From Tubiluchus corallicola (Eukaryota; Animalia; Priapulida): a stretch of DNA of 64,000 bases. Location of the stretch: positions 310,001 through 374,000 of the forward strand of contig JAQGDQ010000141.1 in the NCBI GenBank assembly GCA_030141605.1, in the 5' to 3' direction. Shown here piece by piece: positions 1-64,000 of the stretch. Positions within the stretch are counted from its first letter, which is position 1; each line of letters begins with the position of its first letter. The notes under the pieces are model-generated. The model saw nothing but the letters and a program-made list of their open reading frames with translations. It was not told where the DNA came from and did not search any database. The position numbers were made by a program, and so were the translations under genes.

Positions 1-357
1 TCAGCTAGAGAATATTCAAATATTTCTTCTTACAGTTGCAATTAATCTATGAAAATGAAACCACCCAGTGGACATACTGCAACAGGGTGCAATTTCCACT
101 GATTCAAAATGTTTTTGTTTACTTAAACCAAGGTTAGGTAAATATGCAGATTATTATGTGGATTTGAATTAAAAATAGCCACGTAAGCAGGATGCAGATC
201 GGAAGTTGCGGATCAGGACGGATCGCTGATTTGAATTAATTTAGTAAAGCAGTTGCGAATCGCTGTTAAAAGCTGCAGATTTTTAGCGGACTGTGGATTT
301 CATCTTTGCGGACCAAATTTTTTGCGACTCACGAATTAGTCGATCCGCTCATCCCAG
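1..357 (-). mobile_element. Partial copy of a hAT-like MITE family (same family as 26469-27171, opposite orientation)
   Basis: 1-357 is the reverse complement of about 26469-26800; it ends in GATCCGCTCATCCCAG, matching the terminus CAGGGCTGAGCGGATC of the other copy. Confidence 0.65.
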
Positions 358-984
358 ATATGCATACATACTACAAATCAGCTAAGTAAAAATTTATTAC
401 AAAGTCAGTTGTGCGTCTCAATTATAAGAAATTAACAAACTGCAGAACGAACACAATATAAAGTCTCTCTGCAGTTTGTTAAAGTCTGAAATTTAATTTA
501 ATCAGGAATTTAAGCACTTTTATCATTGAATTTATGCCATACTGCAAAATTGCACATAAAAAATGATACAACTGTTTGGTATATGGTAAACTTGCTTTAG
601 ATCTTAATTACAACAAAAACAAAGTTTCATTAACGTCTTTAAGGTTAACGAAGCTACAAATTAAGGTTATAATTGGAGAAATTTGAGAGTAAGCGTGATT
701 TCCACATTAAGATGAGACCCACTTTCAACAATTTCATTTGTTTAAATATTAGACTGCAATAATTAATCACATATAGAAATTTGTTTATAATAATATTAAT
801 TATAATTTGTGGTAATTTGAAATTAACTGTAACAGTTTGCTATTATTGCTACTAAGTATACGTAAATTGTTGTCATGGTGTCTAAATATTCCAAATTTTT
901 ATTAACCTAAAGCTTGCTACCAATAAACAAAACATTTTTCTTGCAATAAAAATGTAAACATTATGTGTGAGAAAATTAATAAAG

Positions 985-1437
985 CATCAAAACTGAATAC
1001 GTAGCATATATGTTGCTAATTAAGTAAAATTTTAAATTGCTGCATCTTGTCAATAAGATCAAAAATACGTTTTTGGCTAGTGAGTGGCGCACCCTGGAGG
1101 GTGAGTCAGCGACATTTTACCAATTGGCACAAACATTTTAAATTATTAGTCTAGTTACATAAGTCTTTCCAGCAGGTAAGTGCAATGCTGAAGTAATATA
1201 ACTTTGCATGGAAAGTTTTTTGGGTCATAATTTAACATTTTCTTTTCTTCCCCTGGTACAGTGACATCATGTAATGGCGCCATCGGAACACTATTGCGGG
1301 AGATTTAAAATGAAAACAAACAAAAATTTCTTTTAACGCGAATACAATATGTGCACAAAATTGCTATAAAGTAGTATAATTTTCTAAGGCGATTTTTCTG
1401 AAACTTACTTTAGGTGCCCCTTTTCTTGTCCCTTAAA
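985..1437 (+). repeat. Dispersed repeat, probable non-autonomous DNA transposon (CCTTTAA-type end); second copy at about 39440-39876
   Basis: Colinear similarity, e.g. TTGTCAATAAGATyAAAAATAC...GCACCCTrGAGGGTGAGTCrGCrACATTTTACC...GTCATGTAATGG...CCCCTTTT..GTCCyTwAA, in both copies. Left boundary approximate. Confidence 0.65.
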
Positions 1438-1546
1438 GACTTAACCTGCTTCACTATTCTTAAAAAAATAGTAGCATGGTTTTTAGTTCAGAGAGCTAGT
1501 GGCTGTTAAGGTATGCAATGTCAGGTGTTTTAATTAGTACACGTAC

Positions 1547-4500
1547 CAAATCCAGCATTGAATAAGTCTGCAACTGAAGCAGATAATTCATACAGATCAA
1601 GTGGATAACCATCTTTCATCCACTGCACTTCAAACTCGGAGAAAGCGTTGTTCAGGTTACAAGTTAAAAAAACGTCCTTTACAAAATACATTGAATCGTC
1701 GTTTGAATCGCTTACTTCCACTGTTTCAGTAGGGTAGATGGAAGCCTCCACATCTTGAAAGAAAAACATTTACGCAATTCAAATTCAGTGATTTCAAAGT
1801 TTCAAACCAACATTGTAACTTATGCCTAATTTCTCCAATGCAAAACAACAGAAGACGGACTGTATGGTGACAAAAATTTTAAAGTGAAAACTTATTAACT
1901 TTCTATCTATATTTTTTATTTCATTACAAAAACACCAGACAACAATACAACATAACAAAACACATTATGATAACACGGTATACATACGATTATACAATTA
2001 CATTAATCTCATAATAAAATTGACATGGCATGATATCTATATAAATTGTTGCTTGCATTATAGTCAGAAGCATTACTTGTGTGACTATAATGCAATAAAT
2101 GGTGTAGGTGTTAACGTGCAAAAAGGGAAGGTAAAAATGATGGAATGATAGCGGAGAGTGCAGGAGATGGGAACTAGTAGGATTAGGTTAGTGAAATGAT
2201 GTGGATGAGAATGAATATGAGATTGCTATTGCTTAGTTGCACAGTAAACAATCTGTCTGCAACAAATAAACACAAATTGTCTCACACAAAATTCTTCCAC
2301 ACGGGGCAACTTTATATCATCATTTTAGGAGCCTTTGTTACGCAACATACTGCCATTCATAATTTGATGCCATACTCCCGTCTGTTACCACATGTAAAGC
2401 ATCTACATTGTTTAAGTCGAGCTGTGTGAATTTTTTTGATGTGAAATCAAATATGGTTAATTGGGTCAAGAACACTTCCGTGCCAAAGTGAGTCTATTAA
2501 GAGGCACCTACTGTATTTTAAGTCAAGTTAAATAAATCCTTACTCACAACATCCAGAACTTTTGTATGAAGTAAATTGCATTATGGGTAACGTCAGTAAA
2601 CAATTATTAGATAACAGGTGATCAAAGCGATTGCTTTTTATTGGTTTAATCAGGCTTGTTAAACAGATGTTTGTTCCGAGCTCGTACATGACAGCCGGAA
2701 CAGACAGAAAATTATCCACACTAAATAAAAATGTGTGCAACAAAATTGGTAAAACAGCCTTCATGAAGTCTGCAGACGAGCGAAAATCCGTCTCAAATAA
2801 GTTGTTGCAGACAGATTTTGCATAGTGTGCACACCGCCCAGTATAAAAGCATATACTGACTGCGTAAATACTTATGAATGAAAAACTAGTAGAAATAAAA
2901 TAAAAAAATCAACGTGGTTTATTAGTACCTGCTGGGTCTACTGCTGACTTCAGACACATAAATGGATAATTTGTCACGTGACATCGCTCAAACTGCCAAG
3001 CAGTGGTGCTAAACCAACCATTAGTTGAGGAATTAGAATTCAGAGTACCACACAGACTAGACTCAGATGATGGAAATGGCAGGTCACTTTCAAGCTTAAA
3101 AAAGCAATTGCTTATATTATACCAAAAAGTTAAATTGAAGTTAACTTTGTGTGCTGATTTAAACTTGTATTGCCCCCTCTTTTCTGTTATAACTTGATTT
3201 CCTTTTAAACAGGTCATGTGACCAGTCTTTTACCTGTACACTTACCTGTAGAGTCACTCAGGCATTCACACACTGCAGTCACAGATTATTTAGCGTCATT
3301 CATTAATTCGTTGTTATAATTTCATAATTACACTTATAGAAGATCACCATGTAAGTTGATTTATTAATTTCTTAAATCTTGAACCTTTGTTTATTAAAAA
3401 GATTAGATTAATTAGACTAGAGATTAGATTTCATAATTTGCGTAAAACTTTGTTAAAGTTAATTAGATCAATTTGGTTTAGATTTCGCCGTAAAATTGAG
3501 CAAAATTATATAAAATTATCTTATTTGTTTTCAGATTAAACGATATAAGCTAGACAATTATGTTGTTGGAGATTTATAAGAAGATAGCACACTTAGTGCG
3601 TTACCAGATATCTAATGAATGACGATACTTCATGGAATCTATAAGGAGAGTAAACAAAATTTGCAAATACAAATAATTCAGTTTACATAAACTTTAGTCA
3701 CTGTTAAGCTTACTCAAAAATGAAAAATCTTTTGATATATAATTACAGTGTATGCCGCTTAACAAATCCACCTTGGTGCAAACCTAAATGGATTTATTAA
3801 GCGGGTGGATTTATAAACCGAAGGGACCTACTCACTGGCGTTTTCTATTTTCATACAGTGTGTGTTGCTTATTTATGAAAGCAATTCTCTTATCACTCAG
3901 TAAACTGTTTGTAAATGCAAAGTGCAATAATTTATTAGTATTGGTATGATTAAAGTAACTCACCTAAGTTAATATGTATTGTTTATCTGTGATGCCATTA
4001 TCATTTACATGAGATAAACTGCTTGCCAAGTTAAAAAAATACATGTAACTTTAATGTCCGTGATGATTATTCATTTATTTGATCCATTAACGTTTTCAAA
4101 TGCTCAACGGTTTATTAGTTAGAATAGTTTTAGTTTAACCTAATTACATATGCAAAAGAAGATAGACTATTATTATATATACAGTATGCAGATAAGTTAA
4201 AAATTGAAATATGTTAATGTGGTCTGTTTTAGTGAAATGTTTTTTCGAAGATGCGATTGAATGTCCTGCTAGACAGTCAGTTGTTGATTAAAATTTAAGT
4301 GCTTACTGTAGTATTTGAACATCTTTGTAATACTTAGGTTGTGTACTATCTGTAATGTTTGTGGTGTTTATTTGAAGCTATATACATTCGATCAGTACAA
4401 TAATTTATGTTTATATGTAAATCAATAGGCCAAATATCGGATATATATATATCCGATATTTGGCCTATTGATTTACATATAAACATAAATTATTGTACTG

Positions 4501-7500
4501 ATCGAACGTTTAATTGTACTGTGAGATGGTTTTGTGTCTATGTCAAGATACGTGTGTACATTAACTTTATGATATGTATTATTTTATATGAGTTGTATTT
4601 GTGTGTCTTGGCTTTTTAGATAGGAGTATTTTACTGTAGCTTATATCATTTTTTACTTTATTACTTGTGCCTTTTTTATACACTCCTACGGCACTCATAG
4701 TTTTTAATTATTTTGCACCAGACTCATTTGCCTATTAGTAGTGTAGCCCAGGCAATCACTGAATGATATTTCACATTGTATAATGTATAGTTGTATATTA
4801 CCATTATTTTATGACAAATAAAAATATTTATATATATATATATTTGGTGAAATATTGCATTTTTGAATAGTCACTGTTCTAAAGTCCACTGTGCAGTGTT
4901 TCCATTGCATGTAGCAGTTCAGCAGCTGATACAGTAATTCCGGCTGCATCAACAAGTTGTAAAAAGTGCTTAGAACAAAGAAGCTCAAGTCAAAACACAT
5001 AGCAATTGTGTGATTTTACAGCATGTTTCTGTTGTCTTCACAGCGCACAATGTGGATTTATAGAGCGGATTTAATAAACCACTGATTTTACTAGGTTAAT
5101 GATTATACAGTTGCGTTCCAACAGTAGTGGTCACAATAAGTGGCTGGATTTATTATCCGTGGATCAAGTAAGCGGATTCTACTGCATTAATATAAAAGCA
5201 CACATTACCTATAATAATGCAATTGCAATCACAAATGACAACATTATTTACCCAAACACACAAACACCTGAACTCAATTAACTAAAACTTTTAGGGCACG
5301 ATGGGATAAAATGACTATCTGGGGTGAAATGTGCACGTTTGTTTATATAAGTTCTTAATATTTTACTCTAATGTCAAGATACTAACAGTACAGTCTGTCT
5401 ATTCCATAGACTAGTTATTGCAAAAAGCTATTGAATACATTGCTTGTTTTTTCCAGTGAAATGAGTATTTAATCAGTACTGTTTCTGTCACAATAAAAAA
5501 ACAGTATTTTGCAAAACTTTGTACTAAAGGTATTAACAATTCACAAAATTGAAAAATGAATCTAATTAAGAAAAGTCAGAGGAAAAATTACCTTGTCTCT
5601 CCCATAGCTAACTGCAGTAGATAGGACATCCACCCAGCTGTACTGCACGCCAGTTAATTTGTTAGTAGCGGTTAAACCAATCCAAGTAACAGGTGATTTT
5701 TCTACAAAAAAATAACTTTGTAAATCGTTTAAACAAAACAACTGCAAACAACTTGGAAAGAGATAAGGTGTGGCGAGGGGTGGAGATGTGGGGAGGGGTA
5801 GAATAAGCAAGCTAGCGTGTTTTGTCAAGCGAGTATAAACAATAATGTTATTGCAAAAAGAAAATAGATTTGCATCCGGAAAACTTATGGTCTGAAAGTT
5901 GATAGAGATTTGTTTAGCATTATGAGCAGATTAAGTCTGGAGAATTGAACCATGTTCTTTCAATAACACAACAGCCACAGTTTGTTTTATAGAGTTTTTA
6001 AATCATTATACGAAAAAACAATAATTGAAAAAACTCATTATATTTTTAAAAACCAGAAACAAACAAAAATACTAAAAAGAAACATATTTTTTGTCTGACA
6101 GAAGTAACTACCAATCTGATTGTGCAATGCATCTGCAAATGCTTCATCCCTAGGAGTTAACAAAGCAGCTAGATAACCATCTGTAAAATAAAAAACAATA
6201 GTCTAACGGTGTGCTTACACAAACTAAAATTAAGCACAACAATTACAAAAAAATGAAAAATACTAAATGCAAAAAACATACTGCACAAGTTCTTTTTTTT
6301 TCAAAATTTTAGTATGCAAAACACCAAATGTCATAGATCAACTTGCTAAAATCAAGTTCAGTCAACATAAGAGTTTTTAATAAATTTAACATGAGGCAAA
6401 AGGTGAAGTGATAGCAGTTAACAGAGCAACATAGTAATAATATAACAAGTAGAAAATGCATGATTATCACATGACGCAACACAAAACTTTGTCTAGCTTT
6501 TCCACACTGGATTAGTTTGATGTAAACTATAAAACGTATTACCATTGTTTAGGCAAGTTTGTCTAGCATTGTACCACGTTGTACTGTAAGGCACAAACAG
6601 AAAGCATGAATCACAACCAGGAGAACCCAACCAAAGTGCACCATCCGAGCCACACTTAGGTGCTGCAAAAAATAAATTTACCAACCTATTCTAACGTTAC
6701 TGCTGTTGTTGTAGTTACTGTTGGGATGTTGTTTGATGTTGCTGTTGCTGCTGCTTCTGTTGTTGTTGTTGTTGTTGTTGGTGTTTGATGTTGCAGCTGT
6801 TGTTGTTATAGTTACTGTTGGGATGTTGTTGTTGTTGTTGTTCTTGTTTGATGTTGCTTTGCTGCTGCTGTTGTCGCCGTCGCTGCTGTTGTTGTCATTG
6901 CTGTTTATGAAGTTTTTTGTTGTTGCTGTTGTTGTTGTTTTTAATGAAAATACACTACTAGTACAATTTTGCAATAAAAAATTAGGAATCATCATTAAAA
7001 ACATGTGCCTTTACTTATAACAGTCATTACACTCGGCACAGAATGTTACTCACATTACTGGTAAAACTTTATGACTCAACCACATGTTAAAATTTCTTGC
7101 ATTGTTTTAATTCATCCCTTATTCACATTCATGAATACAACGTACAGCTATGTCAACAACTCACAATTTATTGAAAGAATGCTAGCACAGGTAAACATAT
7201 TACAGCAATTTTTAGAATAAAGTCACAAAGTATAAAAATGCTTTAAATGTAAATAGAAAAGGTAAACTGCTAGCTAAATATTTGCTTACACGGGACAGGC
7301 AAATCTGGAAATCCTTTGCTGATGCAGAAAAATGGTAAAGTGCTGTTACATGGAATCAAGTCAAACGTATAGTAACGATTCCCAGAGTTCTGACTTATCA
7401 TTCCACATAAGTTTGAAGGATGGTGCTGGTATTCCAAATTTAAGTTTGCACTCCATGTAAGAATATCGGCTGAACTACTAAAATGTTAAAAAAAAGACAA

Positions 7501-7713
7501 GTAAAAAGTTTATTTAATGTATTTCGAAAAAATGTACGAACATTTAAAAAGTGGGCATTTTTTGGATAGTCATTAGAGAAATAGATATTTTTAGCACGTT
7601 TCTAGTTTCTAAGTATTAGAAGCACACATTATAATTAAAAATCTGGTTTTTGTATACGTATGTATATATTTATATGTGTATATATGTATATGTATATATA
7701 TATACATGTACAT

Positions 7714-7804
<91 letters not shown>

Positions 7805-10800
7805 TGTGTGTGTCGGTGTGTGTGTGTATGTATATATGTTTGTATGTATGTATGTTGTATGTATGTATATGTATATACATATACATATACATATATACAT
7901 ACAAACAACATACATACATACAAACATATATACGTATACACACACACACATGTATGTACATGTATATATATATACACATGTATGTGTATGTACATAAGCA
8001 TAAAAACACAAGTGCCAATATGGCAGCAACTGTGATAGTTATACAGAAGTAAAATTAAGCTTTAGAAACACAAATATACGTAATGAAAAGTGCAAAATAA
8101 ATTATCAGAAATCGAATCTTTCATTTTTAGATGCCTTTAACACATAGTTAATGTAATTTGACTTACTCAACAACCTTTACAGATTCATAGTCCCACTCTA
8201 TGTAACCAGTTTCTGGTGACACTCGAGCACCAACCCAAACTTCATTATCCCACATAGAATACGAAAAATCTAAACAAAATTAAAAAGCAATTGAATACCT
8301 GAATACAAGTTACCTGTTAAAACAAGACAAAAATTAACATTGATTAAAAATACATTAGCGAAACAAAATACAATAAATGACATTAATAATAATAGATAGT
8401 AATTCATTCATTCAATAGTTAATAGTAATAAATAGACTTCTGGAACTATGTTTACTATATGAAAAATACTGAACGACACAATATAAAATACATGTGCTAT
8501 ATGAAATACTGGAAGGTAAATGTCAAAAATTATTGTAGTTTCAATAGAGCGTAAAAACATAAAAAACAGTATTGCTTATCATACATGTAAGTTATTTGCT
8601 TATTTATGTACAAACAAGAAGCAACACTGTCTTTGAAATGTCTGTTGTTTTGGTAAACAAAATCCTAAAATGATTCCGTCTGGCCACAATTTACATGAGC
8701 TAATCTTCAAAAATCTAAAGACTACTTACACTAACAAAGTTGAAAAAAATTCGAGACAATATAAAAGGCACGTTTTTTAAAAAAATATACATAAAAAATG
8801 ATTTCACCTCCCACAAAAGCTAAAAGATGAGCATTGCTCTCCCTACATATCTGTTGTGCTTCTTCCCAGGTAGAATGGTCAGAATAATTACGGTAACAAA
8901 ACGTTTCAAAAACCTCAAAACCTTGAGGACATATCCATTTCTGTCCGTCAGAACCTAGAAATTTTCACACAGTATAAAACCACAGCACCTTGAAACTACG
9001 TGTGACTCATTTGAAACATTTGGTAGCAACAGTGTTTTCAACTAATGTATTTAAAACATTTTTACAGTTCAGGCAATTGATAATGATCGTTAAAAGGTCA
9101 AAGGTTAAGTGTACCAGACAACGCATTTGTGTACACCTGACAACACCTTGCAGCACATGTTATTGTAATAGTAACAGTTTTAACAGCTTTTAGTACCTTA
9201 CCTAGTTCATTTTTTCTTGTTCCCTAGCAAGAACCTACTAGTATATCACTCTATGCACAGACTAATGCATAATTAAGTAACGTTCACGTAAAACAACTGA
9301 TGTTACTGAACTCGTGCCGCAGACGGCATTGCTTTACACACATATCACATGACGGTTGTAGTTAATAAGCGTTGCTGTGGTATACTTAAGCCTTGGCCCA
9401 CAGCTACTGTGCGTGCACACAACAAAATCGAGAAAAGGCTTATTAGTTTAACAGAAAGGATCAGCTAATTAACTGCAGCATGGAGTCTTTGTCCTAAGAA
9501 GAATATATCATATAATCTCTGACTTAGATTGCAATCTGGTGTGAGATATTCTGCATTCTTATCATAAAATTTCAGTTAACATATTTACCGTGATGTGTGT
9601 CACAAAACTAAAGCTGTATAACCCTTACTACAGATTATATGTGACCTGTTATAATAGTTATAATGTTTCATGCATACTTTATCTCAAACTCTAATTCAAA
9701 TGGTCAAAAAAACTTACAAAGCGACCACTGTGACACTACAAACTTGTATGCATATTTGGAAGAATGACCATTATGACCTCTGGGTGACCTTTCACCTTTG
9801 ACTTCCAAAAACACGTCATCTTATTGATATTTATTTCACATATTTTTGACATATCTCCCATACACAAGATATTCTACATAGTTTGGGGAAAAATTAAAAG
9901 TCATTGGATCTATTCCCACCTACCCTTTTTACAATAATCAGACCTCTCACTATTTACAGACACATAAACCAAAGTCTAATAACTTTAGAAAGTAAAGAAA
10001 GTTCTGCTGCATGCTGTTTCAAGGATTGCCATGAAGTATCACATTTAGTGGCCAAGTGCAGTCAACCTTGGGTATAAGGTACTCGCTTATAAGGGACCAC
10101 CAACACTGGTTCCGATTTTTCGTAACATTTTTCCTATGTAAAAATCTTCGTACATAAGGTACTCGGTTATAAGAGATGATATCTTCTGGTCCCGCGTAAT
10201 AGAAACCCAGGTAAATTATATAAGGGATCCAATGATCAAAGTGAAATTGATTGATTTTTAACCTCAATTTTTTGCAAACTCGGCCTTTGTACAGCTCGTT
10301 TTCCGCGGTCATACATCTTGCATCACTGAAGGAGCTTCCTACATACCGTTTGCACTGAATGTGTAGCAACAATCCGTAAAAATATGGGCAAAAGTACAGA
10401 AAAGTACAGATCTAGATACACACTCCGTCTTACTCAACTTCAGCTACAAGAGACATCGGATATAAGGGATGGTTTTTTCCGGTCCCGAAGTGTCCCTTAT
10501 CTCTGAGGTTGACTGTATACTACCTAATACTGTTTTCATACAGCATCCATACCTCATCAGCATCCATACACTCCTCCTCAAAACACAAGTTCGGTGGGCA
10601 GGACATGTGATTCGCATGCCAGACAACCGCATTCCAAAGAAGATGCTCTATGGAGAACTTGTGTCTGGAAAGAGAAAGGTTGGACGACCAAAGAAACGCT
10701 TCAAGGACAGCCTGAAGGCCTCACTCAAGGAGCTCAGCATGGATATCCGCTCAATGGAAACCCTTGCACAAAATCTCTCAGCATGGCGGAGTGCCATCAC

Positions 10801-13800
10801 CACAGGGGCTAAGACAGCAGAGGCGAAAAGAATTGAGGAGGCAGAGGAGAAGCGCAGGAGACGCAAGGCATGTGACACTGCCCAACAACAGGTCAATACA
10901 CCCAGCCTCACCTGTGCCAAATGCCAAAGAAGTTTCCAGGCCAAAATAGGCCTAGTCAGTCAGCTTCGAGCTCAACAAAGGAATGACAACCCCCCAAACT
11001 GACCCTTTATCCATGTCACTATCGTCATCTTCGATTCGAAGGACGAACATCATCATCACTGTTTTCATAAATACAGCTACCTTAGGCTAAATTGTAACCA
11101 ATATGAGGTAGCTCACTGTACATTTGCGAGCTCCACATGTTCTTATCGTTGTTGAATTCAAAATGTTTTAAATGACATACTACAGCAGAAAGTTAGTTTT
11201 ACTTTGCAAGTTATAACAAAATTAATACATAAGAACAATGATACAATTTCCGAATTTTACTCACGCTAAGCTTGTTAACTATACAGATTCGGCGATAGGA
11301 AATGATTCTTTCTCCAATGACACAATTCAGCAATAGGATATGATTCTTTTTTCAATGATACGATAACGATGATCATTTGTTTACACGATATGATACGATA
11401 CGATAAAGTATTTAGGACGATAAAGTGGATTAATGTATACATACGTGTAATCTAAGACAAAGTTATCTTCTTTGCTTAGTCACAAAATAATATTAACATG
11501 TGAGCTGCAACTGATTACATATAGATCTACTACTATATTTATATATATATTAATAATATATTTATTTCTGACTACACATAACTGATAAAGGTGACTCTAC
11601 GAATACCGCACTTAGCATTCACGGGTGACTAAACTGACTGAAGACAGCCATTATTGCAAGAAGAGAGTGCAAGAAGATTATTCAAACAACCTATAAATAA
11701 CTCTTTATTTAAGTTTGTTCCATAAATGAAAAAGCAAAGCGAAATGATTTTATAAATGTGAGTGCAGTGATATAAATTCGATACAATAGCGACATTCCTA
11801 GAATAGTATCGATACGATAACGATAAAAACTAATTTTTCGTATATCGATAAAAACCGTAACGATAATTATCCATAGGTTTTGTTAACATCATTAGCTTAC
11901 GCACTCTGCATAATGGCATACTGTTTACTGCTTTACATAACCTACCTGGGTAACTGAATTCAGTCAAACCTAAAATGAAAAAATACAACATATAATTAAT
12001 ACAAGAATCTTATGTTGTCATAGCTACTCACATACCATTAATTAATTATGACTCTGTTTTTACAAAACACTGTCATAATTAATTAATAATATCATTAGTT
12101 GCCAGCTAATTTGGAAAAGCATTGATACGATAACTATTCTCATACTTTAACCATTATTTTAGCTACCAATAAAATTTCAATAGTTTTTATTACCTAGAGT
12201 AAAAGAAAGAGATAGAGGAATCAATTTGTGACTAATAAACTGTTCTTAATGTTACAAAAATATGAGAAAAACAACAAAGCAGCATTACTATATACATAAC
12301 ACTAACACTATTTACATTAAATAGATATAACAAAATAGTAATTAAGCTTTAGAAAAACACTTTAAAAGAAACTAATAACCTGTATAATAAGGGATACCTT
12401 TTTTAACAAAATTGCAACACACTTACCGCACTGTGAAGGGGATGTGTATGGTAACTCATCAGAGCCATCACTACAGTCTTCTACGCCATCACACACTTGT
12501 TCAGACTCAATACACTCCCCAGATAATGTACATTGAAATTCGGGGCACCTGAAATACAGTAAAAATCATGGTCAAAAATTGTCAGGATAAAATTTTATAT
12601 TACAATAACATCCACACACACGGGCACGTGCACGCATACACCACGCAGCACACGGGCACATGCACGCACACACCACACACGGGCACGTGCACACCACACA
12701 GGCGTGTGTGCATGCTCACACTGTAACATGAGCTTAATATATTAATCTGTTTTACTTCAGTCAGGTTTTAACATGTTTTTCGCATATATTTATTAATTAC
12801 TTCACATACCTCACATTCGTGCAACACAAATTCAAGGAGGAAGTATAGCTAAGTGGTCACAGTGTGTGTGCAGGGCTATGAAGTAGCACTGAGCCTGCTT
12901 AGTACATAAGTACTTCAAGCTATCATACTGTCTTCACATATTCTTTTCATTAATTCATGATGTACAAATTTATATAATATGCACCCAATGAGTGATCGAC
13001 ACAAGGTCAGTGTCTCATCTTAGAAGATTGTCCTTGATAATGAACTAGATCCTCGTAGAACTACATGCTCGTAATTGGCTGCGAAAATTTGAACAACCGA
13101 TTCCACAAAATGCATGAAACTGTACAGAAAAACTTACATGACAATTCAGCAGTACCGCTAGCTTCACACACCTATTCATACGGAACTATGTTTAGACAGT
13201 TCCCTTTCCTTGGAAGGACACCACCATTCCAGGGAACAACCCCCCCCCTCGGCGATCGTCTTGGGTGAACCCTCAAGATCGAAACACTTTCTAGACTGTG
13301 CACTCCAGTCACCATCCTAATCAAAGTTCAGTGTATACTGTCCGTTTTTTCTCAAAGATTCTAAAACAAATATCGTACGGGGAACTTTGGTATGGACCAC
13401 GGCCACTTGGATACTATGGCAGACCTATTTTTAAATATCTTTATTTTAAGTATCTTTATTTATCACCTTTTTACAGGAAGAAAAACATGGTGCATAAAAC
13501 GATAATATGATACAATGTAACAAAATTATTATGATGATTAATTTATCCGAGATGTGATGTCAAACTTAAAATCAACCACCCTGGTTTAGGTTTAGCTATG
13601 ACTGCAATGCTTGGAGGTACACTGTTAAGGAAAGAGCTCGACAGTTTGGACAGAGAGTATTAAAGAGAAGAGGGAAAGGAGAATAGGCGCCAACAACAAC
13701 AACCACCTGTCACTGGAGACAACTTCCCAGCATGACATTTGTGTCAAAGTTTGAGCTTCCAGGATAGGTGCTCTTCGCCCACCAGGCTGTAGCGGATAGC

Positions 13801-16053
13801 CCTATAGGTTGAATAGGCTGAAGCCTAAGGCCCGGGATCAAAAGGGGCCCGGCAAAATAAAACGAAAAAAATTTTTTTTGTAAAAAAAATAAATTGACAA
13901 AAGAGCAAGGGGCCCGCCAAAATAAAATATAGAAAAAAGTTTTTTTCTTCAAAAGTCAGTCACTATATTTCAAATCGGGTTTACACAAATCAAGTTTACA
14001 CAATTTAAGTTTACACAATTTAAGTTTACACAATTTAAGTTTACACAATTCACGTTTACACAGTTTAAGTTCAAAATTTCAGTTTCCGAATTTTTTTCAG
14101 TCTCCACAAAAACACGTCAGCTCAGCAGCGTAGCAACATTTAAAAGGCCCGTTCCAAGCTCAAGCCTAAGGCCCATAAAATCATAATCCGCCACTGCCAC
14201 CAGGAAGAAAGAAAGGGCTGCCATCATCGCATCGATGGGCTGTCATAAACATATCAGCAACTCCTAAATTTAATTATGACCGTTGTGGCAATGGATTAGG
14301 TTTAGCCATTGTGTCACAAGTATTAACACTTTCACTATGTAGTTGCTTTTTAACTGGACTACACTGATTTTTGCACATATGACAATAACTTCTTGTGGTG
14401 TGTTACTAAAACAGAATCTTGTAATTAAACAAATAGTTGTTCGTTATTGTGAGTACTATTATTAAACATTAGTTTTATTTCTACACATGAACACACATAC
14501 GAGCACACACACACATGCTCTCACGCACGCACACACTTGCACACCGTCATAAATAAGCATGTACTTAACCAGTTTTCAAAAAAGACACAATACTAATCCA
14601 TAGTATGCGATCATTTTATAAGAATGCAAAACAATCAACCAGACATCTATTTTATCAACGAATCTACAAATGATTTTGCTTGGCAACATACCATACAATA
14701 TAGTATTGTGGAATGCACCTGGCTTCAGACGCTGATTGGCTGTTTAGCATTACTTGTTGCGAAGCAACCCCAATCTCACAGCTGTTAAACTTTTCTACAA
14801 CGTTTTTGCTGCGCCGTAGCAGTGAAATAAACAGACCTGAGTAACTGTGCTTGGTGTTGAGCTTTGGCGGCAATGTGCCACCTTCCGTAGTGAAAGGATT
14901 AATTGCACAACAATACTGCTTTCAGGTCATACAACTGCATATTTGTATTCCAGAAATTTCAGAAAACTAGAGGTTAAAACCACTTACGGATGAATTACAG
15001 AAATATGAGGCAGGAAATGAAGAACAGTGCAAATTATTATTTAAAAAGTAAAATGTGATTTTATTTCATTAGACTTACAAATGGATTTAAAGCAAAAATG
15101 GACCCAATCTTAAACTTTAAGTCAAAACAATCAACTCTTTAAAAGATTGAAAGAAAACTTGTTATTTTTTCAAAAAAGACTTACCTTAAAGAATTATTAC
15201 CACACAAACACAGTTTCACGTTCGCGTCACTAGTTTTTCACTGTTACATGCATTTTGCCATTCGCTAGTTAGACGGGTGCTAGTGCCTGCATCTCGGAAA
15301 CGCATTGCACAAAAAAGGTGCTTCACCTCCCAGTTCAGATGTGTTAGTTTCTGACGAAATACGCACGTTCGACAGTTCATGTGTGAGCATAGCGGTAAAT
15401 TTGAAATTTTATCCTGAAACTGGCCTAGTTTTATTACAACACATTGACTGTATTACAGTAGCACTGTACTTCAATTTTCGCTTTCACGTGCTTTCAAAAA
15501 CGTGCAACACGCTAGAATATATTTACAGTTAAAAATCATGTTAGTTTGTGATGTCATCAATAGTTGGGCTAGCCCACCTTTAATTAAGTTTTTAATCTAT
15601 TATTTAATTATCAGAAATTCTTTTGCAGTATTAATTGCGTTAAAATGTATATTTTTTACCGTACTTGAAAATTGGGGAGTACATGAAAAATCATCCATTA
15701 ACAGAAGCCAACTCCGTTAGTTTGCCGAAATACTGAAGCTGCCCATTGCTGAAATATTGAACCTGCTTCTCAAACAAACATCTATTTAACCTATTTGTCT
15801 TTTTGTAGGTCTACTCTAGAGGTGACAGCATTTCAATTAATTTTAAACAGGTGTGACTTGAATGTCATACTCACTCTTCACCAACTGGTCGCACAGGTGT
15901 GATCGAAGCTGTTGACCTTCCAGCTGTTGTAGCTGCTAATTTCCCCGGTGTGGTAGCTGTTGGTGTCTCAGGCGTTGTAACAGCTAACACTCCAGTTGTG
16001 ACAAAAACAGACAACAATGTCAGGAAAAACTTGCACAACACTCGTGACACCAT
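1547..16053 (-). CDS. 5' part of a multi-exon mosaic secreted/cell-surface protein: signal peptide, Thr-rich linker, LDL-A, CTLD, CTLD, Ig-like; continues beyond the left edge of the window
   Basis: Phase-consistent GT-AG exons on minus: 16053-15875 ([24 protein letters not shown] signal plus T-rich), 12548-12427 ([35 protein letters not shown]), 11969-11946 (24-nt microexon), 11179-11117 (least certain), 8269-8167 (VWVGA), 7477-7290 (LCGMI...[11 protein letters not shown]), 6662-6543 ([18 protein letters not shown]), 6180-6112 (GYLAALL), 5701-5592 (TWIGL), 3094-2929 (LCGTL...WQFERC...YPFMC), 1753-1547 (LTC...VQWMKDG, Ig-like). Codon phases match across every junction. Confidence 0.8.
3747..5185. 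mobile_element. Old Tc1/mariner (pogo/Tigger-like) non-autonomous element
   Basis: Imperfect terminal inverted repeats CAGTGTATGCCGCTTAAC..ATCCAC / GTGGATCAAGTAAGCGGATTCTACTG, with subterminal GGATTTAT repeats and TA on the left flank. Confidence 0.5.
4387..4506. repeat. 120-bp perfect spacerless palindrome centred on (AT)6
   Basis: TTCGATCAGTACAATAATTTATGTTTATATGTAAATCAATAGGCCAAATATCGG-ATATAT|ATATAT-CCGATATTTGGCC...GTACTGATCGAA; the arms are exact reverse complements. Confidence 0.9.
6700..6940. repeat. Degenerate (GTT/GCT)n trinucleotide low-complexity tract, intronic
   Basis: Runs of GTT and GCT with internal frame shifts; these explain the poly-L and poly-N/T ORFs in the track. Confidence 0.8.
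7650..7995. repeat. Compound microsatellite (TA)n/(TG)n/(TGCG)n/(CA)n with partial inverted symmetry
   Basis: Read directly; the tract gives spurious ORFs in all six frames. Confidence 0.9.
10059..10515. mobile_element. Tc1/mariner-type (Tigger-like) MITE; second copy at 48394-48873
   Basis: TIR CAGTCAACCT...AGGTTGACTG, TA on the right flank, internal ATAAGGGA repeats; colinear with the 48394-48873 copy. Confidence 0.8.
10541..11057 (+). mobile_element. 5'-truncated RTE-clade LINE insertion (C-terminus of the RT ORF, 3' UTR, (CAT)n tail)
   Basis: Translation [44 protein letters not shown]...CAKCQRSF is typical of the RTE/BovB C-terminus; (CAT)n tail; exact 12-bp target-site duplication ACTGTTTTCATA at 10529-10540 and 11058-11069. 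Confidence 0.88.
11267..11894. mobile_element. Probable hAT-type MITE with subterminal CGATA repeats
   Basis: Imperfect TIR TAAGCTTGTTAAC / GTTAACATCATTA; flanks ACTCACGC / GCTTACGC (6 of 8 match, decayed 8-bp TSD); many GATACGATA repeats near both ends. Confidence 0.5.
13787..14196. mobile_element. hAT-type MITE with an internal ~15-bp tandem repeat, inserted into an older repeat (about 13045-14250)
   Basis: TIR CTGTAGCGGAT / ATCCGCCACTG; exact 8-bp TSD CCACCAGG at 13779-13786 and 14197-14204; (TTTACACAATTTAAG)-like units x5-6 at about 13980-14070. Confidence 0.8.
14323..14902 (-). mobile_element. piggyBac-like non-autonomous element; inverted copy at 44931-45487
   Basis: TTAA-bounded ends (TTAACACTTTCACTA...TAGTGAAAGGATTAA); reverse-complement similarity to 44931-45487. 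Confidence 0.65.
15088..15700 (+). mobile_element. Dispersed non-autonomous DNA transposon (TTAA-bounded, Kolobok-like); other copies at about 25030-25640 (minus) and 47214-47808
   Basis: Shared blocks CCAATCTTAAACT, AAGAATTATTA.CAC, CTGTACTTCAATTTTCGCTTT and TTAATTATCAGAAA in all three copies. Confidence 0.65.
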
Positions 16054-16321
16054 ACCGAAATCTACCAAAAATAATGAAGCCAGTCCTTTTTCACAGAAAC
16101 ACATGTCAATGTGGAACAAACATAATTTACAATGAAACCATGCAGAACACCCAATAAAAATGTTAACGTACAAATTTAGATTGCATGTCTTTAATACAGA
16201 TTGACTTAGCGGCTACAGCTTTGCCAAGGTAAACAACATTATGGTAAACAGCACACCACTTTCTCTGTAATCAACAACATCACTTCGTGAATATAACTTG
16301 GGCTCAAAATGAGCCCACAAG

Positions 16322-16451
16322 CGTAGATGTTACCTGGTTAAGATGTAAAAAACACAGAAACATCAATGACAGCACCAGTATAAACACCATTTAAAATGTT
16401 CTGAATGTAATATATATACATATACATGTAGTATATATACACACACATATG

Positions 16452-16483
<32 letters not shown>

Positions 16484-16623
16484 TGTGTGTGTATGTATGT
16501 ATATGTATATATACTACATGTATATGTATATATATTACATTTAAAACATTTTAAATGGTGTTTATACTGGTGCTATCATTGATGCTTCTGTGTTTTTTAC
16601 ATCTTAACCAAGTAATATCAACG
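16322..16623. repeat. Inverted duplication (~115-bp arms) around a (TG)n/(TGCG)n microsatellite
   Basis: TGGTTAAGATGTAAAAAACACAGAA...CACCAGTATAAACACCATTTAAAATGTT is mirrored by AACATTTTAAATGGTGTTTATACTGGTG...TTCTGTGTTTTTTACATCTTAACCA with only a few mismatches. Confidence 0.85.
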
Positions 16624-16655
16624 ATATATATATATATTATAATAATATATATATA

Positions 16656-16797
16656 TTACCAAAACAAAATAGCCAACAAAGCGTAAGTATCGATATATAT
16701 ATTTGTACATATATATATATATATCGATACATATCGGCTCATGTGTACAAATATATATATCGATACTTACGCTTTGTTGGCAATTTTGTTTTGGTAA
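16656..16797. repeat. Inverted duplication (~55-bp arms) around an (AT)n tract
   Basis: TTACCAAAACAAAATAGCCAACAAAGCGTAAGTATCGATATATATATTTGTACA versus its near-exact reverse complement ending at 16797. Confidence 0.85.
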
Positions 16798-17974
16798 AAT
16801 TGTTTTTTTAGTAACAAGTTTGTTCGAAAAGATAAATGTATTTTAAAACAATACCGGCTCCAGCTCAAAAATACAAAAGCACCATTCACCATATATCAAC
16901 AAAAATGTTTTTTTCAACAAACACAAGGAAATTTACTCTTTAACTGCACTGAATAAGAAAACATTAAGAACGTAATACCTTGTCACAGGAGGAAGTCCCT
17001 CTACAGGAAGTACTGATCAGCCCCTTGTTAACAGTCACACCGGCTCAGTCTCACAAACCCAGAGTTAAATATTTGTGTTTACTTTGCTCTTGGAGTTCCG
17101 TGAGCACAAAGAAACAGTCCAGTGTTGATCATTCTTCTCACTAAGTACATTGCGAAAATACATTGGCTTTACCACGATCAGTTAGTATGTAAAATGAACT
17201 TAGGATTATAAAATGTACTAGTTGTGAACCTAATGGAGTTCATTGATCATGCTGTAATAAACCTTTAACATATCATCGGAAAACTAACGTTTGCAGAAGC
17301 AAATAAAACCAATGTACCTCAGTCCGATAAAGATGTGTACTTGATCATAACCAAACAAAAAATTCTTAATTTCATACTGCTGTAGACTAGTGATAAATGA
17401 CAGAAAAAATGTTACTTGGTAATACAATCGTATGACTAAAAATCTAGTGTAACGGTTAAAACTATTCGGCTCACACTGTTTAAAATGGCAGCATACTAAC
17501 ACACTACACTGAAATTATTTAGAAAACCTACACCAATCCTTTATACTAGGCATTAGCCATATAACACTTTCCACACAATTTAAATTTATTTATTCTAAAT
17601 TTATAAGTCCTTCAATTTTAACATGCAGATCGTTAATTAAAACGACGAAAACAGAATCAACAAAGGTAGGTAAGTTTTGCAGTAACAAGAACCAAATGAC
17701 ATTCCTAATTGTAGAATCATTTCACATAAACACTGAGATATGTAACACGTGAACGCTATCGAAAAAAATTTAACGGACAACTAAAATATAGTATTGTAGC
17801 TCAGTGTTTAAAACAGTATAACTATCAACTTACTTTGCAAATCTTGAGCGGTAAAACACGGTCGTTTCATGGTATCTGAGTACGTACGTACTCAGTCGTA
17901 CGAGTCTGAGATTGACGATCTACAACAACATACCCGCAGGGATTCCCTGCTTTTTTGTGGTAGTTCCTGTTTGT

Positions 17975-18373
17975 GGGGGAAAAAACACGAATGACATTGT
18001 TATACGTTTAGTTGGTGCGATGGGTATGGGACCTATGAGTAATATGGAAATTAATGTTTCTCATCGCATTCCATCAAAGAAAGGAGTGCCACATATTATT
18101 GCTAAATTCGCAAGAAGGGGGGGGGCTAGAGGTGATATATACAAACATCGCAAAGATTCCCCAAAACTAAACGAAATAGGATATGACTCGAATAGCCGTG
18201 TGTTTATTAATGAGTGTCTAATAAAACGCAGAAAGGAGCTACTCAACAGATGCATAGAATACAAAAAAGAGCTCGGATATAAGTTTGTCTGGACAAATCA
18301 TGCCAGAATATTTACGAAGGCAAATGAACAAATGAAGCCGTTTGAAGTGAAATCTGAGGACGATTTAAAATAA
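17975..18373 (+). mobile_element. CR1/L2-type LINE ORF1 C-terminal fragment
   Basis: SHRI...IIAKFARR...RVFINECL.KRRKELL...KKELGYKFVWT resembles the HRL/IIvKF/vyINEnLT/YKfVW pattern of invertebrate CR1-like ORF1 proteins. Confidence 0.65.
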
Positions 18374-18488
18374 CATTATTAGAAATAGTGGTGTAATTTT
18401 GAGATCCATTCTTGATAAAATTTATTACAGCAGTGTGTACTAGTCCTGCTTCTCAATCCTGATCATATTGTTGTATTGTGTATAATAT

Positions 18489-19040
18489 AAAGTTCTGATT
18501 TCACTCATAGTTAACGGTAAATTTTACTATAAGTCTTACTGTAAGTCTTAGCGTATAGTCTAAAGTTCTGATTTCATTCATAGTTAACGGTAAATTTTAC
18601 TATAAGTCTTACTGTAAGTCTTAGCGTATAGTCTAAAGTTCTGATTTCACTCATGGTTAACGGTAAATTTTACTATAAGTCTTAGCGTATAGTCTAAAGT
18701 TCTGATTTCACTCATGGTTAACGGTAAATTTTACTATAAGTCTTACTGTAAGTCTTAGCGTATAGTCTAAAGTTCTGATTTCACTCATGGTTAATGGTAA
18801 ATTTTACTATAAGTCTTACTGTAAGTCTTAGCGTATAGTCTAAAGTTCTGATTTCACTCATGGTTAACGGTAAATTTTACTATAAGTCTTACTGTAAGTC
18901 TTAGCGTATAATATAAAGTTCTGATTTCACTCATAGTTAACGGTAAATTTTACTATAAGTCTTACTGTAAGTCTTTGCGTATAGTCTAAAGTTTTGATTT
19001 CACTCATGGTTAACGGTAAATTCTACTGTAAGCCTTAGTG
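18489..19040 (+). repeat. Minisatellite, ~73-bp unit, about 7.5-8 copies
   Basis: Unit AAAGTTCTGATTTCACTCATGGTTAACGGTAAATTTTACTATAAGTCTTACTGTAAGTCTTAGCGTATAGTCT, contiguous; one unit lacks a 12-bp sub-repeat. Confidence 0.9.
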
Positions 19041-20514
19041 TATTTTGTATTTTGTTCATTAATTTAAAAGTATTAAAAAGCGAAATCTTTACCCAAGGTT
19101 ATGACTTAATCGTATTAGTGTAAAATGGGAATATGGCTATTGTCGTATTTTCATTTTGTCATTCAGTGATTTACAGCTAGCAATAGCATTATACAATCCC
19201 GATATTGGGCTTCATAGCATTACTTCGGTCTATTAGTTTATCAATGTGATAATTACTTACACTTGAATTTGATTTATACCTATGTGTGCTTTTGTTTAGT
19301 CTCAAACCTTCATCGTATAAATTGAACAATTTTAAGTACAATCATTGATCGGACGCAGTTGTTTTGTTCTTATTAGAAATGCTACCAAAAAAGTACGAAC
19401 AGTGGTGTGTAGCATTAAATCGGTTATTTATCTTTCTTAATTGCTTCGACACACGCAGTATGTTCTAGTCTAGGCCTGTCAAGTTAGCATGTCTTCCGTG
19501 CTGCGTGACCTTGCTTAAGTTTAACTCATTAATGGGTTTCTTACTTACTCTTATTATTTATATTACTTTCTTCTTTGGCCTTGAGTTGTATAGTCGATTT
19601 GATCTGTAGTTCGACTATAGTATAGTATGCTCTCTATTTGAATTTAATGGTATTCGTTAAATTGAAGGTGACGAAATTCTTTTCCGCATAACAGCTAAAA
19701 GTTACAGTTTGTTTAAAGCCTAGATTTTTTCATTTTATTGATGCGCGTGATTATTAGTTTTATGCGCGCAGTAATAAACGTGAATCCATGTCCTCACTTG
19801 AACTGTATGACTTTTTTATCCTTTTTGAGGCATAATGCGACCGTTTATGTTTCTTCTTGTCTTTTCAATCAACCTTGTAATTATTCTGTATTTCATTTTG
19901 TGAACAATTCTTGTAGAGTAGTTGATTTTTTTCTCTCATGTAAATCGCTTTGATTAATTGCTATGGCTGTAGAACACTCTTTTGTGCCCTCTCATGTTAC
20001 AATTAATTATGCTTTAAAAATTGCTATTATTAGTTCTTCATTTTTTTTAATGCGTGGCAAACGAACTAGTGACCTTACTTGAGCAATGTATTCCTTAATT
20101 TGATACTTGCATTTCATGTAAAAAATTAAAGAAATTGCCTTTTCTAATTTTTTCCTAGTAATGTTTCTGGAATGCCTTTTCTCACTAATAGTCTGTGTGT
20201 TTACTATTATAATCAACATTGTTTAATTGAAATCTCTGTTAGTTGCATATTGTTTTGACTCCTAGGGAAATAGAATACTCTATTCTCATGTGTTTTTACA
20301 TTTACCTTAAATGATTTATATTTGAAAATTGGTATCTTCAACAGCCTCACACGTCAACTCCAACACATTCAAGCAGTTTTTTATCTATATTTTTTATTTT
20401 TATTCTTATTTTTCCTATTTCTACCATTCACCGTATCGCTTCATTTTTATAAACATTAAAAGACTATTATGCCTAAATTTCCGTGTTCATCGTGCACTAA
20501 ACCAGTTAAAAATA

Positions 20515-20700
20515 ACCAACCTGTTTTGCAATTGCTGTGAGTATTGGATGCATCTTAAATGTATAAATTTAACTGATTACAACAATTTAACTGACAAGAA
20601 TGATAATTGGTTCTGTCATTTTTGTCTGCAAACTATTCTGCCTTTTAACAATATCACTGATGACAATGAATTCAAATTAATCACTAGGTATTCTAGTATT
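20515..20700 (+). mobile_element. PHD-finger relic of a CR1-type LINE
   Basis: CNCCEYWMHLKCINL...WFCHFCLQTILPF is the PHD finger followed by LPF seen ahead of the endonuclease in many invertebrate CR1 elements; same strand as the ORF1 fragment upstream. Confidence 0.55.
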
Positions 20701-22374
20701 GGTTCTATAATAGACAATAAATTACTTAGTACTATGTTCTTTACCATACGATTCACTTCAAATTTTCAGATTATTTTCATTACTTTTTTTTCTTTCACTG
20801 TGTGGGACAATCTAGCAAACCCTGCTTTTTGATTGCTCGCAACACATTTACATTTGTATATAGGTGAACAGTGTGCGAGGCTTTTCTTGTGCAGAAACAA
20901 TAAAAGCTTTTTCGTATTATGTTCATTGTAGGCCCTTTCACTATACATTGTACATGAAACTATTGTAAATGTGTAATGTGAAACAAGTGACTTATGACTT
21001 ATCAAACAACTACCTCCTCACCAAACACTTATCAAGCCGATGCAGTCGGGCAAAACAAACATTGGAAAAATACATGTGTACATAGTAATAGTATAACCCA
21101 GAAAGGTAAACGTACTTTACGTGTAGTTGAGGTATGTGTACGTTACGCAGCAAACTCCTAAATGTACTCAAAAATCAGAGCCTGCCAACTGTAACCACCA
21201 TGCTGTTCAAATAACGCTTGGCGCTCTCTTTTTTTCAAAACCAAGTGTTGCTAGTAATATCAAATAAAAAGTTAGCACATTGAATCATAAAATTACTTAT
21301 CAGAACTTGCAAACACAGGCGTAACTTGGCCTAAATGCAGTAGTCACGAAAAACACTGCTGGTGATAACAGCAAGAGATTGAGATCAACGTTGAGAATTA
21401 ACTCTGTTATTTTAACTCAAGTTTAAATCTGTTCAGGAATATGTACTGTGATAAATAAAAAATTTTGTTGCAAGCGAACGCTTGATTTTTAATGATTCGC
21501 CTCCAAATATTTAACAGACACCAAATCACCAAAGCACACAAAAACACAAATGAAAAAACCTTCGGTATACACAAGCTCTGCAATACTCTATCTACACTAT
21601 ACCATGCATGCACATTACTGAAAATCCAAAACTAGGTGGATGCATTTTCTGAGTTATTCAATGTTGCAGTGAAGAATATGATGTAATAATAAAAACTGTA
21701 CAAAAAATGTTTGTAAACAGGAACCTCAAGTATGACAGTCACTAAGTGTACCATATACTGCTTTGTATACAATGGTAGGCAACAATGCTGGCACCATGTG
21801 GCTGTTTTTAAAAACACTAAGAAATTTTTCGAAAAAGCTGTGTGCCAATTGCTTGTATCAGTATGGAAGTATAAACTTTTGCTTTGAAATTTGACAATTT
21901 AAAAGTGCATCATTTGTCAAGAATTTGTGACAACTAATAACTTTTATAGTGGACGATAAACAAAATTATTATTCATCACATCTGCAACTGTATGACTGAT
22001 CGCTTTACAATAATGACAGCAGGCATATAAAGATAGTATATACAAAACAATATGTCTAAAACATGACATATTTTTATACAGGGCTAAAAGATGATACACG
22101 TATTTTATTACACACATAAAACTTACATCCAAATCGCATTATGATCAGTTGGTTGTAGTCATAAATCAACGCCTGGCGGCATTTTCAAACATTATACATT
22201 ACGTGAAAAAATGAAAAGGAGAGGTAAAGAAAACGCATAACACCTGAAAATAATCACACCAACGATAATTAATCAATTAGCAATAAATATTTTGCTGTTT
22301 ATTTTAAACCTGTTTCAATTTACATAAAACTTTTCCCATTTGTGTCCACCCTTCAGTATTCCCGTACTCCCAGA

Positions 22375-25300
22375 TTACTTTGCCTTTGCAGCCTTGGCTT
22401 GAGCTTTCAATACCTTCACAACGATCTTTTGCTCTTCAATCAGAAAGGCTCTTATAATCCTACAAACAGACAAGCAAATATATCATGCTGTTATTGAATA
22501 CATCTGCACAAGTTAAAGCCATAAAACACGTCGCATTTAATTAACACTGATAACACTATGTATGCGATTCAATATTTCGTTGTCAAAACATTATGAGCAT
22601 GGATGAAATCGTTTATGGACAAGCATTTAATTATGTTTAAATTACAAGCTTCTCACTTTTAATTACATCAATGAAAAATGAAAAGCAGACCAGTAAAGAA
22701 ACTGACACGGTAACTTAAGCACTAAATATGTATTTTTTTATGTACAATTTCTTTACTGGTATGCTTATTCATTACCTATTTGGCTTCTGTTAACTACTTA
22801 ATTAGCACATAATAGGCTTTGTAATATAAACTGGTTGTATTTACCACTGATGTTGACAGCAGCAGCCTGTCGAAATGCTTGGCATGATTTTAACTTTTTA
22901 ATGTAAAAGCTTTAATAAAGTTGTGTTGTTTTTAACTATAATCAAATTTTGATACCAAATTTGCAGGAGGAAATTGCAAAAAAAGTTGGAATTGAAATGC
23001 AGCATGGATTTGAACCAGAGACTTTTTGGAAAATTTGGAATACAACACAAAATAAAAAAACACACAAACAGGTAGATGTATACATAAATACACAACAAAT
23101 ACATACTTTGTGATGTGGTACAACATTAAAAACATAATCTTACAAAATTAAACATACCTGGTCCGCACACAAGCTGCACATCGTGATCCTCCATACGTTC
23201 GTGTGACCGTCTTGTGCCGTTTCGAGAGAGACATAAGCTGTTTTGGTCTAGCAGGAGTGATCTGCAAAAAAGCAGATTTACAAAATCAAAAAGAGAGCTG
23301 GGTCATTATTACACTTAGTTCACAAACTGCAAGTGCCAAGTTTGAAACCTAAATGCAATATGAAGACTTCTGCCTACTGTGTTTTGGTACTGTTCTGACA
23401 AATGAACTTCAAGGAAAGTCAGTCGATCATGACATTTTAACTAACAGCTCGAAAATAAATCACATGATCGATGATTGCTTAATATAATAACAGCAAGAAT
23501 TTCACTTCTTTCTGCTATTTAATTAGTGTAGGATAAAAAGATACATCCTCAATTAAATGTAAGATAACGTATAAGATAAAGCAACAGTAAAAAACGTGAC
23601 ATTCTAATTTCATTGTGACGCAACACCAGAATATATTACAATGGATCATCATTCAATCATTGATCATTACTGAAGGTGGAGTCAATGATTAATCGTAAAA
23701 ATTAAGCCACTTCCCAAAAATACTGAATTTTGTTATTAACTAATAGACAGCTACTGGTGGCAAATTTGCGATGTAGACAAAGCTTTAATGTAGAATTTAT
23801 AAAAGAAAGATTAACTTCTGTGATACAATACACAATTAAGTGACGTTTGCCTACCATTAGGAATGAGTATATGTCATGCGGAAGGGTTTTTGTTTTCGAT
23901 GCACACGTTTGTTAGACCAGTGTTGTGCGTTACTTGTTACTGCAGGTATTTCCTATTGATTTTTTTATTTTGCAGCTCTTCTGAAGGTAGATAACACATA
24001 TGCATTCCGGATTCTAGGTAAACGCCACAAGTTAAGAGATTTACAGCAGACAGTAGGGCTACAACAGTTGGAATTTAGACTTAGTTAACAAGAAACAACA
24101 TTACAAGAAATGTTGATTAATGCTGGTTGGATTCATGAAATCTTCACAATTGCCAGGATAATAATAACTTATTAGCCATCACTATAAATTAAGTGGTAAT
24201 TGATAAAAGTTTAGCTAAGATGCCGGTAACAAAAATACATTACCCCTTTTAACTTTGTTTTGCAATCACCACATTTTGGTATGCTGCCTGGTTTCTTTGT
24301 GTAAAGGTACACTAATCGACCACCAGGAGTCTTGGAGCTGAAACGTAAAACATTGATATATTAACAATGACACAAATTTTACATCCATGTTTTCGGCATA
24401 GTACAGAAAATGAGGCAAGTGACTGATATAATGAAGAATAAAAAAAATTTTCTTTATGCTTATAAGTTTGTCAAAATTTGGATTTGGTTATAACCACACA
24501 AATTTGTAGGTTATCACAGTGTTATGGTAAGTGATACAAAGCGAAGTGACTAAGATACCCAAACAAACTGGAGCAGGGCAGACAATTATGGCCAAAGCTG
24601 ACAGCACAGTATGGTATGGTATGACTATTTATTATCAGAAACAAAGGTGGGATAATTTCCTCGAGGTATGCACGGTACGGTCCAGGTATTAAAAATCAAC
24701 AAAATTTCATGCTGTGTGTTCAGTGTAGCTATGTAACATTCAAGGAAGGGTATAACTAATATGGCTGCTACCACACAAGGCGACCAAAACTACATTACAC
24801 AATTTTTGTGGGACGGTAAATTATTCCATATTAAGCATCTGTACAGTCCATTAGCTTAACATGGATTTTCCGAAAAGTTACACTTAGTAAAGACCTGTCG
24901 CTGCTATTATTGATGCTTTTGACACTTGATTATTTTATGATCACATTAATATCTTCTCGAGCAACCTTGAATTTGACTCAGCTGTTGCACATATGATCGC
25001 TTTCAATGTGTAATGCAAAAGCAAAGGCTTATCAAGAGACTATGAGGCTTATCGTTTTTAAGAAGCCAAAAATTGTCAACAAGTCACTAATCAGTATGAC
25101 AGAATGATTTTTCACAACAAAGTACGAAAAAAGTATACATTTCAACACCGATAATAATGCCAAAACGTTTCTGATAATTAAATAATAGGTTAAAAACTTA
25201 ATTAAAATCAGACGAAACCAAATAGTGATGACATCACAAGTGAACATAATGATCATCAGCACAAACATTCCATGAGATTGTTGCACGCGTTTGCGAAAGC

Positions 25301-26215
25301 GATATTTGAAGTACGATAACATTCAGTGTGATAACCAAAATCTCGGCACATTATGTTTAAAATTAAAATTTCAACTTTACCGCCATGTTCACATACGTGT
25401 GAACTACATCACAACTGAACAACATTGAACTGAGAGGTACAGCACCTGCTTTTTGTGAAATGGGTTTTCGAGATGAAGGTGCTGGTGCCCATCTAACTAT
25501 GCCAAATTACATTTTATGGTAATAATTTTATCACATTTATAAGTCATTCCTGAAAAAATAGCATGTTCCCTTTCAGTATTTCACAGGATAGATTGTTTTG
25601 AGCTATAGCCTAAGATTTCATCTAGTTTTTGTAAAAGCTAATCAGGCACATGTCTATTGTACAAATTTTTTCACACAATACAGCCATCTAAAGTTATTTA
25701 TGCAGGGAGAATAAATATCAGTAAACTGGTACAACTTTCCTACAGAATGCAAACTGAGCTTCACGGCTATACACAACATGCCGTTGAAGATAAAAATTTA
25801 AATGCCAGATCAACAGACGCTAAGAACTGACAAGCACAACACACAGCTTCTAAACTTCATTTTGAAAATTTAAAACAAGAAGAACTTGAGTGTTTTTTAC
25901 ACGAAAATATATTGAAAAGCAATTGGGCTAACAACATCCTACTATGCAAGTTTTTCTACTAATGGGCTTTTGTGGTGCTACAACTTTTACTATAAATTTG
26001 GCAAAGTTTTGGCAATCAGTCACAGTACTGTAGTAATTGAAATTTTGTTAAACGGTTAAACTGTAAATCACATTAAATTTCAGCAAATAAAAAATACTTT
26101 AACACAGTATTAGTTAAGATTTCATAAATAAAGCAAGATAAGATACTCACATTTTCCGTCTATTTGAAGTTGTATTGTACGACAAACGTCGTCTGAATGT
26201 CAGCCGCTGCACCAT
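22375..26215 (-). CDS. RPL34: 60S ribosomal protein L34 (eL34)
   Basis: Exons 26215-26151, 24337-24244, 23261-23158 and 22459-22375 splice to [115 protein letters not shown]. Canonical GT-AG sites; AATAAA at 22303-22298; an acceptor (TTCTTTTCAG|AACATG) sits 3 nt before the ATG. Confidence 0.96.
25030..25640 (-). mobile_element. Copy of the 15088/47214 repeat family inside an RPL34 intron
   Basis: Reverse-complement similarity to 15088-15700; boundaries approximate. Confidence 0.6.
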
Positions 26216-26468
26216 GTTCTGAAAAGAATAACATAGTTGCAACTGAAAGTGAGAAAATTACTTTGTAAGATATTATATGTGTGTGCATTATTCTTAATAG
26301 TCTGGAGTGGTAAAAGCTAACAGTAATAAAACAAAAACGAATCGCATACACAGTTCGACTCCCTTCATCCTCGTAACGTTTATTTACAAATAAAAAAACA
26401 GTTAGACTCAACAGACTGAAATCAGAGCACTGTGACATCAGATCACTTTGATCAACCTCTGTCACAGC

Positions 26469-27171
26469 CAGGGCTGAGCGGATCAATTAATTTATTGCTA
26501 CGCAAAAAATTTGGTCCGCAGACTTGAAATCCACGTCGCTATTCATAGCGATCCACTACTGCGTTACTAAATTAAATTATATCCACGATTCGTCCCAATC
26601 CGCAATTCTGCTTACATGGCAATTTTTAATTCAAATCTGTATGATAATCTGCATTTCTACCTAACCTTGGTTTGAAAAAATAAAAATATTTAAAATGAGT
26701 GGAAATTGTACCCTGGTGTGCAGTGTGTCCAGGGGCTGATTTGATTTTCATTGATTAATTGCAACTGTAAGACAGGATATTAAAATGCTCGCTATCTGAA
26801 GTTATTGCATTATTTTAACATTAGTATTTTTAGTAGTCAAAAAAACATTTTACTACTGCTGCTGCTACTACTACTACAGTGCTATGTTCGTTTAATGATT
26901 ATTGAAGCTAATTATTTTTTTTTTCCTTGTCGTTCAACCTCGTAACTTGTGATGAGTAATAATTTGTCATTTTCTTCCATTGACATAGTTATCTATGGCG
27001 GATTAACAGTAATGAAAACCATAATCTCCAAATGTAAAAATCCAATCCGCCAATATTTTTGATCCCCATCTACTCCTCATTCTTCCTTATTTTCAATAGT
27101 AGATCCGCAATCCGATCTGATCCACAAAAAAGCTTGAGTATCTTACTTTCGATCCAGTCAACTCATCTCTG
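26469..27171 (+). mobile_element. hAT-type MITE
   Basis: Imperfect TIR CAGGGCTGAG / CTCATCTCTG; 8-bp TSD GTCACAGC (26461-26468) / GTCACAAC (27172-27179); ATCCGC subterminal repeats; homologous to 1-357. Confidence 0.7.
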
Positions 27172-29334
27172 GTCACAACACACCACAGTCCACTGCCACT
27201 GTAAAATATTGTCACCGACGAGAGCATTCCCATTGCTCAACCTTACTGCACAGAACCAATAGACAATGGATGCCCAGTACTACCACACAACCTTATACAT
27301 GGCTAAGTAGTTCTATGTGCACTAATGTAATACTAGCTCACTGTACAAAAAAATTACGAAGATACAAATTATGCCAGGCAAGCAAGCGTCAATAAGCAAC
27401 AAATCTTAAAAGTCGCGTTTGGTGGCAATACAGCAGCTTAAAGTTTTAGTGAGAGAACGCTTAGCACACCTAAGAGAATTTAGCAATATTAGTAGTTGCT
27501 TAGACTTTGCTGCAATATACTTTCACACAATTCTGCACCTAACTTTTACTGCATGCAGAAGCAAAGAGCAAATTAAAATGTCCAAAACATAATATTACCA
27601 AACTCTCAAGAACAGTAGTTTTATTTAGTAAAGAGAAGGGAAACTTGCTGACACAAACAAACTTTTAGTACAGAGTACACTACAAGATCCTTCCTACATA
27701 AGTCAAAATTTTCAGAACTTTCTAGCCTGAAAAATGAAACAAGTGCAAACCAATAATACTGGTAAGTCCCCTTTATAATGTCAACAACTTAACATTCATA
27801 TTTTTTCCAAAACAAAATGTCTGTACTTGCATATAGACATGTATACATTAACGCGCTTCATTATAATGCCAAAGTTTTTTGTCGTCCCATCTTAGATTCA
27901 GATTTTTTATTTTTTTCCCATAGGCAGTATAAAACGTTTGAATGTGTTGCAAAATAATAAAACCGAAGTGTGCCTACATCCTTTGACTGCATACCAATCT
28001 TCACGTTGTTGTAACATTTATTTTGAATCTTCACAACAGAATACAACTTTGGAAAAAAATTATTTAGATCTGACGCCAAAAACAATAGTGTGTAAAAAGA
28101 GATTTCCCAGGCGAATAAAAAAAGTGAACATAAGATTTTATAAAATGAACGAGAGCTGCTACACATTGAACTATTACCTGTATCGCATATACCAGAAAGC
28201 TGTGCATACTACAAGATAACGAGCCTAAATGAATATCACATGTAAAAAATACCTTCTGATTAAAATGAATTTCATCTAATTAACAGGAGAAATAATGGCA
28301 AATCTACGTAACTGCAAGACATATGTAGCTAATATGCAAGCAAAGCAACATTCTTCAAATTATACAAAATCCCCCTGATAGAATTAGAGGTGGCTGATTT
28401 GATAACTAACGTTATTCACCACCCCTTTCCATTTGTCTATTTTTTTAAATTATACTTATTTTTAATTGCATTATTATTGGGATGAAAAATAAATGATTTC
28501 ATTTTTTGATTAGAGAATGGCCAAAACAATGATAAAATCAGAGTATTACAAATTTATTGCATCAAAATATAAAATCAATTTATACAAAATGCAGTAAATA
28601 TAAAACAAATACAATGCAAATGCAATAGAAAATGGCAATTTACCAAAATTACACAATAAAGTTCAAGAACAAAAGCACCAAATATTCAAGAACAAAATAA
28701 ATTACAAAATAAGCAAGACGACTATTAGAGTTGCAGTATTAAACAGCTCAAGTCACCGAATTATTAAAATTTTCAACATTTCACTTAAACAAAACTGTTC
28801 AAAACAGTTTATGCAAATTACAAACATTTCACCTTTTTCCGTAAATTTAAAATAAAAATTACGATAAGATTACGTAATAATTGAGAAAAAGTGAAAATTT
28901 TTAAATCAAAATCAAACTCTATAAAAACTACTAAAACTGAAAGTTTGCGAAGACAAGTAATAAGCACATTAAATGTCACAAGATCAAGCATTTACATTGT
29001 AAATGAAACAAAAAAGTTAAATTTACCACTTGTTGAAAAAATGACAAAACACCTGCCACACATGTTATAAAAAGAACTTGAGCAGTCAAGTTGCATACCA
29101 TTGCACTTGTACCTTATGTATGAAGACACACAGCTTCTCTAAACCAGTACTGTTTAAAGAATGAGTGTAAAACAGTTACACGTGTATGAAAGATAAAAAA
29201 TGTGAAAGATGATGTTGAATATCTTCAAATTTATGCATATTTTGTTCGGCCTCTTAATGCTTCAGGCACATAAAATGAAAAACATTGATCGGCTAGTGCA
29301 TATTGTTAATTCAGATTATTATACTTCAAATTTA

Positions 29335-29752
29335 TATTTAGTTAGGCCTGTAAAACCTTATGCACAGTTAAAGCATAATACCATAACTGTAAAAGGGCCA
29401 ATCAAGATGCTTGTTACTTTCTTAGTAATTAGTAAATGCAGTAAACATGACTAATAACTGTCAGTACTAAAATTCTTACGCACACCAGTGTAAAGCATTT
29501 CTATACGCCTTTTTTGTTAAGTTCTAAGATAAAGATGTGATACAATAAATACCCATTTTCCTTCTGGCAAAGTCAACGAGACTACTACATATCGAGTCTG
29601 AATGAATGCGATCAATAATATTTAGTTAGGCCTGTAAAATCTTACGCACAGTTAAAGCATAATACTGTAATGGTAAAAAGGCCAGTCAAGATGCTCATTA
29701 CTTTCTTAGTAATTAGTAAATGCAGTAAACATGACTAATAACTGTCAGTACA
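29335..29752. repeat. Direct duplication of ~130 bp (about 29335-29468 and 29619-29752) in the putative CTPS 3' UTR
   Basis: ATTTAGTTAGGCCTGTAAAA...CACAGTTAAAGCATAATAC...TTACTTTCTTAGTAATTAGTAAATGCAGTAAACATGACTAATAACTGTCAGTAC occurs twice. Confidence 0.8.
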
Positions 29753-29967
29753 AATGTTTACATAAAAATACATATTACATAAGAATGATGTAAATGGAAA
29801 AAGTATAAAAATTGCATTGAATAAATAACGACATGCACTCTTCAATAATAAAACGAAGTTCAAGTGCATAGTTTGACAGCATTTTAAAAATTCAAAGCAG
29901 GAAGCCCCGCAATCAGTTAGCAAATAGCGAAGCTGTTTAAACACGAATCTCTTGATCAGTGAGAAAG

Positions 29968-31866
29968 CTAGGAAGCTCCACTATCGCCCAAATTATCCTG
30001 CTTAAGCTTTGGGATGTTTGGACAGGAAACAACATTCCTAAAAGAAACATTAGTGAAGCTCCTGCTGAGTGCTACAATTTCTTCATCACCGGAGCTCTCG
30101 TCCTCGCTATGGAGATCACTACGTGGAGATCCTCGGCAACCGGCATTGAGATAGGTCTGCAGTTTTCCTATTGATGCAAGAATAAGACCCAGATATGGCT
30201 GAGACGGTCGCATCGGACGAGAAGTATACTCCGGATGATATTGCACACATACGTAGTATGGATGATCATCAATCTCCGCAATCTCCATCCTTTCTCCATC
30301 GACATCATGACCGCAGAATCTCATGCCAGCATCTTCAAAGTGCTGGACAAGGCTTGGATTCACCTCATATCTGTGCCTATGCCTCTCTTCAATGTAGTCA
30401 GCATCACCATACAGCTTTCGAAGAACCGACTCAGTTGTTTTGAAGATTGTTCTCCTCCTGCCAAGTCTCATTGTGCCACCCATTTGCCCCGGATTGTGCT
30501 CAGGCATCTCAATCACGACTGGATGAGCAGTGAGAGGCTCAAATTCGGTTGAGTGAGCATCTTCCCATAGTAGTACATTCCTTGCAAATTCAATCACGGA
30601 ACACTGCAACCCCAAGCACACTCCTAGATATGGTTTTCTGTTTTCTCGTGCCCACTTTGCAGCAGCAATTTTGCCCTCTGCACCTCTAGCGCCAAATCCG
30701 CCAGGTACAATGATACCATTACTACCACATAGTTTTTGCCATGCTTCGTGAAACTTGACTGGATCGCTTCTCTTTGTGCTCTTTTCCAAGTCATCCGCCT
30801 CCACAAATTTTATTTCAAGTTTACGTTTACAAGCCAAAGATGCATGCCGTAAAGCTTTGACAACAGATGTATATGCATCTTCGAGTTGAGTATATTTCCC
30901 CACTAATGCAATGGTTACAGAATCATCTAGTTTTTCACATCTGTCGGCAAGTTCTTTCCATTTGTTGAGGAATTTCTTTGGCCTAGCACCAAAGACAAGA
31001 TTCAACCTGTCACGGAAATATTCAATCACACCCTGGTTTTGCAAAAATAATGGTACACGGTAAATGGAAGACAGATCGGGTACACAGATAACCTGGCTGC
31101 TAGGAACATGACAGAAATAACCAACTTTGTCTTTGACGCTTGGTTCTATAGGGGACGAACTTCGGCAGACTATCAAGTCCGGTGATAATCCAAGACCACG
31201 CAATTCCCGAATACTCGACTGTGTTGGCTTTGTTTTGTGCTCTCCAGTAGCCTTGGGTCGTGGTACCAAGCTAACATGAACTACACAAAAGTTTTCCTTT
31301 CTCACACGAAACTGAAACTGTCTGAAAGCTTCAACAAATGGCATGCCCTCAATATCTCCAATAGTTCCACCAAGCTCAATAATGCAAACCTCTGGCTCTT
31401 CATTTGAATTGTCAACTGGTATTCGAGCTACCCTTTCAACCCATTCTTGAATTGCATCTGTGATGTGTGGCACAACTTGAACAGTCTTTCCTAGGTAGTC
31501 ACCTCTTCTTTCTCTGTTGATAACATGCTGATATATTTTTCCAGTTGTAATATTATTATCTTTATGGAGAGTTATGTCAAGAAAACGCTCGTAGTTTCCA
31601 AGATCTAAATCAACCTCACCACCATCATCGAGAACATAAACCTCACCATGTTCATACGGAGAAAATGTACCAGCATCAATGTTAATGTATGGATCGATTT
31701 TTATAGAAGTAACACGAATACCACACGATTTTAATATGGTACCAATGCTACTGGCAATAACTCCTTTGCCTATTCCACTAATAACGCCTCCACTAACTAA
31801 AACATACTTTAACTGCGAATGCTGTGTACTGGGACCATTAGGCTCACATCTTGACACAGATGACAT
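29968..31866 (-). CDS. CTPS1: CTP synthase, single uninterrupted coding exon (first ATG at 31866; the ORF track starts at an upstream TTG)
   Basis: [53 protein letters not shown], and GATase motifs PGGFG, GVCLG (Cys) and QYHPE (His/Glu) are all intact; candidate AATAAA at 28558-28553. Confidence 0.96.
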
Positions 31867-32104
31867 CTTTACTGCAAACCTTTTTACAAGCCCCAACAGC
31901 GCATGCGTCTTAACGAATTTCCTATTGTTAAATCGCTATTTTCCCGCACTTCTGAATTTATACATCAAAAAGCACAATTCACAAAAAATAATATCATTAT
32001 TATTAGAGCTAACAATGCTTGTCAATCAGAAATGTTCAGCGACAAAAAATGCCACATCAGTTATCTGATTAAAGCAGATTTAACTGGATAATAAAAAGAC
32101 TTAC

Positions 32105-32135
32105 AAAATTCCTTGCTTAACATAGGCGAAAAGAA
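32105..32135 (-). promoter_or_regulatory. TCT initiator / 5'TOP non-coding leader exon (about 32133-32105) with a GTAAGT donor
   Basis: Minus strand reads TT-C(+1)TTTTCGCCTATGTTAAGCAAGGAATTTT|GTAAGT. TTCTTTTC matches the YYC+1TTTYY TCT consensus of ribosomal-protein promoters. Confidence 0.65.
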
Positions 32136-32138
32136 TTT

Positions 32139-32152
32139 GCGCCCTCTGCTGG
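32139..32152 (-). promoter_or_regulatory. CTCF-like core motif
   Basis: CCAGCAGAGGGCGC on minus fits the CTCF core consensus CCASYAGRKGGCRS; it lies 6 bp upstream of the TCT +1. Confidence 0.5.
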
Positions 32153-32329
32153 TCAATATTCAAAATGAAAACTTAGCAATTATCTATGTCCTGTGATCAC
32201 AAACATTAGATAATTGACCGTTTTTTTATAATTGCAATTCACTATAATCTCAATCATTACAATCTGCAATAATCTCAATCATTATTGCAAATTTACTTAT
32301 TACTTATTTTATATAATGGCATTGTTGAC

Positions 32330-32993
32330 TAAGGGTGAGCATCGAGCATTCGAGTACGCTCAAATTAGCACAACTTTTCTGCAGTTTCTGTGCAAAATTT
32401 TTAACAAAATCTTTGTATGCATAATATGCATAATTTTTGTAAGAACACTTTTTACTACTGGTTCGAAAACTTGTTCGAAAGTCTTTTAAACTCAATTCGA
32501 ATTCAAAATACTGAAATTAGGGGTGAGCATTCTCTACCAGAAAGTGAATTCGAATCGAACCGAATTTGTGACTTTCGAATTTGAATCGAACCGAACTTCA
32601 GTGTTTCGAATTCGAATTGAGATCGAAAGATTTTCGAACAAGATTTCGAACCATCAGCAAAAATTAGTCTTACAAAGATCATGCATATCACTAGATTTTG
32701 TTCTGCAATAAAACGACTAGTAATTTCTTTAAAATTGTGTGCAGAAATCACAGCTAAATTATGCTAATTGCATGATGTTTCAATCGTTTTAGCGATAAAG
32801 AACATGTGTGATTGAAGTGCTGAATTATTAGAATCTATAGTTTTCGATTCGAATCGAGCTCGAACTAAAAAAAACTCGTTCGAATCGAACTCGAACGTTC
32901 GATGCTCACCCGTAACTGAAATTCGGTTCGATTCAAAAGTTGCAAACTCGATCCGATTCGAATTCCTTTTCTGGTAGAGAATGCTCACCCTTA
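32330..32993. mobile_element. hAT MITE containing a second copy of the same family (32518-32914) inserted in the opposite orientation
   Basis: Outer TIR TAAGGGTGAGCAT / ATGCTCACCCTTA with decayed TSD TTGTTGAC / TTGCTGAT; inner TAGGGGTGAGCAT / ATGCTCACCCGTA with exact 8-bp TSD ACTGAAAT (32510-32517, 32915-32922); TTCGAA subterminal repeats. Confidence 0.8.
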
Positions 32994-34399
32994 TTGCTGA
33001 TTTAACAAAAGTTAAAGTACAAAGTTTGCCAAGCATTTTATTAACTCTGCAATTCTTTACAACTGTAGAAAAATTAGAATCCTTTGTACTGGTGCATCCG
33101 TTGTGCATTCTCTAATAATGAAAGCTGTTCTTTTTACTCATTTCCTGGCACAATATTTCTTTATGCAGTTTACCTTACAATTATATTACAGTTTTATAGT
33201 GCTGTGACTTTTTGCACAATATAACTTGCCAAAACACTTGCACGGATAATTATACAGACATAATGCGTGGTGACCACTTTCACGTATTCAAAGGGTGCAG
33301 GTTATTAGTATAATAAAGTTAAACATCCATATACATGGGACATACATGTACAGGGTGGGGCGGAGAGAAAAGAAGTTTTTAAAAAAATTTCTCAAATTCA
33401 TTAATTTTACTTTAAAACACATTTTATTGACATCAATGTGTTCGTATTGAATTAGCATTTGACAAAATCAAGTGTGGAAAACAATATCCTCCATGTTTGT
33501 CTGTTTTCACTGATGCATTTCTGTATATGCCCGCGAATTATAACACGTTAAACATAAACTTGGTGAACTAGTGGTTTTGTCTCTCAATCACGTAACGATA
33601 TAGTTTGGTATGACTTGTTGACAGAGTCTCATGACATACATGTGCAGTGGTGTCAATTTTTTTTTTTTACAAATATCTGGACAACATGGAAATGTGGATT
33701 TGCCACAACATTGTACCAACATTTCCTGTCAATATTTTCCCATAATTGTCGCAATGTTGTGCGTGATAATATTGGTACAACATTGTACCAATATTTTTTT
33801 GAGAATATTTTTTCCATATTTTGGCAATCCATTTCAATATATTCGTAATATTTGCAAAAATATTGTCACATAATTGTGGCAAGATTTTTTTGTGCTGCTT
33901 TGGTGAACTCGGTGTGAAAGGTGGTCAGGCAGTTTGTATTTCTGCTGCTCTCTAAAAGTGAATAATTTATTTAAATTTCAAATAAGCAATTTCCTTTACT
34001 ATTTTTAATGTTTCGACAAAGTCCCTGTAACGTGTCATACTTCAATGTTGTTAGACCAAGTCTTTTAGCCTATCTTCAATTTGTAATTATAGTAAATCTG
34101 AAATTGCAGCAACCAGCTTGTATATTCTTCAACGATCTGGCCATGTTCAAGGATGTTTAATTTATGTCCTTTTTACAACAATAAGGAGAAAAAAGCCTGT
34201 ACCGAATTTTCCACATGTGGCAAAACATTATAATTATAAATTGCTTGTGCATTGTTTTAAAGCAATCCTAGCCTTAATAATCTTGCCGTTGCTGCCATGA
34301 CATTTTTGTTTCCTCGGTGTCCACTCTATCTGGTTAGATAGGCACAAATGAATGTCACCATGCAAGACACAAGTGACTAAGTCTCAATGCTAAGCAACC

Positions 34400-34745
34400 A
34401 TTTATGACCATTATTATTTTGGCTAAATTTCTAGCAGGACACCTCCTCTTTTTCTGGTTTCCATTGTTATTTGAACAAATCCACCAACTGCTTTTTACTT
34501 CAGCTGGTAGCAGATTTCTTATCACCGTACATTTGAATAGATGCTCTGTCGTATAATCTTCTTTACCACATAGTGGGCACCATAGATCTCCTTTAATCTT
34601 ACTTCTATAATTACATTTTAGTGGTGCATATTAAGCTTTATCTCTAAACACTTTTTGTCTGTTCTGAAGTTAACTCAGTTATATATACTGCTTGGGTTTA
34701 TCGTGCTCATAAGTGAAGAACCTTATCTTAGTCTTTGAGATTATC
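34400..34745 (-). mobile_element. Decayed non-LTR retrotransposon 3' end
   Basis: Minus translation gives CPLCGKEDYTTEHLFKC (CCHC-type C-terminal finger) with a KTKIRF motif upstream. Confidence 0.55.
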
Positions 34746-35289
34746 TGATGATGTGCAGTAACTTTAATAGATTTTCTTATGGTTTGTTTATGTTTTGGCT
34801 GCTGCAATGCGTTGTCACAATTTGCATAGTTTGATACCTGATGTAGTTTGCAAACAGAAATACTATAGGCAGAATAAAGTTTTATTAAAATAATTATTTT
34901 GCCATAATAACAATTTCTAATAAAGTAGAAAAGTGCACATAGTAAATTTCGTAAAAAATATATGTAACTAGCAGCAAAGTAGCATATTCTTTAACAAAAG
35001 TCTCCCTAGCTGTCTACACATACAAATTTTAAGAAAGTTATTCTAAAGTCCTTGATTAAATCCGTTTCACAGACGTAAAATAGACAGATATTTTCAAAGC
35101 GGTTTAGCGGTGCACTGGCTCTTCTTCACCTTTCCAAGAACAGCACAACCAATTAAGTGTGCAATAGCAGATTTTTTCTTCTGACGTCATTATGGTCATT
35201 CCTAGTTCTGCATTCGAGTGTCACCCTTCCCACTTATTACATTTTGTTGTAACAACTCTACATCTTTTCTCTTGATTTCATAATTTCTC

Positions 35290-36640
35290 TAAATGCTCTT
35301 ACTAATCGTTAAATGGTATCTATTTCTGTTGTTTTTATATATTCTCTATCCTTACGTTATACTTATTTATTAGTTTTTCTGATTTTTCACAACTTAATGC
35401 ATGTTCTGTTGTACCTTACTGAATCCTGCATTTAGGACGTAGTAAATCTTCCCAATTGTTCCTTTGTAATTGCATTTGAATTCTTTCATATTTAATTTAA
35501 TTTCCATTGTTTTTACTATATCTACAAGACCACATTCTCCGATATATCGCCGTTTCTCATATTTCTCACCATCAAGAAATCTTAATTTTGTCATTCTCTG
35601 TATTTTATTTTTTTTTATGTTCCTATAATATTTTTTGATTTATAGGTATTTTATTTCTTTTTTCCATGCTGATGTTTTTAATTTCTCCATTTTTTATTCG
35701 CAAAATCTTGCCTTTCTTTCCATATTTGTCTACGTTTTCACTTATTTCTGAATACCAACAATCTTTACATGCCTGTTTTCTTGCTGAATTAGTACTTGTC
35801 TTGCTAATCTGTTTACATCTGAGTATATCAATGAATAATAAACAATTGCCTTTTTATAGTCAACCCATTTTTGCATATGCCTAGGCCATGAACCTGTTTC
35901 TACAAATAGACCCCAGTACGGGTGTTATTTTTTGAATGAGAATTCGTCTTAACATCTCCTTTTGTATTTTTTCAAAGTCTCCCATTCATCTTTTTTAATA
36001 TTCTCCCATTCATCTTTTTTAATATTCGTCCATGTTTCACAATTGTTCAATACTGGCGGAATTATCATTGTTTCATGCATAAGTAATCTTACTGTATTAC
36101 CTACATGTTGCTCATTTCCAATTCTCATCGTTTCTCTTATCATGTACTTAGCCTTATCCATTCTTTTTTCGAATAATAATTTATAATTGCATTTTGCATT
36201 TAAGCAGTCACCTAAATATTTATACTGGTCTGTCCTCTGGATTATTCCATTTCTTGGTTCGCCTTCTATTTCTTCATTATCCTTTTTCTTAGTAAATTTA
36301 GTTTTCATATACTTAGTTTTCTTTAAGCTAAATGTTAACTTCTTTTTGTTTTCTAATACTTTAAAATTTTCTATCGCTTTCTTCATTGTTTGTTTAGACC
36401 CTACAGCTATCACTTCATCTTCATAATTTATAACATCATTTAAATAGTCAAATTAGGACTTATACATGCATTTGAGAAATTTCTATTATTTTTTACATCA
36501 TGCAGTGTAATTGAACATAATTTTTGTCCAATAGGAGTGCCTTGTCCAATATTTTGATGTTTTCTGCTAATCCGATTGGGGTTTCAGTTATTACATTTTG
36601 CTTCTTTATTCATGTTATACACCAGCAATGAGTATAAAAT
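35290..36640 (-). mobile_element. Decayed non-LTR retrotransposon RT/C-terminal fragment
   Basis: Fragments GQGTPIG, FSLKKTKYM, YKYLGD, NNCETW and TKLRFL in broken frames. Confidence 0.65.
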
Positions 36641-37880
36641 TAAATGCGGAATTAATACACAATGCCTTTCTTGCAGTACGCAACAATTTTAAGAATCGGA
36701 AACCAAAACACAAGGATGTACAATTCCACATCCTACAATTTTGAGCGGATTCATATTATTAAAAATACTATCAACCAGTTCACCCCTTTAATAAAATTTG
36801 ACTCAACCAGCCATATACTTGTATCATACTACGTGATTGGCTGTTCTCGCAAAGCTTTAACAGCACTGCTAATGAACGCGCAGGACACAAGCACAAAGCT
36901 GAAACCATTAGTAAGTCGTGTCACCTCCATTTCAGGACGAATGTGAGAAGTTAAATATGTGAGTGTCTTAATTTATTTGTACTAATTGATCTCCTATTAA
37001 AAATTGTAGTGTTTTTGTTACTGAATAGAGTAAGTGTCGTCTCTTAATCGTTAAAGAGGGTTTAGTAAGCGAACACGATTGCATGTAATACAGTCGCTTT
37101 TCAATACGTTAAAAATTGTAACTGTTGAGTGTTGCAGATTGTAGAATGCCAAAAAACGTTCCAGCAAAATATTTATTTTGCTTTATTGCAATTGTATTAT
37201 GTAGTAGCCACAGAGCAATATTTAAATAAAAAATAATAGATTAACGTACCATTATTTGGTTTCTTTTTACCTGTGGAATTGTATTTATGATAAAAGTATT
37301 AATTAATAAAATGCAAGAATAAAAAATTACAAAATGAAGTACCATCAAAGTTAAAACAGGGGAAATTTTCACAAAAGCATGGCCAACAAAAATTAATTTG
37401 AGATTACAACTCTGTAGTATGGTATTGTTATGAAAATTCATAAGCTTGTAATAATTTTAAATTGTAGTGTTGTAATACAAATTTTGTTATTACACAACAC
37501 AGCAAAATTAGCCTCATGCCAGTGGAAAACAATAGTAATTTTCAGGCAAATGCTGAAATAACAAATCTGTTGCCATGACATCACAATAACATAAAAACGT
37601 TGGGGTAAACTGTAAATTTGCTGATGACAACACAAAAGATTTGGGGAAACATTTCAATTTTTTAAGAAGTTGTTAACCAATGTCAAAAGTATATAAGAAA
37701 ATCAATAGTTCACATTTATCATATTTATACTATTAAATGTTAAAAGTAACATAGATTAAATTATACTTATTTTTTGCAGGTTATTCTACTAGACGCTGCT
37801 TATGTGGAAGTCTCAGCAAGCCTTGTCTCACAGCATGTAAGATCATCCTTGTCGACAGCTGTAAACAATTAGAGACATAC

Positions 37881-38714
37881 ATGTATAATTCCCTGTCAAA
37901 CAACATGAATGTGCTAACATCACCAATATCATTACTGCACAGTGTTGACCTTAAAACAACTTCTGTACCTCCATCCGGCATGCCTGATCATACATACACT
38001 TTTAAGAATACAAATTTGGAAAATGAAAATTCTGAAATGTGGCACTGTGGTTCTCCCATGATTATGGACATAAGTGATGGAATAAAAAATGGAAAAGAAC
38101 CCAAATATATGAACTGGAACATTCAAACTGACATGTGGAATATTGGGCAAGAGTTGTGTTTGAGCACTGAAAAACATAATGGTTCTAAAATAAAGATTGA
38201 AGATATGGACATTTCACCTGTTTTTGTTAATAACAGGACACCATTATCACAGTTGACCGCTAAAATGACACTGTGTGATTCTGATCATAATTATAGTCAA
38301 AATGCTGTGTCAGACATCGAAACAAACTTTACGCTAGAAACAGCAAGAGTGATTGATCCAGATAAAGGAACGGATCATAGCTATGCGTGTGGTGATTTTT
38401 GCTTGACATCGATAATGGTCGGTGCTGACCACTGTTATAGTCGTTCTCTGGAAGCAATTATCGCATTGCCACCCCACAAGACTAAGGCGCTGGCTCACGT
38501 GCAACCGCTGGCTTACACTCAGTGGCCAGATATGAGACTGACTGAACATAACTATAGCAGTAATCAGGAACTAAATCGTGTGCAAAGCATGGAGAGTTTT
38601 GTGGCAAACATGGCTAGATCAAGATCAGAACATTTCGATCATAGTTATAGTCATAGTCAGACAGAAATTAAACAAGAGCCTGGAAGTCACAAAAGCAAAT
38701 GCACCACACGTTAA
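37881..38714 (+). CDS. Uncharacterised 277-aa protein with six [D/E]HxY (HCF-1-binding-type) motifs and two SUMO consensus sites
   Basis: Long ORF in AT-rich DNA; strong acceptor TTTTTTGCAG at 37779 with the frame open back to it, so the N-terminus may be longer; motifs DHTY, DHNY, DHSY, DHCY, EHNY, DHSY; IKIE and IKQE. Confidence 0.7.
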   Translation: MYNSLSNNMNVLTSPISLLHSVDLKTTSVPPSGMPDHTYTFKNTNLENENSEMWHCGSPMIMDISDGIKNGKEPKYMNWNIQTDMWNIGQELCLSTEKHNGSKIKIEDMDISPVFVNNRTPLSQLTAKMTLCDSDHNYSQNAVSDIETNFTLETARVIDPDKGTDHSYACGDFCLTSIMVGADHCYSRSLEAIIALPPHKTKALAHVQPLAYTQWPDMRLTEHNYSSNQELNRVQSMESFVANMARSRSEHFDHSYSHSQTEIKQEPGSHKSKCTTR

Positions 38715-39439
38715 ACAAAGTCTTTCATGTTGTGATTACAAACCTGATTATCGATGATTGAGTCTACATCGTTTTTTTGTCTTTCACGTAAACAAAGCAT
38801 AAATCAAATTATAATTCATTTATCCATCAATGATAATTCAATATTGGCCTTGCAAAGATTTACTGATATGTGGTAAAAGGTTAATTATCAGTTTTATTAA
38901 TCAACAGTTTTTGTCTTGTTATGTAAAAAACTTCCTTTTGAAACTGTGCCAGTATCTTGCAGTCCCCTTTTACCTTACTGGTCAACATGAAAAATATTTG
39001 AACTAATGTTTGGACTATGGATGAGTGAAAATTAATGAAAGGAATTGTGTTACTTATATAAAATTTACTATGAAAATGCTTTAATGGTGTTCTATATGTT
39101 ACACCTGCTTGATGCTGCACAGTTTAAAAGATTATGTACGAAGTCCAAAATTGTAGTTCTCAATGCACTTGGAGGGAACAAAACTAGTTAACTAGATTGT
39201 GGCAAGCTTAAAGCACAAGAAAATAGTCCACTTACATAAAGCTTAAAAAAATTCCTCTTGAAATTTTATACCACTTATATACTGCTTTTCTGCATATTAG
39301 ATTTGCGTCGGCAATAATGCTGTATAAATGTAAATTTAAACTCCCGTGATGACTGTAAGACACAGCTATTTTGCCGTTAAGTCATTTGAAACAAGTTAAA
39401 ATAACATTGTGTAAAGTTTGAAAAAAATAACAAGGCATT

Positions 39440-39876
39440 TGTAGCGCACACATCACTAACTAAATAAAATTTAAAATGACTCTATTTTGTCAATAAGATT
39501 AAAAATACATTTTTGGTTAGTGTGTGATGCACCCTAGAGGGTGAGTCGGCAACATTTTACCAATTATTGGTGAAAGCATTTTAAATAATAACTTTTTCTA
39601 GTTATGTAAGTCTTTCAAGTAGGTGAGCGAAATGCTAAATAATATATTTTTCATGAGAAGTTTTTTGGGACATAGTTTAATGTTTACTTTTCTTGCCCTG
39701 GTTTGTGTTGTGCATACGTGATGTCATGTAATGGTGCCGTCGGAACAGTGTCACGGAAATTTAAAGTGAAAACAAAAAACTCCTTTCACCGCAAGTACAA
39801 GGTACACATAAAATTGCTATAATGTAATGTAATTTTTTCTGAAACCTACTTAAGTTACCCCTTTTTTGTCCTTTAA
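39440..39876 (+). repeat. Second copy of the 985-1437 dispersed repeat
   Basis: Colinear similarity, ending in GTCCTTTAA. Confidence 0.65.
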
Positions 39877-41281
39877 GGTCTTGACGAATTTTTAGATTAT
39901 AGGTGAAGTGCTGTACAGCAAAGTTGCGGATAACTACACAATCCAGTTATAACATTAGAATAGTTTCTTGAAGTCCCATGTAACCCTGAGACAAACTTGG
40001 AATTATCGACATAAGCTTTGGCTGAGATTTCTCTAAACCACTATCTCTTGATTTAGTGTATTTTCAGTCAACAAATATCGCTGCAATCTTGTGGATGTAT
40101 CTATAGGGGCTTGGTAAAGGGTGCCTTTTCATTTGGTGAAAATGACAAGCTGCTTATGCACTGCATAACACGCAGTTACGCTTGAATTTTTATATTTCAA
40201 CCAAGTGAATGTTGCACCACTATTTGCGCAAAGTCGCCAACATAAACAGCTTTAGCAAAATGGAGTTACTCTTACAGACCTCTGGTGGTAGGCACCAGTT
40301 GGGACAAAAATTTGCAGGGTATCTGTGTTATTGAGGTGTTTAGTTTGGTGAAGTGACGTTATTATTATATAAGAATAAAGTCTTTCTTAGAAGATATTTT
40401 TTATTTATGCGCGTGATAATGTATAAGGTTAGTACAAAGACATTGTTGAAGAACGAATTGTAAGGGTCAAAAACTTACATAATTTTATTGAATGTAGAAA
40501 TCATTACATATGGGAAAAGTATACGCCCATTATAATTCATAGTAAACAGTAAACTAAACTATTATCATCATGGCCATATATCTTAGCACGCATTTCAATG
40601 GAGTATCGTTAAATCATAGATTTGAGTAGCTTTCTGCTGACCTAGAATTAAGCCAGTTTTTTTTCAGTAACTTGCCAAAGGCCAACAGCATCTCTCCTGA
40701 TCTACTCAGAGCATCAACTTATACCGAAGTCACAGAGCCATTTCTCTTTGCATTTCTGCTTTGCAAACATCTTGTTTTCGTGACATCAGCAACTGCCCCG
40801 TCTCCCAACTTGAAATCTCCGTGATGTGAATAGCTACATTTCCATAGCTTAAGCTGCCATCTTACCTTACATCTAGGGCAGGCTTGATCACAAGATAATG
40901 GGCATAATAAGTTCTAGTATCAAATATACCTAGCTTATAATAAATTTACATCAACTCTCCAATTACATATGGCTAAAGTTTACAATTCCCCACAAACAAG
41001 AAGTTAATTCATGAAACAGATTAGTCTTAGGGTTTGGTTTATAATTAGGGCTAGGATTGGATTAGGGTTAGGATTCGGTAAGGTTATTTAAATTGTATGC
41101 GGGACTGTAAACTCCCTTCCTAAATATTATCGATAATTTCTGCGATTATTTTCTGAGTCACATCCGAATTCGGTCTCATCTATATGTGATGGTCCTTCAA
41201 AATGCAGCTCAAAACTCTGTAGTATTTAGTGACCCGACAAAGCAGCAGTGCGCATTATTAAAATGCGCAAACAAAGAAAGT

Positions 41282-44200
41282 ATGGCTTCTCTCTTGGAAT
41301 CGTTTGAGCAGCAGTATGGTACATTATCTGCAGAAATTACAGCCAGAACAGGGCAAATTTCAATACTTACAGGCGGTAAGAATCAAAATACTAATATTTT
41401 TATGTAATTTTATATCTTTTTGGCTAAGATTGTGTAATATGTTGTCTAATGTTATATTAGAACAATAATGAATAAGTTGTCTAGTAATATAGACATAATT
41501 ATATTATAAGTTACATATTGTTTTATCATAACATTGAGTTATACGTATATGATATTCCGGATTATGTTTCTTCCAATGTAAGAATGTTTGCAGATGTTGT
41601 TAAATTATTTAGATAAATCAAGTCTCAGTTTATCTGTGCTTCAGCTTGACTTCGATTATGATCAGACATGGTCCAGTGACTTTTGCAGCTGGAGCCTAAG
41701 TATAAGTGTGAATTGTTATATATGAGAAGTCTTGCCCCCAAAAGAGGAGTTCAAGACCTTGTGCAAACAAATGTACAACTACTGAGAATCATATAGGATG
41801 TTGCAGTGGACATCATGGAATTTAGAAAGCAACAAATAAAGACATAAGTGGAAAAAAGTGGTAGTATGTTGTGCCTCACACCTACAGAAGAGTGCCTGCC
41901 AGTTGCTGGTAGAGAGGGCGCTGTAATCACCTCAATCGTGTTAGTTAGAATTATGCAATTAATGATCAAACAGTCCGTGAGGGTTCTAGTTTTTAAGACC
42001 TAGCAGTGATTGCGTCTAATGGTTTGAAGTTTAATGGTCATATTGCTGAATTAAAGAAGAAAGCCAACAGATGTGCTGGTAAAATAAAGCAAATTGTAAT
42101 CAGCAGAGATTCTTCTATTATTTAGCCTTTATGCAAAATTTTGGTCCATTCATTTGTTGTGGAATATACTGCTGTTTTATGGTCGACGTGGTATGTTATG
42201 CATATTTACTGATCTGAAGTAATTCAGAAGAGTTGCCCTTGCTTGGCATGTGATATTGATTTATTGTCTATGTCTTTTCTAGACAAAGACATAATACTAT
42301 TTATTTGGTAAATGCATATAAGATTTTCAAAGATAAGACAATACTGCGGTCAACTGATTTCTTTTTTGTGATATCGGCTTCGGTGATATTCTGTTGAACT
42401 TTTTTGGCCTAGTGTTAGAACTAATGTATGAAAACATTTCTATTTTCATCATGTGCTTTGTTCATAGCACATGAATGTAAGAGCTTTGGAAAACTTAATT
42501 AAGCTAAAAAGTGCAATGAGAGTGGTGTACTCAATGCTAATTATAGGTTAGCATCACTAAACCCTAACCTGGTATAGATTCAATTTACTAATTCATATAA
42601 TATCTTTAACAAGCGTAAGCCAGACACAATGTTATGATGAAAAACTCATTTACTGTACATTATTTCTCATAATGTCTCAAATGAAATAATAAGTAACATC
42701 TCCAAATGTTTTTCCTGGGCAACTGATTAACCCACATTTTCTTAAAATTTTTAGCCGAGAAGAAGACTGCTGTACATGATGTTGAAAAGCTGCTCGAAGA
42801 GGCAGGAGAGCTGGTAAACCAGATTTTTAATTGATTCATTTACTGAAATTTTATAATTTTTCCAAATCTGCTGGATCCACTGTTAAGTACCGCATTAAAT
42901 GTGTTAGCTGTTAATTAATGTTAATAATGTTTTTTTCCAATTTGCCTAAATGCCAGATTTGCTCTTAACTTAACCTGACCCGAACTCCTGTCTTGATGCC
43001 ACTGAAAATAATGCAAAGACTAGCCTAGGCTAGCAGCCCAAGCTTGGCAGCAAATTTCGTCTCACTGAGCCTTTCTACACCACCTCAATTCCAATCTGTA
43101 TTTTCACAAATCGCAATAATCTGATTTCTGCTCAATGTCTGCCAATAGGACTACCAATGTTCTACCAATAGGACTAAATGTTATCTTTGATTTGTAATTC
43201 TGTTGAACTAGATCCGTCTGTTTTTTTTAATTACAAGTCATATGTACGACATCTACTACTTATGATGTTACAATCAAAGATTGAAGTCCTAGCTATAGTT
43301 TTGTGATCATTACTGGTAATGCCAGTGGAGGATTGCAATTTTATTAAAGGTGCCTATGCAGACAAACATACAGTAAGTCCTCCATTAACGATGCTAATGC
43401 GTTCCAGCACAATGCAACGTTAAGCAAAACGTCGTTAAACGAAATCAAAACTTCCATAGGAAGTAATGTAAACGAATTGAAATACATTCCAGAACCAAAA
43501 ATCAATGCATCAATGCTACTTAAATCATATAAAGTAAACATTTTATGAGTTTTATTCATATTTCTACTGATTAATTTCTTTCTGTTTGCTTGAAACCACC
43601 TATCTTTCTTACCAGTAACTATCTTGACTTGCTAGTGATTTCTCCTCCAGTTTAAACACTGCATGTTAAACACTACACAGTGAAAGCCAAGCTCTGCATG
43701 GAGCGACCTTGAGACAATTTCATGTAAAACTAATCTGCTTGTTATAGCAACCGGTTATGGATGAAAGTCCTTGGCATAGTGTCAGGTGTGTCGCTTGATA
43801 TAAGTGTGTTGAATTTAGTACGTAGTCTGTCGGGAAGAAAAACATTATAATAATTGCACTATTTAGGTTACTAATGCATTTTTAGAACAGAATAATGCAA
43901 TATGTACCGTTTTAATGCTTCAAATTAGGTAAAAAGCTTTGTTGACAAAATAAAAATGGCTGCAAGCAAAGGAAACAGTGCGTCTTTAAGTGAGAAAGAG
44001 GGGTCAAATTTTCAGCGTCGTTAAAACGAAACGTCGCTAAACGGGGAGTCATTAAGTGAGAAAAGGTGCCAAATATTCAGCGTCGTTAAAATGAAATGTC
44101 GTTAAATGAGGACGTACTGTTCGTCTTTTTGTTTGTGTGCTCATTCATTTAGTTATTATCTCATTCACATATTAAATCTTGCTAATTTACTGTACAGTTT

Positions 44201-47200
44201 ATCAGATTTTTATTTTTATCATTTATTGTTTAGATGATGTGAAAACTTTTATAGCGAATTTTACATTTGACGTGCTTTAAGATGAGAAGCAGTTTTTTTG
44301 TTGATGCTTGATTAGGATCATTGGACAAGTGAGCAAGAAGCACCAGTTGAATAAGTCAGAGTCCTGGTTTCTAGCATCTGAATAACAAATCTTCATTTCA
44401 AATGGATGCACACAGGCCGCAAAAATCCATTGTTCTAATTTTTATTTTCAAATCTTTGCATTACTTTGAAAGGAGTTTACAATTCCTCTCACAATTTAGA
44501 TACTCTAACGCTTATCAATTTCAAGAACTAGTTTCTTGTGTGTGGGGAATTGAAAATTTCAGGCATTACTTTTTTTTCAGTGAGTGTAGACTAATAGAAA
44601 AGAACCAAAATGTGCTGTCCTAAAAATGTTTTTTATGTACTGTGGCTAAATAATTCATAAGCATTTAATCTGATGAGGAAGAACTAGCACATGTACCTGA
44701 TTCAATTTATTATACACTACAGCTTGAACAAATGGAATTGGAGGCTCGAGATGTGCCGGAAAAAGACAGGGAGAAGTATCAAAACCGAACAAAGTCTTAC
44801 CAAGCGGAACTGAAACGTCTAGAAAAAGAATATGTAAGATGATAAGATTTTTTGCATACTGAAGTAGACTGTACTATCATTGTAGTAATGTGGGCATGCA
44901 GGTTTTCATAAAACGATTGTAGTTAATGATCTAACCCTTTCACTAAGGAGGGTAGCACACTGCCGCCTACGTTTTTCTTATAAGGGACGGAAGATGGCAG
45001 AAGTCGCCCGAGCGCAGTCCCTCGGGTCTGTTTATTTCACTGCTACGGCAATGCAGAAATATTGTAGAAAAGTTTAACAGCTGTGGGATTGGAGTTGCTT
45101 CGCAACAAGTAACTCTAGCCAGCCAATCAGCATCTTGGGCCACAAAATCACTTGCAGATTTTGGTGAAACGTATGTTTATTTACCTGTTTTGTATTCTTA
45201 TAAAATAATTGCGTATTATGGCTTGGTAATATGAATATTGTGAAAATTGGCTTCTAAATATAAGTATGTGCTTATTTATGTGGGCTGCATGTGCGTGCAT
45301 GCACGAGTGCATGTATGTGTGCACATATGTATAAACAAAATTAATATTCAATATTTGTGTTTAATAATAAATGGCTATTTGTTTATTTACAAGATTCTGT
45401 TTAGTAACTTGCCACAAGAAGTTATTGTTAAATGTGCAAAAGTCAATGCATCTCAGCTAAAAAGCAATTACATAATCAAAGGGTTAAATAACGTTGTGCT
45501 TCATGACATGTGTATTATAATTTATAACACTAATTTGATATTTTAAAATTGTAAGGCAGTAAAACACTGAGTCACATTTATCAGCTGTATTGCTGTTGGT
45601 TTGTAAAGGTGGCAGATTACAAAGATTTAAGAATTGAAATGGGCCATGGGCTAAGACCCCCTTTCTGCACATTGAGGGGTAGTGGTAATTAAATAACTTT
45701 CATGGAAAGTACTCATTAATATAGAAAGTACGATTTTCTTTATGGAGCATTCTGCATATTAGTTGTGTAAAAAGTGACTGCATTTACTTTTGTTTTGCCG
45801 TTTCAGTCAAATGTTTTCAGAAATTGTATTCATTTTATGTTTTCATTTTTTAAAATTATAATCATAACTGTAAACCAGAGCATCGAAGATGCTGTAGGAC
45901 CCCTGATCCTCATTTCTGACACCTTGAGGATCTTGATGTTTGTTCACAAATTCTCATAGGCAATAACGATATGCAAAGTGTACTAATTTTCCAGCTGTGC
46001 CCCTGTTCAAATAAGGTCAAATGGTTTTTTCATGTCCAAATTTCATGCAGTACAGCTGGTGTTTTCGGTCACATTTGGCAATTTCTACCTTTGTCCCAAA
46101 GTTACTGAATGCCATTCGTTCATCAATTGTCTGGTAAAATAGATTTGACATTTTGCTGGACCAAATCTGTCTTTAGAACACTACAATTGTATTTGTTCAA
46201 AATCCTAGATGCGCCCTGCCTACCTCCGTTAAGAGAGGGTTACAGTATCTTTGTCAATGCAGTGATTAATATACCCAATATTGTATTGCAAAATGAGATA
46301 TATTTTAAACTGACTTGTGAAGCAGTTTTTTCACCACATCGCTGCTTATGCTATAAACTTACTAATACTACGTGTGCACAAGTAAAACTAATCTCCAAAT
46401 TAGTATCATATCCTTAAAAAATCAATTTCACGAAAAGTTAGGTGAAAGTAGAGTTCGGTGACGTGACCGTAGTACCTGTGATGCTGTATTTGCATTTTTG
46501 TTTATTTATAGAATCGAGCAAAAATAAACTACGGTGATTCTCCAAGAAGCCGTGATGAACTGCTTAATTATGATGATTCTAATGAGTCTGAGGATCAAGT
46601 ATGTTTTCTATACTTAAGAATTTAAGATACAGGTAAAGCTGCATAATTAAAATGGAAAGAATTTATGCGGAAACAGAAATTTCAAGCTCTGCGATGTTTA
46701 ATGTTTACTTGTTAGTTCCTTAATAAAATTGTAATAATAAAATGAAATATTATACACAATAATTGAGAATTATTGTTGTTTGACTTGGGGAATTTTAATT
46801 GTTGCTTATTAGATTTTAAGCATAATTTTTCTGTCAGTTTGCTTGTAAATGAAAATTTCTTTCTAATTAATTAACTTTAATAAAATGTAACTTTATTATT
46901 TATTCACAGAGAAAAAGATTATTAGATAACACAGAAAGATTGGAAAGAAGTGGCAGACGGTTAGAAACGGGATACGCCATGGCTGTAGCAACTGGTAAGT
47001 TGCTTATTCCTCATGAATTGTCTATCGTACAAAGTGCTGTTCAGTAATTTAATGTCATTTTTGCATTCCTTAATGGCTAAGTCAATATATTGATATCTTA
47101 TCTATTTAATAATCAAATTATTAAATAATCCAATGCTCAAGTAGTTCTGTTGACATGTCTTGCGCCGATAGGTACAAAATAGTGAGACGACAGAAAATGA

Positions 47201-49995
47201 AAATCAAAATTGCTTAAAAAGGAAAACTAGATCCAATCTTAAACTATAGCTTCAGCCAATCTAACCTATAAAATATTGAAAGAAAACATACTATTTTTTA
47301 AAGAACAACTTGTGTAAAAGAATTATTAACACAGAAACATAATTTCGCATTCGCGCAGCTAATTATTCATTGTTACGTGCATTTCGCCATTCTCTAGTTA
47401 GACGAGCACTAGCGCCTGTATCCATGAACTGCGCTGTATAAAAAATAAATTGCCGTACAGTTCATTTCAGAGGTGTTCAGTCGTGATTTAGTGCAAACGT
47501 TCAGACATGAACTGAATGAACAATGAACTTGAAATTTGAATTTCAAACTTAAAATTTGCTGAGTTTGTGTATCACACTGAATGTTTTACAGTAACGCTGT
47601 ACTTCAATTTTCGCTTTTAAAAACACATGCAACACACTCGTGGAGTTGTGATATCATCACTGGTTTAGCAAGCCTGCTGTTAACTAAGTCTTTAACATAT
47701 TAGTTAATTATCAGAAATACTTTGTTGTTATAATAGGTGTTAAAATGTAAAATTTTACCGTATGCCAAAATGGGGTGTGATATGAAAAATCATAGCGTTT
47801 TCCTTTAAATTGTTATAAATTGTATAGTAAAATTCCAGGTATAGGCATCATGAATGGCTGCTTTGATAATAAAATTAAAGAATAGTTTATTAAAATAAAT
47901 TGAGCTGATGAAACTATAATGTTTTGTTTGCACTTGATCTTCAAAAAATATTTGCCATTTGTTAATAATATGTAGGCATAAAGTTGCTTGGCTATAGACT
48001 AATGACTGTTGTGTTGCAGAGGGTATTGGTGCACAAGTTATTGAGGATCTCCAGTCTCAAAGGGAAACTATTAAACGTACAAGAGATCGGGTAATTTGCA
48101 TGGCGTTAGTAGTATCTAGATAATTGTTAAAATTAAAATGCGGCAAAACTAAGTAAGATTGGCCACTGCTGCTTTCTACTTCGAGGTATAAACTCATGTA
48201 TAAGCTGCCAAACTGGTAAGTGCAAATTGTTTTTAACAAAAAAGTTGTGTGCAGAATGGTGGCATTAGGGAAAAACTTGATAGTCCACCCAAAATAAGTT
48301 TTTTGAAGTTATTTCAACATGATAATTATTATTTTTCAACGTAGATATTTTTATAAAAATGTAATTATGCTTATAATATTAATAGTACAAATACAGTCAA
48401 CCTCGGCTATAAGGTACTCGCTTATAAGGGACCACCAACGCCAGTCCCGATTTTTCGTAACATTTTTCCTATGCAAAAATCTTCGTATATAAGGTACTCG
48501 GATATAAGGGACTTTCGGTTATAAGGGACGATATCTTCAGGTCCCTTAGATAATAGAAACCGAGGTAAATTACCTCACATATAAGGGACCCTATGATAAA
48601 AGCGAAATTGATCGATTTTTAATCTCAATTTTTCTCACACTCGGAATTCGAACAGCTCAGTTTCCTCGGTCACATACATCTCGCATCACTGAAGGAGCTT
48701 TCTACATACCGTTTGCACTGAATGTGTAGCAATAATCCATAAAAATATGAGTAAAAGTACAGAAAAGCACAGTCTAGATACACCCTCTGACTCAACTTCG
48801 GCTATAAAGGACATCGGATATAAGGGATGGTTTTTTTCGGTCCCGAGGTGTCCCTTATATCTGAGGTTGACTGTATTTTAAATGTTTTTACTGTAATTTT
48901 GTATTTTTTCAGCTCAGAGAAGCAGATACTGAATTGGGCCGCAGTTCCAGAGTTTTAACAGGCATGCTGCAGAGGTTTGTACCTTAGGTATATCATTTAC
49001 TAACCATACCCTGCATGACTAATTAATGTCAATAAGACTATTCAAAAATAAGACTACTGATCTGCATGTTTCAGGATTTTCTAACTATAGTCGCTTTAAA
49101 ATCATCTGTCAAACCTCTTATGCTGACCATGTTGTTAAGCAGACCCTGCACAGTTCAACAATCTTATCCGATGAAGTGGTTTAATGTTGTTAAACGATAG
49201 TTATTGATAAAGATCCCATATCATACAAAACTGTTACGAAAAATTCAGTCAAACCTCTTTATACTGCCTACTTTCGAACTGCAGACAAAGTTAGCGTTAA
49301 GAGAGTTTGGCATTATAACGAGGTGCACAAACACATACTTGTTTGTGCATATTGTTTGCCAAAAATAAGTGTGTTAAGTTATTTTGGCACGATAAAGGGG
49401 CTTATAAAGAAGTTTGACCTGTAGTTTAATACTTAGTACTGTTATCGTCGATACCCAAGAAATATCGCACCCAGATCTTGGATACATGTAACTCTATGTG
49501 ATACCTACTTACATTTGAACTTCTTTTTAATTAACATTCTAAGTAACTTGACTTTCTAGGAAAGGATTCTAAATTTGTGTAGTTCAGACAGAAATTAATT
49601 ACTTAGTAAAGTTTGTCTTTGATTTAGCAGGTTTTTGACACTTGTATTTGACAAGTCGATTTTGTAGAAAAATATATTGAATTTATGTTACAGTGTTGTA
49701 TTCAGTTTGATAGGCAAAGGTTTTGACAACAAAAACAAAATCTCCAAACTTCATCTTACGTCATTTTATTTCACGTAAATGAAGGAATCGAGACGTTATT
49801 TGTCTAAATAAGAACAGGGTGTGATTTTACTTGAATCTGCTGAACTTGCAGTTTCTTGCTCAATACTCATTTTTGCTTTCTATTTTAATTTTCAGGGTGG
49901 TACAGAACAGAGTGCTGCTGATTCTAATTGGTTTGGTCATTTTATCTGTTATAGTAATGAGTATATATTTTACAACGAGAAGAAAAAACTCGTAG
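41282..49995 (+). CDS. VTI1A: Vesicle transport Qb-SNARE VTI1A
   Basis: Exons 41282-41375, 42755-42813, 44723-44833, 46512-46598, 46910-46994, 48020-48090, 48913-48974 and 49896-49995 give MASLLESFEQQYGTLSAEITA...LEQMELEAR...LLDNTERLERSGRRLETGY...LREADTELGRSSRVLTGMLQRVVQNRVLLILIGLVILSVIVMSIYF (C-terminal TM). All GT-AG, with consistent phases. Confidence 0.94.
41690..42520 (+). mobile_element. Decayed CR1 LINE RT 3' fragment in VTI1A intron 1
   Basis: Broken frames containing DLAVIASNGLKFNGHI..LKKKANR and a PFIVVEY-like segment, resembling the CR1 DLGV..D..LkF..HI / RP.LEY region. Confidence 0.55.
43371..44119. mobile_element. Tigger/pogo-like non-autonomous DNA transposon
   Basis: TIR CAGTAAGTCCTC..TTAACGA / TCGTTAAATGAGGACGTACTG; TA on the left flank; repeated CGTCGTTAA subterminal motifs. 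Confidence 0.7.
44931..45487 (+). mobile_element. piggyBac-like non-autonomous element (family of 14323-14902)
   Basis: CTAACCCTTT...AAAGGGTTAA ends; homologous to 14323-14902. Confidence 0.65.
47214..47808 (+). mobile_element. Most complete copy of the TTAA-bounded (Kolobok-like) repeat family
   Basis: Ends TTAAAAAGGAAAAC...GTTTTCCTTTAA; homologous to the 15088-15700 and 25030-25640 copies. Confidence 0.65.
48394..48873. mobile_element. Tc1/mariner-type MITE (family of 10059-10515)
   Basis: TA-CAGTCAACCTC...GAGGTTGACTG-TA. Confidence 0.85.
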
Positions 49996-52900
49996 TATTG
50001 AATTCTAGTCTATTAAATGTTGTTACACGTTTGTTAAAAAACTTCCCACCATTGAGATTAATTTATTATCCCTTTGCATAATTTTCGCTATTACTAAAGG
50101 TATCTTAGTAACTACGAAATTGTTAAATCACTTCGTAATTTTTGAGTTCTTTCATTCATGTGATGATGCAAGTAGATCACTTTATTCAGTGAAATCATGG
50201 ATATTGAATTACTGGAATGAAATGTAGTTTAATCAGAAAAAGTCAAGTACAATGCTGCCAGACAAAAATTATCGTGTTTTTATGACGTACTAAAATTTTG
50301 TGTAAGAAACTAGTAAGCATTACGACCTGTGAAGTCTCTAGAATAGTGGCAGGCAACTGGTAGTTGTAGGGAACTGGCGGATTTTTTTATCAAGTAAGCG
50401 ATTTACTATATTTAGATACAAAAACATACTATAATGTATTTTGTTGAAAAAATTTGGAATCAGCCCAGTGATTTAAGTGGAAAGCAAATCTCTTCTTGAC
50501 TTTTTTGATTAGACCAAGATTTTCCCCCCCCCCCCCCGAGTGTTTGTTACTGCAAAATGTTACAAAAGCGTTACTGACACTGTTGTGTTAATCCTGATCA
50601 GCTTTTGTGAAATTTGTTTAACAAGTGTATCCTTAATGATGTGATATGCACATGGTCTGTATCTACTTATCCATTTCTTGTGATCGCCTCAAAGTTATTA
50701 ATGATCATAATAATGTTTGTGAATTGCGATGTATATATGTGTGCTTGCATAGTAAAATTGTCCATAAGTCGGCACTTTTGTTCTAGTTAATCCATATCCT
50801 GAATCTCCATTTCATGAGGATCATTTGATACCAAGCTCATCGCTGTATGTTAATTCTAAACTGAGGTAATCAACGTTGAAGTTGAAGTGCAGACTGCACA
50901 CTGAAAAACATAACCTTGAGAAAATCACTGTTAAAGTTAGCCATTGTTTTTTGTCGCGTTTTTTCAAAACACTTAGCAACCGTACAAATGTTGGTTGCTA
51001 CAGACTTTGCAAGAGCACATTGAAGTTATGTTTAAATCTAGTAGTTGGCTCTTCCTGACGAAAATCTGGGCTTGACAAGAGAAGAAACCCGAAGCAGAAT
51101 GGTCACTTCCACAAGGTACTATCAGTGTTTGAAAATAGGAGTTTTTTTTACAATTGCAATACTAGTTTTTAGACAGAAACGTGGGTAAGGTGCCACATAA
51201 TTAAATTTTTAGTGGTTTTTGAACACTTTCTTGATAATTTGATGCCAGAATAAAGTCCAATATATTTAGCATTGATTTTTACGAAATACGAAAAATTGAC
51301 ACTTGATCAAATTTTTGGTCATTCTACTTTGAAGCATTCATAGTTTTAACTATGCTGACTTATGGACGGTTTTGGTGTGTGCACGCACACGCACACACGT
51401 ATAAATTCCTTTTGTGATGCATTTTGATGTTAATTCATTAATAACATTAGGTTATATGGGAACTGATACTGTACAAACTCATAAACATTTATTAGCAGAT
51501 GTGTTAAGCTACACATGTAGCTGACATCAAGGCAATTTGCTGGTACTTGTTTTGCTGTAACATCACCACATTCACTTATTTATAAATTAGCCTAGGAAAT
51601 GCTAATATTTTTTGTCCTATTTGACTTATGTCGGTAGCATAATTGGATGTTGCTTCTAGAAAATGCCACATTAAACAGTTGGATGTTGAGCTGGATTTCA
51701 GAAGCACTCTAGAAAGAAATGTACATCTTATGACTGATTAAGTAACTTACGCTGTTAGTTCAACTAGCTCTTGCAGGGCACAAAGAATGGATTCTGAATG
51801 TAATAAAATCAGTATGAAGTTCCACAGCAAAGCTGCAATGCCTATAGAGTTTTACTCAAGTAACAGAAACAATTTATTCAAAACACAAGTTCTGCAAACC
51901 CTAATCTAACTGCACAATCTACGATTATTTAACCATAACACAGTTTTTGAAATGATAGGTCATCTGTCAATGAAAAATCTATAATTTATCTGCTAGTTTG
52001 ATTAATTTAGATCTGAGTCTTTGTTCATGCCTTAAGACTAAATTGCAGTGAAAAATTTTTGTCTGTTTAATAAAAAAAACAAATTCCATAATTATAGTTT
52101 TGCATTTTGTATATGGTGCCATACCAGAATCTTCATTGTGTGCGTTTAAGTTTTACTGGTTTGTGTTGTTATTGCATTGATTATCTGTTAGGATCACTGT
52201 GTGCAAAAGCACAAGGATTGCTCTTTCATCAGACCTTTGGTTTACAAAAGTAGAATGATTCATAGTTACACTAAAAAGTATTTACAAAGTCATGAACGAG
52301 TGTAATTGTAACCATATTTTTGCGTGATGTTTCTAAGTTTTTAAAACCGAATGCATCTGCTGGCTTTTGCTAATTCAAAACCAGTTAGGTCTATGTGTAC
52401 CCCACGTTTGCACCATATGGTACCACTGAGGGTGAACATGTGAAACAGCTGCAAACACAGTCTGCTCTTTGAATTTTGAGATAATTATGGCATGGTGCAC
52501 CAAAGCCACGTGTGTGAGTGTGTTACAGAACACATGCACAAACAAACGTAAGAAAACTCGAATCTTTTCCGCAGTGCTATGCTATTTTTATTCAGCAATG
52601 ATTGTGATACAGTAGAAAACGAATGTTAAGCAGCTATTCTAGGCCACATGTATAGATATATATTATCATCTTTGGTACCCTTAATTATGTACATAAGAAC
52701 AATTGTTGTTCTATCATTTGCACTAGCTTTGTGAATACACATAAAAATTTGTAAACATAAATAAAAAATTGCAAAGTTAATACAGTATGTATGCTTACTA
52801 TGTGTTTTAAATCATTCGAAAAAATACATAGGTAACCAAATATAACAAAACAAAATAAGTGTTAGGTGTTGATATAAACAAAACATGTAAGACATAGTAG

Positions 52901-53283
52901 ATTAAATTTTTGAGCTTAACAAGAGAAAATGGAGTAAATGTTGAAAGGATTTGACATGGTTTATTCGTAAATGGGTCAAACAAAACCTTTGTGTGCTAAT
53001 TCAGATAACTAAATTCATATAACTATACCAGTAAGTATTAGCAAAGACCATAATAAATATGGTATAATAAATAAAGTTTACAAACAAAATTAACAGAAAT
53101 AACTTTGGTCAAGAACATAGCAAAAAAGCATATAAATTATTGTATTTTCTCAAAAAAATACTACATTATTGACCTCTTGTGACCTGCTGTTGTCATATTG
53201 AGCTAGAAATGACTGGTAATAAAGACTTTAGAATTGACTAGAAATGGGAAATGTTTCCAAGTACAGTTAATGATCACAAAGAC

Positions 53284-56200
53284 TCACTCTAGAACGGTAG
53301 CCTCGCAAATTGCATTTATCCACCTATCCTGCGTATAAATATCATCAGCGTGAAAGACAAACATCAGTTTACCTTTGTGAAGCAGTTGGAATACGAGCTT
53401 TGCATCAATGCCATCGAATGCTTCCTTTGTATCCAAGCTTTTAACCTCATAACCAAGCAGAGGTGTGGCCTTCAATGCCACCACATCTTCGCTTGCTTTG
53501 TATTCGTATAGAACCTTATTCTTTAGAACAAACCACATTTTAGTCCACTTGTGCTTCTTCAGGTGCTTGTGAAGATATCCGCTAATGTCTGACTCAGCAT
53601 CATTGGCTGAAACCTTTAGACGCTGAGGTACCTGTTTGACTTTACGTAGAATATTTCCTTTCTTAAAGCGAGACTTAATGTCATTGTGAGTCAACCCATA
53701 ACATTCCTGAACTGTCCCGTATATATCGTCCTTCATTTCGTACACAGATGATCTTACGTCTTCGTCTGCCATGTGTACAAGTTCTTTATAGAGATTATCA
53801 TAGCAGACGTCACAAACTCTTGCGCTTTGATATTTTCGATACAGCAGAGGAGCTTTGTTTGCGCAGCAGTTACTGCACACAAGCTTCCCGCAAGCACGGC
53901 AATGATGTTTACGAGAGCGGACACCAAACTCGTTCGTGCACAACATGCAAATCGTAGCACGAGTTTCTGGAATCCAGACTGGCGCTTTAGCTCCAATCTT
54001 TCCTTGCTTTTCAGTTTTGTTTTTCTCAACTATAGACGCTCTGAAAGCTTTAAATGTGCTTTTCTTCACGGCATTTTCATCAATTGCTGTGCCAATGGCA
54101 CAGATCCATTCGTCTCTCTCGTATGCCGTTCTCGTTGAAAACAGGAAAGACCTCTCAACTGTTACAATATGAAACTCATTTTTATATGCTTCCAGACTTG
54201 GTTTTAATACTTTCATTCCAGAAAGAGGAAGAATTGCACTCAATTTGTACATTGTATTGGGCAGAGGTACAGTGTAGAGTAACACATCATTGAGCAGAAA
54301 CAAATTACGGGTCTGATGGTCTTTTCTACCAACATTGAAAACTTCACCTTGTTTGAGTAGCAACCTCCCAGGTTTCACTATAACACGACCGCCAATCAGA
54401 CGCTCCTGTAGCTGAAACAGTTTTTCAAACTTTTCTTCTTTTTTTATTGTCTCATTGGCATGATTGGCTACATCACTGACGATCTTCAATGCAGTTTCTG
54501 TGTCAGCTCTGTCTGCCGATTTATCGGGTAAATGTTTCAGGTAATCCTGTAGTAACATTCTATATTGAGGAATGCGCTGAACAGGTTTCAACATGTAATG
54601 CTGCACAGCCAAGCGAGCACAACATGGACTGGCTTCGAAGTCTCGGACGGCTTTACCAAACTCACTATATTTCTTCATAGCATCATTCAGTGCCTGCGTC
54701 ATCTGAGGAAAATCTTTTATGTACGAAGCATATAGTTTTAGAAATGGACCAAATCTAACAAATATATCAGATATTCTGGGATTTTCTTTCCAGTTATCGA
54801 TACGTGAACTTAGATCAGCGGCCAAACCACTGTTTAGTTCATGTAGCTGTGGCAAGTACAATAGCATGCTGTTTAATACTTCTTCCGGAATAACAGGTTT
54901 ACCTTTATCGCGTCCCGCATTATGAATGGTATCACGGAAATCCTTATTTAGAAGTTTCAAACTATTTACAAATGCAAGCTCAGTTGTGGACATTTCTTGT
55001 GCTATGTGGAACAGCTTTGTTTTTTGCTTGACGTCTCTGTCAGACTCCTCTTCATCGGAACTGTCATCAGAACTAGAGTCAGATGGTCGTTCGGCAAACA
55101 CTGCTTCATCTGTATCCATGTAAATTATATCATCTATCTGCCAGGGATTGAATCGCACAGACATAGGCAAACTCACAGAGCTCTGCTCAAAGAGACCTTC
55201 TCCATCCTTTGCCGTTGCTGGCAAGCTTCTTGATTTGTTGATTGCTTCGCTGTCATTTGTACTATGTTTCAGTTTCCTAGCAGGAGGCAGAGGAGGTGGT
55301 TCGCCTTCAGGTCCTCCCAAAGTGCCGTATGTTGTAGCAGGTGCCATACAGAACAGATTACGAATACTGAAAGTGGATGATTTGTCAGAGCTACAGACAC
55401 TATTTGTTGAGCTGAGATTTATACCGGAATCATGCCTTTCAATCGAACTAACGCTGTCATCCTGTGCAGTGGTGGGGCTGCTGTAATCACTGGTTTTTCT
55501 AAGGGAAGCATAATCAATGTAACAATACATGTGATCCGGATTATCAAACGGTGAATCAATTCTTGTTAGAGAATGTTTTCCGGGAGTAGAAGCTACTGGA
55601 ATTGGTGATTCATTTTTTCTCGGACTGTCTCCCCACAGAGCAAAAAGGGATTTCCAGCTTGACACACTCCCAACACTCTTTTCTACACTACAGTCATCTA
55701 CAGGCCTTCTCATATCTTCTGCTTCTTTTGATTTTTGTTTCTCGGGAAGAGCAGGTGGGGGGTCTTCTGAATTTTCTTTTACATCCAGAGATATGCCTAG
55801 TGATCCTTCAATAGTTTCCAACAAAGAAACTTCCCTTTTTCCAGTTTTTGGAGGCAAAGGTGGTGGTGGCCTGTCTGGTTTAATAACAGCCCGCTTTTCT
55901 TCATGTGCACTTGTAGACGAAATTTTGTGCTTGGATACCTGGCGAGGAGGTATATTAGGTGGAGGTGGTGGCGGTGGCACATTCATGGGCTGGTCTGTGG
56001 ACTTTTCATCCTGTGACACTTTTGTGTGTGTAGGAGTAAATGCAGAATTCTTGAGTAAACAGTCACTACTGTTTTGTCTTTGGTGCAGGCGAAACCTTGT
56101 AGACTTGTTTGATGATGTCATTTCGGACACTAGCGTTTTCTCAAGCAGGGAATCAACACTCTTCTGCTTTGTGTGTAGCCAGGATGAACTTTTAGGAGGA

Positions 56201-57369
56201 GATTGGTAAGCTGACGGTTTAAAAACACAGCTACTGTTTGGTTGCTGTTGACTTTTGAAAGCAGTTTGTCTTGACGCCACCTGCTCAATCGCAGGAGCGA
56301 TACTTATTTCTTGTGAGCGTACAGTCACTGGACTAACACAGGCAACAGGTTTAGTAATCACAGTTTTTTTCACAGTGACACCGGCCCTGCTTGGTGCAGA
56401 TACTTTGGAGCTAGCTGCAGTACTATTTAAGTGCAACTCATCAGTTGTTTTAGGCGATTTACTCCTCGGAGTAACAGATATATTACTTTTGCGAAGTGAA
56501 GATGCCGTCAAATCGCTCTTTCCACGGAACAACCAAGATTTGACTGGCTCACTTTTAGAAGTGTCTTTTCCAACATTATAATTATCTTTATGTTTGGGTA
56601 AAGCAGAGCTTCCATTCAAAATTGACACTTTCTCTGTATGCAGCTTAGCATCTGGACTACCCTTGCATGTGGATAAGCTATCAGATGACTTTCTCAAAGC
56701 GGCATTGCTTAGTCGTTTGTTACCGACACCTTCATTGTCCGATAGTGAGGAATTATCATACTCGAAATTTCGCTTCAGCTCACTAACCATTGACAAGCGC
56801 TTCTGCATTTCGGCTGTATCTTCAACTAATGACTGTGACCTTCGTTTGATCTTTGGTTTGGCTAAAAGGCAGTCACCGTCTTGTGATGACGGCGAATCTG
56901 GCATTTCAAACTTCTTAGCATCAGCCTGTAGTTTATCAATTGTGCTCCTTATTAAATGCGACTGCTTGGGTGGAGTTGCTGCCTTATTTGCAACTGGAGT
57001 CTTCGACGAACTCTTGCTAACACACGTCTCGCTAATTGGTGACATGTTTCGAGTACTAATTCCAAACTTCGGGTGCTTACTTTTGCTCTTTGTATGACTC
57101 GCATTGGTCGAATGCTCGCTATCTAAACTAGCTTTTCTAGGAATTGACTTTTCAACACTTGTGTTTATATTAGCTGCCTTTCCACTGCCACTGTTACCAT
57201 TGTTGTTGTTTATACTTAGGGAACCCTGAGATTCCCGAGATGACCCAGCACTAGCCTGAACTGGAGGCTTTGGTGGGGCAGCTTTAGGCCTAGGGACATG
57301 CTTACCAGCATGATGTCTAGATGCTGTTGGTGGCACATTTGGCAATGGAGGAGGTGGAGGTGGTGTCAT
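53284..57369 (-). CDS. FYVE, RhoGEF and PH domain-containing protein (FGD family, FGD6-like), single coding exon
   Basis: Pro/Ser-rich N-terminus, DH domain (IAQEMSTTELAFV...YMLKPVQRIPQY), PH, FYVE (WIPE...RKHHCRACG...RVC) and a second PH domain. First ATG at 57369 after an in-frame stop; UTR acceptor TTGTTTTCTAG| at 57575. Confidence 0.92.
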   Translation of the reverse strand: MTPPPPPPLPNVPPTASRHHAGKHVPRPKAAPPKPPVQASAGSSRESQGSLSINNNNGNSGSGKAANINTSVEKSIPRKASLDSEHSTNASHTKSKSKHPKFGISTRNMSPISETCVSKSSSKTPVANKAATPPKQSHLIRSTIDKLQADAKKFEMPDSPSSQDGDCLLAKPKIKRRSQSLVEDTAEMQKRLSMVSELKRNFEYDNSSLSDNEGVGNKRLSNAALRKSSDSLSTCKGSPDAKLHTEKVSILNGSSALPKHKDNYNVGKDTSKSEPVKSWLFRGKSDLTASSLRKSNISVTPRSKSPKTTDELHLNSTAASSKVSAPSRAGVTVKKTVITKPVACVSPVTVRSQEISIAPAIEQVASRQTAFKSQQQPNSSCVFKPSAYQSPPKSSSWLHTKQKSVDSLLEKTLVSEMTSSNKSTRFRLHQRQNSSDCLLKNSAFTPTHTKVSQDEKSTDQPMNVPPPPPPPNIPPRQVSKHKISSTSAHEEKRAVIKPDRPPPPLPPKTGKREVSLLETIEGSLGISLDVKENSEDPPPALPEKQKSKEAEDMRRPVDDCSVEKSVGSVSSWKSLFALWGDSPRKNESPIPVASTPGKHSLTRIDSPFDNPDHMYCYIDYASLRKTSDYSSPTTAQDDSVSSIERHDSGINLSSTNSVCSSDKSSTFSIRNLFCMAPATTYGTLGGPEGEPPPLPPARKLKHSTNDSEAINKSRSLPATAKDGEGLFEQSSVSLPMSVRFNPWQIDDIIYMDTDEAVFAERPSDSSSDDSSDEEESDRDVKQKTKLFHIAQEMSTTELAFVNSLKLLNKDFRDTIHNAGRDKGKPVIPEEVLNSMLLYLPQLHELNSGLAADLSSRIDNWKENPRISDIFVRFGPFLKLYASYIKDFPQMTQALNDAMKKYSEFGKAVRDFEASPCCARLAVQHYMLKPVQRIPQYRMLLQDYLKHLPDKSADRADTETALKIVSDVANHANETIKKEEKFEKLFQLQERLIGGRVIVKPGRLLLKQGEVFNVGRKDHQTRNLFLLNDVLLYTVPLPNTMYKLSAILPLSGMKVLKPSLEAYKNEFHIVTVERSFLFSTRTAYERDEWICAIGTAIDENAVKKSTFKAFRASIVEKNKTEKQGKIGAKAPVWIPETRATICMLCTNEFGVRSRKHHCRACGKLVCSNCCANKAPLLYRKYQSARVCDVCYDNLYKELVHMADEDVRSSVYEMKDDIYGTVQECYGLTHNDIKSRFKKGNILRKVKQVPQRLKVSANDAESDISGYLHKHLKKHKWTKMWFVLKNKVLYEYKASEDVVALKATPLLGYEVKSLDTKEAFDGIDAKLVFQLLHKGKLMFVFHADDIYTQDRWINAICEATVLE

Positions 57370-59499
57370 GGTCAAAAATTCTAAATCCCATCGGATAAAT
57401 GCAGTTTGTTTTCTGGCATTTCACATATCACTACACGTGTTCGAAGCCCAAACTTGATCAATCGCCCAAACTTCCGTAAATTTTTGTTTTTTTGCAAAAT
57501 TCGTTAATTGTTGCAGCAAATTTTCAAGTTTGTTGGAGTGCTCCAGTCCACTAAACTGCTTCGTAATTCAGCAACTAGAAAACAAATTAATATATAATTT
57601 CTCAGATAATTACATATCAGTAAGATATTAATTATGATGCAACAAATCAATGGTAATTAAATCCAGCCAAAATATACCTAGTGAAGTATATTATCACTAG
57701 TGAAGTACCTAGTGAAGTCAAAAACAACAACAGAAAATATATGAATTATTGAAGCTGGTAGAACATTCTGAGTAATAAATTTTTGCAGGAACAATTGCAG
57801 TTATCTTACAGTTTGTTTAACTGCTGTTTCTTACAGCAGAAATGGTGGGAATTGTTTAACAAACAGTAATATAACTATACACACGCAGACCTCACAATTG
57901 CAGATGGACTCACATAGGAAAGGAACCGCTAGGAATGAGTGAATTAATCATATTTCAAGGAAAAATTCATGGTAATTTACCATGCAAAACTACTGTTATT
58001 GGAAATACGGCTGCAAATTACAACGATTACAATTAAATTAACAACCATCCCAGTCAAATGTAAACCAAGTCCCAAGCAGGCTGTTGCATAGTTGGTTTGT
58101 CTAGACCTGGCTATAAACAGATTGCATGAAAATGCCACAACTTAAAAAAACATTGATTGTGTGTACCTACAGCACATACTTACTCGTACACAGCATGGAA
58201 GTTTTTACATAGCCTCATATTCAAATTTGCAAGAATATCAAGGTGTCTAATTTTCTATGCCTAAAAATCTTACTTTAAGCAGCACACAGTATTGATTCAT
58301 GCTGTCAATGATTAAACTTTATCAAATTAGTGTGTATGCCAACTCTGCAATCAGAGATTAAATTAGAGGTTTGTAAATGCCTGTAAATTATTCTATGCAA
58401 TGAAATGAAATGAACTTAACCATAGCATACTGCCACTCTTAAAATATATGACTAAGACTGAGAGTGGTAGAGGTTAATCGAGCAAGCACTTAATTATTAG
58501 CAATGAACTACGGTATAAGATTTATGTACGCAGCAAAAGCAAGTTTGAAGTTAAACTAAACTGCTGGCTGATTTGCTAACGTTTTTTTCGCCACCTTTTC
58601 CTTAACTACTAGCAACTTATTAATTTAATGTTATGTACTTGATTTTTTCGTGTGTTACAACAGATAAATAAATTTATCTGAAATCTAAATATAAAAAAAC
58701 ACTGCTGTGAGCAATGGGAAGGCTATAATATAATAATTAGCGGTGGGGCGTTTTTCTCGGAGATCCACTCATTCGCGCGGCCCCACAATAACCATACCAT
58801 TATTCCTAAAGTCATTTTAATAAAGAGATTAAATAAATCCAGTGTAGCAATTAAAAATCTAATTACATCATTTTTGCATGCTTTTAACTTTAAAATCCGT
58901 TTTCCCGAAATATCCGTCTTTTGTGTTCATCGAAAGTCCAACAAAATAAAATTCCACACTTAGCAATGTGGGATATCACATAGCTTGGGCAGATTGCAGG
59001 ATATATCACACGGGAGTAGCCCTGACAAGCCACTAGCATTAGCATAGATAATATTACTACATGGGCTTAAGACTCTAACTGGCATAATTATCATATCTAT
59101 CAATCAGCCAATTCAATTCAATTTATTGCGCAAATATGCAATTAACATTATATACATTGACAAGTGCAAAAAGAAAGTTATTTAGAGGTAGAACTACAGA
59201 TTGCTATCACACATATAAAAAAACTGATGTGCTGCTACTTAGCTTTACTAGCTATTATGAGAAACAGATCGACTATTGCAATTATATTATTAATCAAACT
59301 GATTGAGATTTTGGCTGCGCAATGATACTTGCTATATTTAATAGCAATCTATAATTAGTGACTATAGATTGCAAAACTTTATATCAGTGTCTAGTTCGGA
59401 TGGTTTACTTTCACACTGTGTGTTTACTTCTTTTGAGGACAGAATTTTTTTAGTTTAAAATTCTGCATGGGAAGTGTCTGCTTAATGTATATAATAGGA

Positions 59500-60500
59500 C
59501 GTAATCTTACCTTATGTTGTTTTGGCAAAGTAATCTTCTAACCAAATTGTGTATATATGTTCGTATCTGTATCCTCTCAATGGACGCCTTGCAATTGTAG
59601 ACTATCTCTTTCACAGCCCAGTGCTTGTCCAACCTTCTCTTATATACATCTACACTTGGTGCACACACCACATCGTTGGGTAAACTATTCCATGCATCTA
59701 CAATTCTGTGCAAAAAACGGTTCAATCCTATACACTTATTAGATCTGAACTTGTATAACTTTAGTGAATGACCTCTGGTGATCGATTTGGCTACTTGCGA
59801 TCTCACTTGCAACTGTAGGCTTACAGCTTTATCACATTATATTTGTTAAGATCCTATAAGCCTCTACCATGTGACCTCTCAGTCTCCTATTAGCTAGTGT
59901 TGGCAATTTAAGGAACTTTACCCGGTCAGTATACGATAATTCTTTCATTAAGTCATTAAGTCATTAAGCTTTTTTGTCGCATATGTTTGTACTTGTTCCA
60001 GCTAATCTATACATTTGACCATTGATGGGTCATTGAGCTTTAAAACTCCAAGCGGGGCCTAACAAGGAATTTGTACAGATAGATGAACATACTATGGGTC
60101 AGAGTGGTAAAAGCTCTTGTTATTATCCCCACCATCTTCTTAGCTTTGCTTATCTTTTCCTGGATATGATGTTCGAATGTGGGCAGTCTATCAAAAGTAG
60201 CTACAACGTCTTTCTGTGACTCAATCCAGGATATCTGGTAACTAATTTCATCTCTGGCCAGCATGTAATCAAAAATTGGATTATTTTCTTTCCTAGGTGT
60301 TATATTCATCGCCTTACATTTACCAGTCTTAACTCCATTTAGTCATACTATGAAGATTTCCTGAATGTTTTCCCTATCTTGCTGTGATTCAGTCATATTG
60401 AACAGTTTTGTATCGGCCGCAAACAGAAAGATCCAGACACTAATTCTTCTGGAAGATCATTGATGTAGATGAGAAATAATGTTGGACCGAGGACATGATA
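59500..60500 (-). mobile_element. Decayed CR1 LINE RT 3' fragment
   Basis: VLGPTLFLIYINDLP, LYKFLVRPRLE, TRGHSLKL and RIVDAWNSLP are hallmark CR1 ORF2 motifs, found in broken frames. Confidence 0.85.
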
Positions 60501-63500
60501 ATAATGGGCATGATGATAATTATCTATGACAGTTATTTGTACTAGGCCTTTTTGTAACTCAACAAAAGAATACAATACATAAGGAATTCATTACAATAAT
60601 ATATAATTATTTGCGACTGCTGATATTTATATTAATCTCACACTTGCTGAAATAATAATAATGATGATGGTGATGATGGCGCTAAGAATAATGATGACAA
60701 TAATACTAATAATAACTCCAAAATGAACTGAAAAATTATATGGAAGATACCACATTCTTTAATCTGTACATTTGTACACGACAACACGACAAGTCATGTG
60801 ATGTTCTTAAACAATAATCATGCACTTGAAGTTTAAGAAGTCAACGGACATAAATTAAGGAGCTTGCACAAAAATGGTCAGATTGAGATTTAAGAATTTT
60901 CATTATAATTAAAGCAAGTACAGCAACCTAAACTTACTTTGCCAGAAATTGTACTATTTTGGCTATTCCATTATAGACATTCCATATTTGGTGTTACAAC
61001 CAATGGTGTTACAAAGAGCACATGCTGTGTTTTTGCAAAATGTTCCAGACTTTTTATCCTTGATAGTTGCTTTGTAGTTTCGGCACTAGTTGATCACAAA
61101 ATTGGCAAAGGGGTTGACGTAGTATGCATCCACAGCTGTAGTAGAAAGATGCAGAGGAAGTCCCACATCTTTTACTTGGTATATGGTAAGACAGTGTTTA
61201 CGTGCAATTACAGGGACATTCGAACAATTTAAATGTGTTAAACAAACCATTAGCTATTTTTTAATTAAAAAAGATCGACTTATGTCGTATAAGATGGGAA
61301 GAAGACATGTTTACCAAAATCTATGTTATGTAATTCCATGCTAATGGTCAGGATTGGCATCCGAAACTGATGGTTCAAAATGTCACTTCTTCAACACTTT
61401 TACACTGAGCGCACTTAGTTTAGTACATGTTCCTGTTACCGGAAGAGTAGATATGACTTCTGCTGAAAAGGCAACCTCGCATTTGTGTGCATCAGAATCT
61501 GCTTAATTGCTGTTTCATTTGCTGGACAAGAAGCAGTCATTTGGACATACTTAAGTGGATGTGTAGGAAGGTGGATGTACTGCATTCTCTGTGGTTTTCC
61601 AGTCTCCTGCAAGCCATCCAGAAGTGAAAACGAGTATTTGCAATGCAGATTTTAAACCTGTGCAAGCAATCTCCGTACAGGTCACACAGTGGATCTTAGT
61701 GGTAGCTAAATTGATCGTGATCTCTATCCTCATCTGAGACCTTGAAGACACATTTTCCTTTACATGAGGTGTGCCTTGCACACACGGCGTCCTCAGCTCA
61801 AGGAAGGAGAATAGTTATTAAACGATCTTTAATAGTGTTCACATGCAACTTGAATCCAAGTATTTTGGGCAATGCCATGTAACACTGCATGGACATTTTG
61901 ATTGATCATGGCAAGTTGCAGTGGCAGGTGACAATGGTCATCATCATGAAACCCAGCGTAGTAATTTAAAATCTAATTACATCAATAAATTATGATGTGT
62001 GAGCTGATACGCCACATCACCAAAGCTACTCCAACACACAATTTTTAAACAAGATCTATGTCAGAAACTACAAAAATTACTCCACAATGTTACATAAGGC
62101 CAGTAGCGGCAAGTGGCTAACCCAGCGCTTAGCCTAGTGGACATAATCACGTATGTTACTGTCAAATACCCATCCGTTTGGAGAAAAGTGATGTACTTGC
62201 TTCCCATAAAATTGCTTATATTATCTGCAAAATGTCAGTAACGTTATTCCCCTAACATAAAATTTTGCTTTGAAAAACAGGTCTAACATTTTAAAATTTA
62301 CATCCGAAAGGCACAGTTTAACACCAGCTCTCAGCATAATTTCATTATTGATTGCGTACCATTCCATATCACCAGCTCTCAGCAGTGAATAAATGACACT
62401 TGCTTTCTCAGGTCATCATCATTAAATCCAGTGTAATAATTAGAAATCTAATTACAATATTAAATTCAATTACGACGTGTGAGCTGATATATCACATCAG
62501 CAAGGTTATTCTAACACATGATTTTATGGCCAGATCCATACCAAAAGCTATTGATCACTTCACTTTGCGCAAGTCTCCCACTTCAGGAATGTTATGAATA
62601 TCCTTTAATTATTCCGTTAGAGCTTTGCAAAATGACATGTGGGGTTTTCACACGTTTGATCATAGTCAAAGACGGTTTTGCAAGATACATGACAGGAAAG
62701 TCGCAGAGAGCAGGAAAGAGCAGACCTATCATCCCCCCTGTCTGTTCTCACGCTTATCACCTCTTATCATCCATCGTAGGTAAAATATAGCGAAATTTAC
62801 AATATAGGATCAAAGGGAAGCAGCCCGGAGAAAGCAAGTGTAATTTGCTTGTTGCTGGCAGCTGGTGATGCTGGACGGCGAGCAGTCAATGATGAAGTTG
62901 TGTGTGAGAGCAGGTTGTCAAAGCTGTGCCTTTCAGATGTAAATTTCAAAATGGTGGACCTATTTTAGCGACATAATAAGGAGACATCGTGAAATCGGAC
63001 TTATTTATTATTTTTTTCTTTTTCAGCAGTTCTTGACTACTCACCTTGATACAAAAAGCTCAAGGCACGCCTCATTATGCACTGAACAGAATTGAATCTA
63101 TGGTCCAGAGACAAGTGCGTCAATGATTTTGGCCACGTGATTTGTTGTTCGTAGTGATGTACATCCGGGCTTTTCACAGTAGTGAAGAAGTCCATGATGT
63201 TTTTGTTTGATTACAGTAATTTCATGTATTTTCACTAATTTGCCTGATTAACGCCTGGATTTATCGAATAATATTGAACTTATATTAATAATCGATTGCG
63301 TTTTCTATAGTTTCATCGGTAGAACGATTGTGTTTGTGAAATGAAGTAAATGCTGAGTTAAACGAGTCACTGTGGACAGAATTTAGGGTTAGGCGTTTCA
63401 CTAAGTTTGTGATTTTGTTCGCGTTCTCCGCTGGCCAGTTAGCTTATGTTATGTGAAACTCGTTTTTCTGATATCACAAAGTTTATCATGCAGGAAGGCG

Positions 63501-63741
63501 CAGATCAAGAAGAAGAAGGGGAAAACATCGACGGTGTCATTGAGTTTTGTTTTTAAAGCATAGACATGAAATCCGGGCTAGAACTTCGTGGATCTGTACT
63601 GTGTAGTAAGGAATAGTAAAAGGCCTAGTTGCCAGCCTTTTTGTGACTTTACGTAAGTCACTAGGTTGTGCAGGTTGCTGGCTGTTTGTGCTAACGTAAA
63701 GTGTGCTTTCATTTCTGTGAAACAGAAAAGCCTGTGTGAAC

Positions 63742-63850
63742 ATGATCATGGAATTATACATTGAAACGCTCACAGGAATGGCGTTTGAACTGCGGGTTTC
63801 TCCATTTGAAACCGTTTTTGCCGTAAAAGCGAAGATTCAGCGAATGGAAG
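63742..63850 (+). CDS. ZFAND4: First coding exon of AN1-type zinc finger protein 4 (ubiquitin-like N-terminus); continues beyond the window
   Basis: MIMELYIETLTGMAFELRVSPFETVFAVKAKIQRMEG|GT matches the ZFAND4/ANUBL1 UBL start MELFIETLTG..FELRVSPFETV.SVKAKI; in-frame TGA at 63718. Confidence 0.85.
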
Positions 63851-64000
63851 GTGATTAACATTGTATTTTTTGCCATACCTTTCAGTTGATATTTTATAGT
63901 AGCTTGTTAACAAGTAACTCATTTATTTATTTTTTATTTTATTCATACGAAAAGTGCATTAATATAGCACAATTACTTAGTGCATTAGTGAATTTACAAA

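What the first reader, a model, noticed from the sequence alone, without database searches (positions are those of the whole stretch)
26215..32135. CTP synthase nested in RPL34 intron 1 and apparently sharing its TCT/5'TOP first exon
Seen: the RPL34 ATG is preceded by a splice acceptor (TTCTTTTCAG|AAC ATG), so a non-coding first exon must lie upstream on minus. I found no TCT-plus-donor candidate between 26220 and the CTPS 3' end. The first good one is TTCTTTTC...|GTAAGT at 32135-32105, just upstream of the same-strand, intronless CTPS ORF. CTPS has its own candidate acceptor (ATAAATTCAG| at 31952, ~153-nt intron) and poly(A) signal (28558-28553). Established: metazoan ribosomal-protein genes start at TCT initiators, and 5'TOP leaders confer mTORC1/LARP1 translational control. 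Inference: one promoter and one 29-nt exon produce two unrelated mRNAs, a ribosomal protein and the rate-limiting CTP-synthesis enzyme, through alternative 3' splice site plus poly(A) choice. This would couple CTP supply to ribosome biogenesis and make CTPS a TOP mRNA, possibly via a retrocopy that captured the host promoter.
Basis: partly seen in the sequence, partly recalled or inferred. Interest (0 to 1): 0.82.

Follow-up and report, generated by a model that had tools for sequence, protein, structure and literature searches.

The report
CTP synthase borrowing ribosomal-protein first exon
In this invertebrate an intact, intron-free gene for the CTP-making enzyme lies just upstream of the coding exons of ribosomal protein L34 on the same strand, and the two likely share one short first exon with a ribosomal-type start motif, which would put CTP supply under the same growth control as ribosomes; no RNA data were available to confirm the splicing.

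Summary
The anatomy is real: an intact, intronless 632-aa CTP synthase (31866-29968, minus) lies 3.75 kb upstream of the ATG of a four-coding-exon RPL34, which sits 3 nt behind a good acceptor. A perfect fly- and human-type TCT initiator (C+1 32133) with a GTAAGT donor 29 nt later lies 267 nt before the CTPS ATG. Such a pair occurs 3 times in 128 kb of strand, and in 12 of 2000 simulated 500-nt stretches. A CTCF-type motif abuts it. The exclusivity claim is too strong: a rival TCT exon sits at 27635-27599, and RPL34's acceptor tract is itself a perfect TCT. No RNA run was listed and neither laid run showed a splice joint, so neither junction is shown; synteny in a close relative could not be tested. 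Best reading (about 0.5): a retro-derived CTPS inside RPL34 intron 1 shares its TCT/TOP exon. The layout is the known ChAT/VAChT type, which this scan also noted for other gene pairs on other DNA. New would be a ribosomal-protein TOP leader lent to a nucleotide enzyme.

The parts
32140..32152 (-). CTCF-type motif ending 6 nt before the predicted start site
   Evidence: only match in the window at up to 1 mismatch, and exact (0.36 expected at 1 mismatch); exact matches 0.005 per simulated 64 kb; consensus and name recalled, binding untested
32105..32133 (-). predicted shared non-coding exon 1 (29 nt), starting C+1TTTTC (6 pyrimidines, TOP-type); holds an ATG at 32123 in poor context
   Evidence: matches both YYC+1TTTYY and YC+1TYTYY (PMC5580651); not shown by RNA
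31952..32104 (-). predicted 153-nt short intron (GTAAGT...TTCAG) to the CTPS exon; its removal cuts upstream ATGs from 5 to 2
   Evidence: T over A 0.24, p 0.017; unspliced in the DNA-like run X1
31867..31951 (-). predicted CTPS leader part of exon 2; contains E2F-like (31940-31947) and NRF1-like (31900-31907) words and a weak second acceptor at 31872
   Evidence: motif names recalled
29968..31866 (-). intact intronless CTP synthase ORF, 632 aa, Cys417/His544/Glu546 triad; Leu where relatives have the start Met, with an 18-aa N-terminal extension
   Evidence: (PF06418, PF00117)
28553..28558 (-). candidate CTPS poly(A) signal, first AATAAA/ATTAAA 1.4 kb after the stop
   Evidence: use not shown
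27599..27635 (-). rival RPL34 exon 1: human-type TCT, 37 nt, no ATG, donor TTG|GTAATA; fails the fly consensus, holds an AATAAA and lies within a possible internal exon opening at acceptor 27727
26151..26218 (-). RPL34 first coding exon (ATG 26215, 65 coding nt) behind acceptor 26219; the acceptor tract is also a perfect TCT (C at 26226)
24244..24337 (-). RPL34 coding exon (94 nt)
23158..23261 (-). RPL34 coding exon (104 nt)
22298..22459 (-). RPL34 last exon (stop at 22375-22377, AATAAA 22303-22298); 115 aa in all
32330..32993 (.). nested inverted-repeat (MITE-like) elements just upstream of the predicted promoter
   Evidence: I1-I3, I5; very high contig depth in run X1

Best explanation
An intact, intron-free CTP synthase gene lies on the same strand just upstream of RPL34's coding exons and is likely nested in RPL34's first intron, where it likely shares one TCT promoter and one 29-nt non-coding exon with RPL34. 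Predicted working: transcripts start at C32133; the single donor at 32104 is joined either to the far, stronger acceptor at 26219 (RPL34 mRNA, expected to dominate) or to the near, slightly weaker acceptor at 31952, in which case the transcript would be cut at the CTPS poly(A) site near 28540. Both mRNAs would begin with the same cap-adjacent pyrimidine run, so CTPS translation would rise and fall with ribosomal-protein mRNAs. Origin, inferred: a reverse-transcribed CTPS copy landed in RPL34 intron 1, lost the usual start Met and gained a new start and leader. Shown: ORFs, exon boundaries of the coding exons, motifs and their rarity. Inferred: start site, both junctions, poly(A) use, translational control, retro-origin.
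For: CTPS is intact and intronless, whereas the fly gene is multi-exon with an exon boundary near residue 56 (PMC3573105, passages). RPL34's ATG sits 3 nt behind an acceptor that scores like its three other acceptors (pyrimidine share 0.68 against 0.63-0.68); a non-coding exon 1 in human and mosquito RPL34 is recalled, not found in print here. The 32133 site fits both published TCT consensuses and is the only fly-type TCT with GTRAGT within 60 nt between 22,000 and 33,500 (3 in 128 kb; 12 of 2000 per 500 nt). TCT marks nearly all ribosomal-protein promoters but about 1% of focused human promoters (PMC5580651), so a perfect TCT in front of CTPS is better explained as RPL34's. A unique exact CTCF-type motif abuts it. 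The CTPS acceptor has 55 AG-free bases and is a little weaker (0.58) than RPL34's, as the expected output ratio needs; splicing removes 3 of 5 upstream ATGs. All 149 of 149 fetched homologues with the N-terminal motif keep Met where the window has Leu, so the 5' end was rebuilt. Minus-strand T-over-A skew runs without reversal from about 33,000 to 21,000 and flips outside (weak evidence).
Against: No RNA holder was listed and no splice joint was seen. The 32104 donor is weak on the exon side: -5.4 kcal/mol, 15th of 260 non-coding GT sites, -0.27 by a recalled matrix. Over the whole 4.2-kb non-coding interval such a pair arises in 5-12% of simulations. Rival starts exist at 27635, 29074 and 26226. 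The exon holds an ATG at +11 whose 6-codon frame stops 1 nt before the RPL34 ATG, unusual for a ribosomal-protein leader (the judgement is from general knowledge). E2F-like and NRF1-like words downstream of the near acceptor could mark a CTPS promoter of its own. Skew also continues about 1.2 kb past RPL34's own last AATAAA, so read-through could explain skew in the gap. In the one species where both genes were retrieved (Tubulanus) they lie on different contigs.
Confidence: 0.5

Rival explanations
1. Two ordinary tandem genes. CTPS owns the 32133 start, its 153-nt 5' UTR intron is the one intron left after its coding introns were lost in place, and RPL34 starts between the genes (best candidate 27635-27599) or directly at the pyrimidine tract at 26226 with an 11-nt leader.
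For: Human-type TCT inside a 14-nt pyrimidine run at 27635, 37-nt exon without ATG, donor of the same class and near-equal U1 pairing as 32104; perfect TCT at 26226; another large intronless gene (FGD-like, 1361 aa) stands in the same window, so intron loss alone is not special here.
Against: 27635 fails the fly consensus, its exon is AT-rich and holds an AATAAA, and it lies inside a likely internal or cryptic exon (acceptor 27727, pyrimidine share 0.79); an 11-nt leader is very short; a perfect TCT on a non-translation gene is rare; no CpG or skew signal of a promoter in the gap.
Confidence: 0.27
2. CTPS is nested in RPL34 intron 1 (RPL34 does start at 32133) but is transcribed from its own internal promoter around 31,950-31,890, so its mRNA carries no TOP and there is no shared exon.
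For: E2F-like and NRF1-like words at 31947-31900, typical of nucleotide-synthesis promoters (names and association recalled); the near acceptor is the weakest of the five compared full acceptors (0.58).
Against: The acceptor still has a T-rich tract and 55 AG-free bases; 153 nt is a plausible short intron; same-strand promoters 200 nt apart would interfere (inference); such words are also common just downstream of housekeeping start sites (recalled).
Confidence: 0.15
3. CTPS and RPL34 form an operon-like unit: one promoter, with RPL34 released by spliced-leader trans-splicing at the unpaired acceptor 26219, as for ribosomal-protein genes in Oikopleura.
For: In Oikopleura ribosomal-protein genes lack TCT, mostly lie in operons and are trans-spliced at unpaired AG sites (PMC6389100, passages); no strong exon 1 lies in the gap.
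Against: A cis donor is available at 32104; 2.3 kb separate the CTPS poly(A) signal from the acceptor; two paper searches gave no report of spliced leaders in priapulids (listings only, and the lineage itself is only a lead).
Confidence: 0.08

Closest known systems
Cholinergic gene locus: VAChT inside intron 1 of ChAT (PMC7524744, passages read)
   Same: Whole ORF in one exon inside the host's first intron, same strand, one short shared exon 1 spliced to two unrelated proteins that serve one process.
   Different: There the shared exon is proven by RT-PCR and the layout is shared across metazoans; here it is predicted, the host is a cytosolic ribosomal-protein gene, and the shared exon would carry a TCT/TOP control element.
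Host-intron retrocopies expressed from host upstream exons, e.g. mouse Taf9 in Ak6; 13 human and 14 mouse cases (PMC4772013, passages); Utp14b in the first intron of Acsl3 (PMC5750009, passages)
   Same: Intronless copy of a normally intron-bearing gene that would borrow the host promoter and 5' exon.
   Different: Parent gene status unknown here; whether any listed host is a ribosomal-protein gene could not be checked because the supplement was not held.
Drosophila CG6854/CTPsyn compound locus (PMC3573105, passages)
   Same: A CTP synthase locus whose 5' exons overlap those of a transcript for an unrelated protein (MADF-BESS factor).
   Different: In the fly CTPS is the multi-exon host; here CTPS is the intronless guest and the partner is RPL34.
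mTORC1/eIF4E-driven translation of PRPS2 mRNA and 5' TOP mRNAs (PMC4615141, passages; the PRPS2 paper itself seen only as a reference-list entry)
   Same: A nucleotide-synthesis enzyme translationally tied to growth signalling and protein synthesis.
   Different: PRPS2 has its own gene and leader; here the tie would be made by physically sharing a ribosomal-protein exon.
Metazoan CTP synthase (human CTPS1, PDB 5u03) and eL34 (PF01199)
   Same: Both proteins are ordinary members; best database match of CTPS 73% identity.
   Different: CTPS has Leu at the usual start Met plus an 18-aa extension (149 of 149 homologues keep Met).

Membership tests
CTP synthase | synthase domain PF06418 plus class I glutamine amidotransferase PF00117, Cys-His-Glu triad, unbroken frame | tested here: met
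Ribosomal protein eL34 | PF01199 across GT-AG exons in one frame | tested here: met
   3 of 4 exon peptides hit PF01199; all 4 align to named eL34 proteins
Shared-first-exon nested gene (ChAT/VAChT type) | guest ORF in a single exon on the host strand | tested here: met
Shared-first-exon nested gene (ChAT/VAChT type) | guest has its own acceptor and poly(A) signal | tested here: met
   sequence level only: acceptor 31952, AATAAA 28558
Shared-first-exon nested gene (ChAT/VAChT type) | guest lies inside host intron 1 (host exon 1 upstream of the guest) | tested here: inconclusive
   best exon-1 candidate is upstream, but rivals lie in the gap
Shared-first-exon nested gene (ChAT/VAChT type) | one exon 1 spliced to both products in mRNA | not testable with these tools
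   no RNA holder listed; both laid runs are contigs without splice joints
TCT promoter / 5' TOP mRNA | YYC+1TTTYY or YC+1TYTYY and 4-14 pyrimidines from C+1 | tested here: met
   32135-32128, 6 pyrimidines
TCT promoter / 5' TOP mRNA | transcription really starts at the C, and translation responds to mTORC1/LARP1 | not testable with these tools
   needs CAGE and polysome data
Retrogene in a host intron | no coding introns where orthologues have them | tested here: met
   window ORF intronless; fly gene multi-exon; human 19-exon structure recalled
Retrogene in a host intron | intron-bearing parent elsewhere in the genome, or its loss; insertion absent in outgroups | tested here: inconclusive
   no genome held; Priapulus CTPS not among 120 listed hits in either search; unlinked in 1 of 1 species tested
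Trans-spliced operon | spliced leader on the downstream mRNA; SL RNA in the genome | not testable with these tools
   no RNA, no genome; no Rfam hit in the window at gathering score

The most novel reading that the evidence does not exclude
This animal's working CTP synthase is a retrogene that captured the RPL34 promoter and TOP exon, so one start site and one splice-versus-poly(A) choice sets the ratio of a ribosomal protein to the last enzyme of CTP synthesis, and both are switched together at the level of translation by nutrient signalling: a hard-wired link between rRNA building-block supply and ribosome assembly.
Probability: 0.35. Interest if true: 0.75.

Novelty: new variant of a known kind. 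Interest (0 to 1): 0.5.

Why it matters
Growing cells must match nucleotide supply to ribosome production; in mammals this is done by signalling to separate genes (CAD, PRPS2; PMC4615141, passages). If the shared exon is real, an animal has made the link physical, by lending a ribosomal-protein TOP leader to CTP synthase. It would show that a retrocopy can acquire translational control, not only a promoter, from its host, and it offers a simple test of how a 3' splice-site versus poly(A) choice balances two housekeeping outputs. My searches found no paper describing an RPL34-CTPS link or a ribosomal-protein first exon shared with an unrelated enzyme (0, 11, 0 and 1 papers listed, listings only, none on this topic), but the library lacks most subscription papers. 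If the exon is not shared, this is an ordinary pair of neighbours.

Tried and rejected
Transcript evidence: no RNA holder listed; the two runs laid are contigs, and no splice joint showed among the listed joints (15 shown, 8 not shown; 2 listed, both unrelated). Run X1 behaves as DNA (one contig runs through an RPL34 exon and its introns, another through the 153-nt intron); X2 gave one 156-nt CTPS piece and repeats. This is no evidence for or against the junctions. Whole genome: none held. Metagenome collection: no exact match to the RPL34 exon start; none of 80 CTPS loci kept (of 570 confirmed, partial scan) had an eL34 match nearby, but these are distant, at most 67% identical and look mostly microbial or like transcripts, so this says nothing about animals. 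Synteny by accession and contig length: Priapulus caudatus RPL34 lies on a 38,908-nt scaffold, but no Priapulus CTPS appeared in the 120 listed hits of either search; Tubulanus is unlinked. A search with the CTPS C-terminal 70 residues gave 6 weak hits, none informative; 3 of the 6 were looked up and are unnamed. CTPS tree (44 rows chosen from 120 hits, quick search only): window on a long branch with no supported placement. snoRNAs as markers of intron status: no Rfam hit at gathering score in 64 kb, 3 weak chance-level hits in 21.5-34 kb. CpG profile gave no promoter signal that separates the models. Strand skew is compatible with one unit but also with read-through. Second CTPS acceptor at 31872, which would put the exon-1 ATG in frame with CTPS, was considered and judged poor (pyrimidine share 0.37, 6 AG-free bases). 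A paper on RPL34 exon structure was not found; the original TCT paper is not held. Earlier notes: none near this place or on look-alike DNA.
Full report
Anatomy. On the minus strand the window holds a 632-codon open frame at 31866-29968. It carries the CTP synthase N-terminal and glutamine amidotransferase domains, aligns without a break to human CTPS1 and keeps Cys417, His544 and Glu546. Its ATG lies 5.65 kb, and its stop 3.75 kb, upstream of the ATG of RPL34, whose coding exons are 26215-26151, 24337-24244, 23261-23158 and 22459-22375 (65+94+104+85 nt, 115 aa). The RPL34 ATG is 3 nt behind an acceptor that scores like the gene's other three acceptors. The organism is an invertebrate with no close database relative: best CTPS match 73%, no supported place in a quick tree of 44 rows. 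Earlier notes on this genome call it priapulid-like; the RPL34 exons match Priapulus well (21 of 22, 29 of 33) but a centipede about as well, so this remains a lead.

The candidate shared exon. At 32135-32128 lies TTCTTTTC, which fits both published TCT consensuses, YYC+1TTTYY (fly) and YC+1TYTYY (human) (PMC5580651, passages). From C32133 there are 6 pyrimidines, within the 4-14 given for TOP mRNAs (PMC4615141, passages), and a GTAAGT donor follows after 29 nt. A fly-type TCT with GTRAGT within 60 nt occurs 3 times in 128 kb of strand and only here between 22,000 and 33,500; simulations gave it in 12 of 2000 stretches of 500 nt and 50 of 1000 stretches of 4.2 kb (human-type: 28 of 2000, 116 of 1000). 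These criteria were set after seeing the site. An exact CTCF-type motif (consensus recalled) ends 6 nt before the start; it is the only match in the window and exact matches arose 0.005 times per simulated window. CTPS has a plausible acceptor at 31952 (55 AG-free bases, pyrimidine share 0.58); using it removes 3 of 5 upstream ATGs. The first poly(A) hexamer after the CTPS stop is at 28558. Since TCT marks nearly all ribosomal-protein promoters but about 1% of focused human promoters, a perfect TCT directly in front of CTPS, with an RP gene that lacks an obvious start just behind, is most simply RPL34's promoter with CTPS nested in intron 1.

What speaks against it. The donor has the worst exon side (TTT): U1 pairing -5.4 kcal/mol against -7.4, -7.6 and -8.3 for the coding donors, rank 15 of 260 non-coding GT sites, and -0.27 by a recalled matrix. 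A human-type TCT at 27635 leads into a 37-nt ATG-free exon with TTG|GTAATA (-5.1), the class of donor that RPL34 uses at 24243; it fails the fly consensus, contains an AATAAA and sits inside a possible internal exon. A fly-type TCT at 29074 has a CAG|GTGTTT 22 nt later, inside the presumed CTPS 3' UTR. The RPL34 acceptor tract is itself a perfect TCT at 26226, which would give an 11-nt leader with no upstream exon at all; I rate this low because a non-coding exon 1 in human and mosquito RPL34 is recalled, though my search did not find it in print. The 29-nt exon holds an ATG at +11 whose frame ends after 6 codons at either acceptor. E2F-like and NRF1-like words at 31947-31900 (names recalled) allow a CTPS promoter of its own. 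T-over-A skew on the minus strand is continuous from about 33,000 to 21,000 and flips outside, but it also runs about 1.2 kb past RPL34's last AATAAA, so it cannot separate one unit from read-through.

Outside evidence. No RNA holder was listed. The two runs laid are contig sets; neither showed a splice joint among the joints listed, and X1 behaves as DNA. No whole genome is held. A probe for the RPL34 exon found nothing in the metagenome collection, and none of 80 distant CTPS loci had eL34 nearby, which is uninformative for animals. Priapulus RPL34 was found on a 38,908-nt scaffold but its CTPS was not among the listed hits. In Tubulanus, the only species with both genes in hand, they lie on different contigs, so the pairing is not universal. 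The two junctions, the start site and any translational control therefore remain predictions.

Origin. The fly gene is multi-exon, with an exon boundary near residue 56 (PMC3573105, passages), so the intronless state is derived. All 149 of 149 fetched homologues that show the N-terminal motif keep Met where the window has Leu; the window protein must start further upstream, so its 5' end has been rebuilt, as expected after insertion into a new context. Run X1 also holds a second CTPS sequence, 84% identical over 31556-31797 (39 differences; the 11 listed are all third-codon positions), uninterrupted over residues 24-104, and by eye also with Leu at that position. It may be a paralogue or a relative's gene; either way the intronless, re-started form is older than that split, and the changes point to purifying selection.

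Comparison. The layout predicted here is that of the cholinergic locus, where the VAChT ORF lies in ChAT intron 1 and exon 1 is shared, shown by RT-PCR in ticks (PMC7524744, passages), and of retrocopies that splice to host exons (PMC4772013, passages; PMC5750009, passages). The fly CTPsyn locus itself overlaps 5' exons with an unrelated MADF-BESS transcript. This scan has noted the same kind of layout for other gene pairs on other DNA, including Atg13 in an mRpL53 intron (unchecked notes). Coupling of nucleotide enzymes to growth signalling is known through CAD and PRPS2; the passages I read in PMC13043699 and PMC8047918 did not mention a TOP on CTPS or a shared RP exon. Four searches found no report of this pairing or of an RP first exon lent to an unrelated enzyme (listings only); the retrocopy host table of PMC4772013 could not be read and may bear on this. 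A trans-spliced operon as in Oikopleura (PMC6389100, passages) is not excluded, but two searches gave no sign of spliced leaders in priapulids.

Verdict. Observation partly confirmed; shared exon about 0.5, separate tandem genes 0.27, nested with own promoter 0.15, trans-spliced operon 0.08 (my estimates). Full coupling through TOP control about 0.35. It is a likely new variant of a known kind: familiar architecture, but with a ribosomal-protein TCT/TOP exon as the shared part. One RT-PCR or one RNA-seq run would settle it. Interest 0.5.

Noticed in passing
window 29968-32111: In run X1 the contigs over the CTPS ORF and its 245 upstream bases have depth 58 and 45, while listed neighbouring contigs have 4-9; cover ends at the stop codon and inside the candidate exon 1. 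Extra copies, target enrichment or base-composition bias could each give this; the tool warns that depth is no copy number. Unexplained.
   Followed up: partly
window 31556-31797 (run X1, record 7): A second, diverged CTPS sequence: 888-nt contig, depth 190, 84% identical over 242 nt, listed changes all at third codon positions, different 5' end, no intron over residues 24-104. Paralogue or another organism; not resolved.
   Followed up: partly
window 53284-57369 (-): FGD-like gene (RhoGEF, PH, FYVE, PH) as one unbroken 1361-codon frame; relatives are recalled as having many introns, so this may be another retro-derived or intron-stripped gene.
   Followed up: partly
window 37881-38714 (+): 277-codon frame without Pfam match that holds six [DE]HxY words, the recalled HCF-1-binding motif; it follows an acceptor-like tract near 37780 and is probably the last exon of a larger gene.
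   Followed up: partly
window 32330-32993: Nested inverted-repeat elements about 200 nt upstream of the predicted start, very abundant in run X1 and present in X2; likely MITEs.
   Followed up: no
window 29334-29470 and 29618-29754: A 137-nt direct duplication (92% identical) inside the presumed CTPS 3' UTR.
   Followed up: no
window 27599-27726 (-): Possible 128-nt internal exon in the gap (strong acceptor 27727, donor 27598); could be a cryptic or regulatory non-coding exon of RPL34.
   Followed up: no
window 10469-11002, 18020-18373, 35949-36386: Frames that look like remnants of LINE-type elements by eye; one matches Baculo_FP_2nd.
   Followed up: no
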